Below are positions 1-64,000 of a stretch of 64,000 nucleotides of DNA, one piece after another. How positions within the stretch are numbered: the first letter of the stretch is position 1; each line of letters starts with the position of its first letter. A model generated the notes under the pieces. The model made no database searches. It was not told the DNA's origin and worked only from the letters and a program-made list of their open reading frames with translations. The position numbers and the translations under genes were made by a program. Where the stretch lies: sequence record NC_061447.1, one strand, 5' to 3'.

Positions 1-573
1 TACCGGGGCGCTGACTCCACCGCGTTCCATAATGGTGAGGTCAATCTTGTCGGCATAAATGAATGGTCGTTCACGCTTACACAAGATGTAGTCAATCTCA
101 TGCAAATTAAACAATGTGAAATTCATATAGCCAATAATGAACTCGGCTATGAGTTTAAACGATTCACTCATGTCCTGCCGAAACTGTTGTGTGAGAATCT
201 GATCAACGTAAGGTCGAATTACCATACGCATCTCATACCAACTCTCACAGAACAGCGCGGGAAAGTCTTCTGGGTGGTGGGCCATAAGACCCAACACCTC
301 GTTTTCCGTATCTGCAAAGGAACTTAAAATATCAGTGGCATCGTGTTCCATTTCGACACCACGACCAGTTGAAATGAATCGACGTTCAATGTCTCTCAAC
401 CAAGACTCCGACGCAGATAGGTATTGAAGCAATGTTTCTCGTGCGGCAGCCGTGAAGTCATGCCTGTTGGAGTCAAGGACTTCACCAAGCATAAAGGCTT
501 TCGCTTTGTAGAAATCACCATAGCGTTCGGCGGTGAATCGTCTGAACCCTATGTTATTCTTCAAATAGCCCAT
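1..573 (-). CDS. Hypothetical helical protein, 3'-truncated by the window edge (at least 191 aa, MGYLKNNIGFRRFTAERYGDF...)
   Basis: Not in the ORF track because it has no stop in the window. I translated it by hand: ATG at 573 overlaps the upstream TGA (TGATG coupling) and the frame is open to base 1. Confidence 0.8.
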   Translation of the reverse strand, partial: MGYLKNNIGFRRFTAERYGDFYKAKAFMLGEVLDSNRHDFTAAARETLLQYLSASESWLRDIERRFISTGRGVEMEHDATDILSSFADTENEVLGLMAHHPEDFPALFCESWYEMRMVIRPYVDQILTQQFRQDMSESFKLIAEFIIGYMNFTLFNLHEIDYILCKRERPFIYADKIDLTIMERGGVSAPV

Positions 574-1082
574 CATCGCAATGCCCTCAAATCATTCAAC
601 TCCGTGTTGCCTTGAGCATTCGGGGTTGTATAAAGAGAACTGGATATGCTCTGCAATCGCAGACCGAGCTTCTCAAGTTCTTGTTGACTCCCACCTAACT
701 TATCAAGCACTTCGCGCATTAGCTCGACTGATACCTGATGGTCATGGGACTGCTGGGATATGATTCGTTCGAAGCGCTGCATCGCACGGAGAACTGAGTT
801 CAATCCCTCTTTCATGTCCAAATTATCGACTGGTGCGGAGTCGGCGATTGACTGAATCAGTCGCATCATCTGCGCCAAGTCGGCTTGCACTATACTGCTA
901 TCTGGATTGACAGCAGTAGTCGCGGCTTCCAGCTCTGCATTCCGCTCTTTCAGTTGCTCCAGTTCTTCAAGCTGAGGCAGTATTTTCCACCAAACATAGC
1001 CACCGCCAATGATCAGTAGAACAACAGAGAAGACAGTCGCATAGTTGGACGCGAGCAACTTGTCTAAAATTTCCGCCCACAT
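573..1082 (-). CDS. Single-pass membrane protein with a long coiled-coil
   Basis: N-terminal TM helix (YATVFSVVLLIIGGGYVWWK) then heptad-rich sequence. ATG at 1082 with AAGGG upstream preferred over the track TTG at 1091. Confidence 0.75.
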   Translation of the reverse strand: MWAEILDKLLASNYATVFSVVLLIIGGGYVWWKILPQLEELEQLKERNAELEAATTAVNPDSSIVQADLAQMMRLIQSIADSAPVDNLDMKEGLNSVLRAMQRFERIISQQSHDHQVSVELMREVLDKLGGSQQELEKLGLRLQSISSSLYTTPNAQGNTELNDLRALR

Positions 1083-1087
1083 TATAT

Positions 1088-1372
1088 TCAACCCTTACAG
1101 GTGTTGTCGTTCAGATCAACAATAATCCTCTCGGCACCTGGTTCGTTTACGTCAGTGGTTTTGTACGTGTGCGCCATCCTAGGCTTGAACTCTAAGCAAC
1201 TCTGTCCGTAACGACCATCGACGACACAAATGGCAGACAAGCAGCTAACATCTTCCTTGAGTATTAAATTTTCAGGAGACTCGTTGGCGCTCCTAACAGC
1301 AGTGATCACGAAACCAACCACAGCGAGAGAAACGGCAACGACAATCGCAATCCTAATTCGCTTGGCTTGCAT
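1088..1372 (-). CDS. Small exported or membrane-anchored protein with 4 Cys (94 aa)
   Basis: Basic N-terminus plus hydrophobic helix (KRIRIAIVVAVSLAVVGFVITAV), four Cys in the soluble part, GAGGT RBS. Confidence 0.75.
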   Translation of the reverse strand: MQAKRIRIAIVVAVSLAVVGFVITAVRSANESPENLILKEDVSCLSAICVVDGRYGQSCLEFKPRMAHTYKTTDVNEPGAERIIVDLNDNTCKG

Positions 1373-1407
1373 TTCGGGTTCTACCTCATGGTCCTTTTAT
1401 CTGACTG

Positions 1408-1415
1408 AAATTAGC
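1408..1415 (-). promoter_or_regulatory. Candidate phage late-promoter motif GCTAATTT (copy 1)
   Basis: Exact intergenic copy 35 nt upstream of the ATG at 1372. The same 8-mer sits upstream of four other minus-strand genes. Confidence 0.55.
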
Positions 1416-1436
1416 GAACCACTTGTGTACGGAAGG

Positions 1437-2462
1437 TCATTCCTTCAATACACCACCAATCTCCGCAAACATATTTTTGTAAACCAATGAGCCATCCAGC
1501 TTGTCCAATCGTTCAGCCTGAACATAAAGTCTAGGTGATGTGCGCATGTTAGCCCACGTCTTCTCATTACGGTCGAGTCCACCAAGCATCGGGATAATGA
1601 CCATACTGAGATTCCTATTTGCTCTGACGAAACCTATGTCAATATGCTTCCTGTTTATGCTTATGAACAGTCTATTGATTGCGTCCAAACCAACAGGCCG
1701 ATTGAATTCCGTGTCACTAACAGTATTGACCAAGCTAATGAGAAACCCTTTCTCCTTACTTTCGATATCAAACAAGTTCTCTTTTAAATCGCCAACAGTT
1801 GACGCAGAGTAATACGATACGTCATGACCATAATCTTTGAGGCAAGCACCTAACGCACGAGCAGATTCGATGTGCGCAACGTTATCATCTCTCAGGATAT
1901 AGACAGGAGCATCGGACTGATAGGTCTTCTGCGCAACCATGTTGATAAGATCGCAAGAGGGCTTGCCTACAGTGGCCAAGCCCTTATTGGCGATAAAGAA
2001 TTTGTCACGATAAACATCATACACGTTTGGAGGCATGTACTTCATGTAGTCATCATCCAGACTAAGTATCACGCGAGGCTTAGTTAACTGAATGACAAGC
2101 TGCATACTGCGAAGCGATGCCTTGTACTCCGTGTCGGATAGTACGCGACTAATAGGCAGATATTGCACGACAACGAATCGGTCATCAATTGAATCGACAA
2201 CCGAACGTATCAGCGTACTGCCTAACGTTGGCCCAGCAGAGAATTGGGTAACGATCATTAGGCCATCTTCAACTAAGCCTTTCGACTCAGCAAGCGTCAT
2301 GCCGTTACCTGTCTGCTTTACCGCGCGCTCCCACGTTATTGAAGGTTCGTCTCGGCTTTCGGCGTGTACAGAAGCTGTGCAACACCAGAGACAGGCTCCA
2401 AGAATGTAAGCAGCAATACGTTGTCTGGATCGGCTTCGGCTGGAGTAACAGTTTCCGGCCAT
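1437..2462 (-). CDS. Periplasmic-binding-protein-like (ABC substrate-binding-type sensor domain) protein; start either 2462 or 2300
   Basis: VVQYLPISRVLSDTEYKASLR...KPRVILSLDDD and PVYILRDD...GFLISL resemble the two lobes of ABC-substrate-binding-like extracytoplasmic sensor domains (by eye). ATG 2300 has a CAGGT RBS. The longer start adds a signal-peptide-like segment. Confidence 0.6.
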   Translation of the reverse strand: MAGNCYSSRSRSRQRIAAYILGACLWCCTASVHAESRDEPSITWERAVKQTGNGMTLAESKGLVEDGLMIVTQFSAGPTLGSTLIRSVVDSIDDRFVVVQYLPISRVLSDTEYKASLRSMQLVIQLTKPRVILSLDDDYMKYMPPNVYDVYRDKFFIANKGLATVGKPSCDLINMVAQKTYQSDAPVYILRDDNVAHIESARALGACLKDYGHDVSYYSASTVGDLKENLFDIESKEKGFLISLVNTVSDTEFNRPVGLDAINRLFISINRKHIDIGFVRANRNLSMVIIPMLGGLDRNEKTWANMRTSPRLYVQAERLDKLDGSLVYKNMFAEIGGVLKE

Positions 2463-3160
2463 AGAACTTCTCCTCTCTCGTCAGTGACGTAAGGAATGCC
2501 GTTGCCTTTGCCCAATCCATGTCGCAAAGCCCAAACGGTGTCGGCATTCTCCTGCACGAACACTAACCCTTTTGTTTCTGGCTCACTCGAACCTTCTTCA
2601 AGTGCTGTCACACGCGCTGTAAGAAGCTGTGCATCAGACTGAATGGTACGAATGGCGCTAAGGTTAGAGTTAACGCGCTGGTTCATGTTGTTGAACATGG
2701 TGAAGAACGAGTTGTTCATCGCCGTGCGAACGCCGTCCGTATAGGACTTAGGAATCAGTTCGTCGTTATCGAAGGTTGTTACACCTGTGCGCACAAGAAC
2801 TTTACCGGTAAGACGTCCACCACTTGCGCTGATAATCTGAGGAGCAGGCAAATCAGCCTCGTCCCAGACTTGAACAGTGGTCATCACCGTATTGTAGTCG
2901 GTCTCTTCCTGCCACGTATTCCTATAAGGAGCCGTAGCAGTTTTGGACTTACGACGCATCACTTTTTTATAGTTAGCGTTCGTACCGTCCGCGATAATCC
3001 AGAGACCGTTCAGTGGGAAAACGCGAGTGTAAGGTTCGGCGAATGCTAAGATGATTGTTACATCAGCACTTACCTTATACACAATATCGTTCGACGCTGA
3101 CAGACCTTGCTGTTGTGCAAGACTAATCAACGTGTCCACGTAGTTAGTCAACTGGCTCAT
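2336..3160 (-). CDS. Virion structural protein with central coiled-coil and C-terminal small beta domain
   Basis: C-terminal WALRHGLG..PYVTDERG..LWPETV...DNVLLLTFLEPVSGVA matches the W-x-I-x-HNLG...F..P.SG.A module common in phage tail and fibre proteins. Confidence 0.7.
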   Translation of the reverse strand: MSQLTNYVDTLISLAQQQGLSASNDIVYKVSADVTIILAFAEPYTRVFPLNGLWIIADGTNANYKKVMRRKSKTATAPYRNTWQEETDYNTVMTTVQVWDEADLPAPQIISASGGRLTGKVLVRTGVTTFDNDELIPKSYTDGVRTAMNNSFFTMFNNMNQRVNSNLSAIRTIQSDAQLLTARVTALEEGSSEPETKGLVFVQENADTVWALRHGLGKGNGIPYVTDERGEVLWPETVTPAEADPDNVLLLTFLEPVSGVAQLLYTPKAETNLQ

Positions 3161-3620
3161 CCGAGACTCCTAACGATTGAAGAATAATAGAACTTTTATC
3201 GGAGAAGGCCTTAGCGATCAGTTTAGCAGCAGCCTTATCGACAACGAGTGTGCTGATTTTCCCTTTGGTGTTGCACACAATAGTCTGCGGAGCAAACTGC
3301 GCACAAGCCAAAGCAAATAGCAGATGGTTGCCTAAGTCACCCGAGATACTAATCTCAACGCCAAGCTCAGGCACTAAGATGTTCTGGTTGATTTCGGCAA
3401 CGAACTGCGCCAGCACCACAGGGTCGATATCAGGAGGCGCTGTATCATATCCTTCGACAAGATCAATCTGACCAGTAGAAGGGTCAAACGCGAATGCAGA
3501 TGGGTCGCCAATGATTCGGCCGAATAGCTCGTCACTAACTTCAATGCAATCGTCGTCTGTCTTCTCGCGCACACGACCAATAATTGCATTCGTGGCGCGA
3601 TTGATTTTGATTATCGGCAT
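3144..3620 (-). CDS. Putative tail-fibre assembly/chaperone-like protein
   Basis: Follows a fibre gene, about 158 aa, AGGTGA RBS before ATG 3620. Function inferred from position and size only. Confidence 0.5.
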   Translation of the reverse strand: MPIIKINRATNAIIGRVREKTDDDCIEVSDELFGRIIGDPSAFAFDPSTGQIDLVEGYDTAPPDIDPVVLAQFVAEINQNILVPELGVEISISGDLGNHLLFALACAQFAPQTIVCNTKGKISTLVVDKAAAKLIAKAFSDKSSIILQSLGVSDEPVD

Positions 3621-3621
3621 A

Positions 3622-4443
3622 TTAATCACCTACCGCAGTATACCAGAAGTCCCAGCCAGCAGTATTGGTGCCAGTAGACTTGATGGTGAAGCCGCCTAAC
3701 AGGGCGTTCTCATTCATCGCGCTCGTACCGTCCAGATTGTAGAGCTGGTAGGTCCTTGCTTGGTTCAGAGCAGCGTTAACGAACGTGATGTTAATGCTGA
3801 TACAACGGTTGATGAATGCCGTGTTAAACACAACGTGGATGGTATCAGTAGTTGACGCGTTCACGACTCGACCCATGTTCTGAGTAAAGCCTGTGTTCAT
3901 GTCACGGTTACTACCAATCCATGCGTTCGGTATTACAGCGCCGGTGTTTGGGTTGAGCGCCTGAGACACACGATACTCGTCAATAGCAGCATCGCGTCCC
4001 GGGCTACCAGTAGGACCAGTTGCACCAGTAGGACCCACAGCGCCAGTGTTACCAGTAGCGCCGACAGGTCCTGTGTTACCAGTAGGTCCGTTACGGCCAC
4101 GAGGGCCACGAGGTCCCGGGCAACCATCTTCACCATCACGACCATCACGACCATCAGCACCAGGGAGACCGCGTAAGCCGTCTTTACCCTGTTTACCTTC
4201 GCGCCCTGATTTAAGCTGATCAGCAGTAGGCAGTCCGATAACACTAGACTGACTACCATCAGGCCAGATGACTGTTAGCGTACCTGTAGTTGTGTCAAAC
4301 TCAACACCCTGAGAGCCGGGAATCTTTGCAGCCTCTGTTGGGTCGATAAACGCAACAGCGGTCGCCGTCTTCTTACCCAACACTTTACCAACAGGCGAAG
4401 CACCGCCGTCGATAAGTGCAGGGTTAATCTTCGTAAGAGACAT
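3622..4443 (-). CDS. Collagen-like fibre protein with C-terminal gp53-like/lectin-type tip domain
   Basis: Uninterrupted Gly-X-Y run. The C-terminus HVVFNTAFINRCISINIT...GFTI...WYTAVGD is typical of phage fibre tip domains. Confidence 0.8.
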   Translation of the reverse strand: MSLTKINPALIDGGASPVGKVLGKKTATAVAFIDPTEAAKIPGSQGVEFDTTTGTLTVIWPDGSQSSVIGLPTADQLKSGREGKQGKDGLRGLPGADGRDGRDGEDGCPGPRGPRGRNGPTGNTGPVGATGNTGAVGPTGATGPTGSPGRDAAIDEYRVSQALNPNTGAVIPNAWIGSNRDMNTGFTQNMGRVVNASTTDTIHVVFNTAFINRCISINITFVNAALNQARTYQLYNLDGTSAMNENALLGGFTIKSTGTNTAGWDFWYTAVGD

Positions 4444-4454
4444 GGGCTAAACTC

Positions 4455-4658
4455 CTAACCAGTCAGTGTTGTCCAATCTGGTTGACCCGATTGTCCAGCC
4501 TCAGGATTTTTAACTTTGGTGTTGTTGATTGTCATGCGAACCCAACGCACACTTCCATCTGAATCCTGATACCGAACCTTCGTTCCACCATACGCTAAAT
4601 TAGCTACCCATCTGTCTCTGCTTGGGTCTTTGAATGCTAAACGTGCATAAGCTGGCAT
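4455..4658 (-). CDS. Small virion-associated protein (67 aa)
   Basis: GGAGAG RBS, fills the gap between neighbours, and resembles the N-terminal 55 aa of 7589..9613. Confidence 0.7.
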   Translation of the reverse strand: MPAYARLAFKDPSRDRWVANLAYGGTKVRYQDSDGSVRWVRMTINNTKVKNPEAGQSGQPDWTTLTG

Positions 4659-4667
4659 ACGCTCTCC

Positions 4668-7547
4668 TTAACCATCAATCTCGTCAGGCTCCCAGCACAG
4701 AATAGGACGGCGCCATACTTGGAACACACCGATAGGGTTAGCGCGTCCGTCGTCAATGAAGCAATCCATTGTGCGTCCTCCTGAGTTTCCGCTTTGCATC
4801 AACGTCACAAGTCCTTCTGTCCAGGAAGCACGGCCACCAGAGTCAGCCTCAAACAATCCTTCCCACACCATATCGAAAGCGCCTTTCCACGCATTGAAGT
4901 GGTGAGAAGAATAAGCACCATCACCGACAGAGCACAGCACCATGTACTGGTAATCTTTCACACACGGGATGTTGTAGTTATTCCCGCGAGGAACCGATGT
5001 GCCGTTGTTGTTGAAGATACATTCCCAACCAGTACGGTCAGCAGCGCCAGTAGTTAAGAACAGAGGACGACGAATGATCATCATAATCCCGTTCTCACCG
5101 CCATTGTTGCTAGACTTCTCGCAGTACGCATTGCAGCGCAGCGAACGGTCTACTGTGAACGTGGTTGAGTTCGAGAAGTCACGGCAGTAGTAGTTCGATC
5201 CCCACTTAGGCAAATACTCTGCTGGTGGTACGAAGAAGTGACGCTCTGCAAGTTCAATCTCGCCGTAGCGGTCATACGCAAACACGATGTACTCATAGCC
5301 GGCCTCAATCTGGATGTTGTGGCCTTGAGTACCGACGCCATTCCATTTCCAGACAACCTGCCAGTCGTTCGAATCGCGTGAGGCTTCTTCTGTAATGAGC
5401 TGATACTTACGCTCATAGATGTGCCACACTTTCCCTTCTTCCGTTGTTTGGATATACAACGAGTTCGGGTCATTAATGTTCCCGTTCTCAGTACCGCAGT
5501 AAATCTTATGCGATGCACCAGCAGAGTTGTAGATAGTGCCTGACCCGATTGAACCAAACATATCCCAGTTCATCATCAGGTGAGAGGTACACATTTCGTT
5601 CTGGCCGCTACCGTCCGACGTTGTAATCAGATACTCACATAGGTCCTTGAACGGATATTTAACGTAGCGGTTGTTGGCGCGGTTAACAACGTGAACCCAA
5701 TCGTGAGACTGAATCTTAGGCACAGGGAAGCATGGGTTAGTCACAGACACAACGAAGGTCTTTGACTCATACATAGGCAGCTTCTTGAAACGGTTATCCC
5801 TAATCGTAACGTTGTGCTGCATCCCCATTGTCGAGGCACCGTCCTGAGAGCCAAGCACTTTGTAGTAGCGCAGGTGACTACTCTTGGTGTTCTCAAACAA
5901 ACCGTTGAGCGCCATGCTCATGTTGCCTTCGCGGTCTGTACCTGTAACGTAAGGGAAACCATTCGTGTCGAAGTCATAGCCGACAGAGAAGTAGCTGTCA
6001 GTATCAGACGACTTGGCGCCACGATACATTTCATTCCACGCGTTACCTTCACCAATACCAGGCTCACCAAACAGAGAGTATGCAGCGCGATACACATACT
6101 GCGAACCTGCGTACACACGACGCGATGCACCAATGCGGTACATGGCTTGAGGTAGCCCACCCTGCAAACGGTTAACGTCGGCCGTATCGTAAGACACAAC
6201 GTAGACGTAATGGTCAGAGCCAATTGAGTTCAAGAAAGCCGCACAGGCAGCAGCGTTCGCAACACCTGGGTTAGTACCTTCGGCAGATGCGTGAATGTCA
6301 AATGTACGACGCTCAACCAACGCGCGGTCTGACTTACGAATCTTATAGACGTTCCAGCCACGAGTGTCGGTGTAGCGAGTACCGTTAAAGATTGTGTAGC
6401 CTGTATCGCCTGTGTCGAGATAACGCTGGTAGCCTACGACGTGAGAGAAGATTAGGCTACGTGCTGCAAGTGACTGCGCGTTTTCGTTTGACCAAGAGAC
6501 TGTAACATCACCTGCTGCCATACGCGCTGCCCAATCATCGGGCTTCTGCGGATATGTAGTAACATCGAAGTCTACCTGATACGCAGAGCCTGGTTCGACG
6601 CAGCACTTGTCACGATAGATAAGAGGTGGGTCAATGACAACATCGTCAGAGATATCAACTTGTCCGCAGTAGAACTGGCGCCATGTACCTGGTTGACCAC
6701 CAATAGTGCCTGGGCCTGCTTGCGTAGCTCCTGTGAACTGATACGCAGCAGATAGCTCGAAGTTGATTTGGTTATGCAACTGAGCGACGTTGGTCCAAGA
6801 TACATGATTGCCGAACGCGTTAATGCTCTTGTTCTTTGCTGCAACGGTAGAAGCAACATACGCCTGACCGTTACTGCGAATGCCGAGTGGGTTAAAGATC
6901 GCGTTGAAGTTTACGTTGCCTTCATACGGACCTTTCTGCAACACAATCAGGCTGACGCCGTTTCGGTGGGCCTCACTCAGAGCACTAAGCATTTGGGCAG
7001 GCATACTCTGGTTGGGCGCAGACAGCAGAAGCATCACGCAACTGAACTGCTTGAAATACTTGTACGTACCGTCATAACCATACGCACCAGCGTTAATCTC
7101 TTGCCAGCTATGAGCAAGCATGTCGAGAGGGATGCGCTGCATATACGCAACGAGTTGTCCCCACGACTCCATTGCAGTGTCATCATTGACAGGTGCAAGG
7201 TCTGATATGACAAGCATGGTGCTGCCATATGTGATGTTCGAGTTGTAGCCGCGTTGTGTCAACAGGTGACGCAGCACACCCATGTTGTTAATGCTCTTAT
7301 TGCGGTAGTTACCGAGCCAACCGTAGTTAGCATCAACAAGAGGACTACCGTCGCGGATGAATCGACCATTCATGTAAACAGAGCCGAAGCCGCATACGTA
7401 TGAAAGAGCATGACCATCAACAACAAAAGAGGTGAAGCGTGAGCTATCAACTGCCATAGCGTCTACTGCGGTAATAGAGCCATCGCCAGGACTACCGCTA
7501 AATACAGGCGTAATGCCTCGCGCATACAAGCAGCTTTGTTGCAGCAT
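4668..7547 (-). CDS. Large adhesin-like virion protein containing an ILEI/PANDER (GG-type lectin) domain
   Basis: RGWNVYKI...RRTFDI...AFLNSI...VYVVSYD...MYRIGA...YRAAYSLFG..G matches the ILEI/PANDER pattern. 959 aa in the fibre cluster. Confidence 0.7.
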   Translation of the reverse strand: MLQQSCLYARGITPVFSGSPGDGSITAVDAMAVDSSRFTSFVVDGHALSYVCGFGSVYMNGRFIRDGSPLVDANYGWLGNYRNKSINNMGVLRHLLTQRGYNSNITYGSTMLVISDLAPVNDDTAMESWGQLVAYMQRIPLDMLAHSWQEINAGAYGYDGTYKYFKQFSCVMLLLSAPNQSMPAQMLSALSEAHRNGVSLIVLQKGPYEGNVNFNAIFNPLGIRSNGQAYVASTVAAKNKSINAFGNHVSWTNVAQLHNQINFELSAAYQFTGATQAGPGTIGGQPGTWRQFYCGQVDISDDVVIDPPLIYRDKCCVEPGSAYQVDFDVTTYPQKPDDWAARMAAGDVTVSWSNENAQSLAARSLIFSHVVGYQRYLDTGDTGYTIFNGTRYTDTRGWNVYKIRKSDRALVERRTFDIHASAEGTNPGVANAAACAAFLNSIGSDHYVYVVSYDTADVNRLQGGLPQAMYRIGASRRVYAGSQYVYRAAYSLFGEPGIGEGNAWNEMYRGAKSSDTDSYFSVGYDFDTNGFPYVTGTDREGNMSMALNGLFENTKSSHLRYYKVLGSQDGASTMGMQHNVTIRDNRFKKLPMYESKTFVVSVTNPCFPVPKIQSHDWVHVVNRANNRYVKYPFKDLCEYLITTSDGSGQNEMCTSHLMMNWDMFGSIGSGTIYNSAGASHKIYCGTENGNINDPNSLYIQTTEEGKVWHIYERKYQLITEEASRDSNDWQVVWKWNGVGTQGHNIQIEAGYEYIVFAYDRYGEIELAERHFFVPPAEYLPKWGSNYYCRDFSNSTTFTVDRSLRCNAYCEKSSNNGGENGIMMIIRRPLFLTTGAADRTGWECIFNNNGTSVPRGNNYNIPCVKDYQYMVLCSVGDGAYSSHHFNAWKGAFDMVWEGLFEADSGGRASWTEGLVTLMQSGNSGGRTMDCFIDDGRANPIGVFQVWRRPILCWEPDEIDG

Positions 7548-7569
7548 GTTATGTCCTTAGATCGAGAAG

Positions 7570-7585
7570 AGGGGCCGAAGCCCCT
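7570..7585 (-). terminator. cUUCGg hairpin (weak terminator or RNA-stability element)
   Basis: AGGGGC-TTCG-GCCCCT on the minus strand, followed only by CTTCTC (poor U-tract), intergenic. Confidence 0.45.
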
Positions 7586-7588
7586 ATG

Positions 7589-9613
7589 TTATCCAAATAC
7601 TACGCTGGTGATAGCGAGATAATCGAGGTCGTTCGAGTCACCACGGTCACCGCCACCTTGAACACGCAACCAAATTTCTTGGCCAACAGGTATGTTCACA
7701 TCGAACGTGAAATACTGATACGTTCCGCTGTTGTTTGCAGGATTCTTAGCAGCGCCTTCACCAGCAGTGCGCTCGTAGATCTCAATTGTGTGCCAGCCAC
7801 CATTCTTACCGTCGTACACCCATGCGAAAGTGATTTGCTTAATTGGCTTAGTGAAGAAGTTACCCCACTTGAACCAACCATTCACGCCACCCCAGATGTT
7901 CATGTAGTTACCGTCGCGTGTCCACACTTGAGAAGCATTAGGAGAACCTGTACCGCGTCCACCTGTCTGTTCCCATGCGTTTGGTTGCCACGGCAGAACG
8001 TCTGAATCTGGCGGCTGATCGTTACCACCTTCGATTGTTACGCAACGATAAGGAACGGTGAAGTCACTCACGTTAATCTTAGGAGGCTGAATCGGACAGT
8101 ACACGAAGTATGACCAATCACATCCGATAGGCGCTGTCGCTCGGACAGTGATGTTAGAGCGCAGCACATGCTCAGGGTACTTCCAAAATTCGAGTGTGCC
8201 AGTCTTGCCCGCAGCAACGATAGAGGTATCGAGCACGTTCATGTCTTGGTCAAACACTTCGAACTTGGTGTCGAACGAGTTCGCAACACAGACAACAAGC
8301 TCTGCACGAATGTCCGATTGAGTTCCTAACGCAAAATTATCTTCTGTGGTTGGATGACCGGCAGAGTACACGCTGTAGCTCTGGCAAGGGTGCATGTATT
8401 CACGCGCACCACGTTCACCTGGACAGTACAGACTATAGAAGCAACTCGCAAGCGAGGCAGCGTTACCAAAGTCCTTACTGACTACGCGCACCATGATATC
8501 ACATGCAACACCTTGAGGGTCAAAGTAGAAATACAGATAACCCTCACCAGTACGAGCGTCAAGCGTCGTAGCGATACGGCGACCAGACTGATAGACCTCA
8601 ATGAAGTCGAATGTTTCCCACGAGGTGTAGTCGAGATACATCCAGCCTGCTGTCCAGCCGATGAAGTGATAGTATTCGAAAGCGTTAGCATTCTGAATAC
8701 GTTCAGCGATAGGCCAAACAGTTGCGTGACACGGCGCAGGGAAGATTGGGCTACCGATGTAGTCTGGATGAATGACGTCAGGGAAATTGATAACGTCATA
8801 CGATGCCTGACTATCGAGAGCTAATCCGCCACGGTCAGAAGGTGCGGCAAGGCGCGGAGGATATACTTCTAAGCTCCAGCCATAACCCTGCGTTGTACGC
8901 ACACGCACCATGATACGCATATCAGCAGCGTCAGGGTCGAACTGGAATTTGATGCGCGAGCGACCGGCCAGCTTACCACACGTCGATGCAACACGCACAC
9001 CCATGTGGTACACGTCAACACTAGCACCAGCTGGTGCATAGGACGCGATCATCAGCTCCACGTACCCTTCGATTGCTGGCATTGCATAATACGTCTCGGT
9101 GATAACAGCACCACGCCCATGAACAGAAGCGTAAGGTACGTTAGGGTTAGCATAAGTGCCTAGCCCTGCGCGAGAAGCAACACCAGTAGGGTCGTATGAT
9201 TCGATGGTCTTGATGCCGGGTCTATTGATAGATCGACCAGTAGGAGGAGAGAAAGAGTTAATAAGACCGAAGCCAGTGCGACCAGCATCAGGTAAATCAA
9301 ACCCTGCAGGATAGCCTTTGAGGATATCGTATTTCTCACGGCCACCACTCCCTATTCCGTTACCAGAACCTTTGGTAGTTGACGTTGGACCGCCACCACA
9401 TGCGCCCGTCTCAAGGTTTGAACACGGGTCATCATACGTAGGGTCGAAAGAGTCGTTAATTGGTAACCAACTCTTTCCCCACTGATTACGCACACTGAAT
9501 TTGTCTGGGCTTAATGGCGTCCAGTCTCCTGCATGTGTGCGTATGAACATGGGCGTGTCCACGCAGTCAAGCCAACCGTTATTCGCAGCATTACGAACGC
9601 GAAAACGTGACAT
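7589..9613 (-). CDS. Virion structural protein with three tandem beta-sandwich repeats
   Basis: 674 aa. Three roughly 100-aa units with ...I.VRV...Y(P/C)P endings, located in the fibre cluster. Confidence 0.7.
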   Translation of the reverse strand: MSRFRVRNAANNGWLDCVDTPMFIRTHAGDWTPLSPDKFSVRNQWGKSWLPINDSFDPTYDDPCSNLETGACGGGPTSTTKGSGNGIGSGGREKYDILKGYPAGFDLPDAGRTGFGLINSFSPPTGRSINRPGIKTIESYDPTGVASRAGLGTYANPNVPYASVHGRGAVITETYYAMPAIEGYVELMIASYAPAGASVDVYHMGVRVASTCGKLAGRSRIKFQFDPDAADMRIMVRVRTTQGYGWSLEVYPPRLAAPSDRGGLALDSQASYDVINFPDVIHPDYIGSPIFPAPCHATVWPIAERIQNANAFEYYHFIGWTAGWMYLDYTSWETFDFIEVYQSGRRIATTLDARTGEGYLYFYFDPQGVACDIMVRVVSKDFGNAASLASCFYSLYCPGERGAREYMHPCQSYSVYSAGHPTTEDNFALGTQSDIRAELVVCVANSFDTKFEVFDQDMNVLDTSIVAAGKTGTLEFWKYPEHVLRSNITVRATAPIGCDWSYFVYCPIQPPKINVSDFTVPYRCVTIEGGNDQPPDSDVLPWQPNAWEQTGGRGTGSPNASQVWTRDGNYMNIWGGVNGWFKWGNFFTKPIKQITFAWVYDGKNGGWHTIEIYERTAGEGAAKNPANNSGTYQYFTFDVNIPVGQEIWLRVQGGGDRGDSNDLDYLAITSVVFG

Positions 9614-9622
9614 GCTCTCTCC

Positions 9623-10114
9623 TTACGGCCTTACCCAGATGGCGCCCGGTGCAATCTCATTATCAATGGCTGGGTCGGTGTCTTGTACGAAGACCATTAC
9701 AGTACCAGGATTACCCGGTGCACCAGTAGGTCCAGTAGGGCCTGTAGGACCAGCAGGACCGCGATTACCTACATAGCCTTGCTTACCTTGTTGACCATCA
9801 GAGCCACGAGGACCAGGACAGCCATCAGTACCGCGACGACCATCGCTACCCATGAGACCATCAATACCATCACGGCCAGCAGGACCAACGCCACCAGCAG
9901 GACCGTAGCCGATGCTGTGTATTGTAGGCAGACCAGAAATCTGGAGCTTGCCGATATTAGGGATGTTAATCGCCAGTAGACCTGTAACTGCATCGAATGA
10001 GCCGCTGAGTTGGCTATCATCCTGAACAGTATCAACTGTGATTCCCCCTTCGGTCGCTACGACAGGACCAGAAGCATTGGCCTTAACGAGCGATATATCA
10101 ACTTTTTCTACCAC
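9623..10114 (-). CDS. Collagen-like protein (163 aa)
   Basis: GTG start with AGGAGG RBS, Gly-X-Y run, C-terminal VFVQDTDP...GAIWVRP motif. Confidence 0.85.
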   Translation of the reverse strand: MVEKVDISLVKANASGPVVATEGGITVDTVQDDSQLSGSFDAVTGLLAINIPNIGKLQISGLPTIHSIGYGPAGGVGPAGRDGIDGLMGSDGRRGTDGCPGPRGSDGQQGKQGYVGNRGPAGPTGPTGPTGAPGNPGTVMVFVQDTDPAIDNEIAPGAIWVRP

Positions 10115-10123
10115 GTTGCCTCC

Positions 10124-10756
10124 TTATGGCCATGTGATATTCTGATCTTTGGTAGGGTCCACCCAGATTGTGCCAGCAGCAACGTTCCCTGGGTTAGTAG
10201 CACTGACGATGATAGACAGGCGTCCAGCAGGACCTGCAGGGCCGGTAGGACCAGTCGGTCCAGTAGAACCAGTAGCGCCTGTAGGACCAGTACCGCCACG
10301 AGGGCCAGTAGGACCAGTAGGACCCATAGGGCCTGTTCTACCATCTGGGCCAGTAGGACCAACAGGGCCTGGTAATCCGTCACGGCCATCTGGTCCTGGG
10401 ATACCCTGCTCACCATCTGGACCCACAGGACCAGTACACCCAGGCTCACCTGGATTACCATCGCGGCCATCTCGTCCGTCTTTACCATCAGCACCTGTCT
10501 CACCTCTACCGCCCTGACGACCTTCAGGTATATCAGCAGCAGTAGGGAAGCCGCCTACCTTAACTGTCTGCCCGTTAGCAAACTTGAGAGTAAGAATACC
10601 CGAAGTTGCATCGAACGACGAATCGGAAGTTACCTCTGAGGGAACCTGTTCGTCGCTAGGGTCTATCGAGAGAACCCCAGACTGAGCACGAATCGCAGTA
10701 GGCGTAGACGAAGAACCAGCCTGAATGAGACCGGTCTTAACTTTAATCAGACTCAT
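10124..10756 (-). CDS. Collagen-like protein (210 aa)
   Basis: Long Gly-X-Y run rich in GPT, C-terminal IIVSATNP...GTIWVDP motif, TAATG coupling to the upstream gene. Confidence 0.85.
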
Positions 10757-12195
10757 TACTTTTTCTCCGCTTTCGCAACAATATCCGTGTTGTGTGCGAG
10801 CACATCACCAACGAAATAACAATCAAATGGGTCAACGTCGATATCAACAGTCTTCACTTGATTATCTACGCGGCGGAACTCATACACTGACACAGGACCC
10901 TTACGACCAAGCACGGTATTCCCTGGCTGCACATCACGCGCAGGAATATAACGCCACACGCTATCGTCATATACAAGCACTGGATGTTCGTGTGTGAACT
11001 TCTGTCCGTTGATAACGAAGTAGTGATCTTCTTCGCCGTACTTCAAACCGACAACAGTAGCATTCACCAGATTACCTTTGAGACTTGGCGAAGACCACTG
11101 ACGGAAGTTCTTAGGCTGATTAGAGAAACTCAGCAGGCTATCACCTACACGTAAGTCCTCGGCAGCTTTAGGTCCTGTAATTGTTTCGACAACAGAACCA
11201 AACACAATACAGCCAGACGTTGAGCTTGTTGGGTTACGTGCAACAACTGTTAGCGCAGAACTCACAGTAACAGTAGGACGTGACGCTTGGCCCAGGTCAG
11301 TAACTACGCAACGGATTGTGCCTTTGATTGTACGATCAGCACCAAGTCCGAGACGCAGATAGAAGTTAACAATACACGTTGAGGTATCAGTAGCGCCAAG
11401 CGTTACGCCCTCAGTAGTTGTGATAGACCATTGATACTTATATGGACCTACACCACCACGCGCATTGACAGGAAGGTATGCAAGCGAAGTAAATACATCA
11501 GAGCCTTGCACTGCACGTTGACCTACCATGTACAGGTTAGACACTGACGCAGCAAGAGGCGTTATAGTAGGCAGAGGAGGTGCTGGCGTAACGTTTGCTG
11601 TAGGGTACAACCAAACGAACACACGACCATCTGTAGGCTGCGTGTTAGACTGAACAGCAGTTGTAATAGGCGCTGGACCAGTAGGCCCTGTAGCACCCGA
11701 GATGCAGCTTGCTCCAGTAGCGCCACGAGGACCGATGTTGCCAGTAGGACCAGGAGGACCGTCTGGGCCCGTAGGACCGTCTGGACCTTGACGCCCAGTA
11801 TCACCAGGAGGACCGTCTTCACCATCACGTCCTGGGTCACCAACAGGACCAGTCTTACCTTTAGAGCCAGGACCACCTTCGCAGCCCTGTCTGCCTGTTT
11901 CACCATCTCGACCATCACGTCCGTCACGGCCAGGAGCACCTGGAGCGCCTCGACGCCCAGGTTTCCCTTCACCGAACATAGCAATAGTAGGAAGTCCGGG
12001 GACGTTCACTACTTCCCCGTTCTTCTTGATGAACACCAACACGCCTGTCTTGCTGTTAAACCTTACGCTTGCGATCTGAGTATTCGTCGCTAAGTCCGTA
12101 GACTCAAACTCGACGCTACCATCAACACCGACCAGCGATTTACCTTCATCGTTAGCCGTTGTTTCGATTTGCGAAAGTTTTAACTGTGTTGTCAT
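10756..12195 (-). CDS. Collagen-like fibre protein with Ig-like domain and C-terminal Hint (intein-like) domain
   Basis: Gly-X-Y run, then [10 protein letters not shown] Ig-like domain. Hint blocks: G/CIVFGSVV (A), FTHEHP (B), VDIDVD (F), LAHN/T (G); Hint spans 10789..11211. Confidence 0.85.
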
Positions 12196-14531
12196 TTCGG
12201 TTCAACCTTAATGCACAAGTTACCTGACAGCTTCGAACCGTAGCTTGTAATCTGCGCGTTAACGATACGCACCTTAGCAACGATATCAATGAAGCCTTGA
12301 GGTTGGTTTTCTATCAGCACCGTGAACATCTGCGTCAGGCTAACGTTTGAATACGCAATCACTTCTGTCAGACTCGCATCAGAAGTAACAACGTTAAAGC
12401 CAGCACTGCCTGTGCCTTTAAGGCCACGCCCATATTCAGCTTCGGATGTACCAGGCACCTTGAACGACAGAACATATTCGAGATGCTCTTTACCGCTGGT
12501 GGCAGCAAAGCCAGGACCGAGTTGACACTGGAAGTCGGCGACACACGTAAGCATGATGCCTTTCTTGAACTCGATGCGCTGCTGAATAACCAGCTCTTCC
12601 GAATCGTCCGCATTCTGCTGAATGTTGTACATGTTGCGTGGGTCAGCTTCTTCGGCGAGAGCCTGAGTATTACGAATTGTAATCTCTGGCCACTTGCCTG
12701 TAATCTGAATGCCCTCACCCTGAATGATTTCAGGTGCAGCGATAGGCACGTCGATAGGAGGCAGACCTTGACGTTTGAACATGTAGCCAGTCGGCGTAGG
12801 GATAGCATCAATGATAACGCCATCGACCGAACTGTCTTTCGAGCCTACTGCCATAACGTTCTCAAAGATTGTGATCTCAATGAGTGTGTCGGCAGGAATA
12901 GGCGACAACGTTTTCAGCACATTGCCCGCTACTGTGAAGTCCTGCGTGTGTACTGTCAGGCCACTCATGGCCATAACGCAGTGCGACTTGTTCAGCGGAG
13001 TAGTTGGCAGAACAAATGTATCAGCATCATAAGGCAGGCGATACTGAGCAACACGAATACGAGTAGACCAGTTGGCGCGTTCTTCATAGCGAGCTACATA
13101 GAATGTGTACTTCTGACCTGACGGGATTGCTTCGGTTAACGTTACGCTGTTACCATTCGTGAGTTTATACACGGTGGTAGGCTGCCACGTTGAACCAACG
13201 ACACAGAACACCATGTCAACGCTATCAATCGGTTTGTTGCCGAGTTTAAACAGCGCAGTCTGTCCGTCACCCACACCTTCGTATGTCTCAAACAGAACAA
13301 CGTGACCTTGAGAAGGCTCAACGCGGAACTGACGCATATCGAGTTGCATACGTTGTTCAGGATAAGACGAAAGCAGAAGCTGGTCATCAACAACACTGTA
13401 TGCAGTACGCGGCTGGAGAACACCTGACGTGCCAAGCAACAGGTCAGTTGAGCTATCGAGAATCTCAGATAGCGTGTAGCGCAGCTTATCAGGCGTTGCT
13501 GTAGTCACAACAGAACTGAATAACAGTTTGCCTGGAGGAACAAACAGCGTACCAGTTGTCTGACGAGTACCACCAGCAACAGGTCCCCAATACGGCTGCA
13601 AGTCTTTGCCTCTGTACAATGCCCACGCTTCTGGTACATCGTTATTCAGCGGCCACGGAATGCCAGCAGACGGAGTTGTTGGGTTAGTGATGCGTCGCCA
13701 CACGGCAATAGTTGTCTGTGCGCTAACGAATGGAATCGCGCTGTCCATGTTGACCAGTTGACCATTCGTGTATTTGAAGTGACGACACGCACCAGCGCCT
13801 GTACCAGAGATTGTCTGAATCAGAACAACCTCGTTAGCCTTCAACACTGAGGACAGCGAAGCAATCTTGAACGTGTTTGCGTTGATGAATCCTGCGGCAG
13901 TAATCTGTCCGCTGAACACACGGTCATGCTCACTGAAAGCCCAATAGTATGAGCCTTGTCCATAGCGATATGCAGTACCTGGAGAGCGTGTGCCGTCAGA
14001 GTTAACGTGCATATCAAGAACCGATACGGCATTGAACACGTTATCGCTCAAGCTCGGTAAGTTCTGGAGCGTTGCTACACTCGGTATGGATGTGTAGTCA
14101 GCCATTTTCACAGCAAGAATCTTTTGGATGTCCTGCTGAATATGTACGAGAAGGCTAACGCGGTTGATAGAGTTCGGTACGGCGATGATAGGCTCTTGCA
14201 GAACAACGTGACCAAAAGGTCGGTTGTCAGAAAGCATGATCAACAGCTCACCAACTCGTTTCAGTGCTTCACCTGCAACGTAGTTGACTTTAATATCAAA
14301 GATAAAGCGGGCACTGTTCTCGGTAAGAACCTGAACATATGACAATGCGCCCGACGCAAGCTCGCTGCCAAGTAACTGCTCTGGAACCACAGACGGGTTA
14401 GAGCCAACAAAGTCACCTGCTTTAAACGACACTGGTTGAATAGCAAGTCCACCAGCGTTAGCGTTCGCAACGGCCTGTTCTCCCTGAGGCGTTAGACGCA
14501 ATGCGTCAACGTAGATAGATTCAGTGGCCAT
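12192..14531 (-). CDS. Proximal tail fibre / tail-collar fibre protein
   Basis: N-terminus [16 protein letters not shown]...FKAGD resembles the P2 gpH / tail-collar fibre N-terminal domain. Three internal GDG.T..F.L...P-type repeats. AAGGAG RBS before ATG 14531. Confidence 0.7.
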
Positions 14532-14560
14532 CAAAGAACTCCTTGGGTTTTAACTCTTAT

Positions 14561-14568
14561 AAATTATC
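14561..14568 (-). promoter_or_regulatory. Variant of the candidate late-promoter motif (GATAATTT)
   Basis: One mismatch to GCTAATTT, 29 nt upstream of ATG 14531, directly after a terminator. Confidence 0.4.
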
Positions 14569-14570
14569 GT

Positions 14571-14610
14571 AAAACAAAAGGGAGCCGGGAACATATAGCT
14601 CCAGACTCCC
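14571..14610 (-). terminator. Rho-independent terminator
   Basis: GGGAGTC-TGGAGC-loop-GTTCC-C-GGCTCCC stem followed by TTTTGTTTT, just after the stop at 14617. Confidence 0.7.
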
Positions 14611-14616
14611 TTTATT

Positions 14617-17600
14617 TTATTGATAGCGAACTGTGATGACTGAGGAGCCGAATGCACGGGCGTTGGTGCGATAGATCAAGACGTTTTCTGTCAGGTTATC
14701 GTACACAATCTTACCTACAATTGGTCCCTTCTTACCGTTGTCTCCAGTTACTGGCCACTGAGCACCATCGAAGCCTTGCCACCCTTTGTTTACGTTGCCT
14801 GTACCGTCTGCGGCTGCTGCAAACACAGCGTTACCGTATGACTGTCTGACAACGAAGTAACCGTATTCGTCCTGTTTGGTAGACAACACGAACTGGCCAC
14901 CTGTCTTAGAACGTAAACGTGTAGGCAGTTGAGCAAGCGCGATACTCACACCTGTGATACCGAAAGGTGCAACACCGAAGCGTGGATAAGATGACATGGC
15001 TTTCATGAAGTGCGTCTGCGTAAGCGTCTGCTGTCCTTCAATGTAGATAGCCTTGACACCGAAGTCGGTATCGTTAAGCAACAGGCCTATGGTCAATCGT
15101 CCAGTCTGAGAGTTGATAGAGATGCCTTGAACATCAACCACGTCGCCCTTACTGTTAGTGACTTGCCATAAACACTTGGAGCTAACATCTTCTTTCACGA
15201 ACGTGCCAGTACGGCCGAGCAATGCGTTCATCTGCATTGAACTATCGTCACGCACATTCGTATATCCACCTACTGACAGGTCTTGTGGGAAACCGATGCC
15301 TGGGCAAGTGATTTCCTGAACGAGACTGATTTCAGTACGCTGCTCGGTGATGATACATTCCACTTTAACTTTCTGCGGGTCTTTCGATGCAGGGAAGCGG
15401 AAGGTACCGTCTTGGGCCAACGTAAAGCCACTGACAGACTCGACTATGTTCCACTTGAACTTAACTGAGTTCGCGTCAGGCAAACGGCTTGAGCCAGTAG
15501 CACCAGAGCGACGAGTATAGAACGCAGTGAATCGGTAGTCCGTGTTAGGGCTAATGTTGCCTGGAGGATTCTCGATATAGCCGTTGAGAATCGTGTTCTG
15601 CGTGTGAAGCTCAATCGTGCGGAAGCCTGTGATAGTTTCATCAGCAAGCGACTGTGGATTCTGCTTGGTAAACACAGCACGAAGGTTAATCAGGCCGTCA
15701 GACAATTGCGACTGACCAATGAACAGATGACCATTGAGCGGGTCAATCGACACACCATCAACGTTTGTCTCGTCACCGATAGACCAGATAGCGTCTGTGG
15801 TTGTGAGTTCGTCGTCAGGGTCGATGATAACACGCAAGCTGTATGGAACGTACCAGCGTCCATTCTCGTAGCCAATAGTTGGGTTACGATCAGACACATC
15901 CCACACTACATCAGGCCCAACGATACCAATCTGACGGAGATACGTATTCGCCTGCACAAGGAACACAAGCAACGTTTTCTCAATCTGATACTGGTCGCAC
16001 GTAAAGCGAGCACGAATCAGCACAGCACCGTTAACGTTCTGACTTGGTGTGAGTGAACCATCAGCATCAATCTCGGCAACACTGTCTGTGGTAGGAATAA
16101 GCACAGGCGTGTTGTTCGGTCCTGGTTGCGTGTAGTAGTTCTGCACAACAGCCCATTCCGAATCGACTTCAAGGTCAAACGTCTTTGGAGTTTCCTCAGC
16201 ATACGAACCATCGAGAGTACGCATCACGCCACCAGTCTTATACGTGTTGACCAGAGTGTATGACTCGGACAGCACATCAGCACTGATTTGCGTTGCACCT
16301 TCGATACGACTGTTAATGATGTTGTTGATACTCTGCTTAGGCGAAGGTGAAACGATCATATCAATCTTATTGCTCACTCGGAAGAATGAAGCGATAACCT
16401 GAGTATATGTATCGTACTCGTATTTCAGTTTGCCTGTTTGCAGAATAGCACCATCGTAGTAAGACTTGTTCAGGTCAGCGATACTACCAATTGCGTTGAA
16501 CATCGGCAGCTTGCTAACGTCCATTGAGCGGAAGTCTTTGTAGTCGAGAGGAGTACGGCCTTCGATGATTTCAACAACGGCCATGCCACTATAACGACCA
16601 GGCGAGAACTGTAGGAACTTGTACTCGTCTTCTTCCTTCTCTGGCCAGTTGCCTACCCATTCAGCAGCAGTCACATATTCCTGTGTGCCATCAACATAGG
16701 TCGCAAGCAAACGAACAAAGGTACGTGTCTTCTCATACATCGTATCAGGACATTCGATAGTGATACTATTCACCAACGAACGTGTTGGAATGAGTTGCAG
16801 GTCACGGTAGTTTGTGAGATGCGTTCCATCGTACTCATATTCCATAGTGATACGCGCAGAGCCATGCAGGTCACCCTGATAGTAAAGCACATACTCTTTG
16901 GTGCTGCGTCCCATTACAGGGTCATACACCGTGTTATTGCTCAGGCTTACGGTGAGAGTTACCCAACGTGCATAATCAGGATGGTCAGGGTCGAACTGGC
17001 TTGGGTCTTGGCCTTGCTCGACTGCTTGTTGCTGCAATCGAACTGTACGCGCCCTCGCTTCTTCCTTAGCTGAGTCAGATGGAATGTATTCGACCTTAAC
17101 AGCAGCCGCAGCAGCATAGGACAGGCCGTTATTCCACAGACAAACAACAGGCAGCATCAACGTACTACCGCTACTGATTGTTGGGCTTGAGCGCAGGTCT
17201 ACAGACTTCGGAATCATAATCGTATCGTTAACAAGAATGATTCGGTTGAACGTCACTGTGGCGCTACCATCAATGAACGTGAAGTTGAGAGCGTACTTAA
17301 CAGCATCACCGCTAACCAGAGGTGCTTCGAACTCACCTGTCTGCGTATCGACACGAGGCAGAGCGTTAACAGCCGTAGCTGTATCTTCGCTACTGAACCA
17401 CAGACCGTATACCTCAGTGTAAGCAACCACGATCGTTGGGTCACGCGCATCAATCTGTGCCTGAGTAGCAGAGGCCAACACATAGAGAGCCATCGCCTTC
17501 GGTCGAATGATATCACGCTCAACCACAGTCTCTGGAACAACGAGGTCAATCGTAGCCAGTTTGATATCTGGTGCTTTCAGCGTAACCTGCTTGACAGCCT

Positions 17601-19152
17601 CGACAGGAGTGATCTCACCAAACGAAGCATAGATGGAAGTCAGGTAATCACCACGCAACACCTTAGACTTGAGGACGTTCTCAACAATCTCGGTATGTTC
17701 GCTGGTGGTACGCGCTTGTGCAATGCCAAGCTTTGACGTCCCATCATTATAGGTCACAGCATACTTGAGTGCAATCTCCTCGCCTTGAGGTATTTCATCA
17801 TCGACGATGATACGCAACTCAGTAGGCACCAAGTCTTTGACGCTGCGGTTAACATCGAACTCCTGCGTCTTGGACATATCAAACTGTCCTTGATACGCAA
17901 CACTGATATCGATCTTCGAATCTGCATCAACGCTAGGCAACAGGAGAGTCGTGCCGTTGAACGTACCGAGAGATGCCGACAGAGAGATCATGCCGCTATC
18001 GGTTAGTTCTTTTGTTGCGCCAGTAGATAGGTACTTACCGTACACGCGAACTTTGGCACTGGCGTTACCGTACAGCGTAGGGCACTCGATGACCAATTCA
18101 TCAGGGTCGGGCTCAACACCCATTGGGTAAATACGCGACTCCAGTTGCTGCTGAGTGCCGTTGTAGGTCAGAGTCAGGTTGATGACAGAGATGGCCAGCG
18201 GTTCATTAAAGCGAACAGCATTACCATCACGCTCTGCAATCCACGTTGAGTCTTCTACCCACACTTCAACCGTTTCTTCTGTGTTGTCGCTGTAGTTAAC
18301 GATAGCACCGAATGTAGTCCACTCACCACCACGAATAAACTCAGGCTGAATGAATGAGATAGACTTTTGCAACGGTCGACCAACATTGAATCGACGAACA
18401 GGCTCGACAACTACATGAGCACCGAGATACAGTTTGGCGCCAATGTTTATCGCAGCGTAGACGCCCTCTAATACTTCTTCGATGGGTGCCCACTGATAGA
18501 ACAGGTCTGCGATACGTCGATAGAACATTGCCGAACGCGCAGTGTATTGCTGCACATCGTTGTTAACTGGCTCGAAGCCGATGTGGTTGTTAAACCAATC
18601 TTCGGCCTCTTGTTGCGTCATGCCTACTTCTTGCAGTGCATTAACAACATCCTTCTCGGCGTCTTTCGTGATCGTCAGGTCAAGGCCACCATCAATCAGA
18701 TGGGCGTCAACTTCAAGGTTAACCTTGTTAGACTTATACCACGTACCGCCATCTTGAATCAGAGTGCCTAGTGGAGTAGGAACGAACGTCTGATAGTCAG
18801 CGGTGTACAGGCGAGAAGAATCAAACTGACCACCGAGTAACATGCCTACGAACTTAGGCCACTGAGTTGTACCAGATACTTGCTGCCAGTCAGGCAAGCA
18901 GTCGATAACACGTTTCAATGACGGCAAACGATACTGCATCAGGTCACGCGTAATGTTGATGCCGAGCTGGCGAATACTCGCTTCGGCCAGCTCGTCGTTT
19001 GTGTCACCGTTGATGCGACGAAGATTAAGCAGTTGCTCAATGGTCTTGAGGTTCTGCTCGTCGTTGTGTGCATCGAGAATCTCGAACAACTCCGCCCATG
19101 ATTCGTTGGCTTCAAGGAAGTCAATGTTAAAGGCTAGAGTGTTTGATTTCAC
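14617..19152 (-). CDS. Large baseplate wedge protein (P2 gpI / T4 gp7-like N-terminus) with many Ig-like domains
   Basis: Directly follows the gp6/J-like gene. N-terminal QLGINITRDL...LPDWQQVSGT. Repeated I.I.(G/C)PD.(V/M).E...(L/Y)..TY.DG Ig-like units. 1511 aa. Confidence 0.7.
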   Translation of the reverse strand: MKSNTLAFNIDFLEANESWAELFEILDAHNDEQNLKTIEQLLNLRRINGDTNDELAEASIRQLGINITRDLMQYRLPSLKRVIDCLPDWQQVSGTTQWPKFVGMLLGGQFDSSRLYTADYQTFVPTPLGTLIQDGGTWYKSNKVNLEVDAHLIDGGLDLTITKDAEKDVVNALQEVGMTQQEAEDWFNNHIGFEPVNNDVQQYTARSAMFYRRIADLFYQWAPIEEVLEGVYAAINIGAKLYLGAHVVVEPVRRFNVGRPLQKSISFIQPEFIRGGEWTTFGAIVNYSDNTEETVEVWVEDSTWIAERDGNAVRFNEPLAISVINLTLTYNGTQQQLESRIYPMGVEPDPDELVIECPTLYGNASAKVRVYGKYLSTGATKELTDSGMISLSASLGTFNGTTLLLPSVDADSKIDISVAYQGQFDMSKTQEFDVNRSVKDLVPTELRIIVDDEIPQGEEIALKYAVTYNDGTSKLGIAQARTTSEHTEIVENVLKSKVLRGDYLTSIYASFGEITPVEAVKQVTLKAPDIKLATIDLVVPETVVERDIIRPKAMALYVLASATQAQIDARDPTIVVAYTEVYGLWFSSEDTATAVNALPRVDTQTGEFEAPLVSGDAVKYALNFTFIDGSATVTFNRIILVNDTIMIPKSVDLRSSPTISSGSTLMLPVVCLWNNGLSYAAAAAVKVEYIPSDSAKEEARARTVRLQQQAVEQGQDPSQFDPDHPDYARWVTLTVSLSNNTVYDPVMGRSTKEYVLYYQGDLHGSARITMEYEYDGTHLTNYRDLQLIPTRSLVNSITIECPDTMYEKTRTFVRLLATYVDGTQEYVTAAEWVGNWPEKEEDEYKFLQFSPGRYSGMAVVEIIEGRTPLDYKDFRSMDVSKLPMFNAIGSIADLNKSYYDGAILQTGKLKYEYDTYTQVIASFFRVSNKIDMIVSPSPKQSINNIINSRIEGATQISADVLSESYTLVNTYKTGGVMRTLDGSYAEETPKTFDLEVDSEWAVVQNYYTQPGPNNTPVLIPTTDSVAEIDADGSLTPSQNVNGAVLIRARFTCDQYQIEKTLLVFLVQANTYLRQIGIVGPDVVWDVSDRNPTIGYENGRWYVPYSLRVIIDPDDELTTTDAIWSIGDETNVDGVSIDPLNGHLFIGQSQLSDGLINLRAVFTKQNPQSLADETITGFRTIELHTQNTILNGYIENPPGNISPNTDYRFTAFYTRRSGATGSSRLPDANSVKFKWNIVESVSGFTLAQDGTFRFPASKDPQKVKVECIITEQRTEISLVQEITCPGIGFPQDLSVGGYTNVRDDSSMQMNALLGRTGTFVKEDVSSKCLWQVTNSKGDVVDVQGISINSQTGRLTIGLLLNDTDFGVKAIYIEGQQTLTQTHFMKAMSSYPRFGVAPFGITGVSIALAQLPTRLRSKTGGQFVLSTKQDEYGYFVVRQSYGNAVFAAAADGTGNVNKGWQGFDGAQWPVTGDNGKKGPIVGKIVYDNLTENVLIYRTNARAFGSSVITVRYQ

Positions 19153-20612
19153 TGGTTCATCTTCCTTTCACTGTAGGTGATATTGATGCGAAGGTTACGC
19201 AGCGCAACATACTCCAGCACCGTGTTAGGAATGATATCCTGAACAGGACTTTCAATGTTGCAATAGTCCACTTCTGGGCGACGTGCAGGTTGGTCTGGAT
19301 CAGTCCAATCGTATAGCACACGATCTGTAATGTCAGACAGCGCCAGACGTTTACCCAGCAGACCAGGACGACGCTCAAACAGTTTCAGCACCGATTGTTC
19401 GAGAGTTGCCTGATTGGATTCACGCGTACCAGGAGCATCGGCATACAGCGCAACGTTAAGCGTACAGTCAATCTGTAGCTTCTCTGGGTTCCATGATTGA
19501 ACGTCGAGCGGGCTATTGAATTGAGCCAGCCACGTCAGGAACTTGTTCCATTGCGCAGAGCTTGGGTTAGGATTGATACCACCCCAAGTGCTGGTGTTAC
19601 GAGGCAGTACGCACACACGCACGACACCTTGCCACTCACGATCATTAGGAGCAATCTCTGCCTGACCCTGAACAACAACGTCAGCAACATCTGGATAGAG
19701 CGCGATAGCAGCTTTCCATTCGTCGCGGCGAATCAGCTTCTTACGGCTACGGCCTACGATTGGTGCGTAGTTACGATAGTAATCAACAGGCGTTTCATCA
19801 GAGCCGCCTAAGATCGCACTCACTGTCTTACCTTGCAACTGTGGATTAGACAGACACTGCACTTTAAGACCTGTGCTGTCTGTATTACCACTGGCACCGA
19901 TTGACTTGATACCCTGCACACGCAACGTATAACCAGCTGGTGGTTGTGCTCCCCACTGCTCGCCGCCAAACTGAATCTCAACGTCACCTTCATCGGTTGT
20001 TACATCGAGGAAGATCTGCTGGTCAGCGTATGCTTCAAACAGACACTTGGTGAAGCGTTGATACTCAATACGTGTGCCAGTAGGATGTTCGAACCACACA
20101 CGAATATCGTCGGTAAGCTGGAAGTTTTCAGTGCCGAGCTTAATCGACATGTAATCGACAGGCGTAGGAACAATCTGACTGAACGTAAACACTTCACCAA
20201 TAATGAAGTCAACGTTCTTCACTTCGCCTGGTTCCCACTGCGTTACTTCCGCAAGCAGAGCATTGAACGTGCCGATAGTGAATGGTGTGTACTTGTCGTA
20301 GGATTGTTTTACAGAGCTTAGGTTAGCAACTGAGGCAGTAACCGTAGACACTGATTTGCGTCCGATATCCACACCAAGATAACGAGCGTTAGCAAGGATA
20401 GAAGTGTTACGACGAGCGAGTCGGCTGAATGCTTCACGCGCAGCAATCAAGGACGCATAGGCATTCGTTACACCGAGATCACCAAGCGCATCAGCAAGCA
20501 ACGAGGTCAATGAACTAACCTGTGCATCAGTCCAATGGCTGGAGCTGTTAATACGATTCAGGAAGTCTTGTGCAAACTCCTCATGAGTCGTGTAGGTATT
20601 TAGCATGGACAT
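19149..20612 (-). CDS. Baseplate wedge protein, T4 gp6 / P2 gpJ-like
   Basis: REAFSRLARRNTSILANARYLG and GGSDETPVDYYRNYAP...LIRRDEW motifs typical of gp6/baseplate J. Follows the gp25-like gene. Confidence 0.85.
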   Translation of the reverse strand: MSMLNTYTTHEEFAQDFLNRINSSSHWTDAQVSSLTSLLADALGDLGVTNAYASLIAAREAFSRLARRNTSILANARYLGVDIGRKSVSTVTASVANLSSVKQSYDKYTPFTIGTFNALLAEVTQWEPGEVKNVDFIIGEVFTFSQIVPTPVDYMSIKLGTENFQLTDDIRVWFEHPTGTRIEYQRFTKCLFEAYADQQIFLDVTTDEGDVEIQFGGEQWGAQPPAGYTLRVQGIKSIGASGNTDSTGLKVQCLSNPQLQGKTVSAILGGSDETPVDYYRNYAPIVGRSRKKLIRRDEWKAAIALYPDVADVVVQGQAEIAPNDREWQGVVRVCVLPRNTSTWGGINPNPSSAQWNKFLTWLAQFNSPLDVQSWNPEKLQIDCTLNVALYADAPGTRESNQATLEQSVLKLFERRPGLLGKRLALSDITDRVLYDWTDPDQPARRPEVDYCNIESPVQDIIPNTVLEYVALRNLRINITYSERKMNQ

Positions 20613-20613
20613 G

Positions 20614-21036
20614 TTACTGTGACCTCATTGCAAACGTAATTGATTGTTTGTCTTCGAGCTTCGGACAACGCCATGTGACTACACATACGTAGGTCTGATC
20701 AAATTGATCGCTGGCAGTACATGCGGTTTGCACGTTCGTCACATCCTGCGTCAGACCATTGTACGGGTCTTCGAGTGCAAGGCGCATATACGTTGCAATC
20801 CAGTCGGCCGTCGTTTGGTCGAACGGCTCAAAGAGATATTGATACACGTCAGCGCCGAAGTTCTCACGCCACTTACGGGATTTCTTGCGCGTACCAATTA
20901 CCATCAGAATCTTCTGGACGATGCTGTCCATGTTCTGAACATTATCACGCGGTTCAAGTTGAATCCACGCATTGATATCACAATAGATGCGCTCACTAAT
21001 AGGCACATCTATCAGTCTAATTCCGATTCCTGCCAT
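20614..21036 (-). CDS. Baseplate wedge subunit, T4 gp25 / gpW-like
   Basis: SIVQKILMVIGTRKKSRKWRENFGADVYQYLFEPFDQTTA matches the gp25-family pattern. Confidence 0.85.
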   Translation of the reverse strand: MAGIGIRLIDVPISERIYCDINAWIQLEPRDNVQNMDSIVQKILMVIGTRKKSRKWRENFGADVYQYLFEPFDQTTADWIATYMRLALEDPYNGLTQDVTNVQTACTASDQFDQTYVCVVTWRCPKLEDKQSITFAMRSQ

Positions 21037-21326
21037 CAGCCAAATCTCACGTTAGAACTACCGTTAGATGCTGTGTCGCCACAACTGTTTGCGTCACCAG
21101 CACGTTGAGCTGGCTTGCCGTTGACGCGCACACTGGAGCTTGAAGTAGCTTTACCTGTATGAGGAGGCTTCTTTGGTTTCCAGTGTGGGCGATAGCTATC
21201 GCCTTGGCGAACACTCCCTTTCCCATTCACGAATACGTTAGACGAAGCCTGCGCAGGAACAACAGGAAAATAACCGCTGTGCCCTGTAGACAGATCTGTG
21301 CCTAAACGAATAGCAGGTTTACCCAT
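21036..21326 (-). CDS. PAAR-repeat spike tip protein (T4 gp5.4-like)
   Basis: KPAIRLGTD..TGH, VFVNGK...RQGD, VRVNGKPAQRAGD..SCG motifs, 96 aa. Confidence 0.92.
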   Translation of the reverse strand: MGKPAIRLGTDLSTGHSGYFPVVPAQASSNVFVNGKGSVRQGDSYRPHWKPKKPPHTGKATSSSSVRVNGKPAQRAGDANSCGDTASNGSSNVRFG

Positions 21327-21447
21327 TTCTATTTGCCTTCATTGGAGGGATTTTAGGAGAGCGCGGAGGGCTGATTTTCTGTCTCTCAAGTTTCTTCTTG
21401 CCGTCTTTTACGTCAAAGAATAACTTCCAATCAGTACATCGACACAT
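21319..21447 (-). CDS. Small basic ORF (42 aa, MCRCTDWKLFFDVKDGKKKLERQKISPPRSPKIPPMKANRNG)
   Basis: Below the track cut-off. AGAGGAG RBS 7 nt before the ATG, GCTAATTT motif upstream, stop overlaps the PAAR start. Confidence 0.65.
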   Translation of the reverse strand: MCRCTDWKLFFDVKDGKKKLERQKISPPRSPKIPPMKANRNG

Positions 21448-21470
21448 AACTATTCTCCTCTGTTAGGCAC

Positions 21471-21478
21471 AAATTAGC
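21471..21478 (-). promoter_or_regulatory. Candidate late-promoter motif GCTAATTT (copy 2)
   Basis: Exact intergenic copy between the terminator at 21493-21524 and ATG 21447. Confidence 0.55.
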
Positions 21479-21492
21479 TTGTTGCGCAGTAG

Positions 21493-21524
21493 AAACGAAA
21501 ACGGGCGACCCGAAGGCCACCCGT
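21493..21524 (-). terminator. Rho-independent terminator with cUUCGg loop
   Basis: ACGGGTGGCC-TTCG-GGTCGCCCGT followed by TTTCGTTTCT on the minus strand. Confidence 0.85.
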
Positions 21525-21556
21525 TTTCTAGTGCTTGGATTTGTGTCGTTACTCCC

Positions 21557-21715
21557 TTACGCCCGATGCAAGTGCCCTACGGCCGAAGCCGGTGAGCTGG
21601 AGTGGAAGACCGAGAGTGAAGCCGCACGCCACGGCAACAGTAAGTGACTCTCGGGCCTAGATAGATCGTGACCAAGCATCACGATTGCTATCAACGACAC
21701 TAAGAACAAAATCAT
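21557..21715 (-). CDS. Putative small membrane peptide (52 aa, MILFLVSLIAIVMLGHDLSRPESHLLLPWRAASLSVFHSSSPASAVGHLHRA)
   Basis: AGGAG 5 nt before the ATG, 14 N-terminal residues nearly all hydrophobic, ends just before the terminator. The coding region is itself highly base-paired, so translation is unproven. Confidence 0.45.
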   Translation of the reverse strand: MILFLVSLIAIVMLGHDLSRPESHLLLPWRAASLSVFHSSSPASAVGHLHRA

Positions 21716-21773
21716 GTTTGCTCCTGTGTCTCCCTATAAGTAAAACATTTGCAAATGTCGATCAAGTTACTTC

Positions 21774-22184
21774 GAATCGCCCTTCGCCCAACATCACTAG
21801 AGTTTCGATTCTTTTTCTCTCTTTACCGCCTGGGTTGCGGCGAGCCGCGCACAAGAACAACGCTTCAACCATACGTGGGCAAGGAGGCACGTACCGTATT
21901 CACATCGCTCAAGCGAAGGAGGTCTCCCATCGGTGATCTGCGGTGGTTAATACACTCTTTAACAATCGCTCTTGTTGTGCATTAGATCGTGGTAGGAACG
22001 CGATTGACCGCTAACAAGTCCTATACGATATTTCACTACCCGGAAAAGTGGGCAAGCTATGGCAGCACGTCAACGACAGCAGGCGCGGACACACTCCATT
22101 GAACATTGTTAAGGGCAATGCTCAACAGGCTGTGAACAGCTTTGACCAAACGTAGAGTCGCTCGTCGCCCAACATCACTTGAGT
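21774..22184. repeat. 30-nt direct repeat (26/30 identical) at 21774-21803 and 22155-22184
   Basis: GAATCGCCCTTCGCCCAACATCACTAGAGT versus GAGTCGCTCGTCGCCCAACATCACTTGAGT. Each copy is enclosed by its own, different stem. Confidence 0.85.
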
Positions 22185-22727
22185 ATCTCGTCTACGTTCT
22201 TTTACTCCCTGAATACCGTACAAGGAAGACGGCGCTCATGAGGGTCTGCGGATGTTTATCACTCTCAGACTCTTGAGCCACTATCTGGAAGCTAACACGT
22301 TGAGTCGTCCGCTGGATGACGTGTTAACTCTCCTCTCCCCGTCGTGCGAGGGCCAGAGTGGTAGCTGATGGATTGTCATGAAGTCCTGACCTAGGTCATC
22401 GCTTCCCAATGCGCACAAAGTGAGAGGATATGCGCATCAGGCAGCGGAGGCTGCGGTATTGCTATCCCTATTAGATGGTTCACAGCGTTGAGAATACGCT
22501 CCAACCATCTACGCGCCTAAGAGGCAGTTGCCGTGCCATGTCTGTCAACGATGAAATCAGCTGGGCCTTTTGAGCGTCAGCAGCAGAGCAACCGTCTATC
22601 GCGTGGGTGCCGGGGTTGTCCTCACGATTACAGAGCTTACACTCAAACCGGCTGGAGGCCTATGTGTTGGCAAGAACAACTCACAGGTTTATGGCTCCCG
22701 GAGAGCGCCCGCTAAGTACACTCTCCG

Positions 22728-22756
22728 ATGATACAACTTGATATTACTATCTGCAA
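22728..22756 (-). promoter_or_regulatory. Sigma70-type promoter TTGCAG-N17-TATCAT with AT-rich UP element
   Basis: -35 at 22751-22756, -10 at 22728-22733, exact 17-nt spacer, upstream AAATCTGTAAATAAAAA. Points into the ORF-less region, TSS about 22721. Confidence 0.75.
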
Positions 22757-22772
22757 TTTTTATTTACAGATT

Positions 22773-24536
22773 TTAGAACGCTTTACGTTCGATATTCGAA
22801 TATAAAGTTTCATACGGCTCAGAGTACAACTCAGGTCCACGCTGTGCGCGAATCGTCACGTAGCCCGTATGACGGTTGAATGCAATAATCTCGACCGTAG
22901 GCTGTTTAGGCTTGATGGTCGCATAGATAGGAGCATTCATTGTTGGTTCGTCTGTCTGAATCTTATTTACAGATTGCAGAGCAGCGCCCGAGATGTTCGG
23001 CAGATTAAAACGCAGTTCAGCGCGTTTCTGGCCAAACGCAGTACGCAGCATACCGGCTTCCAGTGGCACACCATTCTGCTTGAGGTACGCAGCGATGCGA
23101 CGGCCGATGCCTGTGAGCTGGTCACGGGTGCGTGGGTCGAATGTACCTTCGAAGCTGATTGCTTCTGATGGTTGACGTACAGACAGGTGCAGACCAGTGT
23201 TGAAGTAGCCTTCGGTCAGCAGACGCAGAACCTCTTTGACGACTTCTTTAGTGTTAGGCTTGATAGCAGCGATACGCAGTTCAGGCACGTCCACTTTCAC
23301 AGGGTCACGCAGTTCGGTCTGGTTGTCCATGTAACCGAGAGATACGTGCTTTGCGTTGGTGTACGTGTGTTGCAGAACACCAGTAGCGCGAATCAGCACC
23401 GAGCCACCTTTAGATTGATCGTAGAGTTCATCGCTGGTGGTTGTGCTGAACAGGTAATAGTCGGTAGGAACAGCCATGCGATTAACAGCTTCAATCGCTT
23501 TGGTCTGCGCCTCTTTCACAGTAGCACCAAACACAATGCGACTGCGGTTAGGCTGGGCAGCAGATACAGGGAAGAACGCACCGTACACAACGCTTACGTT
23601 TTTCTTAATCGGCTTCTCAGACTGTACTTTCTTACCGCCAGGCAGAGAAGGCAGCTTAACGCCCACCAGCTTGCCTTTGACGATATGCTTGTTCTCTTTA
23701 ACAGGCTTGAGGCCGTCAATGAGTTTCGCCAGATCAGCACCGCTAAGAATCTTCTCCAGCGGAACAGCAAGGTTCTGCGGCAGATAGTGCTTCTTACGGA
23801 ACATGTAGATAACGGTGTCTTTCTTGATCTGCATTGGCGTAGCCATGTTGCGACCAATAACACCGACAGGCTGGAACGTGTTTGCTTTATCGTCAGCGAC
23901 TGCACCGAACTGCTTGGTGAACTCAGTCTGGCCGATGATGTTAGCTGCACGTAAGTGACCACGAACGATAAACACGATCTTCGGTTCATCTTTCATGCGC
24001 AACTCGTAACGGTCACGGTTCAGATAAACCATGCTGAACTTGTCGCCTTTCTCCAGCTCAAGATCGTACTCGTCGTTAGCGTCGTCGATAACAACTTTCT
24101 TACCCTGATAGGTAGCGTACACACGAGGGCCAGCAGATTCGGAAGCAATCTCCATGGCCTTACATGTGTTGGACATAGAGGCAGCGAAGTCCATGACAGC
24201 AGGCATCAGGTCGAACGAAGATGCCACTGCATACGGCTCACGCTTCTTACCAAGCTGTACGTGGACAGCGCTACTGCTGGACATGAACACAGTGTTACCA
24301 GTGTCTTCATGTGTGCCAGCGAAGTGCATACCACTGATACGTTCGATGATGTTTGCGTTAAGCGACTGGAAGTTTACTTCGCTTCCTGCGGTGAAGTCAT
24401 AAATCTCACCGTTGCGCCACGCATATGCCACGTTGTTGGAGCTAAGACCTACAAAAGCATCACCCAACTGACGCACGGTCAATGGCATGATGCTCAGGTC
24501 ACGAATAATCGAGGACTGCTTTTGAATGAGGTTCAT
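22773..24536 (-). CDS. Hypothetical protein (587 aa) carrying the repeated head-region domain
   Basis: Long ORF with RBS. Segment VYATYQGKKVVI...LEKGDKFSM...RYEL..KDEPKIVFIV is similar to N-termini of 36990..37664, 45559..46689 and 52806..54677. Confidence 0.8.
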   Translation of the reverse strand: MNLIQKQSSIIRDLSIMPLTVRQLGDAFVGLSSNNVAYAWRNGEIYDFTAGSEVNFQSLNANIIERISGMHFAGTHEDTGNTVFMSSSSAVHVQLGKKREPYAVASSFDLMPAVMDFAASMSNTCKAMEIASESAGPRVYATYQGKKVVIDDANDEYDLELEKGDKFSMVYLNRDRYELRMKDEPKIVFIVRGHLRAANIIGQTEFTKQFGAVADDKANTFQPVGVIGRNMATPMQIKKDTVIYMFRKKHYLPQNLAVPLEKILSGADLAKLIDGLKPVKENKHIVKGKLVGVKLPSLPGGKKVQSEKPIKKNVSVVYGAFFPVSAAQPNRSRIVFGATVKEAQTKAIEAVNRMAVPTDYYLFSTTTSDELYDQSKGGSVLIRATGVLQHTYTNAKHVSLGYMDNQTELRDPVKVDVPELRIAAIKPNTKEVVKEVLRLLTEGYFNTGLHLSVRQPSEAISFEGTFDPRTRDQLTGIGRRIAAYLKQNGVPLEAGMLRTAFGQKRAELRFNLPNISGAALQSVNKIQTDEPTMNAPIYATIKPKQPTVEIIAFNRHTGYVTIRAQRGPELYSEPYETLYSNIERKAF

Positions 24537-24544
24537 ATAAATCC

Positions 24545-24979
24545 CTAATACGAAACAATGCGGAAGGCATTCTGCTTGAGCAGATTGAGGTTACCAAGCA
24601 TCAGGCTATATGCCAGAGTGCCGTGATGTTCGATCAGATCATCAGGTACGATTGACCCGAAGTACAGGGCCTTATCTGGTCGAGCATTGATTTCCTCTCC
24701 AACAGACTTCATTGCGTCAGGGACAACGAAGCACCATGGTTCAGCAATATACTTGCCTTTGACGTACTGAATCCTATAACCAACAGCCATGTGTTGGCCT
24801 TTGGTAGGGCGGTACGCGAAAACATCCGTGTTCTGGTTGCGAGACTTCCTAACAGAGAACAATGCCATCGTGAGGAAGCGCTGTTCGAACTGCGGAATGA
24901 ATGCGTTGTCTTCGCAAATCTTTTTAAGTACCGCCTCTTGTCGAGCGCGCGGCATCGACGCGTAGAGGTTTAAGTTCAT
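24545..24979 (-). CDS. Hypothetical protein (144 aa)
   Basis: ATGA coupling to tmk, fills the gap, no recognisable motif. Confidence 0.75.
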   Translation of the reverse strand: MNLNLYASMPRARQEAVLKKICEDNAFIPQFEQRFLTMALFSVRKSRNQNTDVFAYRPTKGQHMAVGYRIQYVKGKYIAEPWCFVVPDAMKSVGEEINARPDKALYFGSIVPDDLIEHHGTLAYSLMLGNLNLLKQNAFRIVSY

Positions 24980-25590
24980 GACAACCGTGCGAGAATTTGA
25001 CGAACAACATCAGACACCGAATTAACCTCAGTGTCGATAATCAGATCGAAACCACCAGGCACTTCGAGGTAGCGTTGATTGTATTGCTCGTACACTTCTT
25101 TGGTCTGACGCTTTTCGATGCGGTCTTCACCGCCGATGCGAATCTTCCGACGCTCAACAGACGTTTCGTAACTACACGTCAACAGCACTGTCAGACGGTT
25201 CTCAGGAGCAAGCGCTTCCCAAGTATGCTGATAGATGTGCGCGTTAACGTCGGACTCACCTGCCTGATAAACGTAGGTAGATGGATAACCACGATCGGCA
25301 ATGATGATTGTGTTAGGTTCGTTTTCGAGAATGCGCTCATACGCAGTCATCGTCGAGGAACGGGCCGCAAGGAAGAGGAGCAGCTCGGTACGTGAATCCA
25401 TATCTTCATTAAGAGGATTTGAATTGGACAGCAGAACATCACGGATGTGCTCCGCGAGAGGTGTGCCGCCTGGTTCACGTAAACGCAGAGTGTTAACTCC
25501 ACGTTGCGTCAGTATCTCAGACAGAGCATTACATACAGTGGATTTACCACCACCCTCGCCGCCTTCGACTAAAATATAGGTTGGTTTCAT
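24976..25590 (-). CDS. tmk: Thymidylate (dTMP) kinase
   Basis: P-loop EGGEGGGKST, REPGGTPLAEHIR and IADRGYPSTYVYQ motifs. Confidence 0.93.
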   Translation of the reverse strand: MKPTYILVEGGEGGGKSTVCNALSEILTQRGVNTLRLREPGGTPLAEHIRDVLLSNSNPLNEDMDSRTELLLFLAARSSTMTAYERILENEPNTIIIADRGYPSTYVYQAGESDVNAHIYQHTWEALAPENRLTVLLTCSYETSVERRKIRIGGEDRIEKRQTKEVYEQYNQRYLEVPGGFDLIIDTEVNSVSDVVRQILARLS

Positions 25591-25599
25591 AATGAGTCC

Positions 25600-26091
25600 T
25601 TAGGCAAACCGCCCACCACGCCATGCGGCCTTAATGAGCAATTTTGCCACGATTTCGTTCTTCATTGTCTTTCGCTTGGCATTGCTTCTGACAAATGCAG
25701 AGCCGAACTTATTCACGACAATCAAACCGCAGCCGCGCTTTTTAATACGCGCTACGATCTGTTCGCCGCGAGATTCAAACAGTTGCTCGTCAATGATGAA
25801 GTACATGCGCATACAGTAAGGCAAATACTTATGCCACTTCTTATCGGTATTGAAGTCGGCCCAGCAACTTTTCACCTCTGTGATAATCATATCGCATTTG
25901 GTGTTTAGGCAGAACACGTCAGCCCGTAAGTTACCGTGCTTAATCAATCCAAGTTCGATGTGGCATGAATAGCGTTTGTCAATCCAGTAGCGCTGTGCAG
26001 CTTCGGTAAGAAAGGCCGTCTTATCAGGACGGCTCATTGACTTGAACACGGCAGTCTGAACAGGTTCAGCCTTGCGCTTCTTATACGCCAT
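25600..26091 (-). CDS. MmcB-like PD-(D/E)XK putative nuclease / DNA repair protein
   Basis: RADVFCL...IITEVKSCWADFNTDKKWHKYLPYC.RMYF matches the MmcB-family pattern. Confidence 0.8.
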   Translation of the reverse strand: MAYKKRKAEPVQTAVFKSMSRPDKTAFLTEAAQRYWIDKRYSCHIELGLIKHGNLRADVFCLNTKCDMIITEVKSCWADFNTDKKWHKYLPYCMRMYFIIDEQLFESRGEQIVARIKKRGCGLIVVNKFGSAFVRSNAKRKTMKNEIVAKLLIKAAWRGGRFA

Positions 26092-26539
26092 ACGAGTCGA
26101 TAATGTCCAGGGCTTGCTCTACGATAGGACGAAGTTTCTTATCCAGTTTACGCAGAGCCTTATCCGATTTGAACCACTTGCGTTCACGCGTCAGGGCTTC
26201 ATCGTATTCAGTCAGCATAGTCTTGACCTTCATGATGAACCATTCGACGTGTTGCTCGCGGCCTGTTTTGCCTTTGACGTAACGCATGATATCTACGAAG
26301 TCTTTCGGCTTGCCCAGGACACCAGCTTCTTCCATAGCTTCTTTAAGCGCACTGTCAAGTGGAGTCATTCCCGGCTCCACACCGCCTTTCGGCAGTCCCC
26401 AGTTACCAGCGTGGGTGGTACGAATCAAAAGCAACTCGATTGTACCATCCTTTTTCTTTCTGTATGGAATGACGCCAGACTGCTTACGAGGTTTCTTCTC
26501 GTGCGGCAGCTTGGCAGACAATGATACGTTGATCATCAT
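26081..26539 (-). CDS. Nudix hydrolase
   Basis: Nudix box variant GGVEPGMTPLDSALKEAMEEAG preceded by WGLPK, with N-terminal KQSGVIPY. Confidence 0.92.
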   Translation of the reverse strand: MMINVSLSAKLPHEKKPRKQSGVIPYRKKKDGTIELLLIRTTHAGNWGLPKGGVEPGMTPLDSALKEAMEEAGVLGKPKDFVDIMRYVKGKTGREQHVEWFIMKVKTMLTEYDEALTRERKWFKSDKALRKLDKKLRPIVEQALDIIDSYGV

Positions 26540-27036
26540 AATGAGTCGAGTCCCCGTGGCAGGTCAACATCCCACGAACCAGCATTGTCTTTCCACAGAC
26601 CTTGATCCTGCAACTCTTTATACGCTTCATAAAGAGACACACGGGCCTGAGGCGAAAGCTCGTTCACGAATCCAGGCATGTTGTACGAATACGAACAGCC
26701 AGGGAAGTATTGTAGACGGCAGGACTCGTATGTGTCAAACACGATACGACCTTCTGCATCAGTCACAACGGAATGTGAAGCCATACCACCTTGACCGAGA
26801 ACAACGATCTCATAGTCAGGATGTTTGTTGTAGACACGTTGAATGAACGCGGCGGTTTCAGCGAACGGTCGAGCTACTTGCGCAGCGCGGTGACAGTTCT
26901 GCTCCACGGCTGATTCAGCGAGAGCGCGAGCGCCAGTCAAATTCATAGCCGAGGCAAAGATAAGAGTTGTGAGCGCTTTTGGCTCAACAGCAGTGGGGAA
27001 AAACTTTGTGCCCCACGCTTGAGATAACGAAAGCAT
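26536..27036 (-). CDS. Hypothetical protein (166 aa)
   Basis: AAGGAG RBS, ATGA coupling to the Nudix gene. Confidence 0.75.
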   Translation of the reverse strand: MLSLSQAWGTKFFPTAVEPKALTTLIFASAMNLTGARALAESAVEQNCHRAAQVARPFAETAAFIQRVYNKHPDYEIVVLGQGGMASHSVVTDAEGRIVFDTYESCRLQYFPGCSYSYNMPGFVNELSPQARVSLYEAYKELQDQGLWKDNAGSWDVDLPRGLDSL

Positions 27037-27065
27037 GGACGTCTCCTTATACGATAGTCTCAGCT

Positions 27066-27073
27066 AAATTAGC
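27066..27073 (-). promoter_or_regulatory. Candidate late-promoter motif GCTAATTT (copy 3)
   Basis: Exact copy in the 38-nt intergenic gap, 29 nt upstream of ATG 27036. Confidence 0.55.
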
Positions 27074-27074
27074 G

Positions 27075-27365
27075 TCAGTCATCCCGACATGTAAGGACTT
27101 GCTTGCGAATCTGTGTAAACTCGCGTGGCGCAGGACCTGAGACAACAATAGCGAGTGTAGCAGGACGTTTCGGCTCTTTCAGAGTCACGTTACAGCCCGC
27201 ATGGGACAGTGCCGCGAAGGCGCCAGTAGCACACGGACCACTGACCACAAGAGTATGCGAATAGAAAGGCTTGTACTTCTTAGCCATAAATCGTGATATT
27301 GCGCCATGTATAGCTCGGCACTGCAACTCTGTAGGAACAGATCCACACCAAATCGCATATATCAT
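27075..27365 (-). CDS. Hypothetical protein (96 aa)
   Basis: ATGA coupling to the upstream gene, fills the gap. Confidence 0.65.
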   Translation of the reverse strand: MIYAIWCGSVPTELQCRAIHGAISRFMAKKYKPFYSHTLVVSGPCATGAFAALSHAGCNVTLKEPKRPATLAIVVSGPAPREFTQIRKQVLTCRDD

Positions 27366-28087
27366 TTCGTGTTCTCCTTAATCAAAAGGAGACCATTGAA
27401 GACACCGAATTTATCAGTGAAATCGCCGAGGACGTTATGGAGAGAACCACTATCACCAGGAGCACCGTAAGGATTAAAACCTGTGACGTTGATTTGCAGA
27501 TGCGATGAACTGACGGTATCGCGTCCCTTTTCCGACAAAAAGATGGTATGGCCAGAAAAACGCTGCTTATCAGTAATGAGCACACCCATGTTAGACCACG
27601 TACGGGAAGAGGTTTCCAGCACAAAGACAGACGCTTCGAAAAAGTTGCATCCCAGCTCTGGCTTGATATCTTCAATGTAGTGTGCATCTTCATGGTCAGC
27701 AACAACAACGTCCACCGTAATGAAATCAATCGCATCACGACGGTTGCGCAACCAGACCTGCATACAGCGTTCAAAGTAGTCAGCCAACGCACAGCAGATG
27801 CAGCTATAGTTCGACGGGTCTTTCTTGGCGCGTGGTATGGCTGTAATGCTGCGTTCATTGAATTTCCAGCTAATGTGATCAGTAACGAGGGTGCCGCCTT
27901 GCATCTCAACGTCTTCATCATTAATGAAGAACAGGTTGGTGCGTTGCATTGCGATGTTGGACATGACGTGGAGAGCACTGCCCTGTAAGCCCAGCGGATG
28001 CTGAATCATAACACGGGCAGTAACCACGCGCGGTACGCCACCATCAAGATATGCGAAGTTCATGGTGCGATGTAATACAGTGCGCAT
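27362..28087 (-). CDS. Hypothetical protein (241 aa)
   Basis: AAGGA RBS, contiguous with the baseplate operon. Confidence 0.75.
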   Translation of the reverse strand: MRTVLHRTMNFAYLDGGVPRVVTARVMIQHPLGLQGSALHVMSNIAMQRTNLFFINDEDVEMQGGTLVTDHISWKFNERSITAIPRAKKDPSNYSCICCALADYFERCMQVWLRNRRDAIDFITVDVVVADHEDAHYIEDIKPELGCNFFEASVFVLETSSRTWSNMGVLITDKQRFSGHTIFLSEKGRDTVSSSHLQINVTGFNPYGAPGDSGSLHNVLGDFTDKFGVFNGLLLIKENTK

Positions 28088-28097
28088 GATGCGTCCT

Positions 28098-28886
28098 TTA
28101 GTTCAGGTTGATTGTCTGTCCATTTACAGATACGTCTTGACCTGCCTCGATATTGATCGCACCCTTCACGTCCAGCGTATCATCGCCTTTCACTCGGACA
28201 ATACGACTACCCCCAACCTCAACAGTCTGATTGCCTGTGATTTTGGTATACTGATTGCCTGCATCGTTCTTAGCCGTACCCTTAAACTTCACACGCTTCT
28301 TAGGATCAGGCTTCAAGGACTTAGGTGTCATCGTTGGGTCATTCAGAATGTAGTCAGGAATATCACCCTTACTACCTGTGACGATCAGTTGCTGATTACC
28401 CACAATCGTTTGGTTAACGTCGCCCATAATCGTCATATGGAAATCACCAGACGTCACGAGGAAGTGCTCGTTAGTCATGCGGTCGATAATGAGCTGGGTA
28501 CCAGTAGACAGTCTGATACCAATACGATGCGGATAGTTCACCTGAAACTCTGGCAGCATATCAGCCTGAGTCATTCGCACGTCAGTAGAGTAGATACCTT
28601 CGTGCAATTGCCCTGTAGGGAATTTGACACTGACCTTACCGCCGCGAGTAGGAACGAACTGAGCGCCAAACACGACGCCCTGACTGCCACCCTTGAGTCC
28701 TTCGAGATGACCAACAGCAGGACGAATCCACGGAATAGATTCATCAGGAATGTCATCTGTCAGACCCATGATACGCGCACGAATCTGACAAATTTTCTGA
28801 GGGTCGTTGTTGTCAATAACGATAGCCTCATAGGTCATCTGCGGGTCGATGCCTTTCTTTGCGTTAACTGTATTGAGTGGAATCAT
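28098..28886 (-). CDS. Baseplate central spike, T4 gp5 / VgrG-like (OB fold plus short beta-helix, no lysozyme domain)
   Basis: VIDNNDPQKICQIRARI...IPWIRP OB-fold motif and C-terminal V/I-x-G-N/D beta-helix repeats. Confidence 0.88.
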   Translation of the reverse strand: MIPLNTVNAKKGIDPQMTYEAIVIDNNDPQKICQIRARIMGLTDDIPDESIPWIRPAVGHLEGLKGGSQGVVFGAQFVPTRGGKVSVKFPTGQLHEGIYSTDVRMTQADMLPEFQVNYPHRIGIRLSTGTQLIIDRMTNEHFLVTSGDFHMTIMGDVNQTIVGNQQLIVTGSKGDIPDYILNDPTMTPKSLKPDPKKRVKFKGTAKNDAGNQYTKITGNQTVEVGGSRIVRVKGDDTLDVKGAINIEAGQDVSVNGQTINLN

Positions 28887-30778
28887 TGGTTCACCCGTGG
28901 CAAATACATTTCAAGTTTATCGCCGTCTGGCGTACCGCGCTTACTCGAACCATCAACAGTACCATCACCAAGAGAGCACAAGAAGTTACGCAGGTTCTCT
29001 TCCTGTTGACGAATAAGCTGTGCAAGGTTGGTACTAGGACCAAGCAGCTTGCTAATGGAGAATGCGTCGAGGCACTTATCAGGCAGTGCGTCAGACAGCA
29101 TACGGTTCATATCTTCCAGTCTGTTACTTACACAACGCTGGTTGATCTGAGGACCATCGAGATACTCAGCAGGGATATCGCCGTTAGCAATCAGGCCGTT
29201 GACGTCACGCGTGAATCCACCGAGCATGTTCTCCATGCTGTCAATGCGATTCGCCAATGCGTCGAGTATGCCGCCTTTGTAGTTGATAGCCAGATTGACA
29301 CTCAACTTCTCCAGCGTGTTCAGCGCATTACAAATACCAGTCAGGTACTTGGCCATGTTGAACTCTTGCATCAGACTGTTCAGGTAGTCGGCGCCTTCGC
29401 CATATTTGGCTGCAAGCTCAGGGAACTTGAAAGCCTCACTGTCAGTCTGGAACTGGTCCAGCATCACGTCTAACTGGAGATTGTGTTGCTGTGCAAGGAA
29501 GTCGATTGGGTTTGAACCATCGAGCGCCTGTTTGATGTTCGAGTTAATCTGGAATGGACGCAGAATATTAGCAACGGTAGACAGCGGAGTCTGAATGATG
29601 TTTGACCCACCGCCAATGTTCGACGTACCCTCAACTGGAGTGAAGTTACGACTCAACAGGAACGCTTCGCTGTACATGCCACCAACGAATACGCGAGTGC
29701 GCCCGATGACCAGCCACTTGCCAGACACTTTGATATCAGTTTCAACTTCACGCTGTCCGTTAATCACACCAGCAGACACGTCAACGATATCGAACAGGTC
29801 TACCTCAGGACAACCACCAAGCACAAGAGCGCGAGCAGTTTCCGTATAGGTCATTGACTGACGCTTGTTCGAATAACGCGCCTGCATGTATTTGTTGTGC
29901 GTGTTGATATCGTTCGTTGGCTGCGCGTATGTCTTACGTGCGCCTGCGATAGTGCCACGAGTGTCACTGTTAATATTCAACGGGTCACGGTTCCTGACGG
30001 TCACTGCGGTAAGCTCGTTCGTCTTACCAGTGGCATCTGACCATAGCAGCTTTTCACCGTAGTTGGACATACCGTTGAAGATACCACTCATTGACTTAGG
30101 ACGAAACTCATGCAGGTTATACGCAGGAGTTTTGCCGATAGGCACATGGTTGAACAACCAATATGCTTTAGGTTCATCGTCAAAGAGTTTGTTGATATCC
30201 CGCACGACCATGCGCTTATCAGCAGTGATGAACATCTTCGGCAGTGCTTCTTCGGATATCCACATATGCTGTTCAATCATGTGCGTAAACTTCTTCGGAG
30301 AACAGGTAGCAGAGACCCAGTTCATGATATCAGAAGTTTGCACGTCACCAAAGTCAGGCGTTAGGCCGCTGAACGATGCGACTTGATTGAGTGCGTCGAT
30401 GGAGGTACCGTGTATGCTAAAGCTACGGGTATCGAAGATGAAGGCAGGAGCGTCGAGAATACACAGCACATCGAGCATAGGTGTGCCACTCTCACCGTAT
30501 TCCTTGACAGCGAATACAGAGAACGTGAGCGTAGACGCCGACTCATGGTCAGGCCCCATCACCATTGTCACCTTTGTACCGTCTACAATCGCGTGGGAAG
30601 ATCGCAGCACGTTCGTCTGATCGGAGAATACGATCCGAGCGCAGGGAATAGCAAATGTGTTTTCGTACACATGGACAGAACGGATAAGGTTAGGCATAGA
30701 CGGCGGTGCTTTGCCGTCTAACAGTAGCCCAAAATAACCCTGATCCTTTACGCCACCAGCAGTAGCTTGATCAGACAT
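28883..30778 (-). CDS. Baseplate hub protein (T4 gp27 / gpD-like) with C-terminal helical extension
   Basis: Immediately upstream of the spike gene. SVHVYENTFAIPCARIVFSD start and VSGKWLVIGRTRVF end are typical of hub proteins, followed by about 230 extra helical residues. Confidence 0.7.
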   Translation of the reverse strand: MSDQATAGGVKDQGYFGLLLDGKAPPSMPNLIRSVHVYENTFAIPCARIVFSDQTNVLRSSHAIVDGTKVTMVMGPDHESASTLTFSVFAVKEYGESGTPMLDVLCILDAPAFIFDTRSFSIHGTSIDALNQVASFSGLTPDFGDVQTSDIMNWVSATCSPKKFTHMIEQHMWISEEALPKMFITADKRMVVRDINKLFDDEPKAYWLFNHVPIGKTPAYNLHEFRPKSMSGIFNGMSNYGEKLLWSDATGKTNELTAVTVRNRDPLNINSDTRGTIAGARKTYAQPTNDINTHNKYMQARYSNKRQSMTYTETARALVLGGCPEVDLFDIVDVSAGVINGQREVETDIKVSGKWLVIGRTRVFVGGMYSEAFLLSRNFTPVEGTSNIGGGSNIIQTPLSTVANILRPFQINSNIKQALDGSNPIDFLAQQHNLQLDVMLDQFQTDSEAFKFPELAAKYGEGADYLNSLMQEFNMAKYLTGICNALNTLEKLSVNLAINYKGGILDALANRIDSMENMLGGFTRDVNGLIANGDIPAEYLDGPQINQRCVSNRLEDMNRMLSDALPDKCLDAFSISKLLGPSTNLAQLIRQQEENLRNFLCSLGDGTVDGSSKRGTPDGDKLEMYLPRVNQ

Positions 30779-30780
30779 GA

Positions 30781-31200
30781 TTAACCCTCAGCATCAAGCT
30801 CAATCGCGATGGCTTTGAGTTTTGCAGCAAGCAGCTTGATATCAGCAGACTTGGCTTGCATGTTAAAGCCACCGCGACCAGGTTTGATTTCAGAATCGTT
30901 TTTGGTGTTATACCACTTACGCACTTCTACGACACGGTTACCGGCATCGTCGTTAGCCAGATCAACAGAGAGATAGCTATGCGGTCCAATCTGGATGCGA
31001 AACATCTCAGGCTCAGAAGTCTCTACGCGAGTTTTCTTCTTGATCTTCTGAGGCTTCTCTTCCTTCTTGGGTTTCTTCACCTTAGAGGCTTTCTTCTCTG
31101 CGGCCTTCTCAACAAGAGGCTTATCGTGCTTCTTCTTTTTCAGGCTGTCTTTGATCTTCTTCGCTTTCGTACCAACAATCTTGCCGTTAACCATAGCCAT
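30781..31200 (-). CDS. PC4-like ssDNA-binding protein with Lys-rich N-terminus
   Basis: YLSVDL...RVVEVRKWY...EIKPGRGGFNM matches the PC4/KELP V.IR.(Y/W)Y...KPG.KG.S(L/M) motif. Confidence 0.75.
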   Translation of the reverse strand: MAMVNGKIVGTKAKKIKDSLKKKKHDKPLVEKAAEKKASKVKKPKKEEKPQKIKKKTRVETSEPEMFRIQIGPHSYLSVDLANDDAGNRVVEVRKWYNTKNDSEIKPGRGGFNMQAKSADIKLLAAKLKAIAIELDAEG

Positions 31201-31493
31201 TAGATTTGCGTCCTCTTAACTTTCTTGATAGCAGCACTCGGACGCTTCTGGGGTATCGCCATCAACTTACCCGCAGTCATCTCAGATGGATGAATCAACG
31301 CGTTTGCGATCAGCAGCAATGCCCAGTTAGTGTTCGAGCCGTATGTAATGTGCGACAAGAGTTGAGGATTGCCCTCCATAGAAGCGTCGATGCGTGTCGG
31401 CGTTGTATACAGTGCCGTGTCCACATCATCAAACACTTTCATGGTCAGAGGGTCAATACCCCACTTGTCAATCACGCCTATTGTTTCAGCCAT
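31200..31493 (-). CDS. LysM-like baseplate protein (T4 gp53 / P2 gpX-like)
   Basis: LLSHITYGSNTNWALLLIANALIHPSEMTAGKLMAIP pattern. Confidence 0.78.
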   Translation of the reverse strand: MAETIGVIDKWGIDPLTMKVFDDVDTALYTTPTRIDASMEGNPQLLSHITYGSNTNWALLLIANALIHPSEMTAGKLMAIPQKRPSAAIKKVKRTQI

Positions 31494-32284
31494 TTCTTCA
31501 AGTCCTCTCGCGTTACAGCAAAGTAGCTACTGACCTGTAGAATGAAGTCCACGCTGATAGGATTCCCTGTACCATCTTCCCACACGTTATCGAAGTTAGC
31601 ACTTACGCTATCAATGACGCATGGACTCATGGAGAAGAAATTACCAATATCAACGAAGAAGGCTTCACTGTCCTCTAAGACGTTACCGATTGCAGCGTTA
31701 GCAGCTTCGGCACCTTGACCACTTGCAGCCATAGTAAGCGTTTCCATACTTACTGACTTCAATGGGCTTGGACCAGGAGGAAGTAACAGGCCGCCTTTCT
31801 CAGACGGAGCACACAGGGAAAGCAGAGCTACTGTGGTATCGACGACTTCGGTTTTCGTATCAGAGTAAGCATCAACGAAGATAGGAAGGTCGATCGACAT
31901 GTAGCTTGGGCCTCCCCATACGCGAGCACTTGCCAGCTTGTGCATAGAACTGGCGCCAGCAAATCGCAGCGCCTTATCCATTGCTCCAGCATTGTTTGCA
32001 ACGAATCGCCCAGCAGCACCAGCAGCACCACCAACAGATGACAATGCGTTACCGCCTTGAGCAGCGAGGTCAGCCAACGAAGTGTTAGCAAAAGGTGCGT
32101 CCCACTGCGACGATAGGCTGAACGTGAAGTCTGGTGGAATGAAACCAGTGAACTTGATTGTACCACTCTTGTTGTAGATTTTCACACGGTACATGTTATC
32201 GACAGAGATGATATCGTCACGCGACCGTGTGTTCCCAACAGAAGTGGCTTGCCCACCATCGGCAGGCATTAAGTAGTTAGCCAC
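31478..32284 (-). CDS. Putative tail tube initiator / baseplate cap (T4 gp48/gp54-like)
   Basis: Position between the tape-measure-like and LysM genes. PCVIDSVSANFDN...PISVDFILQV tube-fold-like ending. GTG start with AAGGAG RBS. Confidence 0.6.
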   Translation of the reverse strand: MANYLMPADGGQATSVGNTRSRDDIISVDNMYRVKIYNKSGTIKFTGFIPPDFTFSLSSQWDAPFANTSLADLAAQGGNALSSVGGAAGAAGRFVANNAGAMDKALRFAGASSMHKLASARVWGGPSYMSIDLPIFVDAYSDTKTEVVDTTVALLSLCAPSEKGGLLLPPGPSPLKSVSMETLTMAASGQGAEAANAAIGNVLEDSEAFFVDIGNFFSMSPCVIDSVSANFDNVWEDGTGNPISVDFILQVSSYFAVTREDLKKWLKQ

Positions 32285-32296
32285 ACAAACTCCTTA

Positions 32297-34936
32297 TCAC
32301 ATGTAGCCCATAGTAATCATGTTCAACATCGGGTCATCCATAAAGATTGGAATCGAGTCGAGTGAATGTGCGTTACTAGGACTTGCGTTGTTAGAACCGC
32401 TTGAGCTAGGACGTGAGGCAGCAATAGCTTTAGGAACCTCAGGCGCTGGAGCTTGTTGCACAACGGCAGGTGCTGGAGCCTCTGTGCGAGCAATATCACC
32501 CTCAGTAACTAGAGGCTGTCTCGCAACAGTGTCTTCCTGCTTGACCGTAGGCGCAATGCGATTAACTTCTGGAGCTTGCATCATAGCGTTCGGAGCCATG
32601 TTACCCAGCTGAGTAGCAGCCACGGCTTCTGGCTTCTGTTCATCAGGCTTAGGTGTTTTGTCAGCAGCGACCTGCTGTGGCTTCGCAACGTCTGCGGGCA
32701 GTTGCTCTTTATTTACAGCTTTCTTCTGGCGATCTGCTTCGGCAACTTTAAGCAATACGTCCTTCTCGTTCTGCGCTCGCATTGCAACGGATTGCTGCGT
32801 TTGAGCATCAGATGATTTGAAGTATTTGCCAGTCGTTGAAGCCTTATAGTCCTGAATGGTCTTAATTAGATCATCGTCGGACATAGCGTTAACGTCTTTG
32901 CCTTGCAGCGCATTGGAGATAACACTGGTGCCAGCTCCATACTGAACCGCCGTGCTATACAGAAGTTCTTTCACGCCAGCACCACGCTTCGTCAGATCAA
33001 TGCCTACATCGTTCTGTGTCTTAGCAACGAGTGGCGCATAGTGAGTACGCGTGATATAGTCCGACTGTGCTTTGTCGAACGCTTCGCCTTGCGTGTTCGC
33101 AACATCTTTGTAGACGGAGTTGAACTGTGATGTACCTGGAGCAAGACCACCGAAACGCTCAAGGAATGGTTTACCTTCAGGGCTGTTCAGGAAGTTCATC
33201 ATACTGCCGTTGTTCGTAGCCAACTGGTGCTTGCCATAAGACACACCACCATAGTCACCACGACCAGTAGACACAGTACCAACACCACGACCACCAGACT
33301 CGAACTGCTCTGACACAGAACCAAGACCACCCTCAGCAATTGCCTTGTTAGCGATATCGGTAATCTGTTTGCTGTCATAGCGTTTAGCAGGTTGAGCACG
33401 TAACGGACCTTGATAGGTACCGCCTCCCATGCCCATTCCCATCATGCCCATACCGAATGCACCGAAGCCGAAAGGCGTCGCGGTAGGTGCAGGGAACTTA
33501 GCTTTGTTCTCGTTCTCGTCAGTAGTCTTGTTGTACTCCTCCATCTTCTCTTTACGGTCTTTCTCACCGTCAGCCAGCATCTTGTCTGATTCGTCGGTTA
33601 TCTTTGTAGATACATACTCACCCACAGAGCTACCGAAGTAATCACCAAGAATGCCACCGATTGTTGCACCCAACGCAGCACCAGCAGCAGTACCAGCTAC
33701 AGGAACAACTGAACCGAGAATACCACCAATCCAACCACCAGCCACTGCACCGAGAGAGCCGCCGGTAGCACCACCAACGGCAGATCCAGCAGCTTGCTTC
33801 TTAGCTTGCTCTTTCTCAGCATCAGTCATCTCCGTATCGCTATTGATATGACTTATATTGTTCGCATACTGCAAACCATTGCCGAGCACTGAGCCAACAA
33901 TAGGGATCTTCTTCGATGCCCCAGCAAGCAACACGGTAGCGCCGTCTACAGCAGAGTCCTGTACGATAGATGGTACACGAGGTACCTCACCTTCTACTTT
34001 CTCTTTTGCTGTATCGTCTGCACGTTGTACTTCTTGTTGCTGTGCTTGTGGTTGAGGCTGCGCTGGAGCTTCTGGCATACCTGCGCCGGCATTCGATGCG
34101 TTGTCCTGTTCGAACTCCTCTTGCGATTTGTTCTTCAACCACAGGCCGCCTACAGTAGCGGCTGCAATACCAGCAAGCGCCATTACAGCACCAGCTTTAC
34201 CTCTCAGTCGAGGGAATCGTGAACGAGGAAGGTTGCGTCCTGGACCACGACGTTGGCCTGCGCCTCTACCGTAACGTCTGCCACGACGATTACGACCACC
34301 GGTACGGCGACGACGATTATCGCTGCCATTATCATTGAAATCAGGGCCGCTATTATCATCTGGCTGGCTGTCGTCATCTGCTGGACCTCCTGTACCTGGA
34401 CCACCAGCACCAGGCTGTTGCCCATGAGGGTCTGACTTGGCGCGGTTTTTCTCTTTGAATGCTTCGCGCTTTTCCCACTCCAGCCAATCTTCGAGGGCTT
34501 TCTGCGTCTTGGTTGAGACTGCATTGCCTTCTTTGATTGCTTTAACGATATCATCGCCTGACTTCTCACCTGCAATAAACAGGTCTTCAAGCGCTGTTTC
34601 TACTTCACGAGAGTTTGGCTGTTGAGCCACTGGACGAGGAGATGCTACAGACTGCGGTTCGCCTTCAACATAACGAACACGCTGGTTAGCCATCTTCTCG
34701 CGCATAGCTTTCGCAGCACGGTTCTTAGCCCTTGACCCAGGACCGACGTACACAACTTCTTCATCGTACATCTCTGGGTCATAGTCGCGCTCAAAGTCGG
34801 CTTGCGTCTGATAGTCATTCGCTGCCTTACGTTTGCGCTTTGGCTTTGGCATACCTGCTACTGAGGAACTAACGCTATCCGCATGTTCGATCATTAGTTC
34901 GAGTGCGGACAACTCTTTCTCTTGTGGCTTAGCCAT
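32297..34936 (-). CDS. Tape-measure-like tail protein with a VgrG3-type muramidase-like domain
   Basis: Follows two chaperone-like genes. Gly/Ala zipper segments, then LGSVSEQFESGG...DYGGVSYGKHQL lysozyme-like motif. Confidence 0.7.
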   Translation of the reverse strand: MAKPQEKELSALELMIEHADSVSSSVAGMPKPKRKRKAANDYQTQADFERDYDPEMYDEEVVYVGPGSRAKNRAAKAMREKMANQRVRYVEGEPQSVASPRPVAQQPNSREVETALEDLFIAGEKSGDDIVKAIKEGNAVSTKTQKALEDWLEWEKREAFKEKNRAKSDPHGQQPGAGGPGTGGPADDDSQPDDNSGPDFNDNGSDNRRRRTGGRNRRGRRYGRGAGQRRGPGRNLPRSRFPRLRGKAGAVMALAGIAAATVGGLWLKNKSQEEFEQDNASNAGAGMPEAPAQPQPQAQQQEVQRADDTAKEKVEGEVPRVPSIVQDSAVDGATVLLAGASKKIPIVGSVLGNGLQYANNISHINSDTEMTDAEKEQAKKQAAGSAVGGATGGSLGAVAGGWIGGILGSVVPVAGTAAGAALGATIGGILGDYFGSSVGEYVSTKITDESDKMLADGEKDRKEKMEEYNKTTDENENKAKFPAPTATPFGFGAFGMGMMGMGMGGGTYQGPLRAQPAKRYDSKQITDIANKAIAEGGLGSVSEQFESGGRGVGTVSTGRGDYGGVSYGKHQLATNNGSMMNFLNSPEGKPFLERFGGLAPGTSQFNSVYKDVANTQGEAFDKAQSDYITRTHYAPLVAKTQNDVGIDLTKRGAGVKELLYSTAVQYGAGTSVISNALQGKDVNAMSDDDLIKTIQDYKASTTGKYFKSSDAQTQQSVAMRAQNEKDVLLKVAEADRQKKAVNKEQLPADVAKPQQVAADKTPKPDEQKPEAVAATQLGNMAPNAMMQAPEVNRIAPTVKQEDTVARQPLVTEGDIARTEAPAPAVVQQAPAPEVPKAIAASRPSSSGSNNASPSNAHSLDSIPIFMDDPMLNMITMGYM

Positions 34937-35781
34937 TATCCACCTCTACGGCCTCTCTGCGCTGCTAACGCAAGTGCTCGCTGTTCTTCTGCCTTGTTCT
35001 TGTCGTGAACATAAGCACTGTGCCAGTAAAGCAGTTTGTTGATCGTTATATCATCTGGCACGTAGATGTTCTTGGCGCTGGCTAGGTCAAGCGTCATGTT
35101 CATCATTGACGTGTCAGAGAACACACGGAAGTAACCGAGAATATCAATAGGGCTTGTGTATTTGTATGTGCGGAAACAACGGTTGCACTTATGCGTGGTC
35201 TCCAGTTCACAACTCACATACACATAGTTACTGGCTTCGAGCAATTCGATTGGGTCTGCATACTCAAGTGTTTGTTCGAGAGGGATATCGCTGTCGATAT
35301 ACATCGCGTTCATTACCTGAGTGCGGTTCTCATGCTCGGCCAATAACTCAGCCTCAATCCAGCGTTGAACGGTAGGATGGCGCAAGCCTTTAGGAAGGTC
35401 GCGCCACTCGTGCTGGATTACTCTCTGTCGCATAACCTCTTCTGTGTTAAGCAGGTTACATTCTACTTCAACGAACTTGCATCCTTTTGGCCTATCGTAA
35501 TAACGCTCACCACGCATATCAACAAAGAACGGCGTGGTGCATCGCCACTCATACAGACGATGCGACTGCGGCCAACTATTTCTGTCGAACATCGCCAGCA
35601 TATAACGGAAGTCTTCGAGGTACATCTCTCTGATTTTCACGTTGGTGAAACGCTGCAATGTATCGACAAAGAGTTCAGGCAGTTTGTGTTTCTGTGCGTT
35701 AAACAGACTCGACATAGCATCGGCCGTTATCTGGCTGATACGACAATCTGACCTGCCTGAAGGGAGATAGATCTCTAACAT
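34936..35781 (-). CDS. Baseplate hub / tail assembly chaperone (T4 gp26/gp51-like), paralogue 2
   Basis: N-terminal LPSG motif, Cys pairs including HKCNRC, C-terminal gp51-like helical part, TAATG coupling. Confidence 0.55.
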   Translation of the reverse strand: MLEIYLPSGRSDCRISQITADAMSSLFNAQKHKLPELFVDTLQRFTNVKIREMYLEDFRYMLAMFDRNSWPQSHRLYEWRCTTPFFVDMRGERYYDRPKGCKFVEVECNLLNTEEVMRQRVIQHEWRDLPKGLRHPTVQRWIEAELLAEHENRTQVMNAMYIDSDIPLEQTLEYADPIELLEASNYVYVSCELETTHKCNRCFRTYKYTSPIDILGYFRVFSDTSMMNMTLDLASAKNIYVPDDITINKLLYWHSAYVHDKNKAEEQRALALAAQRGRRGG

Positions 35782-36464
35782 TAGTTAACGAAGACCGATG
35801 GGTTAAGATCCCATGTGCGTGTGCTGCGACGATTGCAGTGTGGGCACAGGAGATCAATATCAGTCAGCAGACCGTGACGCGAGGCTCGCACCCACTCTGA
35901 AAGCTCAAGCCACAGAGTCAGGTCGGTCTGTTCTTCCAGACGGGCCACGTTAGCGTCGAAGTTGCGGCCCATGTGAGCCACATGCCAGCTAAACATATCC
36001 TCAGACGCTCGCTCATAGTGACGCATACGAGGCAGGTCAAAGTGTTCGTGTTCAGCATTGAGCATGGCGACTGTCATCGACGTTTCATCGACAACACCAA
36101 CGTTGTTTGCATCACAAGGGAAGGTATTGATTACTCCACCGTCAGGACGCAACTCGTTCACGATACCGTCGGAATATTCAAACAGCGGTTTCTTGCAAGT
36201 CCAGTATGTGCGCAGTGGCATCACAGTGTTCATCCACATACGCTGCTGGAATACAAGCGCAAACGCATCAGGCACGGTCAGTTCTTCGAGTTTGATATTG
36301 AGACACGGTGCCAGTGCATCGAGCAGGATGTACTTCATATCCTTAGAGTCGATTGCCTTAGCGATGGCTCGGTTCTCTTTACCACCGAAGCGACGCATCT
36401 CGAAAGCGGTAGGCAGTTCAGCCTTATAGCCACGAGACGGTAAACTCGCTGTTTGAATTTCCAT
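35781..36464 (-). CDS. Baseplate hub / tail assembly chaperone (T4 gp26-like), paralogue 1
   Basis: SLPSRGY...MRRFGGKENRAIAKA and C-terminal CPHC resemble the gp26 family. Confidence 0.6.
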   Translation of the reverse strand: MEIQTASLPSRGYKAELPTAFEMRRFGGKENRAIAKAIDSKDMKYILLDALAPCLNIKLEELTVPDAFALVFQQRMWMNTVMPLRTYWTCKKPLFEYSDGIVNELRPDGGVINTFPCDANNVGVVDETSMTVAMLNAEHEHFDLPRMRHYERASEDMFSWHVAHMGRNFDANVARLEEQTDLTLWLELSEWVRASRHGLLTDIDLLCPHCNRRSTRTWDLNPSVFVN

Positions 36465-36474
36465 AGTTTTAATC

Positions 36475-36987
36475 TCACATCATTGGACGGGAAACATCGA
36501 GGGCCATTTGAACGCTCCACATACCACGACCACCGGTTCCGTTAAGCTGAATGCTTTGACCACCGATAGGCCAGCAGTTGCGGAGCTGTTGTTCGCCAAC
36601 CATTTGCCCTTGGTTGTCGTATAGCTCGATGATAATGTTTTTCTTATACACAGACGGCAATCTAAAACCGCCAGTGTATGGGTTCTGAATCAAGTTCTGC
36701 CATGCAGTGAAATACTTCATCACGGCCAGCTTCTGGTCGATACCAAACAGCAGACTGAATCCGTCAACGCTCGAACCATGTGGCCAGTTGATTTGCACCG
36801 TCGCCACTTCTTTTGATTTCGATTGATAGACAGAGAACGGCAGGTCTACTTCTTCACACGCGAACGGGCTTAACGATATATTACCAATTACAGGAAATTC
36901 TCGTACACGCCACTTGTCTTGCATGAAGGGATCGTCAAGGCCAGGAGCAGAAGAATCATTCAGGTCATCAAGCGTCGGCAGCGGCAT
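36475..36987 (-). CDS. Tail tube-like protein (T4 gp19-family paralogue)
   Basis: YFTAWQNLI...YKKNIIIELYDNQG...LRNCWP pattern of gp19-like tube proteins. Confidence 0.75.
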   Translation of the reverse strand: MPLPTLDDLNDSSAPGLDDPFMQDKWRVREFPVIGNISLSPFACEEVDLPFSVYQSKSKEVATVQINWPHGSSVDGFSLLFGIDQKLAVMKYFTAWQNLIQNPYTGGFRLPSVYKKNIIIELYDNQGQMVGEQQLRNCWPIGGQSIQLNGTGGRGMWSVQMALDVSRPMM

Positions 36988-36989
36988 GA

Positions 36990-37664
36990 TTAGTCCTCTA
37001 CAATAACAAGCACAGGCCTAACAGCATCGTCGAACTTGAGGAACGTAGCACCAACCAGATAGCCGCCGTTTTCAATCTGCTTCACGATTGCTTTCTCGTA
37101 GTCCGTTTCCCACTTGTCACGTTGGTTAGCCTTGTAGCCTTCAAACGTTTCTGACGCGTCGTAGTAGTTATACGTGCCGCCAGTTGGCATTGGGATTCGA
37201 GCAAGGAACTCAATACGACCAGCGTTCTTAAACTTGGCCTTACGTAGTTCTTGAGTCAGCTTCGTGTTCTCGGCCTTAGAGCCAGGAACAGCCTTAAACG
37301 GTTTCTTTGGTTGTGGTTCTTTCGGTGCAGCAGGAAGTTTCTCACGCGCTGGAGTGTTCTTGTCTGTCGCTTTCTTAACACGAATACCTGAAACGGTACC
37401 AGTGAATGGACGACTACGGCCAAGCAACGAACGTGCAGTAGCAGCATCGACTTCAAACACAACTGACGGGTCATCCTTATGCAACACATAGAACTTGTTG
37501 CGCTTTGCAGCCAAGATACCGAATACATCTTTATCCTCGATATCGGCTTCATGCTCCTTGTTCTCAATGCTTACCTTGCGCTTACCTTCGAAGCGATACC
37601 AATCGCAGTCTTGAATCCCTACGTCTGGTTTCTTACGTGCGCTTTCGCTCAGTAGAATAAGCAT
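36990..37664 (-). CDS. Hypothetical basic protein with the repeated head-region domain
   Basis: GGAGAG RBS, N-terminal LLSESA, WYRFEG...DKDVFGI...DDPSVVFEVD...SRPF domain. Confidence 0.78.
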   Translation of the reverse strand: MLILLSESARKKPDVGIQDCDWYRFEGKRKVSIENKEHEADIEDKDVFGILAAKRNKFYVLHKDDPSVVFEVDAATARSLLGRSRPFTGTVSGIRVKKATDKNTPAREKLPAAPKEPQPKKPFKAVPGSKAENTKLTQELRKAKFKNAGRIEFLARIPMPTGGTYNYYDASETFEGYKANQRDKWETDYEKAIVKQIENGGYLVGATFLKFDDAVRPVLVIVED

Positions 37665-37679
37665 AGTCTCTCCAAAACG

Positions 37680-37708
37680 AAAAAGGGCCAGAACGAATCT
37701 TGGCCCTT
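37680..37708 (-). terminator. Rho-independent terminator after the tail tube gene
   Basis: AAGGGCCA-10 nt-TGGCCCTT followed by TTTCGTTTT. Confidence 0.75.
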
Positions 37709-37715
37709 GTGTTTC

Positions 37716-38228
37716 TTACGATGCGAGTTCGGCGTAGTCGAAGGACCATTCGATTGATACCGGAACAGCCTGCGCAGCACCAGAGAACTGCAAATCAGGA
37801 ACCTGTTTCGGCCACACACCGTAGATGTTGTACTCAGCAACTACAGAACCGTCCATATCGAAGATACGGAAGATTGCTTTGGTCGCGTAGTCGGCTTTAC
37901 GTGCGCCCAGCTGGGTTTGAGTGGCACGAACAAACTGATGCCACGCTTCCAGATCTTTGTACACGGCCATTTCTGAGTTTTCGTTATACTCAGTGGAGAG
38001 CGCGTGAGAGAAGATCTTACGACCAGCGTAGTTGAGCTGGTGGCCGAACGCTTCTTTCAGAACTTCTTCCAGAGTAGAACCTGGCTTAACACCAGTCTTA
38101 CAGAACAGACGCAGAGTACGCGCATAGTCCGTACCACCAACAGGTGGGTTAGGAATCAGGAACTCGAAGTTGTCATCGAGTAACGGATCTTTCGTAGACG
38201 AAAATTCGTCAAGAGTTACCTTTGGCAT
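37716..38228 (-). CDS. Major tail tube protein (T4 gp19-like)
   Basis: Directly after the sheath gene. NYAGRKIFSHALSTEYNE...EAWHQ...YNIYGVWPKQV tube motifs. Confidence 0.85.
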   Translation of the reverse strand: MPKVTLDEFSSTKDPLLDDNFEFLIPNPPVGGTDYARTLRLFCKTGVKPGSTLEEVLKEAFGHQLNYAGRKIFSHALSTEYNENSEMAVYKDLEAWHQFVRATQTQLGARKADYATKAIFRIFDMDGSVVAEYNIYGVWPKQVPDLQFSGAAQAVPVSIEWSFDYAELAS

Positions 38229-38239
38229 CTAAAAGCTCC

Positions 38240-39925
38240 TTAGAGTGCACCAGAGTTAATCAGTTGCAGCGCGTACTGGATATCACCGACAGGCGGCACG
38301 ATAGCAGTAACGTGAATGCGTTTGGTGTAGCGAGTCGGGTCAAGGAACACGTCGATGATCAGATCGCCACGCGCTTCGTCTTCTGCGGTGTTGTTGGTGT
38401 AGTTACAAACAACTTCATACCAACGCAAGCCACGACCAGTTTTAATTGGTTCGAGGATTGCTTCCATCGCAGACTTCTGGCGCTGTTTCAGAATGTCGTC
38501 GTTCGGTTCGAAGACAGCACTCAGGTTGTTAGCGCGAGCAGAAGCGTGAAGCATTGCCAGCAGACGGCGAATGCCGATATCTTGCAGCGGAGACTTCGTG
38601 GTGTACGTTGTATCTGCACCCCACATGAAGATGCCTTCGCCGTCGAAGATAGCAATCGGGTTAATCTGGTTATCTACCAGAACGTCGCGGTCGCCTTGTT
38701 TAAAGCGATAGCGCACATCAGTAGCGAAGTCCAGCTTACCACGATTCAGACCACCTGGTGCCAACCACGATGCTACTTGGTCAGCAGTCAACATGCAGTA
38801 CGCCATACAGATGGACGCAGGCACATAGTAGTCACGAGCATTGTCGTTATCACGGGCTTTAACGTCAGCATTCGAGATAGCAGACCAAGAGCCGATGATA
38901 GAGAACTCTGCTTGCTGATACGGCTTATTGCCGCGACGATACGCAACAGCATTGTCACGCGCCTGGAGGCTAACAGGAACACCGTGAGTAGCGATACAGT
39001 CCATGCGGCTCTCAGCCAGTTCATCGATCTTGTTCGCAATCACTGGATGCTCAAGGCCACCAGAGCACAGAATGCCTGCCTGAACGTCTTCCCAGTCACG
39101 GTAGTTGTCCCACGCAGTCAACACAGCAGACAGACTCTGGTTAGCGATAGTCGCGTCAGAGTGGTCTACGTCGATAACAGCGCCGTCACTACCACCAGTG
39201 AACTGACCGTTAGGAGCTGTTGGGTTCGTTGGGTCAGCAGGACCACCACCGATAGAGTTGATGACCACAAAGTTCGGGTCTTCCACCAGCTTGTAGTGGT
39301 TGGCGTTCAGCTTAACGCGGATGTACTTGGAGTTAACGTTGATAACGTCTTCAATGAAGAACTGGTTACCAGCTTCGTCTTTCCAGTAGCGCGTTGTTAC
39401 GGTGTGTGACTCAAGAGGAGTCAGGTAGCCGACACGGTACACCTTGATGATAGACTTATAGCCCAGCGCATCAGTCACGTCAGGTTCGAACGTGATGTAC
39501 ATGTCGTTTGCCGCTGCGTACTGAGACATTGCGTAAATCAGGCAGATATCACGATCAGAGAAAGCAATCTGCTCAGGGTCAACAAGTCCAGCGTCACCCA
39601 GAGGGCGGCAGGTGGCAAAGTTATTATAAGTTGTGAGGTACACACCTGCGTATTTCACGGAGAGAGCGACACGCGTAATGTTCAGCTTGGTTGCTTTCGT
39701 CATCAGAAGTTTTGCGTTCTGGACGTTGTTAGCGTACTGCCCCGTTGCTGGACCAAAAATTGCGTCGATCTCATCCTTAGAGGTAACAGTTGTGTTAACA
39801 CCCACAGGTCCGCGAGGGAATGGCAGAACCAGAGTACACATGCCGTACTGCACAAGTGACGCTTGGTTGCTGCGATCATTCTCCTGCGAATAGACCCCCG
39901 GAGAGGGGTGATTAGGTTGTAACAT
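38240..39925 (-). CDS. Contractile tail sheath protein
   Basis: HPSPGVYSQENDRS N-terminus, YVPAS...WLAPGGLNRG, NQINPI...WGADT, IRRLL, VFEPND motifs. Confidence 0.95.
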   Translation of the reverse strand: MLQPNHPSPGVYSQENDRSNQASLVQYGMCTLVLPFPRGPVGVNTTVTSKDEIDAIFGPATGQYANNVQNAKLLMTKATKLNITRVALSVKYAGVYLTTYNNFATCRPLGDAGLVDPEQIAFSDRDICLIYAMSQYAAANDMYITFEPDVTDALGYKSIIKVYRVGYLTPLESHTVTTRYWKDEAGNQFFIEDVINVNSKYIRVKLNANHYKLVEDPNFVVINSIGGGPADPTNPTAPNGQFTGGSDGAVIDVDHSDATIANQSLSAVLTAWDNYRDWEDVQAGILCSGGLEHPVIANKIDELAESRMDCIATHGVPVSLQARDNAVAYRRGNKPYQQAEFSIIGSWSAISNADVKARDNDNARDYYVPASICMAYCMLTADQVASWLAPGGLNRGKLDFATDVRYRFKQGDRDVLVDNQINPIAIFDGEGIFMWGADTTYTTKSPLQDIGIRRLLAMLHASARANNLSAVFEPNDDILKQRQKSAMEAILEPIKTGRGLRWYEVVCNYTNNTAEDEARGDLIIDVFLDPTRYTKRIHVTAIVPPVGDIQYALQLINSGAL

Positions 39926-39967
39926 CGTGAATCTCCATAAGAATGGGCATCGTGTAACGACTGTATG

Positions 39968-39975
39968 AAATTAGC
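39968..39975 (-). promoter_or_regulatory. Candidate late-promoter motif GCTAATTT (copy 4)
   Basis: Exact intergenic copy 42 nt upstream of the sheath ATG. Confidence 0.55.
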
Positions 39976-39981
39976 GAGAAC

Positions 39982-40326
39982 TCAATAGCAAATCACATTA
40001 ACTCGCTGATCCACGTCACTTACCAGAACAGATTGTGCCATCTTTCCTGTGAGTGTAAATTGGCCTTCGATAATCATCTGGCCACCAGCGAACTGGAGGA
40101 CGATAGGCTCTGCGGTATCAATGTACAGCAAGCCTTTAATCTCAGGCAGCGCATAGCCTTTCGGACCGACGATGACACTCTGCATTTGATATTCGCCTTC
40201 GAGAGGAATACCTACAGCGTGTGACTGTCGTTTCAGAATAGCGTTCTGGTTGGAAGTGACTGATCGCACACGGCTATCAATGACCAGTGTGCGGTCGAGC
40301 TTACGATACTTTTCGCGTGTGTACAT
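39982..40326 (-). CDS. Hypothetical virion protein (114 aa)
   Basis: TAATG coupling, located between the terminator-like gene and the sheath. Confidence 0.7.
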   Translation of the reverse strand: MYTREKYRKLDRTLVIDSRVRSVTSNQNAILKRQSHAVGIPLEGEYQMQSVIVGPKGYALPEIKGLLYIDTAEPIVLQFAGGQMIIEGQFTLTGKMAQSVLVSDVDQRVNVICY

Positions 40327-41015
40327 TAGTCAAGTTCCTCTTCGTCTTCATCAGAAGCAGCCATAGCGCGAGGACCTAAGTCCATATCGATCTCAACGTT
40401 CTCGGTGATTTCACCGTAGTTGTTAATCTTCGCTTGCTCCAGATTGAAACCAATCTTGGTGTGAATCGTGATTGGAATCTCCAGTTCGAAACTACCCGGC
40501 GTACTGCCATCATCGAGGTCATCAATGTTAGGCATAGGGATAGAATCATCGAGCTTAACACGCACAGTCCACTTGGACGAAGGCATCTCAATAGAGAAAC
40601 TCATTAAGTCCGTTAAGCCAGCGATAAGGGCCTGTTGAATAAACAGCAGAGCCTGATCGATGTTCATAAACTTAACGAACAATGAGCCAGTGAGAGTCAC
40701 AGGGAAGTAGTAGTTAGTTACTACGATGGCGTTAGTGTCATCGTTCCCTAATGCCCAGCCTGAACCGTGTCGTGCGATGTTCTTAATGTTCACCGATTCT
40801 TCACGGTTGAATGCCATAGTAGGCAACTTGAACCATCCATAAGGATAGTCAGTGCTTTGATTGTTCGTTGCACGAATACCTTGCTTAGGGTTGTTATGCA
40901 CAGACCAAACAAAACGCTTTAAGTTGAATCCTTGGCGGAACTGACGTTGAAAGCCGAAGATGGTAGCTTTCAGTGACGTACTGTTCTTGAGCATACCAGC
41001 AAGGTTCGCGCTCAT
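40326..41015 (-). CDS. Putative tail terminator / sheath stabiliser (T4 gp15-like)
   Basis: YPYGWFKLPTMAFNRE...FPVTLTGSLFVK...QALLFIQQ resembles the gp15 pattern. Position between head and sheath genes. Confidence 0.55.
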   Translation of the reverse strand: MSANLAGMLKNSTSLKATIFGFQRQFRQGFNLKRFVWSVHNNPKQGIRATNNQSTDYPYGWFKLPTMAFNREESVNIKNIARHGSGWALGNDDTNAIVVTNYYFPVTLTGSLFVKFMNIDQALLFIQQALIAGLTDLMSFSIEMPSSKWTVRVKLDDSIPMPNIDDLDDGSTPGSFELEIPITIHTKIGFNLEQAKINNYGEITENVEIDMDLGPRAMAASDEDEEELD

Positions 41016-41033
41016 TTTCTCGCTCCAGATACG

Positions 41034-41057
41034 AAAAAAGGGCGGCCGAAGCCACCC
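41034..41057 (-). terminator. Rho-independent terminator ending the head operon
   Basis: GGGTGGC-TTCG-GCCGCCC followed by TTTTTT. Confidence 0.85.
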
Positions 41058-41080
41058 TTTTGGTTACCCTTAATCGGGTG

Positions 41081-41503
41081 TTAGTCGTCGAGTCGTAAAC
41101 GAATCAATGTGGAAGGGGCGGATGAATCGGATTCGATAACATCATCTGCATCGTCCTCTTCTTCATCTTCAAGCTCGTCTTCCAATTCGTCCTCTTCTTC
41201 AACGTCGTCATCAGAGTTAAGGCTGATAACTTCGTCGTCGCAAAGGGACTCGGCTTTTTCTTCCTCGGCATTAAGCTCTAAAGCAGCGGATAACGCAGCA
41301 ACGGAGTCAGCCATTCCAGAAGCGTTCGATACAGAGTTAACGAGGCATGACGCTTCGAAGTTGTCTGCAAGTTCGCATTCGAGAAAGTCCTCAGCGTCTG
41401 GTGCACACGCCGCTTGAGCAAGCAAACGCGCAACATCAGTCCACTGTCCGTCACGCGCCGCGACGATTGCCAGTGCAGCTAAGGAACCAGATAAAGTCTT
41501 CAT
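41081..41503 (-). CDS. Small acidic head-region protein (140 aa)
   Basis: GAGGA RBS, follows the MCP gene, C-terminal D/E tract. Confidence 0.75.
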   Translation of the reverse strand: MKTLSGSLAALAIVAARDGQWTDVARLLAQAACAPDAEDFLECELADNFEASCLVNSVSNASGMADSVAALSAALELNAEEEKAESLCDDEVISLNSDDDVEEEDELEDELEDEEEDDADDVIESDSSAPSTLIRLRLDD

Positions 41504-41555
41504 GCTTGGTCCTCAGTTAAGAGGGCAACGTTATGCTGCCCTCATTGCACAGTCA

Positions 41556-42656
41556 TTAGCCGCGAACAGCTTTAGCCACAGAACGCACGTTCGCCAGAGT
41601 GAAGGAGAAGGTGCTAGACAGCAACCAACCGCGGTCGGTGTTGCCCTGGTTAGCGCCGCTGGTCGGGGTAGACTGGGTGCCGCCACGAGTGGTGTACACT
41701 GCGTGGTAGTCCTGGTCAGCCAGAACGTACAGTTCGCCGTCGTGCAGAACGCGGTGTTCTGGAGCACGGAAGCCGTCAGTGATCAGTTCCATACCCAGCA
41801 GGGTACCCAGACGACCGGTAGTGATCAGGTCATACTTAGACACTGGGTCCAGAGCAGAGCTGAACTGATCGTTACCAACGATATCGTTCCAGTAGTCCTG
41901 CGCCATCACAGCGGTGCTGACAGGCAGCGGCCAGGAAGACACAGAATTTTTCAGAGTAGACAGCAGACGCGGAGTCAGGTCGCCGTGTACCCAGGTGACA
42001 GGGTTAGCAACGCCAACAGCCTGGTCACAAGCGCGTTTCCACAGACGGTCTTCTGCAACCATGATAGAAGACAGGCCGTCTTGCTGTGCGCGGTCCAGCA
42101 GGTCGCCGTTGATCTGGTCCAGGTCCATCTTGCTTACGCGGATGTTGGATTTCAGTTCGAACTCAGCAGGCGTGTAAACACGGCCGCGGAATTGACGGTA
42201 ACCGAAGTCGGTAGGACCAGTAGCGATTACTGCTTCTGCCTGGTGGATTTTCAGTTCGATACGAGCGATATCGCCCTGACGAACGGTAGCGCCTTTACAA
42301 ACTTTGCGCAGCAGGCCAGCACGTTCAGCACGGTCTTCGATAGATGCAACGATAGATGCACCCAGAGAAGCCCATTTCTCACCGCTGCCGTCTGCAACAG
42401 CTTCCTGAATCAGCTCGATCTTCTCAGCTTCGGACAGACCGTTCTGTGCGCCAGAGTGAGAGTGAACCAGGTTGCCGGACGCAGCTTCTGCCATCAGAGC
42501 AGAGATACGGGTCAGCAGGTCTTTCTGAGAGTAGGCGTTGATTTCGCCAGTGCTTTGGCTCAGAGCCAGTTCGCCTTTACCACCGAAGCGCAGGTCTTCG
42601 ATTGGGGCACCGTTACGCAGAGTTACTTTAGCGCCGCGCATTAAGGAATTGTTCAT
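41556..42656 (-). CDS. Major capsid protein (probable HK97 fold)
   Basis: Position after protease, scaffold and decoration genes. FELKSNIRVSKMDLDQINGDLLDRAQQDG...AEDRLW and LGTLLGMELITD motifs. Strongly biased codon use suggests high expression. Confidence 0.85.
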   Translation of the reverse strand: MNNSLMRGAKVTLRNGAPIEDLRFGGKGELALSQSTGEINAYSQKDLLTRISALMAEAASGNLVHSHSGAQNGLSEAEKIELIQEAVADGSGEKWASLGASIVASIEDRAERAGLLRKVCKGATVRQGDIARIELKIHQAEAVIATGPTDFGYRQFRGRVYTPAEFELKSNIRVSKMDLDQINGDLLDRAQQDGLSSIMVAEDRLWKRACDQAVGVANPVTWVHGDLTPRLLSTLKNSVSSWPLPVSTAVMAQDYWNDIVGNDQFSSALDPVSKYDLITTGRLGTLLGMELITDGFRAPEHRVLHDGELYVLADQDYHAVYTTRGGTQSTPTSGANQGNTDRGWLLSSTFSFTLANVRSVAKAVRG

Positions 42657-42715
42657 TAGTTGCTCCTGAGAATAATCTCGTAAGTTTCAGTTCAAACAGT
42701 TACGGTGCGCGACGA

Positions 42716-43423
42716 TTAGGCGCCGTAAGAGGAAGACATTTCGATGATCAGGTAACCACGTTCAGTGGTAGGCGCCTGCTTGATGATGCAGCCTTTCAGC
42801 ACGGTACCATTACCGCCGAGGGTCAGCAGACCATCTGCACCCAGGGTAGGGTGGATAACGTTGTCAGCAGACCAGTCAGCAGTCGGGTCAAACATGGAGG
42901 TAGCGATGTTACCCAGTTTGATGTAGCCAACGCGACCTTCAACGTTAGATGGCAGACCACCGATAGGAGCATCAGCAGTGTAAGAACGCGCTTCGGTCAC
43001 GGTCAGTTCGTAAGCATACACGATGCGAACTTTCTTACCAATGTCGTCAGCGTGGAAGTACAGGTCAGCGCCCTGCACACCAACTTTACCGGCAGCAGAT
43101 GCAGAAGCAGCGGCTTCCTGTTCAGCTTTAACGCCGTCGATTTTAACCAGCAGCGCGCCAGCGTTAGGTACGCGGGAAGCGGTGAATTTTTTGGTAGCGT
43201 CGATAGCGAACTCTTCCACACGGTTCATGTTCGCTGGCGGCATAGAGCGAGCCAGAGCGAAACCGGCGAATACTTCGTTAGCGTTACCAGTAGACAGGCG
43301 CAGATAGGAGTGACCGCCTTCGCGAGCCCAAACCAGTGCAACACCTTCTTCGTGGATTACTTCGCCCGGCAGCAGATCAGCTTCCTGGGTCTGTACGATA
43401 TCAGTAGCGTTTTGAAACAACAT
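42716..43423 (-). CDS. Putative capsid decoration / head structural protein
   Basis: Between scaffold and MCP, GGAGA RBS, highly biased codons, beta-rich. Confidence 0.55.
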   Translation of the reverse strand: MLFQNATDIVQTQEADLLPGEVIHEEGVALVWAREGGHSYLRLSTGNANEVFAGFALARSMPPANMNRVEEFAIDATKKFTASRVPNAGALLVKIDGVKAEQEAAASASAAGKVGVQGADLYFHADDIGKKVRIVYAYELTVTEARSYTADAPIGGLPSNVEGRVGYIKLGNIATSMFDPTADWSADNVIHPTLGADGLLTLGGNGTVLKGCIIKQAPTTERGYLIIEMSSSYGA

Positions 43424-43478
43424 AATCAGTTTCTCCAGATTAGAGATAAAGGTTTAACTTGCTACCGCTTGCTGCCCA

Positions 43479-45482
43479 TTACAGGCAGCGGAGGCGGGCG
43501 AGTTTATCTGCGAAAGAGCCAGTGGAAGCTGAACTCTGGGATTCGACTTTCTCGTCACCCTGAGCCAGAAGTTCAACAGCAGACGCCGGGGCTTTAGCCT
43601 GGGCAACTACAGGTTGTTGCTGAACAACAGGCGCACGTTCTGCGGTAACAGTACCAGCAGCCGCGTCGATGGACTCAGAGATTTCATTCTGTGCGACTTC
43701 GGACTTATTCATCAGGTCCAGCGCTTTTGACAGCGATACCTTCAGGAAGTCTTTGCCGTGAGCGATGAATGCACGTTCAATCAGAGCGCGAGGCTCTTTG
43801 ATACCAGCAGCCGACAGAGAGTTGACCAGGCTATCAACGATTGGGTTGCGCACATCACCCCAGAAGTTTTTGGTGATACCCAGCTGAGATGCAGACAGAG
43901 CAGCAACGAGGCGGTCGCCGTAGGCGGTAGTCGCGTCTTCGATGGTGCTCGTAACGTTCGCACTAGCTTCGCTAATACGTGCGTCAGATTCTGCGGCCAG
44001 CAGTTTATCAACCGGCATTTCGATCTGATACGGCATAAAGCCGAATGCTTCACAAGTGCCGGTCACGCCAGTCTGATTCAGAGAGTGTGATACTGCACGG
44101 ATGAAATTATCAGATGCGAAAGATTTCACTGCATTTTCTTCGCCGACTGCATTAGATACAGAAGCGAGAGTTGCGCGAGCAATCGGCTGGCCGTCATAGT
44201 ACATGTGTACCGTGTCGAGCTTGCCAGTAGCGCGGCTCAGGCTGACCAGCTGAGGGTCGAGCGTACCGTGCTGTGCTTGCACAGTGGACAGGCTGTTGAA
44301 GACGCGGCTGACGGTCTTGCTTTCAGAATCAAATTCATCTTCCTCGTCATCGAGGTCGAGATCATCTTCATCCAGGTCGTCTTCGTCAAGGTCATCTTCC
44401 TCTTCATCTTCGTCGAGGTCGAGATCATCTTCGTCGTCTTCTTCGAGGTCGTCTGAACTGGATTCAGAGTCGATATCCTCTTCTTCGAGGTCTTCGTCAT
44501 CTTCCAGATCTTCCTCGTCTTCGTCGTCCAGATCATCTTCATCCAGATCTTCGTCGTCGAGGTCGTCCTCGTCGTCGATATCGTCTTCATCATCGTTAGA
44601 TGATTCAGAGTCGAAGTCTTCGTCCTCGTCATCAGACGAATCATCTTCGTCCTCGAGGTCTTCTTCTTCGATGATATCAATGTCGCTGTCATCGCCTTCG
44701 TCGCCAGACTGAGATTCAATCGGCTCGTCAACCAGCGCGGCAGAGCAGTGAGCGCAGAACACAGGTTCTTCGTCAGAGCTTACAGTGAACGGCTGTTCGC
44801 ATTTAGCGGAGCAGCTATACATATGAGCTTCGACTTCGCCGTTATCAGCAGCGCCAGACAGAGCAGTGATAGCCTCAGGAGATTCCTGTGGTTCACAGCT
44901 AGTGACGGCCTGACCGGTATACGGGTCAAAGTTCGCGGTAGTAGCAGCGTTAAAGCTACCAGTACCAGACAGCGCGGTAAACGCGTGTGCGTTGCTCAGT
45001 GCCAGAGCGAAGTTGCGTTGTGCAGCTTCGGCTGTCTCGCCAGTAGCAACCAGACCAGCGTGTTCGATTTGTTCGTCGGCGGAAGCGGATTCCGCCAGGA
45101 ACTGCGTAACACGTTCGTCAGTGATTTCGGACAGGTCAGCAGAGCACGATGGGCAGCAGCCCTGAACCAGTGCGGCAGAGTCAGAGATAACGTGGCTACC
45201 ACAACCATCCAGACAGATAGTGTAATGCGCCTTAACGTCACCAGCAGAGGACTGCGACTGGACTTCGGCTTTCTCAACCAAATCAGGGTGCTCCACCAGC
45301 AGTTCTTCACCGCCAGTTGGATTGTAGAGGTCTGCGCCACTTTGCGAAGCAAAGCCTACACCAGCAGCAGAACCATAAATCATCAGGTTCTGACCGGTTG
45401 CAGTAAGGCGAAAGTTCTCTACTGCCTGATTATGGTTTTTACCGACACACAGGATACCCGCGAGTTGGGTAATCTTTGGCAT
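43479..45482 (-). CDS. Putative prohead scaffold/core protein with two Zn-ribbon-like units and a very acidic tract
   Basis: Upstream of MCP. CLDGC...CCPSC and CSAKC...CAHC units. Roughly 120-residue D/E/L tract at about 44325-44705. ATG 45482 with GAGGG RBS. Confidence 0.65.
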   Translation of the reverse strand: MPKITQLAGILCVGKNHNQAVENFRLTATGQNLMIYGSAAGVGFASQSGADLYNPTGGEELLVEHPDLVEKAEVQSQSSAGDVKAHYTICLDGCGSHVISDSAALVQGCCPSCSADLSEITDERVTQFLAESASADEQIEHAGLVATGETAEAAQRNFALALSNAHAFTALSGTGSFNAATTANFDPYTGQAVTSCEPQESPEAITALSGAADNGEVEAHMYSCSAKCEQPFTVSSDEEPVFCAHCSAALVDEPIESQSGDEGDDSDIDIIEEEDLEDEDDSSDDEDEDFDSESSNDDEDDIDDEDDLDDEDLDEDDLDDEDEEDLEDDEDLEEEDIDSESSSDDLEEDDEDDLDLDEDEEEDDLDEDDLDEDDLDLDDEEDEFDSESKTVSRVFNSLSTVQAQHGTLDPQLVSLSRATGKLDTVHMYYDGQPIARATLASVSNAVGEENAVKSFASDNFIRAVSHSLNQTGVTGTCEAFGFMPYQIEMPVDKLLAAESDARISEASANVTSTIEDATTAYGDRLVAALSASQLGITKNFWGDVRNPIVDSLVNSLSAAGIKEPRALIERAFIAHGKDFLKVSLSKALDLMNKSEVAQNEISESIDAAAGTVTAERAPVVQQQPVVAQAKAPASAVELLAQGDEKVESQSSASTGSFADKLARLRCL

Positions 45483-45558
45483 GGTTAAAACCCTCATAGA
45501 ATTTAGTCGTTGAATCGACAGGTTGAAATTAAAATGTGCAGAAAAAATTCAGGTATTT

Positions 45559-46689
45559 TTAAATTTTTCTGCTATCAATGTCAGTCTGAGGAATATATCT
45601 GTTTTCGAAGTATTTCGAGACAATTTCTACCCCATTTAAGGTGTATACGTTGCGCAGACTATATCCCCAAACCATTAGCTCCGCAAGCGTTGCGAAGTGC
45701 TCGGCGGGTACCGAACTGATTGCCCTTGGGGAGAGCGAATCTGGGTGGATTTTCTTACCACGGATGGCCTGATCGAACTTCATACGGTCAACGTTACGTA
45801 TCATCGTATGGTCTACAAAGTGGGCCAATTCGTGCGTAATAACGTGGGCCATGGACAGGCTATTATAGCCACCAAGCAATTGCACCAACTGCTGAGGATG
45901 GATAGAGATAGCACCATACATAAAGCCATGCACGACATACGTTGAAATGTGACTTCCGCCACTATCCGAGTTAGCTTTTAACAGGCCAACATACAGACGT
46001 TTGAACGGCAGCGGCAAGTTAAGACCTATACCAGGCATAACGTTTTCCTGAATGTCTTTAAGCACATAATCAGGAGGGCTAATACCGTTCTTTTCGAGAG
46101 TCACGCCAGGCACACGTAAATCATCCATACCCATTACTTCAAGATGCACTTTGCCGCACTTCTTAACAGGCTTGATGGAGTAGTTATTAGGTGTACCGCC
46201 AGGATAGATTGCAGACGCGTACTTCAATGGTTTGAAATTACCAAAATCAGGCATATCCATAAGACGACGCTGTGCTGCCTTCATCGAATCTGGAGTATCT
46301 TCGCCTGGTCGGTCATCATTACCTTTGAATATAGGCGGTGCAGGTTCAGTCTCTGCTTTCTTGACTGATACTGGTTTTGGCTCAGGTTCTGCTGGTGGCG
46401 CTGGCTTCTTATTCTTCTCCTCATATGGAGTGAAGTCGAAGTCAGGCTTAAAGAGAGCGTCAGGCTTTGCAGTGAATGGGCGACTATTCTCAATGAGTTT
46501 GTCACCGTCGTCTCCACTGATAGCGTAAGCCTGATCGTATTTAGGATGGGCTATGTAGTACAGGTCGCTACTAACCTTTAACAGGCCAATGACCTCGCGA
46601 GTCTCCATATGGACACCGTTTGAGATCATGGCCGCAGGACCGAGATAGCGATAGTACGAATAGTCTGTGATGGACAGACTTCCGAGCAT
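45559..46689 (-). CDS. Putative zinc metallopeptidase (HExxH) with the repeated N-terminal domain
   Basis: ITHELAHFVDH at 45820-45834 and downstream EHFATLAE. ATG 46689 overlaps the upstream TGA (TGATG), preferred over the track start. Confidence 0.7.
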   Translation of the reverse strand: MLGSLSITDYSYYRYLGPAAMISNGVHMETREVIGLLKVSSDLYYIAHPKYDQAYAISGDDGDKLIENSRPFTAKPDALFKPDFDFTPYEEKNKKPAPPAEPEPKPVSVKKAETEPAPPIFKGNDDRPGEDTPDSMKAAQRRLMDMPDFGNFKPLKYASAIYPGGTPNNYSIKPVKKCGKVHLEVMGMDDLRVPGVTLEKNGISPPDYVLKDIQENVMPGIGLNLPLPFKRLYVGLLKANSDSGGSHISTYVVHGFMYGAISIHPQQLVQLLGGYNSLSMAHVITHELAHFVDHTMIRNVDRMKFDQAIRGKKIHPDSLSPRAISSVPAEHFATLAELMVWGYSLRNVYTLNGVEIVSKYFENRYIPQTDIDSRKI

Positions 46690-47471
46690 CAGGCCATCCT
46701 TAACAAATGTTCTTTGTACGTTGCAGCACAAGCGAATGCTGGATCGTCCACGCTACTGCACTCGAAGCCAGTCAGCATCTTACAGTCACGATAGACCAGA
46801 CGGCCAGAACGCGCATCAAGATACGTTGGCTTGTTGAACGCCGTGTGTGAACAGAAGTTGCGGTGCTTAGGAGTAACAAGCTGTCCACAGATACTGCACT
46901 TATACGCACGATAGGTTGTGCCTTTACTGTATGTGTTCAGGTCACCACTAAGAATGCGGTCGCAGCGTTCAGGACAGCGTGTACGGTCGAACGCCAGCAG
47001 CAGAGTCAGACGCGCATGATCACCACGGAAGTTTTTGAGCTTAGACAGGTTACTGTCGAAGATCATGCCCATGGCTTGGCGGTAGTCTTTGTTGTTGTTG
47101 TGTTCGATGAACGTAGGCTTACCAATGAACGTCTGATATGCAAGGCGTCCTTGGTCAGGGTTGAACGTCAACCATTCTTGAAGTGAGAACGCATCACCAT
47201 TCGTGTTTGGCAGTTCAGTGATGTTCACAGGCACAGGCACGATGATGTAGTCGCGGATGTTGCGTGACGTGTTATACATCTCAGCAGCTTTAGGCAGCCA
47301 CACGTTCACGTCAAGATTAAAAGAGCCTGTCTCGATACCGAAACGCGACGCATCCACACGGATAGACTTAGCTGTACGGCTAACATCTTCCTTGTGCATA
47401 TCAATCGCGTTCAGTCCGACGAGGCCCATGTCCGAAGTATCAAACGACTCGGAACGAATGGACTGGTCCAT
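46689..47471 (-). CDS. Putative prohead maturation protease
   Basis: FIGKPTFIEHN...GMIFDS, TYSKG...CSICG...CSH, GFECSSVDDPAF match the herpes/HK97-type prohead protease-like family with a Zn insert. GGGAG RBS before ATG 47471. Confidence 0.75.
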   Translation of the reverse strand: MDQSIRSESFDTSDMGLVGLNAIDMHKEDVSRTAKSIRVDASRFGIETGSFNLDVNVWLPKAAEMYNTSRNIRDYIIVPVPVNITELPNTNGDAFSLQEWLTFNPDQGRLAYQTFIGKPTFIEHNNNKDYRQAMGMIFDSNLSKLKNFRGDHARLTLLLAFDRTRCPERCDRILSGDLNTYSKGTTYRAYKCSICGQLVTPKHRNFCSHTAFNKPTYLDARSGRLVYRDCKMLTGFECSSVDDPAFACAATYKEHLLRMA

Positions 47472-47481
47472 CGTGTTCTCC

Positions 47482-47892
47482 CTATTGGAATTTGTCGATA
47501 TTGCTCGGTGTATTGGCCAGACGCACTTGGCCTTCGTCAGCTTGGAAGCCGTCGAGACCATTCATACTACTCAGCCAATAACGTAAGCGGCCATTAGAAA
47601 TTACTGCACTTTCAACAAATGCGGGAATTTCGAAGCCCTCTTTTGTTTTCACGAATACTTCGACGCCAGGGTAAAACACATCGAATGACTTCGTACTGAA
47701 TATCGGTTTAACGATAGCAGATTCACAAACAGGGTGCTGTGCGTAGCGGCTGCTTATCATATAAATCGCCTCTTCCTTACCGATAAGGATAGAGTTGATA
47801 GTGCCGCGAAGAATACACGGTGAGCAATGCTCCGAAGGAATCTCAAACGAAACAATGTCACCGATGTTGTGTGCAAACGAGAACTGTGGCAT
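47482..47892 (-). CDS. Hypothetical protein with two SH3-like halves
   Basis: GAGGT RBS before ATG 47892. Halves begin FAHNIGDIVSF and FYPGVEVFV. Confidence 0.7.
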   Translation of the reverse strand: MPQFSFAHNIGDIVSFEIPSEHCSPCILRGTINSILIGKEEAIYMISSRYAQHPVCESAIVKPIFSTKSFDVFYPGVEVFVKTKEGFEIPAFVESAVISNGRLRYWLSSMNGLDGFQADEGQVRLANTPSNIDKFQ

Positions 47893-47893
47893 G

Positions 47894-48775
47894 TTAACCT
47901 CGCAGTGCTCCACGCGCCCACGACTTAGCGAGTGCCAGAGTCATACGCGTAGGGTTATGCAGCTTGACTTCACCTTTATGGACAGCGGTAAAAGGCTCAT
48001 GTGGATTAGAACCACGACCAGAGCGATATGCTGCTTCGTTGAATCCATCAAACAGCGTTACCACCCAACCAGTCGATTTATCAGAGCATTCACCGCAGGC
48101 TTTATCCCACGCAATCTTACCGCACACACGGCCACCAGCAGTAACAGCGTAGCTAACCTGCTCAGTGCCTTTGTAGATATCAGGCGACTTGAGTGTTTTG
48201 AAGGTGACACGCGACGCAGACTCAGAGCGCGGCATCATCTTCTCTTTCAGTGCTTCTACGTCGAGTGAACCCCAGAAGGATTCAAACAGCGCAGCGAACT
48301 TCTGTTCGATAGGAAGTTCGAGGGCATTGATTTGTGCGATAGTGCTGGAGCTATCTTCCAGCACACGATTCAGGAAGTACCCGCCGATAATCACAGGCAT
48401 TTGTGTACCCTGCGAGCCAGTAGTCAAGCCAGCTTTCTTGCAGTAGATTTCAGACAGGCCGATAGCCAGACGCGCAAGAGTCATGAACGTCTGCTTCTCG
48501 GTCGAGTTAGCAATCTCTGTGTAGATACGTGCAGCGATAGCAGGGACGACGGTGCGTTTAGCCACGCTCAGGATATCTTCTGGCTTGATTGGTTGGCCGA
48601 GCTTCTTACGCGCAGCCAGTTCGAATGCGTTAATCAGGCTGGCTTTGTTCGCCGTCGTCAGCGACTCGCCTAACTTCGTAGTTGTCGTTTCCGCACTGCT
48701 CACTATTCCCTGTTGCGGCGTTTTCTCCAGTCGGCGTACTCCCGACGTCGATCTCACCAATCGCTTCACTGTCAT
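47894..48775 (-). CDS. Hypothetical protein (about 293 aa)
   Basis: AGGA RBS before ATG 48775 (MTVKRLVRSTSG). The longer track start lies deeper inside the GT gene. Confidence 0.75.
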   Translation of the reverse strand: MTVKRLVRSTSGVRRLEKTPQQGIVSSAETTTTKLGESLTTANKASLINAFELAARKKLGQPIKPEDILSVAKRTVVPAIAARIYTEIANSTEKQTFMTLARLAIGLSEIYCKKAGLTTGSQGTQMPVIIGGYFLNRVLEDSSSTIAQINALELPIEQKFAALFESFWGSLDVEALKEKMMPRSESASRVTFKTLKSPDIYKGTEQVSYAVTAGGRVCGKIAWDKACGECSDKSTGWVVTLFDGFNEAAYRSGRGSNPHEPFTAVHKGEVKLHNPTRMTLALAKSWARGALRG

Positions 48776-49883
48776 TTGTTTGTTCCTGAGTAGCAGGCTG
48801 CTGCAAATAGGCAAGCAGACCAGAGTTCTGAATTGCCTCTTCCAGATTCTCACCACGATGAATGGTAAGCTGGGCGAGGTAGTTGAGAGCAGGTTCAACC
48901 ATACCGAGATTACGACAGCCCCAATAAGCTGTTTCGTAACATAGGTCTAAATTAATAGCGGTCTGGTCAAACAAGAAACTTTTTGGATTCTGCTTAGTGA
49001 CTTCAATGCCCTGAATAGCCATGCCAGTAGCGTTCATCATATCGTTGTGACGATAGAAGATATCCGCCAGCATTGCATAGCACTCAATGCGATCAGGGCG
49101 GGATGCGATAGCTCGGTAACATGCAGCAATCGCTTCCTGTGTGAATCCCTGTTTGAATACCGCTTTCGCCAGTTCGATGTTAGCGATAGAAACATAGTCA
49201 GCCCATCGCGCAATACCAGCCAGGCGATCTACTTCACGTCGCGCATCATCCAGCAAATCAGGACGTTCGTGATAGCTCACTGCGTAGCACAGCTCACGCG
49301 CATAGTAGAAGCTGCAACGATCATCATGAGGATAATCACCAACATCCCGTCCAAGCTCCAGCAGATAACCGCGAGGCTTCGAGTGGTCAGGATAGTGGTC
49401 AGTTGCGAAGGTCGCTTCGACGGTACGCAGGTTCTGGCCAGGCTTACGAGAAGACAGGACTTCATGCGCACGATACTTCCAGAAGTAAGAGCGACGACGA
49501 TACGCTTTCATCTGCTGGTAGTGACTATCACCGTTGCGCATCAGAATCCAAACTGCTTCGGCATGTTTAATGTGCTTCGTGTTGCGTAGCGTTTCAACCC
49601 AATTAGGGTCATCGAAACGTTCATCAATATCAAGCCACACAACGAGATCATCTTCGGAGAATGGCGTAGCGGCCAGTTCACGACTCGCGCCCAGATTACG
49701 TTCTTCTGACACGTCGAACATATGGTACAGGTTAGGGTGCGTGAACGCAGAGATGATGTTTGTGGTTTGGTCTTCGCTGCCCGTGTCTACGATACTGATT
49801 GCATCAGCACCAGCTACGTGCTCCAACCACTCACGCATATTCTTTTCTTCATTGCGACAGATAGCCGCTACGCAAATTCTCAT
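48630..49883 (-). CDS. Glycosyltransferase family 2 with TPR-like C-terminal region
   Basis: ICRNEEKN...IVDTGSEDQT and WLDIDE (DxD) motifs, HEVL, then helical TPR-like repeats (FYYAREL, AIAACYRAI...YAMLADIFY). GAGG RBS. Confidence 0.88.
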   Translation of the reverse strand: MRICVAAICRNEEKNMREWLEHVAGADAISIVDTGSEDQTTNIISAFTHPNLYHMFDVSEERNLGASRELAATPFSEDDLVVWLDIDERFDDPNWVETLRNTKHIKHAEAVWILMRNGDSHYQQMKAYRRRSYFWKYRAHEVLSSRKPGQNLRTVEATFATDHYPDHSKPRGYLLELGRDVGDYPHDDRCSFYYARELCYAVSYHERPDLLDDARREVDRLAGIARWADYVSIANIELAKAVFKQGFTQEAIAACYRAIASRPDRIECYAMLADIFYRHNDMMNATGMAIQGIEVTKQNPKSFLFDQTAINLDLCYETAYWGCRNLGMVEPALNYLAQLTIHRGENLEEAIQNSGLLAYLQQPATQEQTNDSEAIGEIDVGSTPTGENAATGNSEQCGNDNYEVRRVADDGEQSQPD

Positions 49884-49899
49884 ACATGCCTCATTTGGG

Positions 49900-50817
49900 T
49901 TATACTAAAATGTTACCACTATCCCACCACTGCTTGCCATAGATATCCGACAGGCGATAGTCAAGGATAAGTGGTTGGTCAAGGTCGACTTGCGTTATGT
50001 TACGCCCTAAAGCAGGACTCCAAACTGTTTTCTCCTCAGTGTAGAGTCTTATCTCAAGTTCAATGTCGCCTTGCGAGTTCTTCGGCACAAACGGATGCGA
50101 GTAGTCACCATCAAAGCCTGCACCGAGCGAGTCGTCAAAGTAAGTGTACGCACGGATTTCTTCCGCACTGTTAATGATTGTAGGCGCGTACACCTGACGG
50201 TTGTAATAGGAAGTGTAGTCAGCAACGGTTGATTGCACGACAACACGGCGCTTGTAGATTCGCGTTACACCTTTGCTGTCAGTCTCTGCGCGATACTGGT
50301 TGTAGTACCAGCTTATCTGCGCAAACTTAACAGGCTTCAATGTAGGCTGACCTGTGGCGTACTTCATGAACGGCTTCGCAGTGAAACGATGGTACGTCTT
50401 CTGCGTGTTCAATCGGTACAACAGAACCTGATACGTGTACCACTGATAAACATCAAGGGTAATCGTACCGCTATCAGACTGCTGTGTGCCGTTAGTCAGG
50501 ATGTAAGCGAAACAGTCTGCACCAACGTAACCGCTTCGAGGACTGTAGATAAAGGCTTCGTTCAGATTGTTCAGTCGCACCGTGCCGACCAGTGGGTCAT
50601 TGACCTTGATCGCAGAAAGGCGCCAACCCCTTTGAGCTGGCACCTTATCCAATACACCCTCAGTTGGGCTATGCAACGTCACTTCGTCACGAGCGCCTTG
50701 TAAGATCTTTTCGAGCGTTATCTCAGTGTCACCTGAGTTACGCACTCGCACAGTCAGGTTCGGAGCCAATGGCTTATAGTTACGCCAGTAGTCGAACGTA
50801 CAAGGCAAAGAGAGCAT
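49900..50817 (-). CDS. Virion protein with a cadherin/Big_9-type Ig-like domain
   Basis: GTVRL...FIYSPRSGYVGADCFAYILTNG...SDSGTITLDV is the typical tandem-95/Big_9 pattern. GGAG RBS. Confidence 0.7.
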   Translation of the reverse strand: MLSLPCTFDYWRNYKPLAPNLTVRVRNSGDTEITLEKILQGARDEVTLHSPTEGVLDKVPAQRGWRLSAIKVNDPLVGTVRLNNLNEAFIYSPRSGYVGADCFAYILTNGTQQSDSGTITLDVYQWYTYQVLLYRLNTQKTYHRFTAKPFMKYATGQPTLKPVKFAQISWYYNQYRAETDSKGVTRIYKRRVVVQSTVADYTSYYNRQVYAPTIINSAEEIRAYTYFDDSLGAGFDGDYSHPFVPKNSQGDIELEIRLYTEEKTVWSPALGRNITQVDLDQPLILDYRLSDIYGKQWWDSGNILV

Positions 50818-50819
50818 AA

Positions 50820-52766
50820 TCACTCCAGTTTGTATTTGCTCTTGAACTCCGCGATACTCATAACAGGAATGCCTTTGTCTATGGCCTTCTGGAGTTTCGC
50901 AGAACCAGAGCCAGGGTCTTTAGCAATCAGGATCGTCGTGTCGGACTTCATGCTGTCTGACGCTGTACCACCAAGCTCGACAATGCGTTGCATCAGGTCG
51001 CGGTCACGTACACCAGTGAATGCTACGTTAATGCCTTTCAGTTTGGCATTAACCACCTTCACTTTCTTCGGTGCAACGAGAGTCACATCCATCTCGACAG
51101 CCATCAGATAAGACTTAACGGCCGCGTCTGCAATTTGTGGTGCGAGTTTATCGACGCCGTGCATACTGCTAATCTTTGTCGTCAGGTCAGCAGTCTTGCC
51201 TTTCTTGAGATACTGCTCAAGGTTAGGTACGGCATCAACAACTTTGTCGAACGTAGTGTTAGCACCACGCATGAAGAATGAAGCAGTAGCTTTCAGCCAC
51301 GTATTCATCGGCACGCCAGCTTTCAGCACCTTCAGGTCTTTCGCCAGTTGACGACCGCGTGAATCACCAACGATCTCACGCAGAGAAGCCATAGGCGTCA
51401 TGAACAATTGCTGAGGTGTTTTGATACCAGACTCAACAAGCAGCTTACAGGTACTTGGTCCTGTGTTCGCTACGTCCAGACCCTTCAGGAACGAACCTAA
51501 CATACGAGCATCAGCAGCACTGGTCTTCGTCTTAGCAATGAACTCAACGCCATTGATTTTGTACGGCACATCAGGCAGCTTAGGCTTCTTAGCAGGCTTG
51601 AGAATCTCCATGATGTATGGGATTACCTTACCGCTTCGAATCAACTTAACCTTAGCGCCCGGGCCGATAGGTTTCTTCGTACCCAGCACAGCACCTTTCT
51701 TCTTCGGCTTGAGATAGCCGTGCTCAACGTAAAAGCCGTTGTGCGCAGAAGCACGTTCAACAGTCACACCGCCAGGCATAACAGTAGGCGGGAAGATTGC
51801 AACAGGAGCCAGCACACCGTACTTGGTCTCCTGATAGATTACGTCTTTGACAGTCACGATAACCGTATCGGACTCAACGTTCATCTTGAACTTGAAGGCG
51901 TGTTTAGGGTTACTGGCAGTCGCCTTAGGAGTAGGAACATCGCGGGTCATTACGATCCCATCGAGTTCATACTTCGCTTTAGCAATACGCTTGTCCAGCC
52001 AAGGAATGAGTTCTTCCTCAGAGTCGAAACGCATAGGACCAAAGTGGCGTACTACCTCGAATCCCCATTTCTCCAGCAGCTTGAACTGAGAAGACTGCTT
52101 GAGCGTAGCACCCTTACCACCGATGATACCGAAGCACACCATGTGGACGTACTTGAACTCTTTCGCAGTCTCAAAGTTACGCACCAGACCAGACGCTGCG
52201 TTACGTGCGGCTTTGAAGCGACCACCAGCAGATTCATGCAGCTTGGCCATGAATGTCTTATATGGAATCAGCGCTTCACAGCGCAAGACCACTTGGCCTT
52301 TCTCAGAGATTTTCTGAGGGATGCGCATTGCAGGCAGATGCTGCGACACGTCTTTACCATGAGTTGCATCGCCACGAGTAAGCGCACGAACAGGTACGCC
52401 TTTCTCATAGACAATTTCAATACTCAGGCCGTCGAGCTTATCAGTGAGAACCCAATCAACGTCTTCGGCCAGAGCCTTAGATAATTGTTTCCCACCGAGC
52501 ACGTACTGGTCGAGACTCGCCATCGGCACAGGCAGCTTAACATCCGAATCATCACGCGCACCGACTTTACGCGCCAGCTTAGACTTAGGCCAGCGCTTGT
52601 CGATGTAATTGCGAATATGATCGTACACTGCATCAGATATCAGACCTTCCGAATCAGTGTGGAACGCATCATCCAGATGCGCCACAAGTTTCGTTGCCTG
52701 CGTCAAATTGAGCGTGTCCAGAACCTTATCAGGATTCTTTTCGAGCCGCTTCAAAGAGATTTGCAT
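50820..52766 (-). CDS. ligA: NAD-dependent DNA ligase
   Basis: ISDAVYD, KLDGLS (motif I), TRGDATHGKDVS, RNAASG, LDGIV, AFKFK, C-terminal BRCT (FTG.RD...GG...SGSAKLQKA). ATG 52766 with GGAGA RBS. Confidence 0.95.
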   Translation of the reverse strand: MQISLKRLEKNPDKVLDTLNLTQATKLVAHLDDAFHTDSEGLISDAVYDHIRNYIDKRWPKSKLARKVGARDDSDVKLPVPMASLDQYVLGGKQLSKALAEDVDWVLTDKLDGLSIEIVYEKGVPVRALTRGDATHGKDVSQHLPAMRIPQKISEKGQVVLRCEALIPYKTFMAKLHESAGGRFKAARNAASGLVRNFETAKEFKYVHMVCFGIIGGKGATLKQSSQFKLLEKWGFEVVRHFGPMRFDSEEELIPWLDKRIAKAKYELDGIVMTRDVPTPKATASNPKHAFKFKMNVESDTVIVTVKDVIYQETKYGVLAPVAIFPPTVMPGGVTVERASAHNGFYVEHGYLKPKKKGAVLGTKKPIGPGAKVKLIRSGKVIPYIMEILKPAKKPKLPDVPYKINGVEFIAKTKTSAADARMLGSFLKGLDVANTGPSTCKLLVESGIKTPQQLFMTPMASLREIVGDSRGRQLAKDLKVLKAGVPMNTWLKATASFFMRGANTTFDKVVDAVPNLEQYLKKGKTADLTTKISSMHGVDKLAPQIADAAVKSYLMAVEMDVTLVAPKKVKVVNAKLKGINVAFTGVRDRDLMQRIVELGGTASDSMKSDTTILIAKDPGSGSAKLQKAIDKGIPVMSIAEFKSKYKLE

Positions 52767-52805
52767 GTTATTCTCCAATCGTCAGTAACACTGGTATTTA
52801 CAGCC

Positions 52806-54677
52806 TTAACTGGCGATAGGGTCTTTGTTGACAGGATAATCTTCGGCCATATCGAGCACACGATTGAACAGCTTAGGAGGCATGTCTTTCACATGTTCGG
52901 CATAGTCAAAGAGGTTCTGTTTACGCGCACGGTTCACACGTACCTGACGAACTTCATCAGGGCTATTGGTGATATCGTACAGCGTATAGATGACGATGTT
53001 GTCGGACTGAGAGTGTGTACTGACTTTCAACACAACCCAATCACGATTCAACTTGGCGTCTGCTCTGAACTTGAGCACGTCACCTTCTTCGGCCTCTTGA
53101 GCACGATGATCAGGAGTAGACTTGTTAGCAGCAGCGATTTTCTTCGCTGTCTCTTTCGCTTCCTGGTCGGCAGCGGCAACGTCAGAGTCCGTGTCTTCTT
53201 CTGCGGAGGTTTCGTCTACCGCATCAGAGGTATCAGCGTCCTCTTCTTCTCCATCTTCACCTTCTCCGTCAGCTCCTGTGTCGTCAGAGGTGTCATCATC
53301 CATGGATTCGGAATCATCGTCGGAGGTGTCGTCCCCATCCTCTGCATCATCAGCATTCGGATCGCTATCGTCAGTACCTTCTTCTGCATCAGGGTCCTCC
53401 TCTTCCTCAGAGCCGTCATCTGCTTCTGGATCATCTTCCTCTTCGGTACCATCATCTGCTTCTGGGTCTTCTTCCTCAGCAGGTGCAGTAGCTTTCTTGC
53501 CTTTAGCGCGAACCTTAGGCGGAGGTGTATCTTCCTCATCCTCTTCTGGTTCGTCTATATCAGACAAGTCGAGCGCAGGTTCTTCGTGGTCTGTAGAATC
53601 ATCACCACCAAACAACGAGCCGATAGAATCTTCGATGTTGAAAGCGTCGCCAGCGAACGGACTACGCGACAGGATATCTTCCAGCTTCTGCTCGTCAATA
53701 TCGAGGTCAGTCACTTCTTCGATATCGTCATCGAGAATCTCTTCCTCGATAACCTTAATGCGCTTACCGCGTTTGTCGATACCGTCAGCATAGACAGTAC
53801 GCACTTCGGCTTTAGGTGCCTCGATCTCACCAGACTTAACCTTAGCACGAAGGTCACGCATCTCAGCAGAGCGCTCTTGAGCTTTCTTACGCGCTTCTTT
53901 CTGGAGTTCTTTGCGTTGCTGCTTCTGCTCCAGAATCTTCGCGTTGTTTGCAAGACGTTGCGCTTCTTCCTGTTCCTCTTGAGAACGACGACGCGCCTTG
54001 CGAACGATACGGCGATATGCCTTGACCGTATCAACATCGACAGTGCCTTTCGGCCAGTCATTGATAGGCAGGATGTTAGTGTCATGCACCAGCAGGTCGT
54101 ACTGCGCATCGTCCACTTTCAGGTACATACCATCAGTGTTGACAACGATGCCGCCTTTGCCCTGTCTAAGGAAGCGCACACCAATCATATCGTTTTTGTA
54201 CAGCTTGGTCATACCCTTAGAGGTTTTCACAGGGTATTCAGGGCTTGAAACCATACGCCACTGATAGTTATCAAAGTCGAGGCCATTAACAGCTTCGGCT
54301 TTCACACCACGAGGGCTGAAACGCGCTGCATCAAATTGACTGCGCATCAACTGGCGCTGCAATGTTTTAGCACCAGCAGTTTTAACGCGCTTCCCTTCTG
54401 TGTTTAACACGTCAGGTACCTTGCGCATTTTCGATGCACGTTCCATCAAGAATAGTCCAGTAGACTTATCAAGAGGGAAGTCAACATGGGGCATATCAGG
54501 GAAAATCAGAGTGTAGCGTCCGCCATTACGCAGCGGGAGAATACCGAAGATATCACCTTCACGAATCATGCGTTTATGAGTTCGTTGGGATACTTCTTTT
54601 CCGCGTGAACCTGTATACTTCATCCACGCGTACTTCGATACGGCATCTTGATAGGATGCAGATACGGAAAGTACCAT
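52806..54677 (-). CDS. Hypothetical protein with two copies of the repeated domain, a coiled-coil and an acidic tract
   Basis: Start MVLSVSASY (ATG 54677). WMKYTG...EGDIFGI...DMPHVDFPLD domain, long D/E-rich region, C-terminal beta domain. Confidence 0.8.
   Translation of the reverse strand: MVLSVSASYQDAVSKYAWMKYTGSRGKEVSQRTHKRMIREGDIFGILPLRNGGRYTLIFPDMPHVDFPLDKSTGLFLMERASKMRKVPDVLNTEGKRVKTAGAKTLQRQLMRSQFDAARFSPRGVKAEAVNGLDFDNYQWRMVSSPEYPVKTSKGMTKLYKNDMIGVRFLRQGKGGIVVNTDGMYLKVDDAQYDLLVHDTNILPINDWPKGTVDVDTVKAYRRIVRKARRRSQEEQEEAQRLANNAKILEQKQQRKELQKEARKKAQERSAEMRDLRAKVKSGEIEAPKAEVRTVYADGIDKRGKRIKVIEEEILDDDIEEVTDLDIDEQKLEDILSRSPFAGDAFNIEDSIGSLFGGDDSTDHEEPALDLSDIDEPEEDEEDTPPPKVRAKGKKATAPAEEEDPEADDGTEEEDDPEADDGSEEEEDPDAEEGTDDSDPNADDAEDGDDTSDDDSESMDDDTSDDTGADGEGEDGEEEDADTSDAVDETSAEEDTDSDVAAADQEAKETAKKIAAANKSTPDHRAQEAEEGDVLKFRADAKLNRDWVVLKVSTHSQSDNIVIYTLYDITNSPDEVRQVRVNRARKQNLFDYAEHVKDMPPKLFNRVLDMAEDYPVNKDPIAS
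53385..53480 (-). repeat. About three degenerate 36-nt tandem repeats encoding EE(E/D)DP(E/D)A(D/E)(D/E)G(T/S)
   Basis: Protein EEEDPEADDGT-EEEDDPEADDGS-EEEEDPDAEEGT. DNA repeats CATCTGCTTCTGG. Boundaries approximate. Confidence 0.7.
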
Positions 54678-54710
54678 GTTATTGTCTCTATGTTGTACGA
54701 ACACACGATG

Positions 54711-54718
54711 AAATTAGC
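54711..54718 (-). promoter_or_regulatory. Candidate late-promoter motif GCTAATTT (copy 5)
   Basis: Exact intergenic copy 33 nt upstream of ATG 54677, just after a hairpin. Confidence 0.55.
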
Positions 54719-54728
54719 TTGCGCGAGG

Positions 54729-54751
54729 TAAAGCGGGGATTAACCCCCGCT
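54729..54751 (-). terminator. Terminator-like hairpin overlapping the stop of 54740..58867
   Basis: AGCGGGGG-TTAA-TCCCCGCT followed by a short TTAC tail. Confidence 0.5.
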
Positions 54752-57700
54752 CAAATATCCTCTAGCGGCACACGACATAGAACCGCAAGATTCTTCGCAC
54801 ACAGTAATCTGCGCCCAGGTCCAATAGCCATTAGGCTGCTGGATAGCATACACCACAGAAGGATCGAAGCCCCAGACCTGAGTAGCGTTCTGCAACGCAT
54901 CAAGTTCCGTAGCGAAATAGCCCTCTTCAAGAGGCTTATCAATCGAACCGTGGTTTGGCTCAACCGTCCATGCTTCGACAACAGGAGCTGCAACGCCATA
55001 AGCTGTGCTGGTGGCTTTGCGTGACTTCTGAATCTCAACACGAATAGGTTTAGGGGTAACAGGATTACCCGCCTGACGAGCAACAGAAATGACAGTGCTT
55101 GTATTGACCTGACGTGCGCCCAACTCTTCCGTCTTACCAGACTGGCTGGTCTTAATGAACTGACCTTCAATCAGGTGACGATAAGAAACTGGATTCGCTG
55201 TAACCTCAGGACCAAATGCAGGCAGTCTATCTGCGGCTTGTCTTTGCTGATACCATTCGCTCTCCGCACTGTCTATGTGATAAATCACAGAAGGTTTCGA
55301 GTGCTCTGCCTCTGCTGGTGCCATGTGATATATAGGCGCGATAGGCAGACGACGAACGTAAGGAATCTCAGGCAAGAACAGAATCGCTGGGTGATAGATA
55401 GGGTCAACATATCGCGGAGCCATAGCATCCGCTTTATAGGAGACCGAAGCTGGAACCCATTGAGGCTGCGACCAACCGACATGATACGTTGTGCCTGGAG
55501 GAACGTAACGTGCTTCTGTCATTTCCTGAGCAAACACGCCGCCAGTTGAGGCCTGACGTGGCGCAGACGCATCTGCTTTATTGAGGCCAAGTCCTTGCAC
55601 GTAACGCGCACGACTAGCATCAGCAGGGTAAACGCCTTTCACCTGCGCAAACTTCGGCAGAATCTGATCAGACTTGGCTTTAATGCCCGTACGATACTCA
55701 GGACTACGCAAATCGAAATACTGAGGCGCGTCATCCAGATGTTCGATGAAGTTGTTGATGAACGTGTCACTAACAACATACAGTGCTTCGGTGAAGTCTG
55801 GCCAGAACGTGTCCGACACAACATCTGCACCAACCACAGCCTCGAACAGAGGGAACTCGGCAACAGTATCAACTTGGCCTTGAGTAAGCTCAAACAGAGG
55901 GAATGTGTCCGCTGCTACGCTTTCTGTTTTATCGACAAATGCAGGCAGAGGCATCGCTTCGATAACGTCTTTCTGTCCTTGCGTAAGCTCGAACAAATCA
56001 AATTTATCGATCACGATATCAGACTGAGCGATCAGGTCGAACATGCGGAAGTTATCCACGAAGTCCTTATGACCTGTGTCGAACTGAGGACCGGCGATGA
56101 TTTGCTTGTCTACAGTAGGACCTGCATCAACAGTACGTCCAGTCGAATCACCAACGTGTGTCTGTGCATCGGAGAAGTCCAGCCACTTGAGTTGTTCATC
56201 AAGCTCTGGGTTATACACAGGCGTAACGAGAACAACAGAACTGCCAGCAGCACTGTAGGTCTTCGCATCGACTGAGGTGACGGCCTCGCGCACAGCATCA
56301 AAGTGTGTTACGCTAAACAGTGTCACTGCACTATCAGCATAAGCAGTGTACGACGGATCGACCGTCATATCATACAGCCAGCCGAACGGTGCATTACCAA
56401 ACATCAGAGTATGAGGTTGGTTGTGCGACGGCAGGCCATAGATCTTGAGCATCGTGTCTGCGCATTCAAACGGACCGATGACGAGACCCTGTTCTTTGTA
56501 CACACCGCGCGAATCAAGCTCCTGTTCGACACGCACACCATCAACATCCAGCAGCATACCTGCGGGCACAGTGATGTACGTCCAGAAGTTATCTGGGATG
56601 TTATCGACGAACAACGTACCACTATCGCCCATAACATAACGCTCTGCGCGTTTAGTCGGAGCAGCAGTACCTAACCACTGAGCATCAGCCCACACGTACC
56701 ACTCGTAGTTATACTGGTCGGAGTGGAATTTAATCGTGTACTGCTTATTCTCTGTAGGAGTGAACTTAATGCTGGTGGTCCCACCAACAGGCAGTGTGAC
56801 TGTCTGACCACCCTGTGCAAACTGCGCATCAGTCGTGTCGATTGTCAGAGTGAGTGGGATTGTGCCTGTGTTCGTAAACACATCCGACTGCACCTGCTTA
56901 CCGACGGGCATGTATGCCCAATGACGGCCGACGTCAATCTGCGCCTCAACAATCGTATACAGACCAAAGCGAGAAGTGCCTTGACCAACATCAACGTCAA
57001 TGCGTGTTGTGTCGTTCTCATGCAGAATGCTGAAACCGAGCTTTTGATTGTTGCGAATGAAGACAGGCATTGCTGTCTCAGTGCCATCGACAAAAATCTT
57101 AACGCGGCTGTAGTCTTCTACACCATCCACCAGCACACTAACAGGAACGGAAACGTTGATGCCACTAATAGTGATATCTTCGGTGCGGTTCCATGTATCG
57201 TTATCAATGCCCAGAATGTTCTGCCATGAAAAAGCATTCGGCGTATCGTCAGCTTTCATCTCGAACTGATAAACAGATCGACCGATGGAGATCGGGAATG
57301 ATGTGCTGGTGATGTACGCGTGACTGAGTGAGATAGTGACCTCTTGGCCATCATACACTTTAGTCACAGGCACGGTTGTTGTGTGCTCTACGCCATCTTC
57401 GTCTACAGTCGTTTCTTCAATCGTGGCAGCAACAGTAACACCAGCAGGTGCAGTGATAGGCAGTCCGATATCAGGGTCGCCTGCATCGACAACAACCTTG
57501 AATGTTACTGACGGTCCTAAGTTAACAGCACTCAGGTCAGGCATGTTCACGGTGTAGTCACGAATAGCGAGATGTTTCAGGCCAGTCGTTGGACGCGCGG
57601 TGTAATAGAACAGACGGTCATACGTATCGTCCTGAGTATATGGAGGTGTCAGGAGTTCAATGTACGGCCAGCCACCACGCGTTTGCACAGGACTGTCTGA

Positions 57701-58867
57701 GGATGCGAAATCGAACAGCGCATTACTGCCGTTCGTGTCCATACCAGCAACGAGCTTGCCACCTTTTGCAGACCATGCAGCAGTCGTGTTAAACACAACG
57801 AGGTCATTGGCTACGAGCGGACGTGCTGCAACGTTCTGGACGTTATCGCGTAGGTTGAACTGATAGACATTAGTACCATCGTGACCGAAGACGAGCAGAG
57901 AACTCGGAACGAACTGATACCAGAAGACGTTTGCAGATGCGGCAGCAGTATTACCACCCACCAGCTTACCGTCGAGTGTTGACAGCACATCGTAACTGTC
58001 TGAACCGTTAACGTAGAAACGATCTGACTTAACTGACGTTTCAACGAACGAGGCATTCAGGTAGTGCGCACGACCATCTAGGTCAAATGCAACGTAGCTA
58101 TCAACTGTGTTTGTACCAACGCCAGCACGACGACACACAACACGGTTAACTTTATAGCCGAGTTGTTTAGGCTCACCGAACTGCGTCATCGCTTCATCAA
58201 GCACGTCTACTCGGCCAGACGTGTGGAATACGACGGCGCTGCGTTTGCCTGCCGAGTCGTAACTGACTTTGTAGCCTGCGATATCAACGTCGTACATGCC
58301 ACCGAAGATTTTCGTATTCGATACGGCACCGTCTGTGTGGATGTAATAAAGAGCACGAGCCACACGGTCATAGACGATTGATACAGGCTTGGTTAAATCG
58401 AAGAACGTGGATTCAAAGTCCGAGAACTTCGCAACGGCCGATTGCTGCATGTCCTGCACTGTAGGTATGCGTACCCCGCCACCCAGCACAAGACCGCCAT
58501 AGGTAGGATTGACAGTAGCGCCATTAGGAAGCGCGTCCATACCTTTGACAACAAGACGATAGTCCAGCTCTTTCGTTTGTGGCGTAACGAAGATGCGAGA
58601 CAGTGAATGCGCAAGCACCCACAGGTCACCGTCTTTGTAATACAGCAAAACAGATTGCGTGGCAGAAGCAGCTACAGCGATGTTAGCCATAAGACTAACT
58701 GCGTAGTCTGAACCAGAACTCGGCGAGATATCCTTTTCAGTAGTTGCATCGTCGAACGTACCGCCTACTACGCGAAACGTTAGCGCATCAGTGTGGCCTT
58801 GAACAGTGATACTGCCCGACCAAGACTGTGCACCAGTAGCCGACACAACAGGAATCATTTCAGCCAT
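54740..58867 (-). CDS. Large virion fibre/structural protein (1375 aa)
   Basis: GAGGTG RBS, beta-propeller-like N-part, DDTPNAFSW...SEDITISGINV Ig-like units, periodic C-terminal repeats. Confidence 0.75.
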   Translation of the reverse strand: MAEMIPVVSATGAQSWSGSITVQGHTDALTFRVVGGTFDDATTEKDISPSSGSDYAVSLMANIAVAASATQSVLLYYKDGDLWVLAHSLSRIFVTPQTKELDYRLVVKGMDALPNGATVNPTYGGLVLGGGVRIPTVQDMQQSAVAKFSDFESTFFDLTKPVSIVYDRVARALYYIHTDGAVSNTKIFGGMYDVDIAGYKVSYDSAGKRSAVVFHTSGRVDVLDEAMTQFGEPKQLGYKVNRVVCRRAGVGTNTVDSYVAFDLDGRAHYLNASFVETSVKSDRFYVNGSDSYDVLSTLDGKLVGGNTAAASANVFWYQFVPSSLLVFGHDGTNVYQFNLRDNVQNVAARPLVANDLVVFNTTAAWSAKGGKLVAGMDTNGSNALFDFASSDSPVQTRGGWPYIELLTPPYTQDDTYDRLFYYTARPTTGLKHLAIRDYTVNMPDLSAVNLGPSVTFKVVVDAGDPDIGLPITAPAGVTVAATIEETTVDEDGVEHTTTVPVTKVYDGQEVTISLSHAYITSTSFPISIGRSVYQFEMKADDTPNAFSWQNILGIDNDTWNRTEDITISGINVSVPVSVLVDGVEDYSRVKIFVDGTETAMPVFIRNNQKLGFSILHENDTTRIDVDVGQGTSRFGLYTIVEAQIDVGRHWAYMPVGKQVQSDVFTNTGTIPLTLTIDTTDAQFAQGGQTVTLPVGGTTSIKFTPTENKQYTIKFHSDQYNYEWYVWADAQWLGTAAPTKRAERYVMGDSGTLFVDNIPDNFWTYITVPAGMLLDVDGVRVEQELDSRGVYKEQGLVIGPFECADTMLKIYGLPSHNQPHTLMFGNAPFGWLYDMTVDPSYTAYADSAVTLFSVTHFDAVREAVTSVDAKTYSAAGSSVVLVTPVYNPELDEQLKWLDFSDAQTHVGDSTGRTVDAGPTVDKQIIAGPQFDTGHKDFVDNFRMFDLIAQSDIVIDKFDLFELTQGQKDVIEAMPLPAFVDKTESVAADTFPLFELTQGQVDTVAEFPLFEAVVGADVVSDTFWPDFTEALYVVSDTFINNFIEHLDDAPQYFDLRSPEYRTGIKAKSDQILPKFAQVKGVYPADASRARYVQGLGLNKADASAPRQASTGGVFAQEMTEARYVPPGTTYHVGWSQPQWVPASVSYKADAMAPRYVDPIYHPAILFLPEIPYVRRLPIAPIYHMAPAEAEHSKPSVIYHIDSAESEWYQQRQAADRLPAFGPEVTANPVSYRHLIEGQFIKTSQSGKTEELGARQVNTSTVISVARQAGNPVTPKPIRVEIQKSRKATSTAYGVAAPVVEAWTVEPNHGSIDKPLEEGYFATELDALQNATQVWGFDPSVVYAIQQPNGYWTWAQITVCEESCGSMSCAARGYLSGG

Positions 58868-58891
58868 TGTTCACCTCACGAAACAGAAACT

Positions 58892-58914
58892 AAAAAGGGC
58901 GCCCGAAGGCACCC
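58892..58914 (-). terminator. Rho-independent terminator
   Basis: GGGTGCC-TTCG-GGCGCCC followed by TTTTT. Confidence 0.85.
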
Positions 58915-58922
58915 TGTGAGGA

Positions 58923-60104
58923 TTAGGCTCCGGCGCCTTCTGGGGCTTTATAGCCTTGCAGCAGGAAGATACGCATACCTGTGTTGTTCGGACTGTTAGC
59001 AGTCAGAGCTTTGTAGGTACGTTTCTTCGGAGTGCTACCGTCGTCTTCTTTCTCGTTGTACACCTGAACATCAATCAGGGTACCGTTCGAGATAACGTCA
59101 GCAGACGCGTAACCAACCATATCCATTTCATATGGGTAGCTGTAACGCTGCGTGTTGAAACCTGCAGGCAGACGGAAGTCGAAGTGATTATCTTCGGAGA
59201 ACGGAACCATCTGGTACGGGTTAAGAACAGCAGAGCTATCAGCACTGTGGATATGCGCTGGCGCTGGAACAGTCGGGGCGTTCACGTCAGCTTCACGCAC
59301 GGTAAAGCGCATGATCTGATATGAGCCTGGGCTATTCGGAACAGGACGCACTTCGTCGTTGTTGTTCATGGAGCCGCCGCCGTTCACAGAGAACATGCAG
59401 AACAGTGGAGCTTTACCATCAACCACAACAGTACCATCAGAGTTGATAGCACGTTGAACTACGAGCCACGCACCGCGGCAGCCATCGGAGTCACGGCCTT
59501 CAACCTGAATGTGAATCGCAACGCCGTGATCAGACAGAGCGATGTGATACGTGAACGGAGTTGCTTCCGGGTCAGCGAACACAAGACTGTCAGGGCTGGT
59601 CTGCGCGGTAGGCTGAGTAGTGGCTGGTGGATAAGCCATCGTACCGCCGTAGTACGTAGTGTTACCCTGGTTCACGATGCCGCGATGCCAGAAGTACACT
59701 TCGTTATCACCTGATGCTGGGTTGAGCTGTGAGTTAGTCGAACGACCACCAATCTGACCAGCGTATTCACTGATAGTGGAAGAGCCGAGTGTAATGGCTC
59801 CAATCTTAGAGATGGTTCCAGTGTCAGAGATCTGCTCAGGTGCAGCACAGAAAAGCTGAGTGCGCTTCTCGGTGCCTTTCATCGCCAGACGCCAGCGCTG
59901 TTGACCTGCACCAGTGCCAGAGATTGGGTCGATAGTGCTTGTCGCTTCGATAACGAAAGACGCAAGGTCAGTCGAAGGGATAGAAGAAGCGATAGTACCG
60001 TTCACGCTCACCAGCTTGAAGCCGTTATCAACCAGATCCTGCAGGATTGATTTCCACATTTTCAGGTTGCTGGTGAAGCCGGATTTCACGATCAGTTTGT
60101 TCAT
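58923..60104 (-). CDS. Virion structural protein, paralogue of 60123..61109
   Basis: Shares P(F/L)TY....DHG(V/I)A(I/L)HI..EG.D..G....W.VVQR...PLF..FS..GGG and Y..(M/L)DM.GY.SADV.S motifs. Highly biased codons. Confidence 0.8.
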   Translation of the reverse strand: MNKLIVKSGFTSNLKMWKSILQDLVDNGFKLVSVNGTIASSIPSTDLASFVIEATSTIDPISGTGAGQQRWRLAMKGTEKRTQLFCAAPEQISDTGTISKIGAITLGSSTISEYAGQIGGRSTNSQLNPASGDNEVYFWHRGIVNQGNTTYYGGTMAYPPATTQPTAQTSPDSLVFADPEATPFTYHIALSDHGVAIHIQVEGRDSDGCRGAWLVVQRAINSDGTVVVDGKAPLFCMFSVNGGGSMNNNDEVRPVPNSPGSYQIMRFTVREADVNAPTVPAPAHIHSADSSAVLNPYQMVPFSEDNHFDFRLPAGFNTQRYSYPYEMDMVGYASADVISNGTLIDVQVYNEKEDDGSTPKKRTYKALTANSPNNTGMRIFLLQGYKAPEGAGA

Positions 60105-60122
60105 GAGTTGTTATCCCCTTAA

Positions 60123-61109
60123 TTAAGCCGCGCTGCCTGTGCCGATAGGAAGCATCAGACGCATACCACGGTTGTCTTTACCGTTCGCGTTCATGCCCAG
60201 GTATTTGGTTTTGTTTGCTTGTTTCAGAGGGTTCAACTCTACTTCCGAACCAGCAGACAGAACGTCGGCAGAAGTATAGCCCAGCATGTCCAGTGTAGCG
60301 AAGTACACGTAACGCTGAGTGTTGATCATCTGTGGGAACAGAACGATAGCACGGTTCCCCTCTGCGATCATAACCTGCTGGAGCGGGTTGATGATTGGCG
60401 CAGAGTCAGGAGTAGGCTGCACGGCAGACACAGGAAGAGTAGCAGAGAAAATGCCGTCTTCGATTACTGTGTAGCGCAGAGCCGCTTCTGGTTTGATGGT
60501 ATCGGGGTCGCCAGCAAGACCGCCGCCGCAGGAGAAGATAGCGAACAGTGGGCTATGATCGCCAGGAGTGGTATCACCTGTCTGAACGCCACGCTGAACA
60601 ACGAACCAGCTAAACGCTGTGCCTTTGTTGTCGAAGCCTTCTGCGTTGATGTGCAGAGCGATGCCGTGATCGGTAGTGATGAAGTCATACGTCAGCGGGT
60701 ATGCGGACATATCAGCGGCTGCGTCCATCTTCCAGTCATTGACCAGATCGATGAAGAAGTTAGCAACCAGACCACCTTTAGACATACGGCCTACTTCTTC
60801 GGTAGCAGAGCGTTTGGCCGCAGTGTAGTCGGTGCTGTTTACCTGGTTGTCAGGCAGCACGTTCACGCTAAGAGTTTTAGCGGTGTTGTCAGCAGAGAGG
60901 ATGATACCCCACTTTTGGTTCTGATAGAGCGGGTCTACTGAGGCAGAAGCCAGCAGATAGAAAGTCTTACCAGAAGGTGTTACGGTAGATCCAGCAGTGC
61001 CGTCAACAGCAACAAGCGAGAAGCCCGCTGTAATCATTTTGCCTACAAGATCGCGGGTCAGTGCTTCCAGACCTACGAGCTTAGTGGCATTTACACGTTG
61101 AATAGCCAT
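60123..61109 (-). CDS. Virion structural protein, paralogue of 58923..60104
   Basis: Same shared motifs, highly biased codon usage. Confidence 0.8.
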   Translation of the reverse strand: MAIQRVNATKLVGLEALTRDLVGKMITAGFSLVAVDGTAGSTVTPSGKTFYLLASASVDPLYQNQKWGIILSADNTAKTLSVNVLPDNQVNSTDYTAAKRSATEEVGRMSKGGLVANFFIDLVNDWKMDAAADMSAYPLTYDFITTDHGIALHINAEGFDNKGTAFSWFVVQRGVQTGDTTPGDHSPLFAIFSCGGGLAGDPDTIKPEAALRYTVIEDGIFSATLPVSAVQPTPDSAPIINPLQQVMIAEGNRAIVLFPQMINTQRYVYFATLDMLGYTSADVLSAGSEVELNPLKQANKTKYLGMNANGKDNRGMRLMLPIGTGSAA

Positions 61110-61116
61110 ATGGTGA

Positions 61117-61902
61117 TCACTCCATTACCAGATAGGTTACAGTGAGTTTTGGTTTCGACGGCGATGTGCCGATATTCTTCATACGCCATGCGATTGTCGG
61201 CGTGTTATCCTTATTGGACAAGAAGCTATATCGACGGAGCTTACGGACTAGTGGATTGCCTTCGCTATCCACGTCAGTAAACACACCATCATCTTCGAGA
61301 AAATTAGCAGTGGAACGGAATATATACGGGTTTCTGTCATCACGCAGTGAACTTTGATATGCGGTAAGTTCCACGTCAAAAGCGTTGAGCTTAACAGAAA
61401 GCAGCATAACCGTTTTATTCATTGCCAGATCGAAGTCGAGATGTTGGCCTGGGGTAATGTAGTCGGCGGCTTCGTACTCTACGGTCTTACGCACACCAGC
61501 CTGTTCATTACCACTCATATCAACCCAGAACATCGTACCGTTAGCACCAGACATGAGGGTCATACCCGCATACTGAGGCTCAGGCACCTGTTTACTTGGG
61601 TCGAGGCCTACAACTGTCAGACCTGTTTCATCCACAGCAGTAACGAAAGGCGACTCGAACTTGTAGTTAGAGCCACCGAATTTCGCTTCTTCCCACGTCA
61701 CGTTATCCGCACCAAGTTGATACATCTTCTTGGTCTCAGTGACGTAACACAACATCCCAGGCTTTTTATTACCTACGGACATAATGTCACGATCATTGAG
61801 CGTCGGCAGACAGCGCATACCCCCTCGAAGATATTTATCCTCAAGGAGGTATGGGAGTGCTGCGGATGCGGGCAACAGGAACGAAGTCATGTTAACCGGC
61901 AT
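61117..61902 (-). CDS. Virion structural protein (261 aa)
   Basis: N-terminal LRGGMRCLPTLNDRDIM....KPGMLCYV motif is common in phage fibre-attached proteins. AAGGAG RBS. Confidence 0.7.
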   Translation of the reverse strand: MPVNMTSFLLPASAALPYLLEDKYLRGGMRCLPTLNDRDIMSVGNKKPGMLCYVTETKKMYQLGADNVTWEEAKFGGSNYKFESPFVTAVDETGLTVVGLDPSKQVPEPQYAGMTLMSGANGTMFWVDMSGNEQAGVRKTVEYEAADYITPGQHLDFDLAMNKTVMLLSVKLNAFDVELTAYQSSLRDDRNPYIFRSTANFLEDDGVFTDVDSEGNPLVRKLRRYSFLSNKDNTPTIAWRMKNIGTSPSKPKLTVTYLVME

Positions 61903-61912
61903 CCTATTCTCC

Positions 61913-64000
61913 TTACGCGATACCAGAACCTGGGTTCGATGAACCGTAGGTCAGTTTGAACGTGTACGCCAGATTATCGAACGGGAAGTCGTTACGATAG
62001 ATAACGTAATCAACACCGTTGATAGTCACTTCGGCAGGACCAGCAAAGTTGAAGTCATCGAACTCCAACGCACCATCCCATGAACCAGCAAAGCCCTGTA
62101 CGGACTCAACGAAGTAACCATAGCCAAGAGACTTAGGCCACGCAACGTAGAAGAACACGTTGTTCGTTGATGTACTGGTATTCGCAGGACAGTTCAGGAG
62201 CTGTTCACCGCTCGTAGTCAGCGCTGTTTGCAGACCTTGTACGAATGCCGCATCGTAGCCCGCTGTAGACTTGATCTTAGAGTGAGAGCCGAAGCGAGCA
62301 CCCAAGTCAGAGGACTGTTGCGGTTTGAGCGTAACGTCTTTGGTCGCAGTAACCGTCTTACCGTTCTTAACGTAAGTAACGGTGATAGTCACTACAGCAT
62401 CAGCAGTAACGGCGTCAGACTTCAACGAGCCACCAGTGATGCTCAGGCCGGTTGCAGTGCCAGATTTCACAGCTACTGCCCACGTTGTACCACTATCTGC
62501 CGTAACATCAGGCGTGGTGCCGTCAGACAGAGTAGCAGTCGCAGTGTATGCAGTAGTCACGCCACCAATGATTGAAGCTGGACCAGTGATAGTCACAGAG
62601 TCAGGAGTCGGTGGAGCTGGCGTGTTCGTTACAGTCAGTGTCGCGGTTTGCGCTTGGCTGTTATACGAAGCAGTACCAGTGATAACTGCGGTCTGAGTAG
62701 TGCTCACAGTGTTACCTGTGATGGTGTTGTTGCCGTTGAACGTGAAGCCTGTAGTAGAACCAGAGCTACGCGTAACAACAGGTGTCAGGTCAACCGTCGT
62801 GTTATCAGAGAACGTCAGACGGAGAATGTAGGTACCAGTCTCGCCTTTGTTCACAGCAGTAGGACCAATCAGCTCGCGCTTGGTGATCGTTGCTGCCTGA
62901 TTGATAAGCTGAATCACTTTCTCTGGTGCATACGTCTGGCCATCGACCGTGACGTTAGCAGCACGAAGCGTAGCAGTCTGGTTCTGGCTAATCGAGTTAG
63001 CAGGTACGGTCAGCTTCACGCGAGTTGAAGTAGAACCGACAGACATAGTTGCATACGCAGCGCCCTGAGGCAGTGACCACGTTGGCAGTGACGGATATTC
63101 GTTCGTCGCACCAGACAGACGAGTAACACGAACGAGATAATCACCAGACACCGTACCCTCAGTGATAGAGTCATCACCGATGATTTCCACTTTGCTCACA
63201 TCGTCAGTTGGACCAACAACGGAGAACTGCACGTTACCAGTTTTGGTAACAGAACCAACAGTCGCAGCAACGTTAAGCTGGAAGGTCAGTGTGCCGTAGA
63301 AACCAGTGAGTGGTGCTTTGGTGCGAATACGCCAACCAGTAGTGCCGCCAGCAACGATCTCAAAGTAAGTCTGAGCCGCAGATGACAGCGTATAAGACAG
63401 TTCACCACTAGTACCCTCACGAGTAGTAGAGTCGGAGAATGTCAGGATGCTATGCAGGTCACGCGTCACACCAGATGCAGTGCCGAAGTCAAACACAGGC
63501 GATGGCGCTTGTGGCTGAACGGACAGCAGACTGATAACGATGACGTTCTTAACCAGCACGGATTTCTGTGCGTTGCGACCATCGTAAGTAGCGCGAATCA
63601 GAACAGTCGTGTCCTGAGTGACTTCACCAGCAGACAGCACACCAGTCTGTGCAATGCTTGCGATAGCGCTTCCCTGAATCACAGACCACGTTGGGTTAGT
63701 TACCTGACGCTCTGTACTGTCGGAGAGAATTTCCCACGCGGTGTATTGCGAAGTGGTGTTCTCGTTCATCGAGTCATTACCACGAACTTCCAGAGATACC
63801 ACAGTCGGCGGGTTACCAACAATAGTTACCTGAAGGGTGGTGTTCTTCGAGATACCGTTTTCAGTATACGCAGCGTAGATGGTAACGCTGGTATTAGCGA
63901 TAGGTACTGCGCCAGCAATCAGTTCAGAGTTGCTGAATGTTGCGTACTGCGAAGCCGTCTGCAAACGGAACTCGTTAGGAGTAATCGTCGCAGTGTGGCC
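61913..64000 (-). CDS. Multi-Ig-like-domain virion protein, 5'-truncated by the window edge
   Basis: Frame stays open from the track start 63964 to base 64000 (GHTATITPNEFR-LQTASQY). Repeated (V/L)EI.G...(I/V).(E/G)G....Y...T.(S/L).DG units. Confidence 0.85.
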   Translation of the reverse strand, partial: GHTATITPNEFRLQTASQYATFSNSELIAGAVPIANTSVTIYAAYTENGISKNTTLQVTIVGNPPTVVSLEVRGNDSMNENTTSQYTAWEILSDSTERQVTNPTWSVIQGSAIASIAQTGVLSAGEVTQDTTVLIRATYDGRNAQKSVLVKNVIVISLLSVQPQAPSPVFDFGTASGVTRDLHSILTFSDSTTREGTSGELSYTLSSAAQTYFEIVAGGTTGWRIRTKAPLTGFYGTLTFQLNVAATVGSVTKTGNVQFSVVGPTDDVSKVEIIGDDSITEGTVSGDYLVRVTRLSGATNEYPSLPTWSLPQGAAYATMSVGSTSTRVKLTVPANSISQNQTATLRAANVTVDGQTYAPEKVIQLINQAATITKRELIGPTAVNKGETGTYILRLTFSDNTTVDLTPVVTRSSGSTTGFTFNGNNTITGNTVSTTQTAVITGTASYNSQAQTATLTVTNTPAPPTPDSVTITGPASIIGGVTTAYTATATLSDGTTPDVTADSGTTWAVAVKSGTATGLSITGGSLKSDAVTADAVVTITVTYVKNGKTVTATKDVTLKPQQSSDLGARFGSHSKIKSTAGYDAAFVQGLQTALTTSGEQLLNCPANTSTSTNNVFFYVAWPKSLGYGYFVESVQGFAGSWDGALEFDDFNFAGPAEVTINGVDYVIYRNDFPFDNLAYTFKLTYGSSNPGSGIA

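Follow-up and report, generated by a model that had tools for sequence, protein, structure and literature searches.

Collagen-like fibres are common in phages and are usually regarded as featureless spacers of variable length. The Bacillus BclA exosporium nap and the Streptococcus Scl proteins combine an N-terminal anchor, a charged rod (GKD) and a C-terminal globular domain, and have a hair-like look. In animal collagens, cystine knots (type III GPCCG, FACIT junctions) lock the chains covalently. In C1q, interchain disulfides connect A with B and C with C, and the collagen stems run as a bundle before the arms splay (PMC11869133). The tailspike gp124 (Cys15) and the short tail fibre gp31 (Cys38) of phage Milano carry one N-proximal cysteine per chain, and the three copies within a fibre trimer bond to different cysteines of the baseplate wedge and sheath (PMC10811340). 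The rods analysed here are of fixed length. At set heights they bear an exposed cysteine that hardly ever varies and a patch of acidic and basic residues, and all four paralogues have kept these features throughout a broad clade of jumbo phages. Taken together, the features suggest that the fibres have a defined architecture, probably with covalent cross-links. Several 'hairy' jumbo phages are biocontrol candidates for fire blight and soft rot, and four cysteines in four genes could provide a handle for identifying the tail appendages of such phages.

Four collagen-like genes with a common N-terminal module

The window, i.e. the whole stretch of 64 kb that was analysed, belongs to Erwinia phage pEa_SNUABM_33, to which its sequence is 100% identical. 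This Alexandravirus has a genome of 263 kb and is part of a lineage covered by the electron microscopic description 'hairy Myoviridae' (PMC6143709). Collagen runs of at least five triplets were present in the window in four genes only, referred to as A, B, C and D. All four open reading frames proposed in an earlier, sequence-only reading were present on the minus strand and annotated by RefSeq, and each passed the PF01391 gathering threshold (51–55 bits versus a cut-off of 27.2). The features are as follows, with RefSeq names in brackets.

3622..4443, minus strand: A (gp105, 'tail fiber protein'), 273 aa; N-domain, 24 triplets, beta-sandwich head; Pfam Collagen E 5.6e-15
3625..3993, minus strand: head of A, about residues 151–273; predicted beta-sandwich, weakly gp53-like (AF2 and structure matches)
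4120-4122, minus strand: Cys108 of A, codon TGC, X of triplet 10; invariant in the 26-sequence A alignment
4225..4299 (A), 9923-9997 (B), 10541-10615 (C) and 11986-12060 (D), minus strand: hairpin motif F[DN]xx[TS]GxL...G[LF]PT
4455..9613, minus strand: three genes between B and A, encoding 674 aa, 959 aa (weak ILEI match) and 67 aa; order conserved in relatives
9623..10114, minus strand: B (gp109), 163 aa; N-domain, 23 triplets, short C-terminal IWVRP motif, headless
9818-9820, minus strand: Cys99 of B, codon TGT, sole cysteine of the protein; kept in 8/8 orthologues
10124..10756, minus strand: C (gp110), 210 aa; N-domain, 34 triplets, C-terminal IWVDP motif, headless
10436-10438, minus strand: Cys107 of C, codon TGT, sole cysteine of the protein
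10756..12195, minus strand: D (gp111), 479 aa; N-domain, 29 triplets, VWLYP motif, Ig-like region, intein-like domain
10789..11211, minus strand: predicted bacterial intein-like (Hint) domain of D, from Cys329 (G/CIVFG) to His-Asn469, then a tail of 10 residues
11881-11883, minus strand: Cys105 of D, codon TGC; kept in 7/8 orthologues, Asn in JA29
12192..14534, minus strand: conserved 780-aa protein (p780), directly upstream of D with stop/start overlap; same baseplate/fibre block
14617..20612, minus strand: 1511-aa tail protein (p1511) and 487-aa gp6-like baseplate wedge protein (p487); annotations 'T4 gp6 like' and 'T4 gp25 like'

The architecture described in the earlier reading, a shared motif and a 6-residue linker followed by exactly nine Gly-X-Y triplets and then G-C, was recovered in 4/4 open reading frames. 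The 25-residue motif (F[DN]xx[TS]GxL-13 residues-G[LF]PT) was matched by A, B, C and D, and was modelled as three short beta-strands in the AlphaFold2 (AF2) prediction of A. The G-C triplets were GCP (A and B), GCT (C) and GCE (D), with the cysteine at the X position of triplet 10 in all four. Homology between the paralogues extended throughout an N-module comprising a beta-rich domain of approximately 75 residues that ends in G[LF]PT, the linker of 6 residues and collagen triplets 1–10. A profile of the N-domain had no credible relative in PDB or Pfam. The Gly-X-Y runs were uninterrupted, with 23 (B), 24 (A), 29 (D) and 34 (C) triplets. An R/K-D-rich patch occupied triplets 5–7, with a near-invariant Asp at Y of triplet 7, eight residues upstream of the conserved cysteine. 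Since G-R/K-D triplets recurred in all chains, charge-pair scoring would be expected to favour every combination equally and not to separate homo- from hetero-trimers.

A post-collagen motif (V..P..[IV]W[VL]xP) was present in B, C and D, as had been proposed, and A contained a degenerate version (...P...PNAWIGS). In D, Cys replaced the Gly of triplet 30, and three more triplets preceded VWLYP. With respect to the tips, the earlier assignments held for the Hint domain of D and for the absence of a head on B and C; the 'Ig' of D was reduced to a weak match to SprB repeats, and the head of A was confidently modelled as a beta-sandwich, with weak gp53-like matches. The C-terminus of D was confirmed as a predicted Hint or bacterial intein-like (BIL) domain: it matched Pfam PT-HINT (E 9.8e-6; 26.3 bits, just below the cut-off of 27.7) and the bacterial intein-like domain PDB 2lwy (E 6e-6, aligned to the terminal HN), and both the N-terminal nucleophile Cys1 and the C-terminal His-Asn were present (G/CIVFG ... 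VLAHN/T). For A, AF2 with the 26-sequence alignment resulted in a pLDDT of approximately 85 for residues 150–273, and of 40 from the single sequence; the collagen part of the monomer model was below 50. The head weakly matched PDB 4mtm (AP22 gp53; Foldseek E 0.03, prob 0.97, target TM 0.40, rmsd 15.5) and, also weakly, a 'gp53-like C-terminal domain' protein in BFVD (E 0.012, prob 0.99). Outside its own family the head had no structural match at E <= 0.001, and a sequence search of PDB with full-length A returned generic collagen matches only.

The collagen cluster followed directly after genes for gp25-like, gp6-like and large tail proteins, and the 1511-aa tail protein and the gp6-like wedge protein as neighbours place it beside the baseplate genes. 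A syntenic metagenome contig encoded matches to Pfam GPW_gp25 and Baseplate_J_C. The cluster order was kept in Y3, JA29, Yoloswag, SNUABM_5, fHe-Yen9-02, NCTB, Lu11 and HRDY3 as well as in metagenome contigs, and the combination of N-domain and cysteine was confined to jumbo phages of the Y3/AD1/JA/Lu11/NCTB type and to their relatives in metagenomes. The genes of D, C and B were adjacent with overlapping or nearly overlapping stops and starts (the D stop overlaps the C start), which suggests coupled expression. The 674-, 959- and 67-aa proteins encoded between B and A are candidates for partners of the headless fibres or for their separately encoded tips. A suspected resemblance between the 67-aa protein and the N-terminal part of the 674-aa protein (p674) was not borne out, as the comparison revealed no similarity.

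Conservation of the cysteine and age of the paralogues

Conservation of the cysteine and its spacing, predicted from the four genes, was checked in homologues, and free variation was not found. The family modules were taken from phage genomes and metagenomes with a filter that admits only hairpins of 25–26 residues and a 6-residue linker; of 179 distinct ones, 170 (95%) had cysteine at X of triplet 10. The same was true for 38/39 orthologues from 10 phages and for all 30 word-search matches. Ten profile-positive sequences outside a first, stricter pattern were read by eye: all kept the linker-to-cysteine spacing, one had a hairpin one residue longer and one had Ala in place of Cys. The profile search covered 1.84 billion representatives and its top list consisted mostly of long generic collagens; family members were therefore chosen by N-domain coverage and reading by eye. 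A related-locus search with protein C yielded 79 loci, of which 23 were true relatives and the others generic collagens.

As background, Cys was found at 16 of 34,902 X/Y positions (0.05%) in 102 unrelated collagen proteins, and other collagens of prokaryotes and phages almost completely lacked an exposed X-position Cys. The conserved cysteine was encoded by TGT in 26 cases and TGC in 13. Its column was one of the two non-Gly columns with the lowest entropy within the first 15 triplets, the other being the Asp at Y of triplet 7. Between the conserved islands at triplets 5–7 and 10, triplets 8–9 were hypervariable, and the X/Y positions flanking the cysteine were saturated with change. Individual paralogues had lost the cysteine: D had done so in the JA clade, where A, B and C retained it, as had C and D on one contig (L015) and B on another (L018). 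Overall, the conservation and the use of both codons are a clear sign of strong selection at the amino acid level on the cysteine in four ancient paralogue lineages.

Each paralogue group was compatible with one clade holding members from Erwinia, Yersinia, NCTB and Pseudomonas phages, with clade support of 96/95 (D), 93/80 (B), 67/41 (A) and 55/16 (C). In these trees the four groups predate the split between the Erwinia and Pseudomonas phages. The number of triplets was constant within each orthologue group (23, 24, 29 and 34); all 30 word-search homologues of C had 34 triplets, at total lengths of 208–292 aa. In one genome C had 33 triplets and D still had 29, and for co-variation of the C and D rod lengths almost no variation was available for comparison. 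A bias of length changes towards the distal rod was marginal (p ~0.05). The single proximal triplet deletion (P0153) was located on a 735-bp contig without neighbours and may be an assembly artefact.

Of the selection proposed for the fixed spacing, the part concerning the cysteine itself stood, and selection on a spacing common to all paralogues was modestly supported. Because rod length was fixed everywhere within the groups and the distal bias was marginal, the identical register is weak evidence for selection across paralogues; with triplet insertions and deletions tolerated nowhere in these rods, an equal register could be plain inheritance. The idea of interchangeable heads was borne out at the evolutionary level, as relatives join this N-module to a wide variety of C-termini.

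Trimer state and possible partners of the cysteine

In the three chains of one collagen helix, equivalent atoms are at least 6.2 Å apart at a radius of 3.5 Å and approximately 8 Å apart at 5 Å. By this geometry, the X-position cysteines of one triple helix are too far apart for a mutual disulfide. Consistently, Cys719 of homotrimeric collagen II is described as apparently forming no disulfide (PMC11580999). The computed rod lengths were 20–29 nm, with the conserved cysteine approximately 8 nm from the helix start. Three cysteines per trimer is an odd number. As the three cysteines within one helix cannot meet, the cysteine most likely serves an intermolecular contact, and it is probably a covalent cross-link point of the fibre apparatus.

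The explanation we tentatively prefer, at slightly less than even odds, is that the locus, part of the baseplate/tail-fibre block, encodes four homotrimeric collagen-like fibres of a Y3-like jumbo myovirus, each linked to a neighbour by the cysteine of its N-module. A, B, C and D would be ancient paralogues, each most likely a homotrimer, with the N-module as the common anchor and nucleation end and a distal rod and C-terminus that differ between paralogues and were exchanged during evolution. Each fibre would expose three thiols at X of triplet 10, approximately 8 nm from the anchor. After the virions leave the reducing cytoplasm, a disulfide may form at this height between the fibre and a neighbour. 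This neighbour could be another of these fibres, resulting in a C1q-like stem or bundle, or a baseplate or tail protein, as in phage Milano. If true, this would be a rare natural example of a functional in-helix cysteine in a prokaryote-type collagen, with relevance to collagen design. A further elaboration, which we regard as unlikely, is that the N-modules of the four different trimers stand side by side in one disulfide-stitched stem. Such a stem would be the viral equivalent of the C1q stalk, with its root in the baseplate or tail, and rods in two length classes (approximately 20 and 29 nm) with different or separately encoded tips would splay from it; this arrangement would explain at the molecular level the fibrous or 'hairy' appendages seen in Y3-like jumbo phages.

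Among the proteins encoded nearby, p780 and p1511 contained no cysteine conserved across all orthologues, so that neither is supported as an obligate disulfide partner. C334 of p487 was kept in 6/6 orthologues, and C410, C506 and C524 of p674 in 7/7. A reaction of the cysteine with the thioester of the D Hint domain was rejected, since D of Lu11 and HRDY3 lacks the Hint domain and yet the four cysteines are kept. Because single paralogues have lost the cysteine while others kept theirs, the link may be dispensable or its partners flexible.

This tolerance of loss also fits the strongest competitor of a cross-link, which we consider somewhat improbable: the cysteine may be kept for a reason other than a stable disulfide, such as a free thiol packed against a partner protein, a transient disulfide or registration aid during folding, a metal site between fibres or a redox trigger. 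A transient disulfide of this kind is known from trimer folding of the P22 tailspike. Assembly in the reducing cytoplasm, the odd cysteine count per trimer and the missing invariant partner in p780 and p1511 are in line with such a role, and the invariant Asp eight residues before it points to a recognition patch more than to a cross-link alone. However, a cysteine would not be required for generic packing, given how rare exposed X-position Cys is in the collagens of prokaryotes and of other phages. Furthermore, a phage with a Gram-negative host has disulfide networks that run via single N-proximal fibre cysteines (PMC10811340).

A further possibility, which we consider unlikely, although less so than hetero-trimers, is that these proteins, and the headless B and C above all, form the hair-like appendages of the tail sheath and not baseplate fibres, with the cysteine as their tether to sheath subunits. 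In favour of hairs, B and C would be bare thin rods, and the T4 whisker gene adjoins baseplate and fibre genes. The isolated phages that carry the family belong to the lineage reported as 'hairy Myoviridae' (Y3, AD1, the JA phages and Lu11; PMC6143709, PMC13282480), and the gene products forming the hairs were identified neither for Y3 (PMC13282480) nor for CBB (PMC5259590). In contrast, the genes lie between those for the baseplate wedge and for large putative receptor-binding proteins, and the rods are just 20–29 nm long compared to the 119-nm hairs of CBB, a phage of a different lineage whose baseplate fibres measure approximately 29 nm (PMC5259590). Among the matches listed, the N-module had none in the Rak2-like hairy lineage. 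In the literature covered, no paper connected collagen with 'hairy Myoviridae'.

Hetero-trimers of the four chains, with the register locked by disulfides between the aligned cysteines, were part of the earlier proposal and are now very unlikely. The identical cysteine register, the adjacency and suggested coupled expression of D, C and B, and the nearly equal distance from collagen start to the conserved Trp in C and D of pEa_SNUABM_33 (120 versus 119 residues) would all be in agreement with them. However, a regular hetero-trimer is not expected from chains of unequal length, and the rods of 23, 24, 29(+4) and 34 triplets are each constant within their group. C and D are offset by 2–3 residues in Lu11 and NCTB, D keeps its 29 triplets where C has 33, and D of the JA clade lacks the cysteine that A, B and C possess. 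Together with the unequal rods, the distance between X-position cysteines within one helix, which exceeds bonding distance, speaks against this reading. Finally, that cysteine and spacing are without function and merely inherited from a recent common ancestor, as the homology throughout the module might suggest, is hardly credible given groups older than the Erwinia/Pseudomonas phage split, saturated flanking X/Y positions, synonymous codon switching at the cysteine and its 95% retention over 179 modules.

Comparison with known collagen-like and disulfide-linked fibres

C1q and the other defence collagens (collectins, adiponectin) resemble A–D in having paralogous collagen chains with an N-proximal cysteine in register, and they carry globular heads. 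The cysteine of C1q is located in an N-terminal non-collagen segment, whereas that of pEa_SNUABM_33 is part of the Gly-X-Y repeat itself (X of triplet 10). Unlike C1q, the predicted pEa_SNUABM_33 fibres possess a beta-rich N-domain of 75 residues and rods of unequal length between paralogues. A gC1q head was not indicated: A–D had no Pfam C1q match and no C1q-fold chain was among the top PDB matches of the A model, for which a BFVD 'C1q domain containing protein' appeared as one weak row (rank 42, E 0.092, prob 0.08). BclA was found as a weak collagen match to A. In BclA and Scl the triplet number is highly polymorphic and no conserved in-helix cysteine is known, whereas in A–D the number is fixed per orthologue group. 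Collagen fibres of other phages, such as the minor tail proteins of Cutibacterium phages and mycobacteriophages, gp68 of the Staphylococcus phage 80alpha (the upper fibre) and gp288 of Atu_ph07, likewise consist of Gly-X-Y rods, often with a short beta-hairpin motif before or within them; Zaka gp7 and Atu_ph07 gp288, unlike A–D, have no collagen cysteine and a different N-terminal context.

Cystine knots contain two adjacent cysteines at the helix end, whereas A–D have a single mid-helix cysteine in the X position, followed by 13–24 triplets, and a geometry that bars bonding within the helix. The Milano fibres are not collagen-like and their partner cysteines are known, in contrast to pEa_SNUABM_33, where the adjacent p780 and p1511 have no invariant cysteine. 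Nevertheless, the Agrobacterium phage Milano and pEa_SNUABM_33 are both myoviruses of Gram-negative hosts with one conserved N-proximal cysteine per fibre chain.

Architecture and gene block of the collagen-like paralogues

Bases 3000–12500 matched Erwinia phage pEa_SNUABM_33 (Alexandravirus, 263 kb) at 100% identity, and shared 92% identity with Dickeya phage AD1 and 79–84% with many other Erwinia jumbo phages. A six-frame scan of the 64 kb detected four collagen runs only, in the paralogues A (3622–4443), B (9623–10114), C (10124–10756) and D (10756–12195), with 24, 23, 34 and 29 Gly-X-Y triplets, respectively. Exactly the same four open reading frames within the window matched the N-domain hairpin motif. 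In each, 25 residues from F[DN] to G[LF]PT were followed by 6 residues, nine Gly-X-Y triplets and G-C. According to the scan and the codon positions, this register (6 residues, nine triplets, G-C) had been described correctly in the sequence-only reading. The post-collagen Trp motif it reported for three paralogues was clearly present in B, C and D; A also had a degenerate version of it. The N-domain of approximately 75 residues ending in G[LF]PT, the 6-residue linker and the first ten triplets are referred to as the N-module.

Sequence features of paralogues A–D (positions in the window)
3991–4206 (A), 9698–9904 (B), 10217–10522 (C), 11707–11967 (D), minus strand: Gly-X-Y runs
4120–4122 (A), 9818–9820 (B), 10436–10438 (C), 11881–11883 (D), minus strand: codons of the conserved Cys
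4144–4146 (A), 9842–9844 (B), 10460–10462 (C), 11905–11907 (D), minus strand: near-invariant Asp, Y of triplet 7, eight residues upstream of the Cys
11704–11706, minus strand: second conserved Cys of D, Cys164, replacing the Gly of triplet 30 (…GAS-CIS-GAT…)
10789–11211, minus strand: C-terminal bacterial intein-like Hint domain of D, Cys329 to His-Asn469

All four genes were located on the minus strand within one co-oriented block. Along transcription, the block runs from gp25-like and gp6-like baseplate wedge genes through a 1511-aa tail protein (p1511) and a 780-aa protein (p780) to D, C and B, followed by proteins of 674 aa (p674), 959 aa and 67 aa, then A, and finally proteins of 161 aa and 274 aa. 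In RefSeq, A (gp105) and B (gp109) are annotated as 'tail fiber protein', and C (gp110) and D (gp111) as 'virion structural protein'. The same block order was found in Y3, JA29, Yoloswag, pEa_SNUABM_5 and Yersinia phage fHe-Yen9-02, and it was kept with some changes in the metagenomic phage NCTB and the Pseudomonas phages Lu11 and HRDY3.

The 274-aa protein (2336–3160, minus strand) is labelled 'HNH endonuclease' in RefSeq and PHROGs and had no Pfam HNH match. Its N-terminus matched tail-protein PHROGs, its pEa_SNUABM_5 orthologue is annotated as a tail fibre protein, and the HNH label is probably wrong. The 959-aa protein (4668–7547, minus strand) had an ILEI-domain match below threshold (E 2.3e-5) and five Cys kept in 5/5 orthologues, including the adjacent pair C315-C316. 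Two 'complete genome' records are probably partial or mis-assigned jumbo-phage assemblies: Alcaligenes phage Afa-NA1 (PV550095.1, 78 kb), with a jumbo-phage baseplate/fibre block of this kind, and Salmonella phage Sen-NF (PV359490.1, 108 kb), with a match to the N-module of C.

Conservation of the triplet-10 cysteine

Conservation in homologues had been proposed as a check on the register and was borne out. The Cys was located at index 28 of the collagen run in 38 of 39 orthologues from ten phage genomes, the exception being an Asn in the JA29 orthologue of D, and was kept in 30/30 homologues of C obtained by word search. When 1.84 billion representative proteins were searched with a module profile, approximately 75 divergent family members were recovered after generic collagens had been set aside, with the Cys in register in approximately 71. 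When pooled, 170 of 179 distinct modules (95%) contained the Cys at triplet 10, a count biased by a search pattern that fixes the spacing. Read by eye, the linker-to-Cys spacing was the same in 10/10 profile-positive sequences failing the first, stricter pattern; one of these had a hairpin one residue longer, and one had Ala in place of Cys. The background frequency of Cys at X/Y positions, taken from 102 unrelated collagen hits, was 0.05%. Both TGT and TGC codons were found, switching inside orthologue groups. The only non-Gly column of comparable conservation in the first 15 triplets was the Asp at Y of triplet 7. This residue sits inside an R/K-D-rich patch (triplets 5–7), followed by two hypervariable triplets (8–9), which were among the most variable.

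In a maximum-likelihood tree of the modules, a single branch separated each triplet-number class from the others (support of 96/95 for D, 93/80 for B, 67/41 for A and 55/16 for C), and every class had members from Erwinia, Dickeya and Yersinia phages, NCTB and Pseudomonas phages. Since each class spans Erwinia to Pseudomonas phages, the duplications are old, and the Cys has been retained independently in four lineages.

In the JA clade, the Cys was lost from D alone, and these D proteins also lacked the Hint domain. In contig L015, it was lost from both C and D and kept in B. In the divergent metagenome contig L018 (L018:1838-9981), the B-type protein had Tyr in place of Cys, and two proteins resembling D (487 and 2222 aa) had the Cys at triplet 10 and an extra Cys at triplet 7. 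The loss patterns are mixed, such that a link would not be all-or-none, and they do not identify the partners. Cys164 of D was kept in 7/8 orthologues, including the JA29 protein without the triplet-10 Cys.

Rod lengths, N-domain and heads

Triplet number was constant in the orthologue groups of B (23), C (34) and D (29), and was 24–25 in the A group, with 48–49 in Lu11 and HRDY3. In D, the 29 triplets are followed by Cys in place of the next Gly and by three more triplets. The rods would measure approximately 20, 21, 28 and 29 nm (0.286 nm per residue), forming two length classes of approximately 20 and 29 nm. While the triplet number of bacterial collagens is usually polymorphic, the rods of A–D were constant within orthologue groups of very divergent phages. 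If triplet indels are tolerated nowhere, the four paralogues may share their register by inheritance and not through cross-paralogue selection. Counted as distinct lengths, approximately 13 collagen length changes among relatives were distal to the Cys and one was proximal (p ~0.05, uniform model), which is suggestive only of a special constraint on the proximal segment. Of the earlier proposal that the spacing is under selection, retention of the Cys stood, and selection across paralogues is likewise suggestive only.

Fibres A–D could be the hairs of the lineage, as had been proposed. Among isolated phages, the family was found in the lineage of Y3, AD1, the JA phages and Lu11, described as 'hairy Myoviridae' by electron microscopy (PMC6143709; PMC13282480). 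However, the genes belong to the baseplate/fibre block, and rods of this size are short compared with the 119 nm hair of phage CBB, which belongs to a different lineage, provides the only hair length in the papers covered and has baseplate fibres of approximately 29 nm (PMC5259590). No paper tying collagen to 'hairy Myoviridae' was found in the literature searched, and the hair proteins are unnamed in PMC13282480 and PMC5259590.

The N-domain had no Pfam family and no relative of solved structure. Its hairpin was modelled as three short strands, and some unrelated collagen-like proteins of bacteria had a similar hairpin separating their collagen segments. In four long proteins of this type (P0037, P0069, P0148 and P0173), a hairpin-like motif (…D..G.L.L.L.[ND]G….LG…) occurred repeatedly between these segments, which points to a widespread building block of hairpin plus collagen without a Pfam model. 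The recurrence fits a role in helix nucleation or capping.

The head of A was confidently modelled as a beta-sandwich (pLDDT ~85). The label 'gp53-like/lectin' given to it in the sequence-only reading is plausible, with weak gp53-like matches in both structure libraries and no significant structural match outside its own family. Of the other tips, B and C end approximately 25 residues after the collagen, and the Hint domain of D was confirmed (PDB 2lwy, E 6e-6; Pfam PT-HINT, E 9.8e-6), with the nucleophile Cys329 and a terminal His-Asn that lies only 10 residues from the end of the protein. The D orthologues in the JA clade, Lu11 and HRDY3 lacked this domain, which might self-cleave or splice. 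'Interchangeable heads' holds as an evolutionary statement, as relatives between 133 and 2222 residues long carry widely differing C-termini behind the same N-module.

Role of the cysteine

Co-assembly of the four chains into hetero-trimers, as had been proposed, is unlikely because the rod lengths are unequal and each is fixed per group; C and D are near-equal in length to the conserved Trp (120 and 119 residues), but this offset drifts to 2–3 residues in Lu11 and NCTB (counted from orthologue sequences), D does not follow where the length of C changes, and a disulfide within one helix would be too long for any type of trimer. A screw of 2.86 Å and approximately 103–108° links each residue of a collagen helix to its equivalents in the other two chains. 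For radii of 3.5 Å and, Cβ-like, 5 Å, equivalent atoms were computed to be at least 6.2 Å and approximately 8 Å apart, respectively, too far for a disulfide inside a single undistorted helix of either homo- or hetero-trimeric make-up. With an intra-helix bond out of reach, the Cys should point outward to another molecule. In agreement with these distances, Cys719 of homotrimeric collagen II is described as apparently not disulfide-forming (PMC11580999). We infer that an intermolecular cross-link point is the best explanation for the triplet-10 Cys, which, exposed at a fixed height, would join the fibre to another molecule.

In Agrobacterium phage Milano, the tailspike and short fibre are trimeric with one N-proximal Cys per chain, and the three copies of this Cys form bonds with distinct Cys residues in baseplate wedge and sheath proteins (PMC10811340). 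Tethering of the Milano type to the closest neighbours was not supported, since p780 and p1511 had no Cys conserved in all orthologues; the 487-aa gp6-like baseplate wedge protein (p487) had one Cys conserved in 6/6 orthologues, and p674 had several in 7/7. In C1q, paralogous chains are linked A–B and C–C close to their N-termini, and their collagen stems form a bundle (PMC11869133), for which AlphaFold3 predictions are reported to be unreliable (same paper). By analogy, Milano and C1q are two precedents that would fit an intermolecular role. Judged from sequence comparison, the Cys feature is real and strongly conserved, and the proteins that carry it are of a known kind, collagen-like fibres of phages; the unusual and undescribed detail is an exposed Cys at fixed height, with an Asp patch, on an N-module common to four ancient paralogues with fixed rods.

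Follow-up and report, generated by a model that had tools for sequence, protein, structure and literature searches.

A probable self-removing intein-like cassette at the distal end of a collagen-like fibre of Erwinia phage pEa_SNUABM_33

The gene gp111 of the Erwinia jumbo phage pEa_SNUABM_33 (YP_010301893.1, 479 aa, annotated "virion structural protein"; 10756..12195 on the minus (-) strand, as are all the features given below) was analysed within a window of 64,000 nt of the record NC_061447.1, i.e., the whole stretch of DNA under study. The encoded collagen-like fibre carries at its distal end a Hint domain that would act as a type-A bacterial intein-like (BIL) autoprocessing cassette, most likely removing itself after translation, a reading that we favour rather than assert.

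Domain layout of gp111 and identity of its Hint domain

From its N- to its C-terminus, gp111 comprises an N-domain, a collagen region, an Ig-like domain, a 141-aa Hint domain and a 10-aa tail, and it matches phrog_38766 over its full length (E 6.7e-256). The N-terminal domain (aa 1-75, 11971..12195) is beta-rich, is common to gp111 and two downstream collagen-like paralogues, and is probably the virion-attaching end. It is followed by collagen G-X-Y repeats (aa 76-175, 11671..11970; Pfam Collagen, 1e-13) containing an invariant Cys105, and by a predicted Ig-like beta-sandwich (aa 176-322, 11230..11670; AlphaFold2 pLDDT 77-93), the last residues of which are an invariant Asn321-Pro322. A variable 6-aa linker (aa 323-328, 11212..11229), which in distant relatives is a run of Gly, ends with the invariant Gly328 at position -1, whose codon (11212-11214) directly precedes that of Cys329 (11209..11211). 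This Cys, also invariant, occupies position 1 of the Hint domain (aa 329-469, 10789..11211) and is the predicted thioester nucleophile. The block B T-x-x-H motif lies at Thr401-His404 (10984..10995) and the predicted C-terminal cleavage pair, His468-Asn469, at 10789..10794, the Asn469 codon being at 10789-10791. The tail (aa 470-479, 10759..10788), which may be regarded as a mini C-extein, includes Lys475, Lys478 and Lys479 and is followed by the stop codon (10756-10758). Its codons also hold the GGAG Shine-Dalgarno sequence (10765..10768) of the next gene, gp110, a collagen-like fibre paralogue of 210 aa (10124..10756) whose ATG overlaps the gp111 stop codon. The ORF of 479 aa and its codon positions agree with an earlier note made from the sequence, which had described the 141-aa Hint domain and the 10-aa tail, and all the residues that it named were found (G328-C329, T401-H404, D451/D453, H468-N469 and Thr470).

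The identity of the domain was established by Pfam, phmmer, AlphaFold2 and Foldseek, with a match well outside what chance would give. PT-HINT (PF07591) was its best Pfam family, with an E-value of 9.8e-6 and a score of 26.3 bits vs a cut-off of 27.7, and the precomputed domain table assigns PF07591 to gp111. When PDB sequences were searched with phmmer, the bacterial intein-like domain 2lwy_A ranked first (E 1.8e-6), with an end-to-end alignment. According to the AlphaFold2 model, residues 329-470 form a Hint beta-fold with a pLDDT of 80-93, and confidence falls to a low pLDDT of 41 in the tail of gp111. The Foldseek search against the PDB likewise placed 2lwy first (E 1.2e-8, TM 0.82, rmsd 2.2 Å), followed by BIL2 (6y75, TM 0.76) and mini-inteins, and all 16 PDB matches at E ≤ 0.001 were BILs or inteins. 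Because the domain has the size of a mini-intein, it holds no endonuclease insert, and no homing endonuclease was found in or beside it, as the earlier note had stated. Besides, no other Hint domain was found in the window when an HMM built from the Hint matches was run against its six-frame translation.

In sequence and predicted fold, the gp111 domain is closest to the type-A BIL domains, which are said to have been described by Amitai et al. in 2003 and Dassa et al. in 2004; its best match, 2lwy, is the solved BIL of Clostridium thermocellum. Like these domains, it is mini-sized (141 aa), possesses Cys1, T..H and a C-terminal His-Asn, lacks an endonuclease and is carried by a variable surface protein, here a tail fibre, and the +1 nucleophile seems to be dispensable across its family. 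Unlike them, the phage cassette is terminal, with 1-15 residues after it that nearly always include a Lys, it is carried by phage tail proteins, and the gp111 copy has a +1 Thr.

Other Hint-containing systems share some of these features. The class 1 mini-inteins, of which gp41-1 and RadA are among the fold matches, have the same fold and catalytic residues, and the +1 Thr of gp111 would make canonical splicing chemically possible. However, the gp111 domain is not an insertion at a conserved position in a host enzyme, it has no endonuclease or remnant of one, and several orthologues have lost the +1 nucleophile. BIL2, from the BUBL polyubiquitin-like locus of Tetrahymena thermophila (6y75, 6tmm), has an N-extein that ends in Gly and a Lys in its C-flank, as does gp111 with its invariant Gly328 and its Lys475, Lys478 and Lys479. 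Unlike gp111, BIL2 is eukaryotic and is flanked by ubiquitin-like domains; such domains are absent from gp111, where a collagen stalk topped by an Ig-like domain flanks the Hint on one side and a decapeptide on the other, and the sequence identity between the two Hint domains is only 17%. Pretoxin-HINT domains (PF07591) of polymorphic toxins release the part downstream of them, whereas no toxin or other domain follows the gp111 Hint, only 10 residues. The Hedgehog autoprocessing domain also combines a Hint fold with a Cys thioester at a Gly-Cys junction, but its C-terminal domain has a sterol-recognition region and no His-Asn, whereas gp111 has His-Asn and a short tail alone after its Hint core.

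Conservation of the catalytic residues and a Hint-less orthologue

Across 23 homologues, the most distant with 44% identity, no substitution occurs at G328, C329, T401, H402, D451, H468 or N469, and H404 is retained in at least 90% of them. The aligned His-Asn pair is found in 176 of 196 related domains, and in the broader Hint-cassette family conservation scarcely extends past the catalytic positions. Every residue for an N-terminal thioester and Asn cyclisation is present in gp111, in line with the autoprocessing module that the earlier note had predicted. As judged from the alignments, the domain is under purifying selection, with a dN/dS of 0.14 vs 0.15-0.19 for the N-domain, collagen and Ig parts. 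It is retained in all 55 phage records matching it and in orthologues down to ~30% identity; since one stop codon would suffice to lose a C-terminal domain, such long retention argues for a benefit. Besides pEa_SNUABM_33, its carriers include AD1, Y3 and Alexandra. Purifying selection on the catalytic residues is also expected, though, for a passenger that needs only self-removal.

The +1 residue, which the earlier note had counted among the required set, is not conserved. It is Thr470 in gp111 and Thr in 20 of the 23 homologues, the other three having Ser, Ala or Leu; elsewhere it is Val (Yersinia phage fHe-Yen9-02), Met (Afa-NA1) or Ala (NCTB), and in the wider cassette mostly Ala, Lys, Ser, Val or Asn. 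With such a range of residues, Thr-mediated splicing of the canonical type cannot be what has been conserved, and the conserved +1 Cys, Ser or Thr of a class 1 intein gives way to Ala, Leu, Val or Met in orthologues.

The tail has to be read with similar care. The nine bases of its Ala-Glu-Lys codons are identical across nine genomes, in which the neighbouring codons differ synonymously, and these invariant bases include the GGAG of the next gene. Because of this overlap, Ala-Glu-Lys in the close family is not readable as protein-level conservation, and the idea of a conserved tail acting as a docking peptide was set aside. Distant cassettes have a penultimate Lys to which Lys478 corresponds in the alignment; within the close family the Lys478 codon is confounded with the ribosome-binding site, and only the sequence comparison with distant cassettes rescues this Lys.

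Hint-less JA phages were found by tblastn. In Dickeya phage JA11, the orthologue gp096 (324 aa) is 49% identical across gp111 aa 1-322, with conserved gene order, and stops one residue past Asn-Pro, where gp111 enters the linker and Cys1. It ends at the Hint insertion point without any C-extein, and is not the colinear intein-free allele that marks a class 1 intein. In the N-extein tree, JA11 gp096 nests among Hint-bearing orthologues, and a search of the Ig-like region against a word index of 5.8 billion proteins retrieved only close, Hint-bearing relatives. Since the JA11 orthologue ends at that point, the predicted mature end of gp111 would be a viable fibre end. The earlier note had made Hint retention in homologues a check of its proposal: retention holds in every matching record, but the JA11 orthologue ends at its Ig-like domain and comes close to refuting an indispensable role for the Hint domain.

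A terminal Hint cassette on other phage tail proteins

The cassette was surveyed among 1.84 billion representative proteins, 397 of which matched at E ≤ 0.001, and the best 150 of these 397 were analysed. Among these 150, 100 domains outside the gp111 family form the end of their protein but for a tail of 1-15 aa, i.e., about two thirds of the best 150 of 397 representatives are terminal cassettes, which points to a widespread arrangement. The N-flanks of these 100 cassettes are Gly-rich and their +1 residue is mostly non-nucleophilic. A Lys is present in 96 of the 100 tails, vs 26.5 ± 4.3 expected from length-matched C-termini of 81 control phage ORFs; it is penultimate in ~40 of them, and two tails consist of a single Lys. 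The cassette protein P0028 has no downstream gene on the same strand, yet its end bears a Lys-containing tail, so that the Lys of the cassette is not merely a ribosome-binding-site effect.

The N-terminal parts of the cassette proteins include collagen, fn3, Calx-beta, Phage_tail_fib, Ig_J and similar domains and are otherwise unrelated, and 25 of 46 cassette proteins match PF07591. The carriers include jumbo-phage collagen fibres, baseplate fibres and J-like tips. This is illustrated by one member that is the last of a baseplate and fibre module, adjoining a fibre that ends with Peptidase_S74, and by another, a J-like tip protein, placed after an NlpC/P60 gene. On contig L017, neighbouring fibre genes end with the Hint cassette and with Peptidase_S74, and phage NCTB possesses three copies of the cassette.

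Proposed self-removal and alternative readings

Splicing or cleavage by type-A BILs is reported to proceed through a thioester and Asn cyclisation and to need no +1 nucleophile (PMC4031507), and in BIL2 the thioester is resolved by a Lys epsilon-amine, yielding an isopeptide (PMC8616854). By comparison with these systems, we infer that gp111 is cleaved. The Gly328 carbonyl would be attacked by Cys329 in an N-S acyl shift to form a thioester, and Asn469, helped by His468, would then cyclise and cut the bond to the tail. The thioester could be resolved by the cassette's own mini-tail, through its freed alpha-amine, the Thr470 side chain in pEa_SNUABM_33 or a tail Lys epsilon-amine as in Tetrahymena BIL2; water (hydrolysis) or a cytoplasmic thiol could also resolve it. 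The product would be a fibre of ~33-34 kDa whose chain stops at Gly328 or carries a short Lys peptide beyond it, while a free 16-kDa Hint domain would be the by-product. The calculated masses are 50.1 kDa for the unprocessed chain, 33.2 kDa after cleavage and 34.3 kDa if the tail is joined. The processed end of gp111 would then be the same as that of the natural Hint-less JA11 orthologue.

As for its biological role, the domain may serve as a transient C-terminal maturation or assembly domain, like the self-cleaving Peptidase_S74 chaperone but unrelated to it; the assembly role is proposed only by analogy. Peptidase_S74 chaperones are C-terminal, self-cleaving domains found on tailspikes and tail fibres, such as the K1F endosialidase and the T5 L-shaped fibre. 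The gp111 Hint likewise closes a trimeric fibre at its C-terminus, and the logic that we propose, to aid maturation and then self-cut, would be shared. Unlike these chaperones, which use a Ser-Lys dyad, it would rely on a Cys thioester and Asn cyclisation; the Hint fold is unrelated to theirs, there is no sequence match, and neither Pfam nor fold comparison gave a Peptidase_S74 match for gp111. Fibre maturation is known to involve self-cleaving C-terminal domains, but to our knowledge those described so far are all chaperones of the Peptidase_S74 type, and we know of no trimerisation by Hint domains. A Hint cassette with this function would be a second, chemically unrelated solution beside Peptidase_S74. 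Since the fibre exists without Hint in JA11, any chaperone role would not be obligatory.

The same observations could also describe a passenger element, an intein-like hitch-hiker without benefit to the phage that recombines among the 3' ends of tail genes, and whose catalytic residues would be conserved because an unremoved 16-kDa lump at the fibre tip would harm. Indeed, JA11 cleanly lacks the domain, with the same gene order and a presumably functional fibre, and the cassette is attached to many unrelated N-terminal parts, brings its own context-independent flanks (Gly run and Lys tail) and occurs three times in phage NCTB. We nevertheless consider both this origin and this explanation of catalytic conservation unlikely, while granting them a real chance. 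No homing endonuclease accompanies the Hint and no second Hint was found in the window; a single nonsense mutation could remove the domain, yet none of the 55 matching records has lost it; and it persists in orthologues to ~30% identity with a dN/dS of 0.14. Moreover, the divergences of the Hint and of the N-extein run in parallel, which indicates vertical inheritance.

The earlier note had proposed that the domain either splices its tail onto the fibre or leaves a thioester for covalent ligation. The joining of a Lys-bearing tail to the fibre end fits the relatives, whereas nothing in the present analysis speaks for ligation to a virion protein or the host surface, for which BIL2 is the sole precedent. 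In the general form of this idea, the cassette would ligate proteins during virion construction with neither an enzyme nor ATP, passing the Gly thioester to a Lys epsilon-amine, a reading to which we attach a low probability; the acceptor could be the conserved penultimate Lys of a tail, in which case a branched isopeptide would cap the fibre, or else a Lys belonging to a neighbouring chain or to a different tail protein. If this were true, ubiquitin-like conjugation chemistry, so far known only from Tetrahymena BIL2, would be widespread on phage tail fibres. If the Gly328 thioester were passed on in trans, with a Lys or the N-terminal amine of another virion protein or a nucleophile on the host surface as the acceptor, the fibre would become covalently anchored, as when a ubiquitin-like domain is conjugated by BIL2 with no need of ATP, but we judge both this transfer and such anchoring decidedly improbable. 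It is true that BIL2 is the second-best structural match, that the -1 residue is an invariant Gly, that the N-extein of BIL2 goes to the Lys of several substrates (PMC8616854) and that the tail "hairs" of these phages are unexplained (PMC6143709). However, JA phages without Hint are still described as hairy (PMC6143709), a transfer in trans would need no His-Asn, yet this pair is nearly universal, and no partner protein is evident. In addition, 96 of the 100 cassette tails have a built-in Lys acceptor adjoining the active site, and resolution in cis is therefore favoured. Should the thioester pass to another protein instead, this would be a new route to covalent virion structures.

It is very unlikely that the Hint stays on the fibre as a permanent structural or receptor-binding knob, its catalytic residues being kept for stability only. 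Although C-terminal domains of fibres usually bind the receptor and the gp111 Hint model is compact and confident, the entire catalytic set is invariant and the broader family is conserved at little else, which is the opposite of the pattern of a binding surface. Besides, the same kind of cassette is found on fibres of phages that are related neither to one another nor in their hosts, and JA11 has none. Finally, a -1 frameshift at the pair of Lys codons preceding the stop, which would join gp111 to gp110 and make the Hint an internal intein between two collagen fibres, is hardly credible in either respect: AAA AAG are indeed the last sense codons, with GGAG just upstream, and gp110 starts in the -1 frame overlapping the gp111 stop, but this fusion was rejected because the arrangement is not conserved among relatives, Y3 and Yoloswag differing in these codons and having the following gene in frame 0 behind a TAA, and SNUABM_5, SNUABM_7, SNUABM_3 and fHe-Yen9-02 having no AAA AAG pair.

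Under the preferred reading of a self-removing terminal cassette, the annotated lengths of many receptor-binding proteins would exceed those of the mature proteins by ~16 kDa. The cassette would also provide a natural setting for why type-A BILs retain His-Asn and a flanking Lys, and its Gly linker, 140-aa core and Lys would offer a compact, context-independent self-removing tag. In the literature that was searched, nothing was found on a Hint or BIL domain ending a phage tail fibre, the matches being terminase or replication inteins, and the PaBG proteomics paper covers no Hint-bearing fibre. In existing annotations, Y3_110 is already described as "contains intein domain" and NCTB genes are named "intein domain protein".

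A bacterial intein-like domain at the end of gp111

The stretch at 9600-12200 matches Erwinia phage pEa_SNUABM_33 (genus Alexandravirus), a jumbo myovirus with a genome of 263 kb, at 100% identity; subtracting 62000 from a record position gives the window position. Within this stretch, gp111 (10756-12195, minus strand; 479 aa; annotated "virion structural protein") lies in the tail module. The residues and coordinates ascribed to its Hint domain in the earlier note were all correct, i.e., Gly328-Cys329 (Cys codon 11209-11211), Thr401 to His404, Asp451 and Asp453, and, at the C-terminal side, His468-Asn469 (Asn codon 10789-10791), Thr470, a 10-aa tail and the stop codon at 10756-10758. The domain is 141 aa long and, as proposed there, contains no homing endonuclease insert. 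In Pfam, the collagen part of gp111 was recognized (1e-13) and PT-HINT scored 26.3 bits for a cut-off of 27.7. A phmmer search of PDB sequences gave an end-to-end match to 2lwy, a bacterial intein-like (BIL) domain of Clostridium thermocellum (E 1.8e-6). In an AlphaFold2 model based on 23 homologues, the Ig-like sandwich (about aa 210-320) reached a pLDDT of 77-93 and the Hint domain 80-93. With this model, 2lwy was again the top Foldseek hit in the PDB (E 1.2e-8, TM 0.82, rmsd 2.2 A), followed by Tetrahymena BIL2 (TM 0.76) and mini-inteins. The similarity is thus not due to chance, and from its predicted fold, motifs, size and context the gp111 Hint is a type-A BIL domain. It differs from canonical inteins by the lack of a colinear intein-free allele with a C-extein and by a +1 residue (the first after Asn469) that is unconserved in the gp111 family, from pretoxin-HINT domains in that nothing follows it beyond the short tail, and it is not of the Hedgehog type either. 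No second Hint domain was found in the 64,000-nt window.

The tail module encodes a large tail protein and a 780-aa protein upstream of gp111 and, downstream, two shorter collagen-like fibre proteins (210 and 163 aa), a 674-aa protein and a 959-aa ILEI-like-domain protein. The latter (4668-7547, minus strand; PF15711, 25.2 bits, slightly below cut-off) is kept in Dickeya phage JA11 and Salmonella phage Sen-NF, where it is annotated as ILEI domain-containing. The tandem collagen-like paralogues of 163, 210 and 479 aa (9623-12195, minus strand) begin with a common domain (about 75 aa) and each carry, at the same G-X-Y triplet, a single invariant Cys. This trio, found in unchanged order in JA11, NCTB and Afa-NA1, might form a heterotrimeric fibre or be linked by a ring of interchain disulfides. 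The gene gp103 (2336-3160, minus strand), which encodes a free-standing HNH endonuclease, lies among the clustered tail-fibre genes at a distance of about 7.6 kb from the Hint, and phage Yoloswag carries such a gene directly after its short fibre genes; no link between gp103 and the Hint was found. The relatives AD1, Y3 and the JA phages are "hairy Myoviridae", which bear tail hairs (PMC6143709).

Conservation and a Hint-less orthologue

The architecture of gp111 was identical in 23 homologues (476-481 aa, identity down to 44%), all of which keep the Hint domain, with G328, C329, T401, H402, D451, H468 and N469 invariant. The +1 Thr, listed in the earlier note among the residues needed, is present in gp111 but is not conserved: 20 of the 23 have it, the others having Ser, Ala or Leu, while the orthologues of Afa-NA1 and NCTB carry Met and Ala, respectively, and that of Yersinia phage fHe-Yen9-02 carries Val. 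Across nine phage genomes, dN/dS was 0.14 for the Hint and 0.15-0.19 for the N-domain, collagen and Ig parts. In the tail, the nine bases encoding Ala-Glu-Lys are identical in 9/9 genomes while adjacent codons vary synonymously, and they include a GGAG located 8-9 bases upstream of the next gene's ATG. Hence, in the close family, the conservation of this tripeptide is at least in part owed to a ribosome-binding site.

The retention of the Hint is not universal among orthologues. With the Ig-like region as tblastn query, the Dickeya JA phages were recovered as well, whereas the Hint-domain query did not match them. In JA11, gp096 (324 aa, 49% identity over aa 1-322, unchanged gene order) terminates one residue past an invariant Asn-Pro, the point at which gp111 continues with a six-residue linker and then Cys1, and the next gene follows its stop at a distance of only ten bases. 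Therefore, the predicted end of self-cleaved gp111 corresponds to an end used in nature. In a midpoint-rooted N-extein tree, JA11 has the Erwinia/Yersinia clade on one side and, on the other, the orthologues of Afa-NA1 and NCTB, which bear the Hint, so that the simplest history would be a single loss.

Terminal cassettes on phage tail proteins

With the Hint and its tail as query, 397 proteins (E <= 0.001) were matched in a full HMMER scan against 1.84 billion representatives. The 150 best of these contained 100 protein-terminal domains outside the gp111 family, with only 1-15 residues after His-Asn. Their N-flank is Gly-rich, the eight residues in front of Cys1 including 3.6 Gly on average, with runs of up to nine, and +1 is mainly Ala, Lys, Ser, Val or Asn. 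At least one Lys was present in 96 of the 100 tails, for an expectation of 26.5 +/- 4.3 (maximum 41 in 2000 draws) from length-matched C-termini of 81 long ORFs of these phages. Lys accounts for 14% of the residues in tails versus 3.6% elsewhere, being penultimate in about 40 tails, last in 18 and the sole residue in two. When eight diverse cassettes were aligned, only seven columns were invariant, and the penultimate Lys was among them; in one of the eight, P0028, this Lys is not attributable to a ribosome-binding site since the downstream neighbour lies on the opposite strand. Internal and tandem copies are connected through Lys and a stretch of Gly; 28 of the 53 internal copies have Lys at +1. 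In the metagenomic proteins P0038, P0044, P0054, P0099, P0132 and P0152, two or three BIL domains directly follow one another, with nothing but such connections between them.

The N-terminal parts of the cassette proteins are mutually unrelated and include collagen, fn3, Calx-beta, Phage_tail_fib, PASTA, Ig and J-like domains. In the 56-kb contig of an uncultured phage (L017), the cassette protein ends a baseplate and fibre module, next to a fibre ended by the self-cleaving module Peptidase_S74 (L017:6541-9089; weak S74 match); in a second context, the cassette closes a J-like 1192-aa protein encoded after an NlpC/P60 gene. Phage NCTB has three Hint ORFs in its tail module, one being a 1304-aa Calx-beta protein. 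In NCTB, the fibre gene that bears a Hint is immediately followed by BN7874_135 (L005:5698-6159, minus strand), an ORF for a stand-alone Hint of 153 aa with almost no N-extein and a C-terminus of His-Asn plus three residues, whose BFVD model matches the window Hint with a TM of 0.83. Many further "Hint domain containing" proteins of uncultured tailed phages were found by BFVD fold matches. Alcaligenes phage Afa-NA1 (L002, 78 kb) and Sen-NF (L004, 108 kb) gave identical Hint-query matches (identity, E-value, local coordinates) and have a jumbo-phage-like tail module in common while their stated hosts and sizes differ; these records may be incomplete or mixed assemblies.

An intein domain was already mentioned in the GenBank notes on Y3_110 and NCTB, and our literature search found no paper treating a terminal Hint/BIL domain of phage tail fibres. 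What is apparently new is the terminal cassette as a recurring architecture of phage tail proteins, along with its Gly linker, its Lys tail and the natural Hint-less orthologue.

Proposed processing and role

Inteins and BIL domains act through a thioester between Cys and the preceding residue and through Asn cyclisation; in type-A BILs, the flanks are joined in the absence of a +1 nucleophile, the thioester being attacked by the C-flank amine once this is free, and cleavage products predominate (PMC4031507). In BIL2, a Lys epsilon-amine is the attacker instead, yielding an isopeptide (PMC8616854). For gp111, we infer that Cys329 would form a thioester with Gly328 and that cyclisation of Asn469 would cut off the tail. 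Because Lys is near-universal in tails that may comprise a single residue, the usual acceptor would be an amine of the cassette's own tail. In pEa_SNUABM_33, Thr470 would additionally allow the canonical route, and release by water or cytoplasmic thiols would be an alternative. By every route, the 15.8-kDa Hint would depart from the 50.1-kDa precursor, leaving a fibre ending at Gly328 with or without a short peptide (calculated masses of 34.3 or 33.2 kDa).

A C-terminal domain is easily lost, yet this one has been kept across deeply diverged relatives, has a low dN/dS and has repeatedly been recruited to the ends of fibres. These points speak for a benefit to the phage, although not an absolute one given the Hint-less JA11. 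From its C-terminal position, its proposed self-removal and its presence next to a fibre with an S74 end, the Hint would, by analogy, be a transient domain for maturation or assembly. That the Hint is a mere hitch-hiker is still a live reading, favoured by the JA11 fibre but opposed by the same retention and constraint. Ligation of gp111 in trans to another protein is chemically possible but not favoured, as the acceptor is already built into the tail, His-Asn is conserved and the JA phages are hairy yet devoid of the Hint. A Hint staying as permanent tip domain is unlikely, as is a frameshift fusion with the next fibre gene: the last sense codons, AAA AAG after GGAG (10756-10770, minus strand), and the next gene, overlapping the gp111 stop in the -1 frame, would let a -1 slip fuse both, but this arrangement is unconserved in relatives and is probably fortuitous.

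Follow-up and report, generated by a model that had tools for sequence, protein, structure and literature searches.

The largest stretch without an open reading frame (ORF) of at least 100 amino acids in the 64-kb window that we analysed, a segment of the genome of Erwinia phage pEa_SNUABM_33 (Alexandravirus, a jumbo phage of the 'Lupandier' group), almost certainly encodes, on its minus strand, an RNA that is real, structured and functional. Taken as a whole, the locus is probably best explained as one minus-strand RNA gene (21497-22739), the product of which would be both a trans-acting scaffold or sponge and the mRNA of a small peptide. The core of the original prediction, an undescribed large structured minus-strand phage RNA with a terminator at its end and a small ORF towards its 3′ end, is borne out, because covariation, strand asymmetry and conservation across genera agree and because neither Rfam nor the literature returned a match.

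No ORF of that size covers 21109-22772; next in length among the uncovered stretches are one of 572 nt, which abuts the window edge, and two of 345 and 325 nt. The claim that it is the sole large ORF-less stretch in the 64 kb is therefore sound, although 'ORF-less' is apt for ~1.0 kb and not for the final 160 nt, which are a conserved peptide gene. Gap position and length (~1.27-1.36 kb) are constant in Alexandravirus, Sasquatchvirus, Snuvirus and four metagenomic lineages, and 46 phage records retain the gap by synteny and length. A pattern scan of IMG/VR for the locus recovered the same clade only, plus three chance matches, and a metagenome scan added one lineage and two contigs from a lineage already known. 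One of two genome scans gave zero matches; the second gave 105, a single one of which was genuine, a phage contig that had been placed in a 'Raoultibacter' MAG. Small ORFs are annotated at the locus in the distantly related phages Yoloswag, pEa_SNUABM_5 and Yen9-02, and several RefSeq 'hypothetical protein' calls within the gap are probably spurious. A domain search of the neighbouring proteins found no RNA-related domain, and the 587-residue protein encoded upstream carries only a KMPT-N domain.

Each frame of the gap holds 8-32 stop codons in all 16 phages examined, which represent three genera; every stop type occurs in every frame, and recoding of a single stop opens no frame. The ~1020 nt (21716-22739) without a conserved reading frame exceed the 500 nt by which we delimit large ornate non-coding RNAs, an operational class and not a homology family.

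Support for structure is comparative and goes far beyond chance; it does not come from single-sequence folding energy, which is unexceptional (z = -1.4 and -1.9 versus shuffles). A fold of this kind ought to covary among homologues, as the original prediction had pointed out, and it does so well above the level of shuffled alignments. In our main alignment of 19 genomes, 116 of the 237 predicted pairs are compensatory, that is, changed on both sides; with RIBOSUM scoring, 151 of 355 pairs are compensatory and 91 are clean. Column-shuffled controls gave 44.5±6 compensatory and 18.8±3.3 clean pairs (z ~17-22), and the adjacent protein gene, a further control, gave 44 and 10. The alignment energy of the sense fold was -528, compared with -431 for the antisense fold and -313±10 in column shuffles. 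We require of the large ornate class that many helices have compensatory support beyond controls; here, 22 helices have at least two compensatory pairs and at least 90% pairing each, and strong selection maintains some 40 helices across ~1.0 kb. G-U cells outnumber A-C cells 893 to 88, from which it follows that selection acts on the minus-strand RNA.

Most of the individual stems that had been picked out by eye survive this comparison. Five of the seven are kept with compensatory changes (22472-22480/22503-22511, 22149-22156/22191-22198, 21610-21617/21647-21654, 22293-22299/22320-22326 and 22409-22415/22431-22437), one (21543-21550/21693-21700) is mostly conserved but shows little covariation, and one (21665-21671/21679-21685) is only 46% paired in the alignment and is specific to pEa_SNUABM_33. 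The internal UUCG hairpin (~21574-21597) is real, and its loop is exchanged between UUCG, GAAA and UAAA in relatives. Neither of the two palindromes (21745-21758 and 22387-22398) is conserved; both lie within variable or deleted stretches. The two scoring schemes differ on some of the long-range helices, so that the fine structure given here is provisional.

These data contradict the idea that a protein gene has decayed or been recoded in the gap, or that the gap functions at the DNA level, for example in replication initiation or packaging; we assign this idea a negligible probability. It would account for the small ORFs of related phages at this position and for a G+C content that resembles coding DNA. 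A protein gene is ruled out, however, by the stop codons found in all 16 phages while length is retained, by the lack of a conserved frame and by the absence of codon periodicity outside the small ORF (sORF). Against a DNA element stands pairing that is selected on a single strand, with G-U tolerated, A-C avoided and tetraloops exchanged; iterons and an A+T-rich stretch were not found.

The non-coding part (~1.0 kb) is built of three related domains, termed domain I, unit A and unit B (Table 1). Behind unit A, and again behind unit B, stands a hairpin with the same 15-nt motif, AGUGAUGUUGGGCGA, present in two exact copies. Model R1, describing domain I, scores 105-164 bits in every lineage, and the domain's junction pair alternates between C-G, U-A and A-U. 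Model R2 scores 119-216 bits for unit B in full-length orthologues and 14.8-30.5 bits at the unit A site in six lineages. Across 19 matches to R2, including orthologues, paralogues and distant matches, 96.8% of cells are paired, a level reached by 0 of 500 shuffles (77.3±1.1), and 28 of the 41 pairs show changes on both sides; sliding the partners drops pairing to 28-46%.

Table 1. Features of the RNA locus, listed 5′ to 3′ along the minus strand; positions are those of the window.
Feature	Position	Strand	Basis and comparative support
Invariant 33-nt box, just past the 587-aa gene's stop codon	22740-22772	-	93% identical in 20 relatives
Predicted transcript, ~1.24 kb: structured RNA, sORF, terminator	21497-22739	-	Alignment fold
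Variable 5′ hairpins	22659-22735	-	Helices 22677-22687/22659-22669, 9/10 pairs compensatory; sequence itself weakly conserved
Domain I: three-way junction (CCAGCNGG ... GUAAUCGUGAGGA ... CCNGCACCCAC) and long hairpin	22508-22661	-	Model R1
Conserved hairpin (9-bp stem of the original prediction)	22473-22510	-	12 pairs, 6/12 compensatory
Domain II, including hairpin GCUGCCUGAUG ... CAUUGGGAAG	22380-22468	-	Helix 22429-22440/22406-22417: 12 pairs, 99% paired, 5 compensatory; invariant flanks
Unit A, paralogue of unit B (AGCGG ... GUGAUAAACAUCCGCAG ... CAGGGAGUAAAAGA)	22196-22330	-	Model R2; hairpin 22289-22330, 9/10 pairs compensatory
Module hairpin 1, bearing AGUGAUGUUGGGCGA at 22165-22179	22148-22199	-	Covarying helices; 8/11 pairs of outer and 5/5 of inner helix compensatory
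Three adjacent hairpins: one short and invariant (22129-22140), two longer	22064-22140	-	Helix statistics: 22116-22128/22096-22108, 13 pairs, 8/13 compensatory; 22083-22095/22064-22077, conserved, no variation; 22137-22140/22129-22132, 4 pairs, invariant
Unit B, 3′ domain (UUAGCGG ... GUGUAUUAACCACCGCAGAUCACCGAUG ... ACCUCCUUCGC ... CAGGCGGUAAAGA)	21816-22018	-	Model R2
Module hairpin 2, bearing second AGUGAUGUUGGGCGA at 21784-21798	21774-21811	-	Covarying helices, 96-98% paired; 5/6 and 3/6 pairs compensatory
sORF, 52 codons, putative single-pass membrane peptide, N terminus MILFLVSLIAIVMLG	21557-21715	-	Open in 20 genomes
Intrinsic terminator, 14-bp stem, UUCG loop, U-rich tail	21497-21528	-	Terminator scan; 96% paired in 20-21 sequences
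Neighbour box with AAGCUAAUUU and ribosome-binding site, outside the RNA	21447-21490	-	85-88% identical across genera

Natural variants differ in these modules. One (L157) lacks unit A, and Yersinia phage fHe-Yen9-02 carries a compact version at the same locus, with one domain-I-type and one unit-B-type domain (R2, syntenic, 28.4 bits, E 2e-5). Weaker syntenic matches suggest a compact two-domain version at this locus in the Dickeya JA phages as well (R2, 17 and 14 bits in JA29 and JA11; R1, 16 bits, E ~0.014-0.03). In Yoloswag and pEa_SNUABM_5 there were only weak syntenic matches (E 1.8 and 5.5). Modular units, one of them dispensable in a natural variant, and the small ORFs annotated in Yoloswag, pEa_SNUABM_5 and Yen9-02 could also be read as several independent small RNAs and small ORFs that share one gap. 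We consider this very unlikely, given that the scan found just one terminator-like site within 20800-23400, that covarying long-range helices join distant segments (for example, 22583-22604/22511-22536 and 21926-21934/21825-21834) and that the 3′ sORF is the only conserved small ORF.

As to the limits of the RNA, we lean towards its being a transcription unit of its own. The core of the 5′ box, AATCTGTAAATA..TAATT, is present at the same position in Yoloswag, pEa_SNUABM_5, JA11/JA29 and Yen9-02, and an intrinsic terminator directly precedes the box in Yoloswag and pEa_SNUABM_5. From its position and conservation, we interpret the box as a putative promoter of the RNA, of phage type rather than a host sigma-70 site; transcription would begin immediately 3′ of it. 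The phages of this group have a sigma-like factor of their own (PMC7412058). Within the window, the 17-mer of the box occurs once, and the 12-mer has one extra exact copy (22963-22974), a total no greater than chance; CTGTAAATA occurs four times, always on the minus strand and once 25 nt ahead of a gene. As signs of a frequent phage promoter motif, such copies of box-related motifs are suggestive only. In pEa_SNUABM_33, the scan of 20800-23400 detected no terminator between the 587-aa gene and the box, so that the RNA could alternatively arise from the upstream mRNA, as its 3′ portion.

A near-consensus sigma-70 promoter had been proposed for the RNA. Its hexamers are present (TTGCAG-N17-TATCAT, 22728-22756), but the -35 element matches at 3 of 6 positions, the site is absent from the promoter-scan list, and the -10 hexamer is just 38% identical in relatives, compared with 93% for the adjoining upstream box. 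As two near-consensus, conserved hexamers 16-18 nt apart are required of such a promoter, we reject it; the associated notion of 'host-type, early' regulation is unsupported because the proposed -10 hexamer is not conserved. The cUUCGg terminator named at the other end, by contrast, was detected by the scan and is conserved, with variation between G-C, G-U and A-U across its 14 pairs. The box beyond it, which also has matches in JA11/JA29, serves the next unit, here a 42-aa sORF and the PAAR/baseplate genes; AAGCTAATTT is found six times in the window at no more than one mismatch, on the minus strand every time.

The small ORF noted at the 3′ end of the RNA proved to be conserved. It is open in 20 of 20 genomes covering the region, at 47-65 codons and with a hydrophobic N terminus; two of the sequences were added and checked for the open frame only, and the indels, of 3 and 15 nt, come from the main alignment. 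Column entropy over codons 1-20 is 0.60/0.27/0.66 by codon position, and the tail lacks periodicity. An open frame in relatives, triplet indels and a most-conserved second position are what we expect of a small protein gene, and the sORF, which has an AGGAG ribosome-binding site, is likely to be translated to judge from this pattern. Its 3′ half overlaps covarying hairpins. A similar N terminus is found in pEa_SNUABM_5. This conserved membrane-peptide gene of ~50 codons is mostly unannotated.

The arrangement of a structured part abutting a conserved same-strand ORF, followed by a terminator and a large late-gene operon, would also suit a giant cis-acting leader that controls translation of the peptide ORF or terminator read-through into the PAAR/baseplate operon. 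Two mutually exclusive helices that share GUGUC(G) at the sORF start fit such a role, and in one variant of it the AGGAG could pair with codons 4-5. Nevertheless, we regard a leader as rather unlikely. Riboswitches and T-boxes are 100-300 nt long, and ~1 kb with some 40 helices for a 50-codon ORF far exceeds known leaders; there was no match to an Rfam cis-regulatory model (riboswitch, T-box or attenuator), leaving the position ahead of an ORF as the only leader-like trait. Between the ORF and the best-conserved parts, domain I and unit B, there are 300-900 nt; the AGGAG is missing from pEa_SNUABM_3 and pEa_SNUABM_7, although both retain the RNA; and the downstream operon has its own conserved box. 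Pairing of the conserved CCUCCUU with the sORF ribosome-binding site was considered and rejected for want of covariation.

Comparison of the whole window with Rfam 15 (4227 models, among them GOLLD, ROOL, OLE, raiA, HEARO, group I/II introns, RNase P, tmRNA, 6S, rRNAs and riboswitches) gave no match at the gathering score. In E-value mode (E <= 10), 21200-23000 yielded only three chance-level matches, each of at most 22 bits, and there were none for six related loci, so that the family comparison envisaged at the outset returned nothing in the window or in these loci. The stated absence of tRNA and tmRNA likewise stands: ARAGORN found no such gene in the 64 kb, nor did Rfam find a family. A literature search did not find a description of this RNA, which supports its being previously undescribed. 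A set of candidate structured RNAs from IMG/VR was likewise recognised in phage contigs through covariation, and short segments of the present locus may be among them; their mean length is 67 nt, and the main text names neither Erwinia, jumbo phages nor this locus (PMC10690425).

Among known systems, the OLE RNA of extremophile bacteria (Bacillota) is similar in its large ornate non-coding fold with many covarying helices and in the adjoining membrane-protein gene, here conserved beside the RNA in 20 genomes. OLE is ~600 nt long, compared with ~1000 nt here, and its partner OapA reportedly tethers it to the membrane. Homology to OLE was not found in the Rfam scan, and the present RNA differs in belonging to virulent Enterobacterales jumbo phages and in having the ~50-residue peptide on the same transcript. 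GOLLD and ROOL are also large structured RNAs, often borne by phages or prophages and recognised by covariation alone. They usually lie near tRNA genes; here, by contrast, there is no tRNA in the window, no model match, and instead an ORF and a threefold domain repeat. Dual-function RNAs such as SgrS/SgrT and RNAIII/hld combine a structured part and a short translated ORF on one transcript, as predicted here, although they are base-pairing regulators of 200-500 nt, whereas here the structured part is ~1 kb and no target complementarity was identified. The phi29 pRNA, a phage-encoded structured RNA of ~170 nt, forms a multimeric structural part of a phage machine and is required for packaging. 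The present RNA sits within a structural-gene region but has no similarity to pRNA and gives no sign of virion contact.

The folded RNA would act in trans, as RNA. Because its conserved domains are repeated, its most likely role would be that of a multivalent scaffold or sponge that binds a phage or host protein in several copies, with the same transcript doubling as the peptide mRNA. The idea of a membrane-tethered ribonucleoprotein (RNP) arises because both OLE and this RNA adjoin a membrane-protein gene; by analogy with OapA, the peptide could anchor the complex to the membrane. We regard this scaffold or RNP mechanism as possible rather than probable. The repeated domains would also fit a ribozyme or an assembly made of RNA alone. 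An RNA-only machine of this kind, catalytic or assembling into a symmetric multimer, would be in keeping with the large size, the repeats and the many invariant unpaired stretches within covarying helices. ROOL and GOLLD are phage-associated, and these two and OLE are reported to self-assemble into symmetric RNA-only multimers (bioRxiv 10.1101/2024.12.08.627333). Even so, such a machine seems quite unlikely, as no Rfam ribozyme or large-RNA model matches, no conserved self-complementary loop was noticed by eye in the alignments, and the genomic context points to no reaction or substrate.

Returning to the scaffold, we tentatively propose that this RNA may be the founding member of a modular RNA family of ~0.5-1.2 kb that is carried by Lupandier-group jumbo phages infecting Erwinia, Dickeya and Yersinia; the family would grow by duplicating a protein-binding or self-binding domain and function in infection as a multivalent RNP or RNA assembly that may be tethered to the membrane. 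To our knowledge, conserved folds with good support are available for very few natural non-ribosomal RNAs above ~600 nt, namely OLE, GOLLD, ROOL, HEARO and raiA, and for most of them the biological role is still open. The family described here, at ~1 kb, has unusually clear covariation and offers informative natural variants in its three-domain, unit-A-less and compact two-domain forms. As it occurs in isolated lytic phages with routine hosts, it lends itself to direct description of its expression, structure and partners, with no need for inference from metagenomes. If our reading is correct, it would be the first large ornate RNA from cultured virulent phages of easily handled Enterobacterales.

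Erwinia phage pEa_SNUABM_33 (Alexandravirus) is the source of the window, with positions 21300-22900 corresponding to record positions 83300-84900 at 100% identity, and every gene neighbouring the RNA locus lies on the minus strand. The large ORF-less stretch of the original prediction was recovered: no stretch of the 64 kb that lacks ORFs of at least 100 aa is longer than 21109-22772. The gap between the PAAR gene and the 587-aa gene is kept in Alexandravirus, Sasquatchvirus and Snuvirus (16 sequenced phages in total), spanning 1267-1456 nt, or 1267-1357 nt minus lineage-specific inserts at either end, and its G+C content (~50%) is on par with that of the surrounding coding DNA. All six frames contain 8-32 stops in 16/16 phages. 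Because all three stop codon types are present in each frame, no stop reassignment would open one, which rules out a recoded gene. The 'hypothetical proteins' annotated within the gap vary between records and are not conserved; six RefSeq records of relatives (L007, L008, L009, L010, L012 and L013) have short CDSs of this kind in the RNA region, on either strand and differing by record. These annotations are therefore probably spurious, except where they call the conserved 3' ORF (sORF; L007 1608-1766, L012 1609-1752, L013 1606-1749).

Covariation supports a large structured RNA in this gap, as had been proposed, and exceeds both controls. We aligned 19 sequences in minus-strand sense (15 Alexandravirus, two of them metagenomic; 2 Sasquatchvirus; 1 Snuvirus; and 1 partial metagenomic lineage) and scored a pair as compensatory if both partners changed in at least one sequence with pairing kept, and as clean if it was also at least 90% canonical. 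RNAalifold predicted 237 pairs, 116 of them compensatory; with RIBOSUM scoring, 151 of 355 pairs were compensatory, 91 of these clean, and 93.3% of cells were paired. By contrast, the adjacent 587-aa gene (1300 nt, same 19 genomes) gave 44 compensatory and 10 clean pairs, and 12 conservation-preserving column shuffles gave 44.5±6.2 and 18.8±3.3, with an alignment energy of -313±10 compared with -528 observed. Twenty-two helices combined at least two compensatory pairs with at least 90% pairing. Certain single pairs pass through at least three Watson-Crick types (for the domain I junction pair, 12 sequences have C-G, 5 have U-A and 2 have A-U), an eight-pair stem is wholly rewritten from subgroup to subgroup, and hairpin loops interchange UUCG, GAAA and UAAA across the alignment. 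G-U cells outnumber A-C cells 893:88 and the antisense fold is ~100 kcal/mol worse than the sense fold; therefore, the selected molecule is the minus-strand RNA, not duplex DNA. The folding energy of the pEa_SNUABM_33 sequence alone is unexceptional (z = -1.4 and -1.9), and the case for the predicted structure rests on comparison between sequences.

Features of the predicted RNA, in transcript order, and its flanking genes
Feature	Position	Strand	Remark
Upstream genes (RNA sense)		-	nudix hydrolase, MmcB-like protein, thymidylate kinase, 144-aa protein, 587-aa protein
Variable 5' hairpins	22735-22659	-	
Domain I	22661-22508	-	three-way junction; its long single-stranded stretches are invariant
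Hairpin after domain I	22510-22473	-	
Domain II	22468-22380	-	followed by variable stretch
Unit A	22330-22196	-	precedes module hairpin 1
Module hairpin 1	22199-22148	-	
Three hairpins	22140-22064	-	
Unit B	22018-21816	-	precedes module hairpin 2
Module hairpin 2	21811-21774	-	followed by variable linker
sORF	21715-21557	-	followed by terminator
Terminator	21497-21528	-	
Downstream genes (RNA sense)		-	lineage-specific 42-aa ORF, then PAAR, then gp25-like and gp6-like baseplate genes

The fold is internally repetitive. When R2, the covariance model built on unit B, is searched, six lineages give an additional, lower-scoring match at unit A (14.8-30.5 bits), and a model of domain I (R1) weakly touches unit A too. 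Domain I, unit A and unit B have in common the closing helix AGC(N)GG / CC(N)GCA, with GUG..AAC preceding on the 3' side, and the hairpins that follow units A and B contain the identical 15-mer AGUGAUGUUGGGCGA. Among 19 R2 matches, a mixture of orthologues, paralogues and distant hits in an alignment fitted to the model's structure, 96.8% of cells were paired compared with 77.3±1.1 in shuffles, 28/41 pairs showed changes on both sides, and sliding the partners reduced pairing to 28-46%. An unpaired ACCUCCUUCGC at 21915-21925 (-), complementary to a Shine-Dalgarno-like AGGAG, does not vary in any lineage aligned there apart from Sasquatchvirus; our alignments showed no covariation between this stretch and the sORF ribosome-binding site.

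The sORF (21557-21715) is open in 20/20 genomes read through the 3' part, with 47-65 codons, indels of 3 and 15 nt in the main alignment and a stop at the equivalent place in nearly all genomes. Over codons 1-20, column entropy by codon position was 0.60/0.27/0.66, making position two by far the most conserved, and Ile and Leu codons vary synonymously, as would be expected of a hydrophobic helix. An equivalently placed counterpart in pEa_SNUABM_5 resembles it at the N-terminus. Judged by these patterns, the sORF is probably a real membrane-peptide gene. No periodicity was seen in its 32-codon tail, which coincides with five covarying hairpins; RNA structure seems to be the main influence on the sequence of this part, with the frame kept open.

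At the 3' end, the expected terminator was detected by a terminator scan (21497-21528) and is conserved, with G-C/G-U/A-U variation. The near-consensus sigma70 promoter suggested for the 5' end fared less well: TTGCAG-N17-TATCAT is present, yet its -35 element has 3/6 matches, the scan did not call it and its -10 element is 38% identical in relatives. An invariant 33-nt box (22740-22772) starts directly past the stop codon of the 587-aa gene, and its core is found at the equivalent place in Yoloswag, pEa_SNUABM_5, JA11/JA29 and Yen9-02. In the first two of these phages the core directly follows the upstream gene's intrinsic terminator, an arrangement that would be expected of a promoter. pEa_SNUABM_33 belongs to the 'Lupandier' group (members include PaBG, Lu11, AD1, the JA phages, Y3, Yoloswag and Alexandra), which encodes a sigma-70-like factor of its own (PMC7412058). 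Owing to this factor and the box arrangement, a phage-type promoter at the box is more likely than a host promoter, and the early regulation suggested in the original prediction loses its basis. No terminator precedes the box in pEa_SNUABM_33, so read-through from the upstream gene is possible. The 12-mer ATCTGTAAATAA of the box has a second exact copy at 22963-22974 (-), which lies ~200 nt upstream within the 587-aa coding sequence, at its 3' end, and CTGTAAATA is found again at 52803, 25 nt ahead of a gene start.

BLAST confined the region to Erwinia and Dickeya phages of the pEa_SNUABM_33 clade, and pattern scans added four metagenomic lineages (L031 plus L039, two contigs of one sample treated as separate, unjoined pieces; L053; L023; and L019). 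Among 185,579 species-representative prokaryotic genomes, there was one real match, on a 34.7-kb contig binned as 'Raoultibacter' (L157; JAVWLC010000001.1, 16001-24000). As the contig bears the 587-aa gene (73% identity) and PAAR besides the RNA, its gene content identifies it as a phage fragment; it has the appearance of a jumbo-phage fragment mis-binned into a 'Raoultibacter' MAG. This variant lacks profile positions 375-629, that is, unit A and its hairpin; thus, unit A is dispensable in nature. More distant genera have a locus of 1.7-2.4 kb with small annotated ORFs, in which sequence profiles detected homology at the 3' end only. Covariance models detected further domains, each on the sense strand, directly downstream of the 587-aa gene and correctly ordered: in Yersinia phage fHe-Yen9-02 an R2-type domain (28.4 bits, E 2e-5), and in JA11 and JA29 domains of R1 type (16 bits) and R2 type (14-17 bits). 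Judging by these matches, fHe-Yen9-02, JA11 and JA29 probably carry a compact version of ~0.5 kb with two domains. Yoloswag and pEa_SNUABM_5 gave only sub-threshold syntenic matches. Dickeya phage JA29 has two R2-type copies (L036 5689-5827 and 5961-6145) and JA11 one (L035 5687-5873), which points to recent domain duplication or loss at the locus. Three annotated fHe-Yen9-02 ORFs of 31-56 codons (L037 5358-5785) overlie the R1-type and R2-type matches and may for this reason be mis-calls over an RNA.

The 587-aa gene (22773-24536, -) lay directly upstream of the RNA locus in 7/7 phage lineages examined; the sole recognisable domain of its product is KMPT-N (PF20294, residues 139-201). On the other side, a 42-codon ORF for a basic peptide (21319-21447, -) sits within a ~120-nt insertion between terminator and PAAR that is found, among 16 aligned phages, only in pEa_SNUABM_33, AD1 and pEa_SNUABM_3. 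vB_Ea_2910A, outside that alignment, gave a 99.6% BLAST match to the ORF stretch, and stretches in Yoloswag and pEa_SNUABM_5 are weakly similar (E 0.014).

Together, these comparisons show a large modular fold under strong, strand-specific selection, with a co-transcribed peptide ORF and a terminator. We infer that the molecule acts as an RNA. A giant leader, second by interest among three remaining rivals, is disfavoured as a mere leader because the RNA is large, its best-conserved domains are distant from the ORF and the fold is retained in phages without the ORF's ribosome-binding site. As three domains are related and two hairpins carry an identical 15-nt motif, one partner may be bound multivalently, and we read the RNA as a putative scaffold or sponge; an RNA-only assembly or ribozyme (first by interest) and a cluster of small RNAs (third) remain as rivals to this reading. 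By analogy with OLE/OapA, the sORF peptide could possibly tether the RNA to a membrane.

The Rfam search proposed with the original prediction returned zero matching models in Rfam 15, and full-text literature searches did not find a description of the RNA. In the main text of a large survey of phage structured RNAs, elements average 67 nt and the locus is not mentioned (PMC10690425). Although the RNA belongs to none of GOLLD, ROOL, OLE or other curated families, it is of the same operational kind as these three, and is undescribed in the literature searched. Three of its traits are unusual: the embedded peptide ORF, the threefold domain repeat and its residence in virulent jumbo phages of Enterobacterales.

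Follow-up and report, generated by a model that had tools for sequence, protein, structure and literature searches.

The DNA analyzed here, to which we refer as the window, is a stretch of 64,000 nucleotides from the genome of Erwinia phage pEa_SNUABM_33 (Alexandravirus; NC_061447, 263,237 bp), and all positions are counted from its first letter unless stated otherwise. Every gene in the window lies on the minus strand. Between PAAR/baseplate genes on one side and a gene for a 587 amino acid hypothetical protein on the other there is a 1.33-kb gap without long open reading frames (ORFs) at positions 21448-22772, and this gap holds both of the hairpins that are the subject of this analysis. The “hypothetical proteins” that are annotated inside the gap vary in place and strand from record to record. 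The 587 amino acid protein (22773-24536, minus strand) is assigned to phrog_32352; a KMPT-N domain (residues 139-201) is the only domain found in it, it has no sequence relative in the PDB, and its AlphaFold model is poor (pLDDT 51). A search found no tRNA or tmRNA. On the baseplate side, the terminator described below and the PAAR gene are separated by a 42 amino acid ORF (21319-21447, minus strand), which only SNUABM_33, AD1 and SNUABM_3 carry and which is missing in the other relatives.

An earlier note, made from the letters of this stretch, had reported two 30-nt copies of a stem-loop, identical at 26 of 30 positions and 381 nt apart. This repeat is borne out. The pair extends over 38 nt (21769-21806 and 22150-22187; 82% identity at a spacing of 381 nt), 26/30 is the best match between any 30-mers within the gap, and none of 200 dinucleotide-preserving shuffles of the gap reaches it, the best shuffle giving 22. 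The RNA-sense letters, the A-rich stretch before each copy and the differing closing stems that the note had described all agree with the sequence as well. The 15-nt loop, AGUGAUGUUGGGCGA, has exact matches at only two sites in the 263,237-bp genome, and its reversed control has none. A search of the phage genome for the loop or its complement returned, beyond the two copies, only one match on the other strand with two mismatches (genome position 156826), which we take as chance.

Each copy can be described as two stems separated by a bulge. In copy A (22148-22199, minus strand), the outer stem pairs 22199-22191 with 22156-22148, plus a CG/CG pair step; a 5' bulge AGAUA follows, then an inner stem (22183-22181 with 22163-22161) and the 15-nt loop at 22179-22165. 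In copy B (21774-21811, minus strand), the outer stem pairs 21811-21806 with 21779-21774, the 5' bulge is AAA (21805-21803), and the inner stem (21802-21799 with 21783-21780) carries the 15-nt loop at 21798-21784.

Our hairpin comparison covers 32 instances from 17 distinct phage sequences, namely 13 Alexandravirus phages, the Sasquatchvirus Y3, two Snuvirus phages and the metagenomic phage M13825, whose sequence is a join of two contigs (overlap 105 nt with 2 mismatches). Lack of conservation in related phages, which the earlier note had named as an outcome against its own reading, is not what we see; both hairpins are conserved among these relatives. The idea of a constant loop set on exchanged stems also stands, the stems covarying throughout these instances and the loop being near-invariant. 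The 15-nt loop is in register in 30/32 instances. In the closing stem of copy A, 87.5% of the cells are paired, compared with 71.5% in shuffles, and 24 changes are double-sided, compared with 8.6 in shuffles (0/500 shuffles as high). The closing stem of copy B gives 94.7% paired cells versus 72.0% and 33 double-sided changes versus 11.1 (again 0/500 shuffles). When the partner strand is slid by 1-3 columns, pairing falls to 26-46% in both copies.

The double-sided changes are found in both stems of the hairpins. They occur in 5 of the 9 outer pairs of copy A, whose inner stem changes from CUC/GAG to CCC/GGG in Snuvirus, and in copy B they occur in 5 of the 6 outer pairs and 3 of the 4 inner pairs. 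Both copies have the same build: a freely varying outer stem, an A-rich 5' bulge of 3-5 nt (AGAUA, AUA, AAA), a covarying inner stem of 3-4 bp (CUC/GAG, CCC/GGG, CCAU/AUGG, CCUA/UAGG) and then a closing position that is A.C, U-A or A-U. For copy A, RNAfold and RNAalifold propose an alternative local fold, CUCAA/UUGGG. We reject this fold because the change of U9 to C breaks its pairing and because the copy B variants CCAU/AUGG and CCUA/UAGG back the inner stem.

Variation within the loop follows simple rules. Over the 30 in-register instances, positions 1-5, 10, 11, 13 and 15 are invariant, positions 6/9 occur only as U/U, A/C or A/U and never as U/C, position 12 is A in three instances, and position 14 is A in two. 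Within a genome, the loop states of copies A and B are uncorrelated. Since the two copies are uncorrelated and yet show the same allowed states, the same constraint acts on both and gene conversion is not the cause, and two loops that evolve separately under one constraint argue for one kind of partner.

The hairpins are, on comparative evidence from sequence, conserved building blocks of a previously undescribed structured RNA gene of approximately 1.25 kb in giant phages of Erwinia and Dickeya. Conservation extends over the full length of the gap in 34 records (73-100% identity), while in Y3 and Snuvirus it is confined to blocks. Many helices with 3-9 double-sided compensatory pairs emerge from a de novo scan and from RNAalifold. 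The consensus folding energy is -325.6 kcal/mol in the minus sense versus -212.9 kcal/mol in the plus sense, and the minus-sense helices contain 686 G.U cells versus 30 A.C cells, a count in which the predictor itself favours G.U. The region thus has the features of large ornate noncoding RNAs: no conserved long ORFs, conservation across genera, compensatory helices and predicted transcription signals. In Rfam, the 64-kb window gives no match at the gathering score, and a search of positions 21200-22900 at E ≤ 10 gives only two chance-level matches, none of them relevant. Our search of the literature found no paper describing this RNA.

The boundaries and the strand of the predicted unit are established by signals in the sequence. 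At its 5' edge is a promoter-like motif (22761-22772, minus strand), the over-represented 10-mer AATCTGTAAA in its extended form AATCTGTAAA(TA). The 10-mer has 19 copies in the genome versus one for the reversed control. Two of these sites are 22761-22772 and 22966-22975 (both minus strand), with 17 more elsewhere in the genome, and most copies are in gene orientation, 30-60 nt upstream of a Shine-Dalgarno sequence and ATG. None of the relatives shows any change in the motif, which probably represents the promoter consensus for a sigma factor that this phage group encodes itself. The unit is closed by an intrinsic terminator (21497-21528, minus strand), a 14-bp GC-rich stem followed by a T-run, which is kept in all relatives with compensatory changes. 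Transcription of the unit is predicted from these promoter and terminator signals. The public runs containing the sequence include six RNA libraries, and in four metatranscriptome runs the contigs fall on the neighboring genes just as they do on the RNA.

A small ORF of 52 amino acids (21557-21715, minus strand) takes up only the last 160 nt or so of the RNA, at its 3' end. Its N-terminus is hydrophobic, and its ATG is preceded by AGGAG at a distance of 5-6 nt. The ORF is open in relatives, where it has 47-57 amino acids, as judged by translation in 14/17 phages and by alignment, where the context of the start codon is conserved, in S35, Alexandra and S2 (for S35 and S2 also from annotated 47 amino acid ORFs), and its indels are multiples of three. 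The small ORF overlaps covarying hairpins, so that this stretch is both coding and structured.

A second repeated element is found about 70-130 nt before each hairpin. In module A, this upstream element (AGAGUG..AAC..CCGCAGA; 22245-22265, minus strand) aligns with the element of module B (21937-21958, minus strand). The two elements agree at about 22/24 positions and end in CCGCAGA. Aligned alone, they reach a local alignment score of 39, shuffles giving a mean of 22.3 (sd 4.3) and a maximum of 39.5. The module A element is kept in all relatives, and an A-rich joiner stands directly before both hairpins. With these shared parts, each hairpin caps the equivalent arm of an internally duplicated module.

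Adjacent to copy A is another hairpin (22100-22124, minus strand), with 9 bp, of which 5 pairs show double-sided changes, and the loop CCCUUAA. This loop includes the 4-nt palindrome UUAA and is letter-identical in JA13, JA29 and SNUABM_5 while the stem changes. It is, speculatively, a candidate loop-loop partner of the hairpin loop. In M13825, the most distant full-length relative, copy A has become a 5-bp hairpin with a GAAA tetraloop and a UUCG hairpin stands in place of the CCCUUAA hairpin, but no letter of copy B has changed. A long-range helix between the 5' end (22743-22739) and 22261-22257 was also considered; it has one compensatory case (M13825) and is absent in Y3 and Snuvirus, and we do not claim it.

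More distant homologues of the RNA are found behind homologues of the 587 amino acid gene. In each of the seven genera checked, this gene immediately precedes the RNA on its upstream side. In Yoloswag, SNUABM_5, JA13 and JA29, whose proteins are 41-51% identical to the 587 amino acid protein, the gene is followed by a AATCTGTAAA-type promoter motif and 0.6-1.0 kb without ORFs. The shorter or rearranged RNA occupies positions 2464-4469 of locus L105 (JA29), 4374-5084 of L106 (Yoloswag), 4377-5000 of L107 (SNUABM_5) and 4377-5112 of L108 (JA13). These shorter versions (0.6-1.0 kb), from Salmondvirus, Yoloswagvirus and Rivsvirus, have one or two hairpin modules with a hexaloop, and nhmmer with the Alexandravirus profile detects only their terminator. 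The distant hairpins consist of a covarying outer stem, an AGA bulge, an inner stem and a plain 6-nt G-rich loop (e.g., AGUGGG). Such a 6-nt loop, without the second GA of the 15-nt loop, is found in copy A of Y3, in Yoloswag (two copies), SNUABM_5, JA13 and JA29 (two copies). In Y3, the hexaloop type is located at the copy A position of a full-length alignable RNA. With its full length retained in at least three genera, and a shorter recognizable form in four more, the RNA is under strong selection.

The earlier note had read the core of the hairpins as a kink-turn (k-turn) or K-loop. The letters of the twin hairpins are close to those of box C and box D, and their resemblance to box C'/D' also counts in favor of K-loops. 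The letter pattern stem-AGU-GA...GA-stem, in which a canonical stem is followed by a 3-nt bulge, by a GA on the same strand as the bulge and by a second GA just ahead of the returning strand, is found in 30/32 instances as a pattern of sequence. Its strands have the polarity that the definition of a k-turn requires (Huang and Lilley 2016, PMC5061560). Loop positions 4/15 are G/A in all 30 of these instances (G4 and A15 being invariant), and positions 5/14 are A/G in 28 and A/A in two. The A at position 2n is a known non-standard, isosteric variant of k-turns (PMC5061560).

What stands of this reading, however, is the letter pattern. Copy B of Y3 has a C at 1n, a change that abolishes k-turn function in the SAM-I riboswitch (PMC5061560), and the hairpin is nevertheless kept there, with eight continuous Watson-Crick/G.U pairs under a hexaloop and with GUGA and the G-run retained. 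The second GA is missing from Y3 copy A and the distant homologues of the hexaloop type, and the 1n adenine and G.A core are therefore not kept family-wide. At -1b/-1n, where standard examples carry C-G (PMC5061560), we find A.C in 17 of the 30 instances, U-A in 9 and A-U in 4. The 3b.3n position is U.C in 20 and A.C in 10, whereas folding in Mg2+ only needs 3n = G or 3b = C (PMC5061560), and it is thus not of the self-folding type. Unlike a typical K-loop complex, the motif here is a terminal loop of a phage RNA in a host without L7Ae; a six-frame search of the phage for the L7Ae family (PF01248) gave no match at E ≤ 1, while its control matched 8/14 genomes. Bacterial L7Ae homologues are reported, as relayed through reference 43 in PMC5061560, not to bind K-loops. 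The K-loop reading fits the letters but, in the alignments, is not what the relatives conserve. We consider it rather unlikely that these are genuine K-loops, in which the AGU bulge and tandem sheared G.A/A.G pairs would form a kinked platform that is bound by protein or stabilized by a tertiary contact. The case carries a caution, since a loop that matches the K-loop consensus letter for letter is by comparative data most likely something else.

The loop most likely folds as an irregular, purine-rich extension of the stem under a conserved G-rich hexaloop. In this fold, A1 would be bulged, G2.A15, U3.G14, G4-C13 and A5.G12 would form a short irregular helix, and the hexaloop WGUYGG (positions 6-11) would cap it and correspond to the AGUGGG-type hexaloops of the distant relatives. 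This register accommodates all homologues. In Y3 copy B, G.A is replaced by G-C and A.G by A-U, with U.G and G-C kept, and a U-A pair results where G14 has changed to A, as it has independently in two lineages. The variation among the 30 in-register loops fits three registers alike: the irregular helix, the K-loop, and G2-C13 with U3.G12.

Repeated sites for one partner, either protein or RNA, are the best-supported function of the twin hairpins in our reading of the alignments. The sequences show that the repeat exists and is conserved, and they show its stems, its strand, the signal-based boundaries of the unit and the wider family; the fold of the loop, the docking function and the partner are inferred. 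The two copies would be paralogous hairpin modules, each with a covarying outer stem, a 3-5 nt A-rich 5' bulge, a 3-4 bp inner stem and a G-rich loop, and they would hold equivalent positions in two duplicated sub-domains of the approximately 1.25-kb RNA. Alexandravirus-type jumbo phages would transcribe this RNA on the minus strand as a separate unit, with a phage promoter and a terminator of its own. Its loop would stay constant because it is the recognition surface that the same kind of partner reads at both sites. The partner would most likely be RNA, in a tertiary or quaternary loop-receptor or loop-loop contact that organizes the large RNA, with a protein as the main rival. We lean toward an RNA contact because M13825 replaces copy A and the adjacent CCCUUAA hairpin together and leaves copy B unchanged. 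This co-replacement may represent the joint loss of two interacting loops, although it is a single event and a GGG:CCC contact has only 3 bp. A complementarity scan of the RNA for loop partners gave only short, G.U-rich or already-paired candidates. Those at 22442-22436, 21677-21671 and 21601-21596 are invariant, G.U-rich or inside covarying helices, and we find them unconvincing. Taken as a whole, paralogous docking hairpins in a large phage RNA, with an RNA partner favored, are the best explanation that we can offer, and we give it about an even chance of being correct.

If the partner were a protein, the hairpins would be operators, in which a bulged-purine stem and a G-rich hexaloop attract a phage or host protein in two copies, such as a virion or assembly protein or the 587 amino acid protein, whose gene is always next to the RNA. 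The architecture from bulge to loop is kept across seven genera while the stems covary, the copy number of the module ranges from 1 to 2 in distant relatives, and the constant position of the KMPT-N gene directly upstream of the RNA would suit such a role. That adjacency may, however, reflect genome-wide synteny only, and the 587 amino acid protein, with its poor model and lack of PDB relatives, has no identified RNA-binding domain. The build, hexaloop included, resembles that of the PP7 operator. The MS2 and PP7 operators share with our hairpins a short stem and a 5' purine bulge a few pairs below a small conserved loop, and in coat-protein operators the bulge is required for binding, in PP7 a bulged adenine (review PMC12360210). 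The hairpins here depart from these operators in their bulge, which has 3-5 nt or, in some relatives, gives way to an A.C mismatch, and in the letters of the loop; they are not known to have a cognate protein. The GNRA tetraloop that replaces copy A in M13825 also suits an RNA contact better, and protein-binding operators appear doubtful to us.

Two further explanations concern the RNA as a whole or the DNA itself. The small ORF, with its Shine-Dalgarno sequence, begins about 50 nt downstream of copy B in the same promoter-terminator unit, and the RNA might serve this ORF (a membrane peptide) as a giant structured leader, regulating its translation or stability, with the loops acting in a switch and not in architecture. 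We think this very improbable: about 1 kb of conserved covarying structure far exceeds the need of known leaders of small toxic peptides, copy A is about 450 nt upstream of the ORF, and the gene that comes after the homologous RNA of JA29 and JA13 is a different one, of 103 amino acids. The repeats might also act at the DNA level, as protein-binding inverted repeats, an origin or a packaging signal, since inverted repeats exist on both strands by definition and transcription of the unit rests on sequence signals. The strong strand asymmetry, in folding energy and in the G.U count that the predictor favours, speaks against a DNA element, as does the polarity that the promoter motif and the terminator share with the structure, and we regard it as extremely unlikely.

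The paralogous docking hairpins can be compared with known RNAs. The earlier note had likened them to the repeated loops of sponge RNAs such as CsrB. CsrB and RsmZ do repeat hairpin loops with the same letters in one RNA, but the analogy fails here. There are only two copies in the genome, 381 nt apart, they belong to a large RNA with extensive structure and not to a row of simple hairpins, and most loops lack a GGA core, which is present only where G12 has become A (3/30 loops). GOLLD and ROOL are, like the RNA described here, encoded by phages, over 0.6 kb long and without long ORFs, and they have many covarying helices and conserved terminal loops. In both, kissing loops and A-minor contacts build tertiary and quaternary structure, as seen by cryo-EM (PMC12286853). 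The present RNA differs from them in being carried by Enterobacterales jumbo phages, in lying in a baseplate module and not near tRNAs, and in its 3' small ORF; the GOLLD and ROOL covariance models gave no match in the RNA region even at E ≤ 10.

It is tempting to speculate, although we put the probability low, that the twin loops act as repeated docking modules in an ornate RNA of jumbo phages that represents a new class, approximately 1.25 kb long, with a late-type promoter and a terminator of its own and in the middle of baseplate genes, and that would serve in GOLLD/ROOL-like assembly or as a protein scaffold. If true, the conserved loops would assemble the RNA into a defined tertiary or multimeric architecture, as in GOLLD and ROOL. 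Alternatively, the RNA would scaffold phage proteins, with the number of contacts adjusted by duplication or loss of modules. Phages are known to carry very few large structured RNAs, and as far as our literature searches reach, none is known in Enterobacterales jumbo phages or in a structural-gene module. The twin hairpins are of interest mainly as part of a new large phage RNA. They are the most conspicuous conserved surface of this RNA and offer a handle for mutagenesis, pull-downs and structure work.

Searches of metagenomic and bacterial sequences add a few observations on distribution. The 17-mer loop pattern gives 54 loci in IMG/VR, where the RNA is carried by relatives only, and a metagenome search with the core pattern added one partial homologue (L090). 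Eight matches to the core pattern in bacterial genomes, mostly those of GC-rich Actinomycetes, do not match the RNA profile and are taken as chance. In metatranscriptomes of unrelated samples, contigs match the RNA core (21764-22044 and 22196-22424) with 100% identity, while on the flanking genes those runs have contigs that differ by some 10-20%. Either the RNA core is more conserved than its neighbors or several strains are mixed in the samples.
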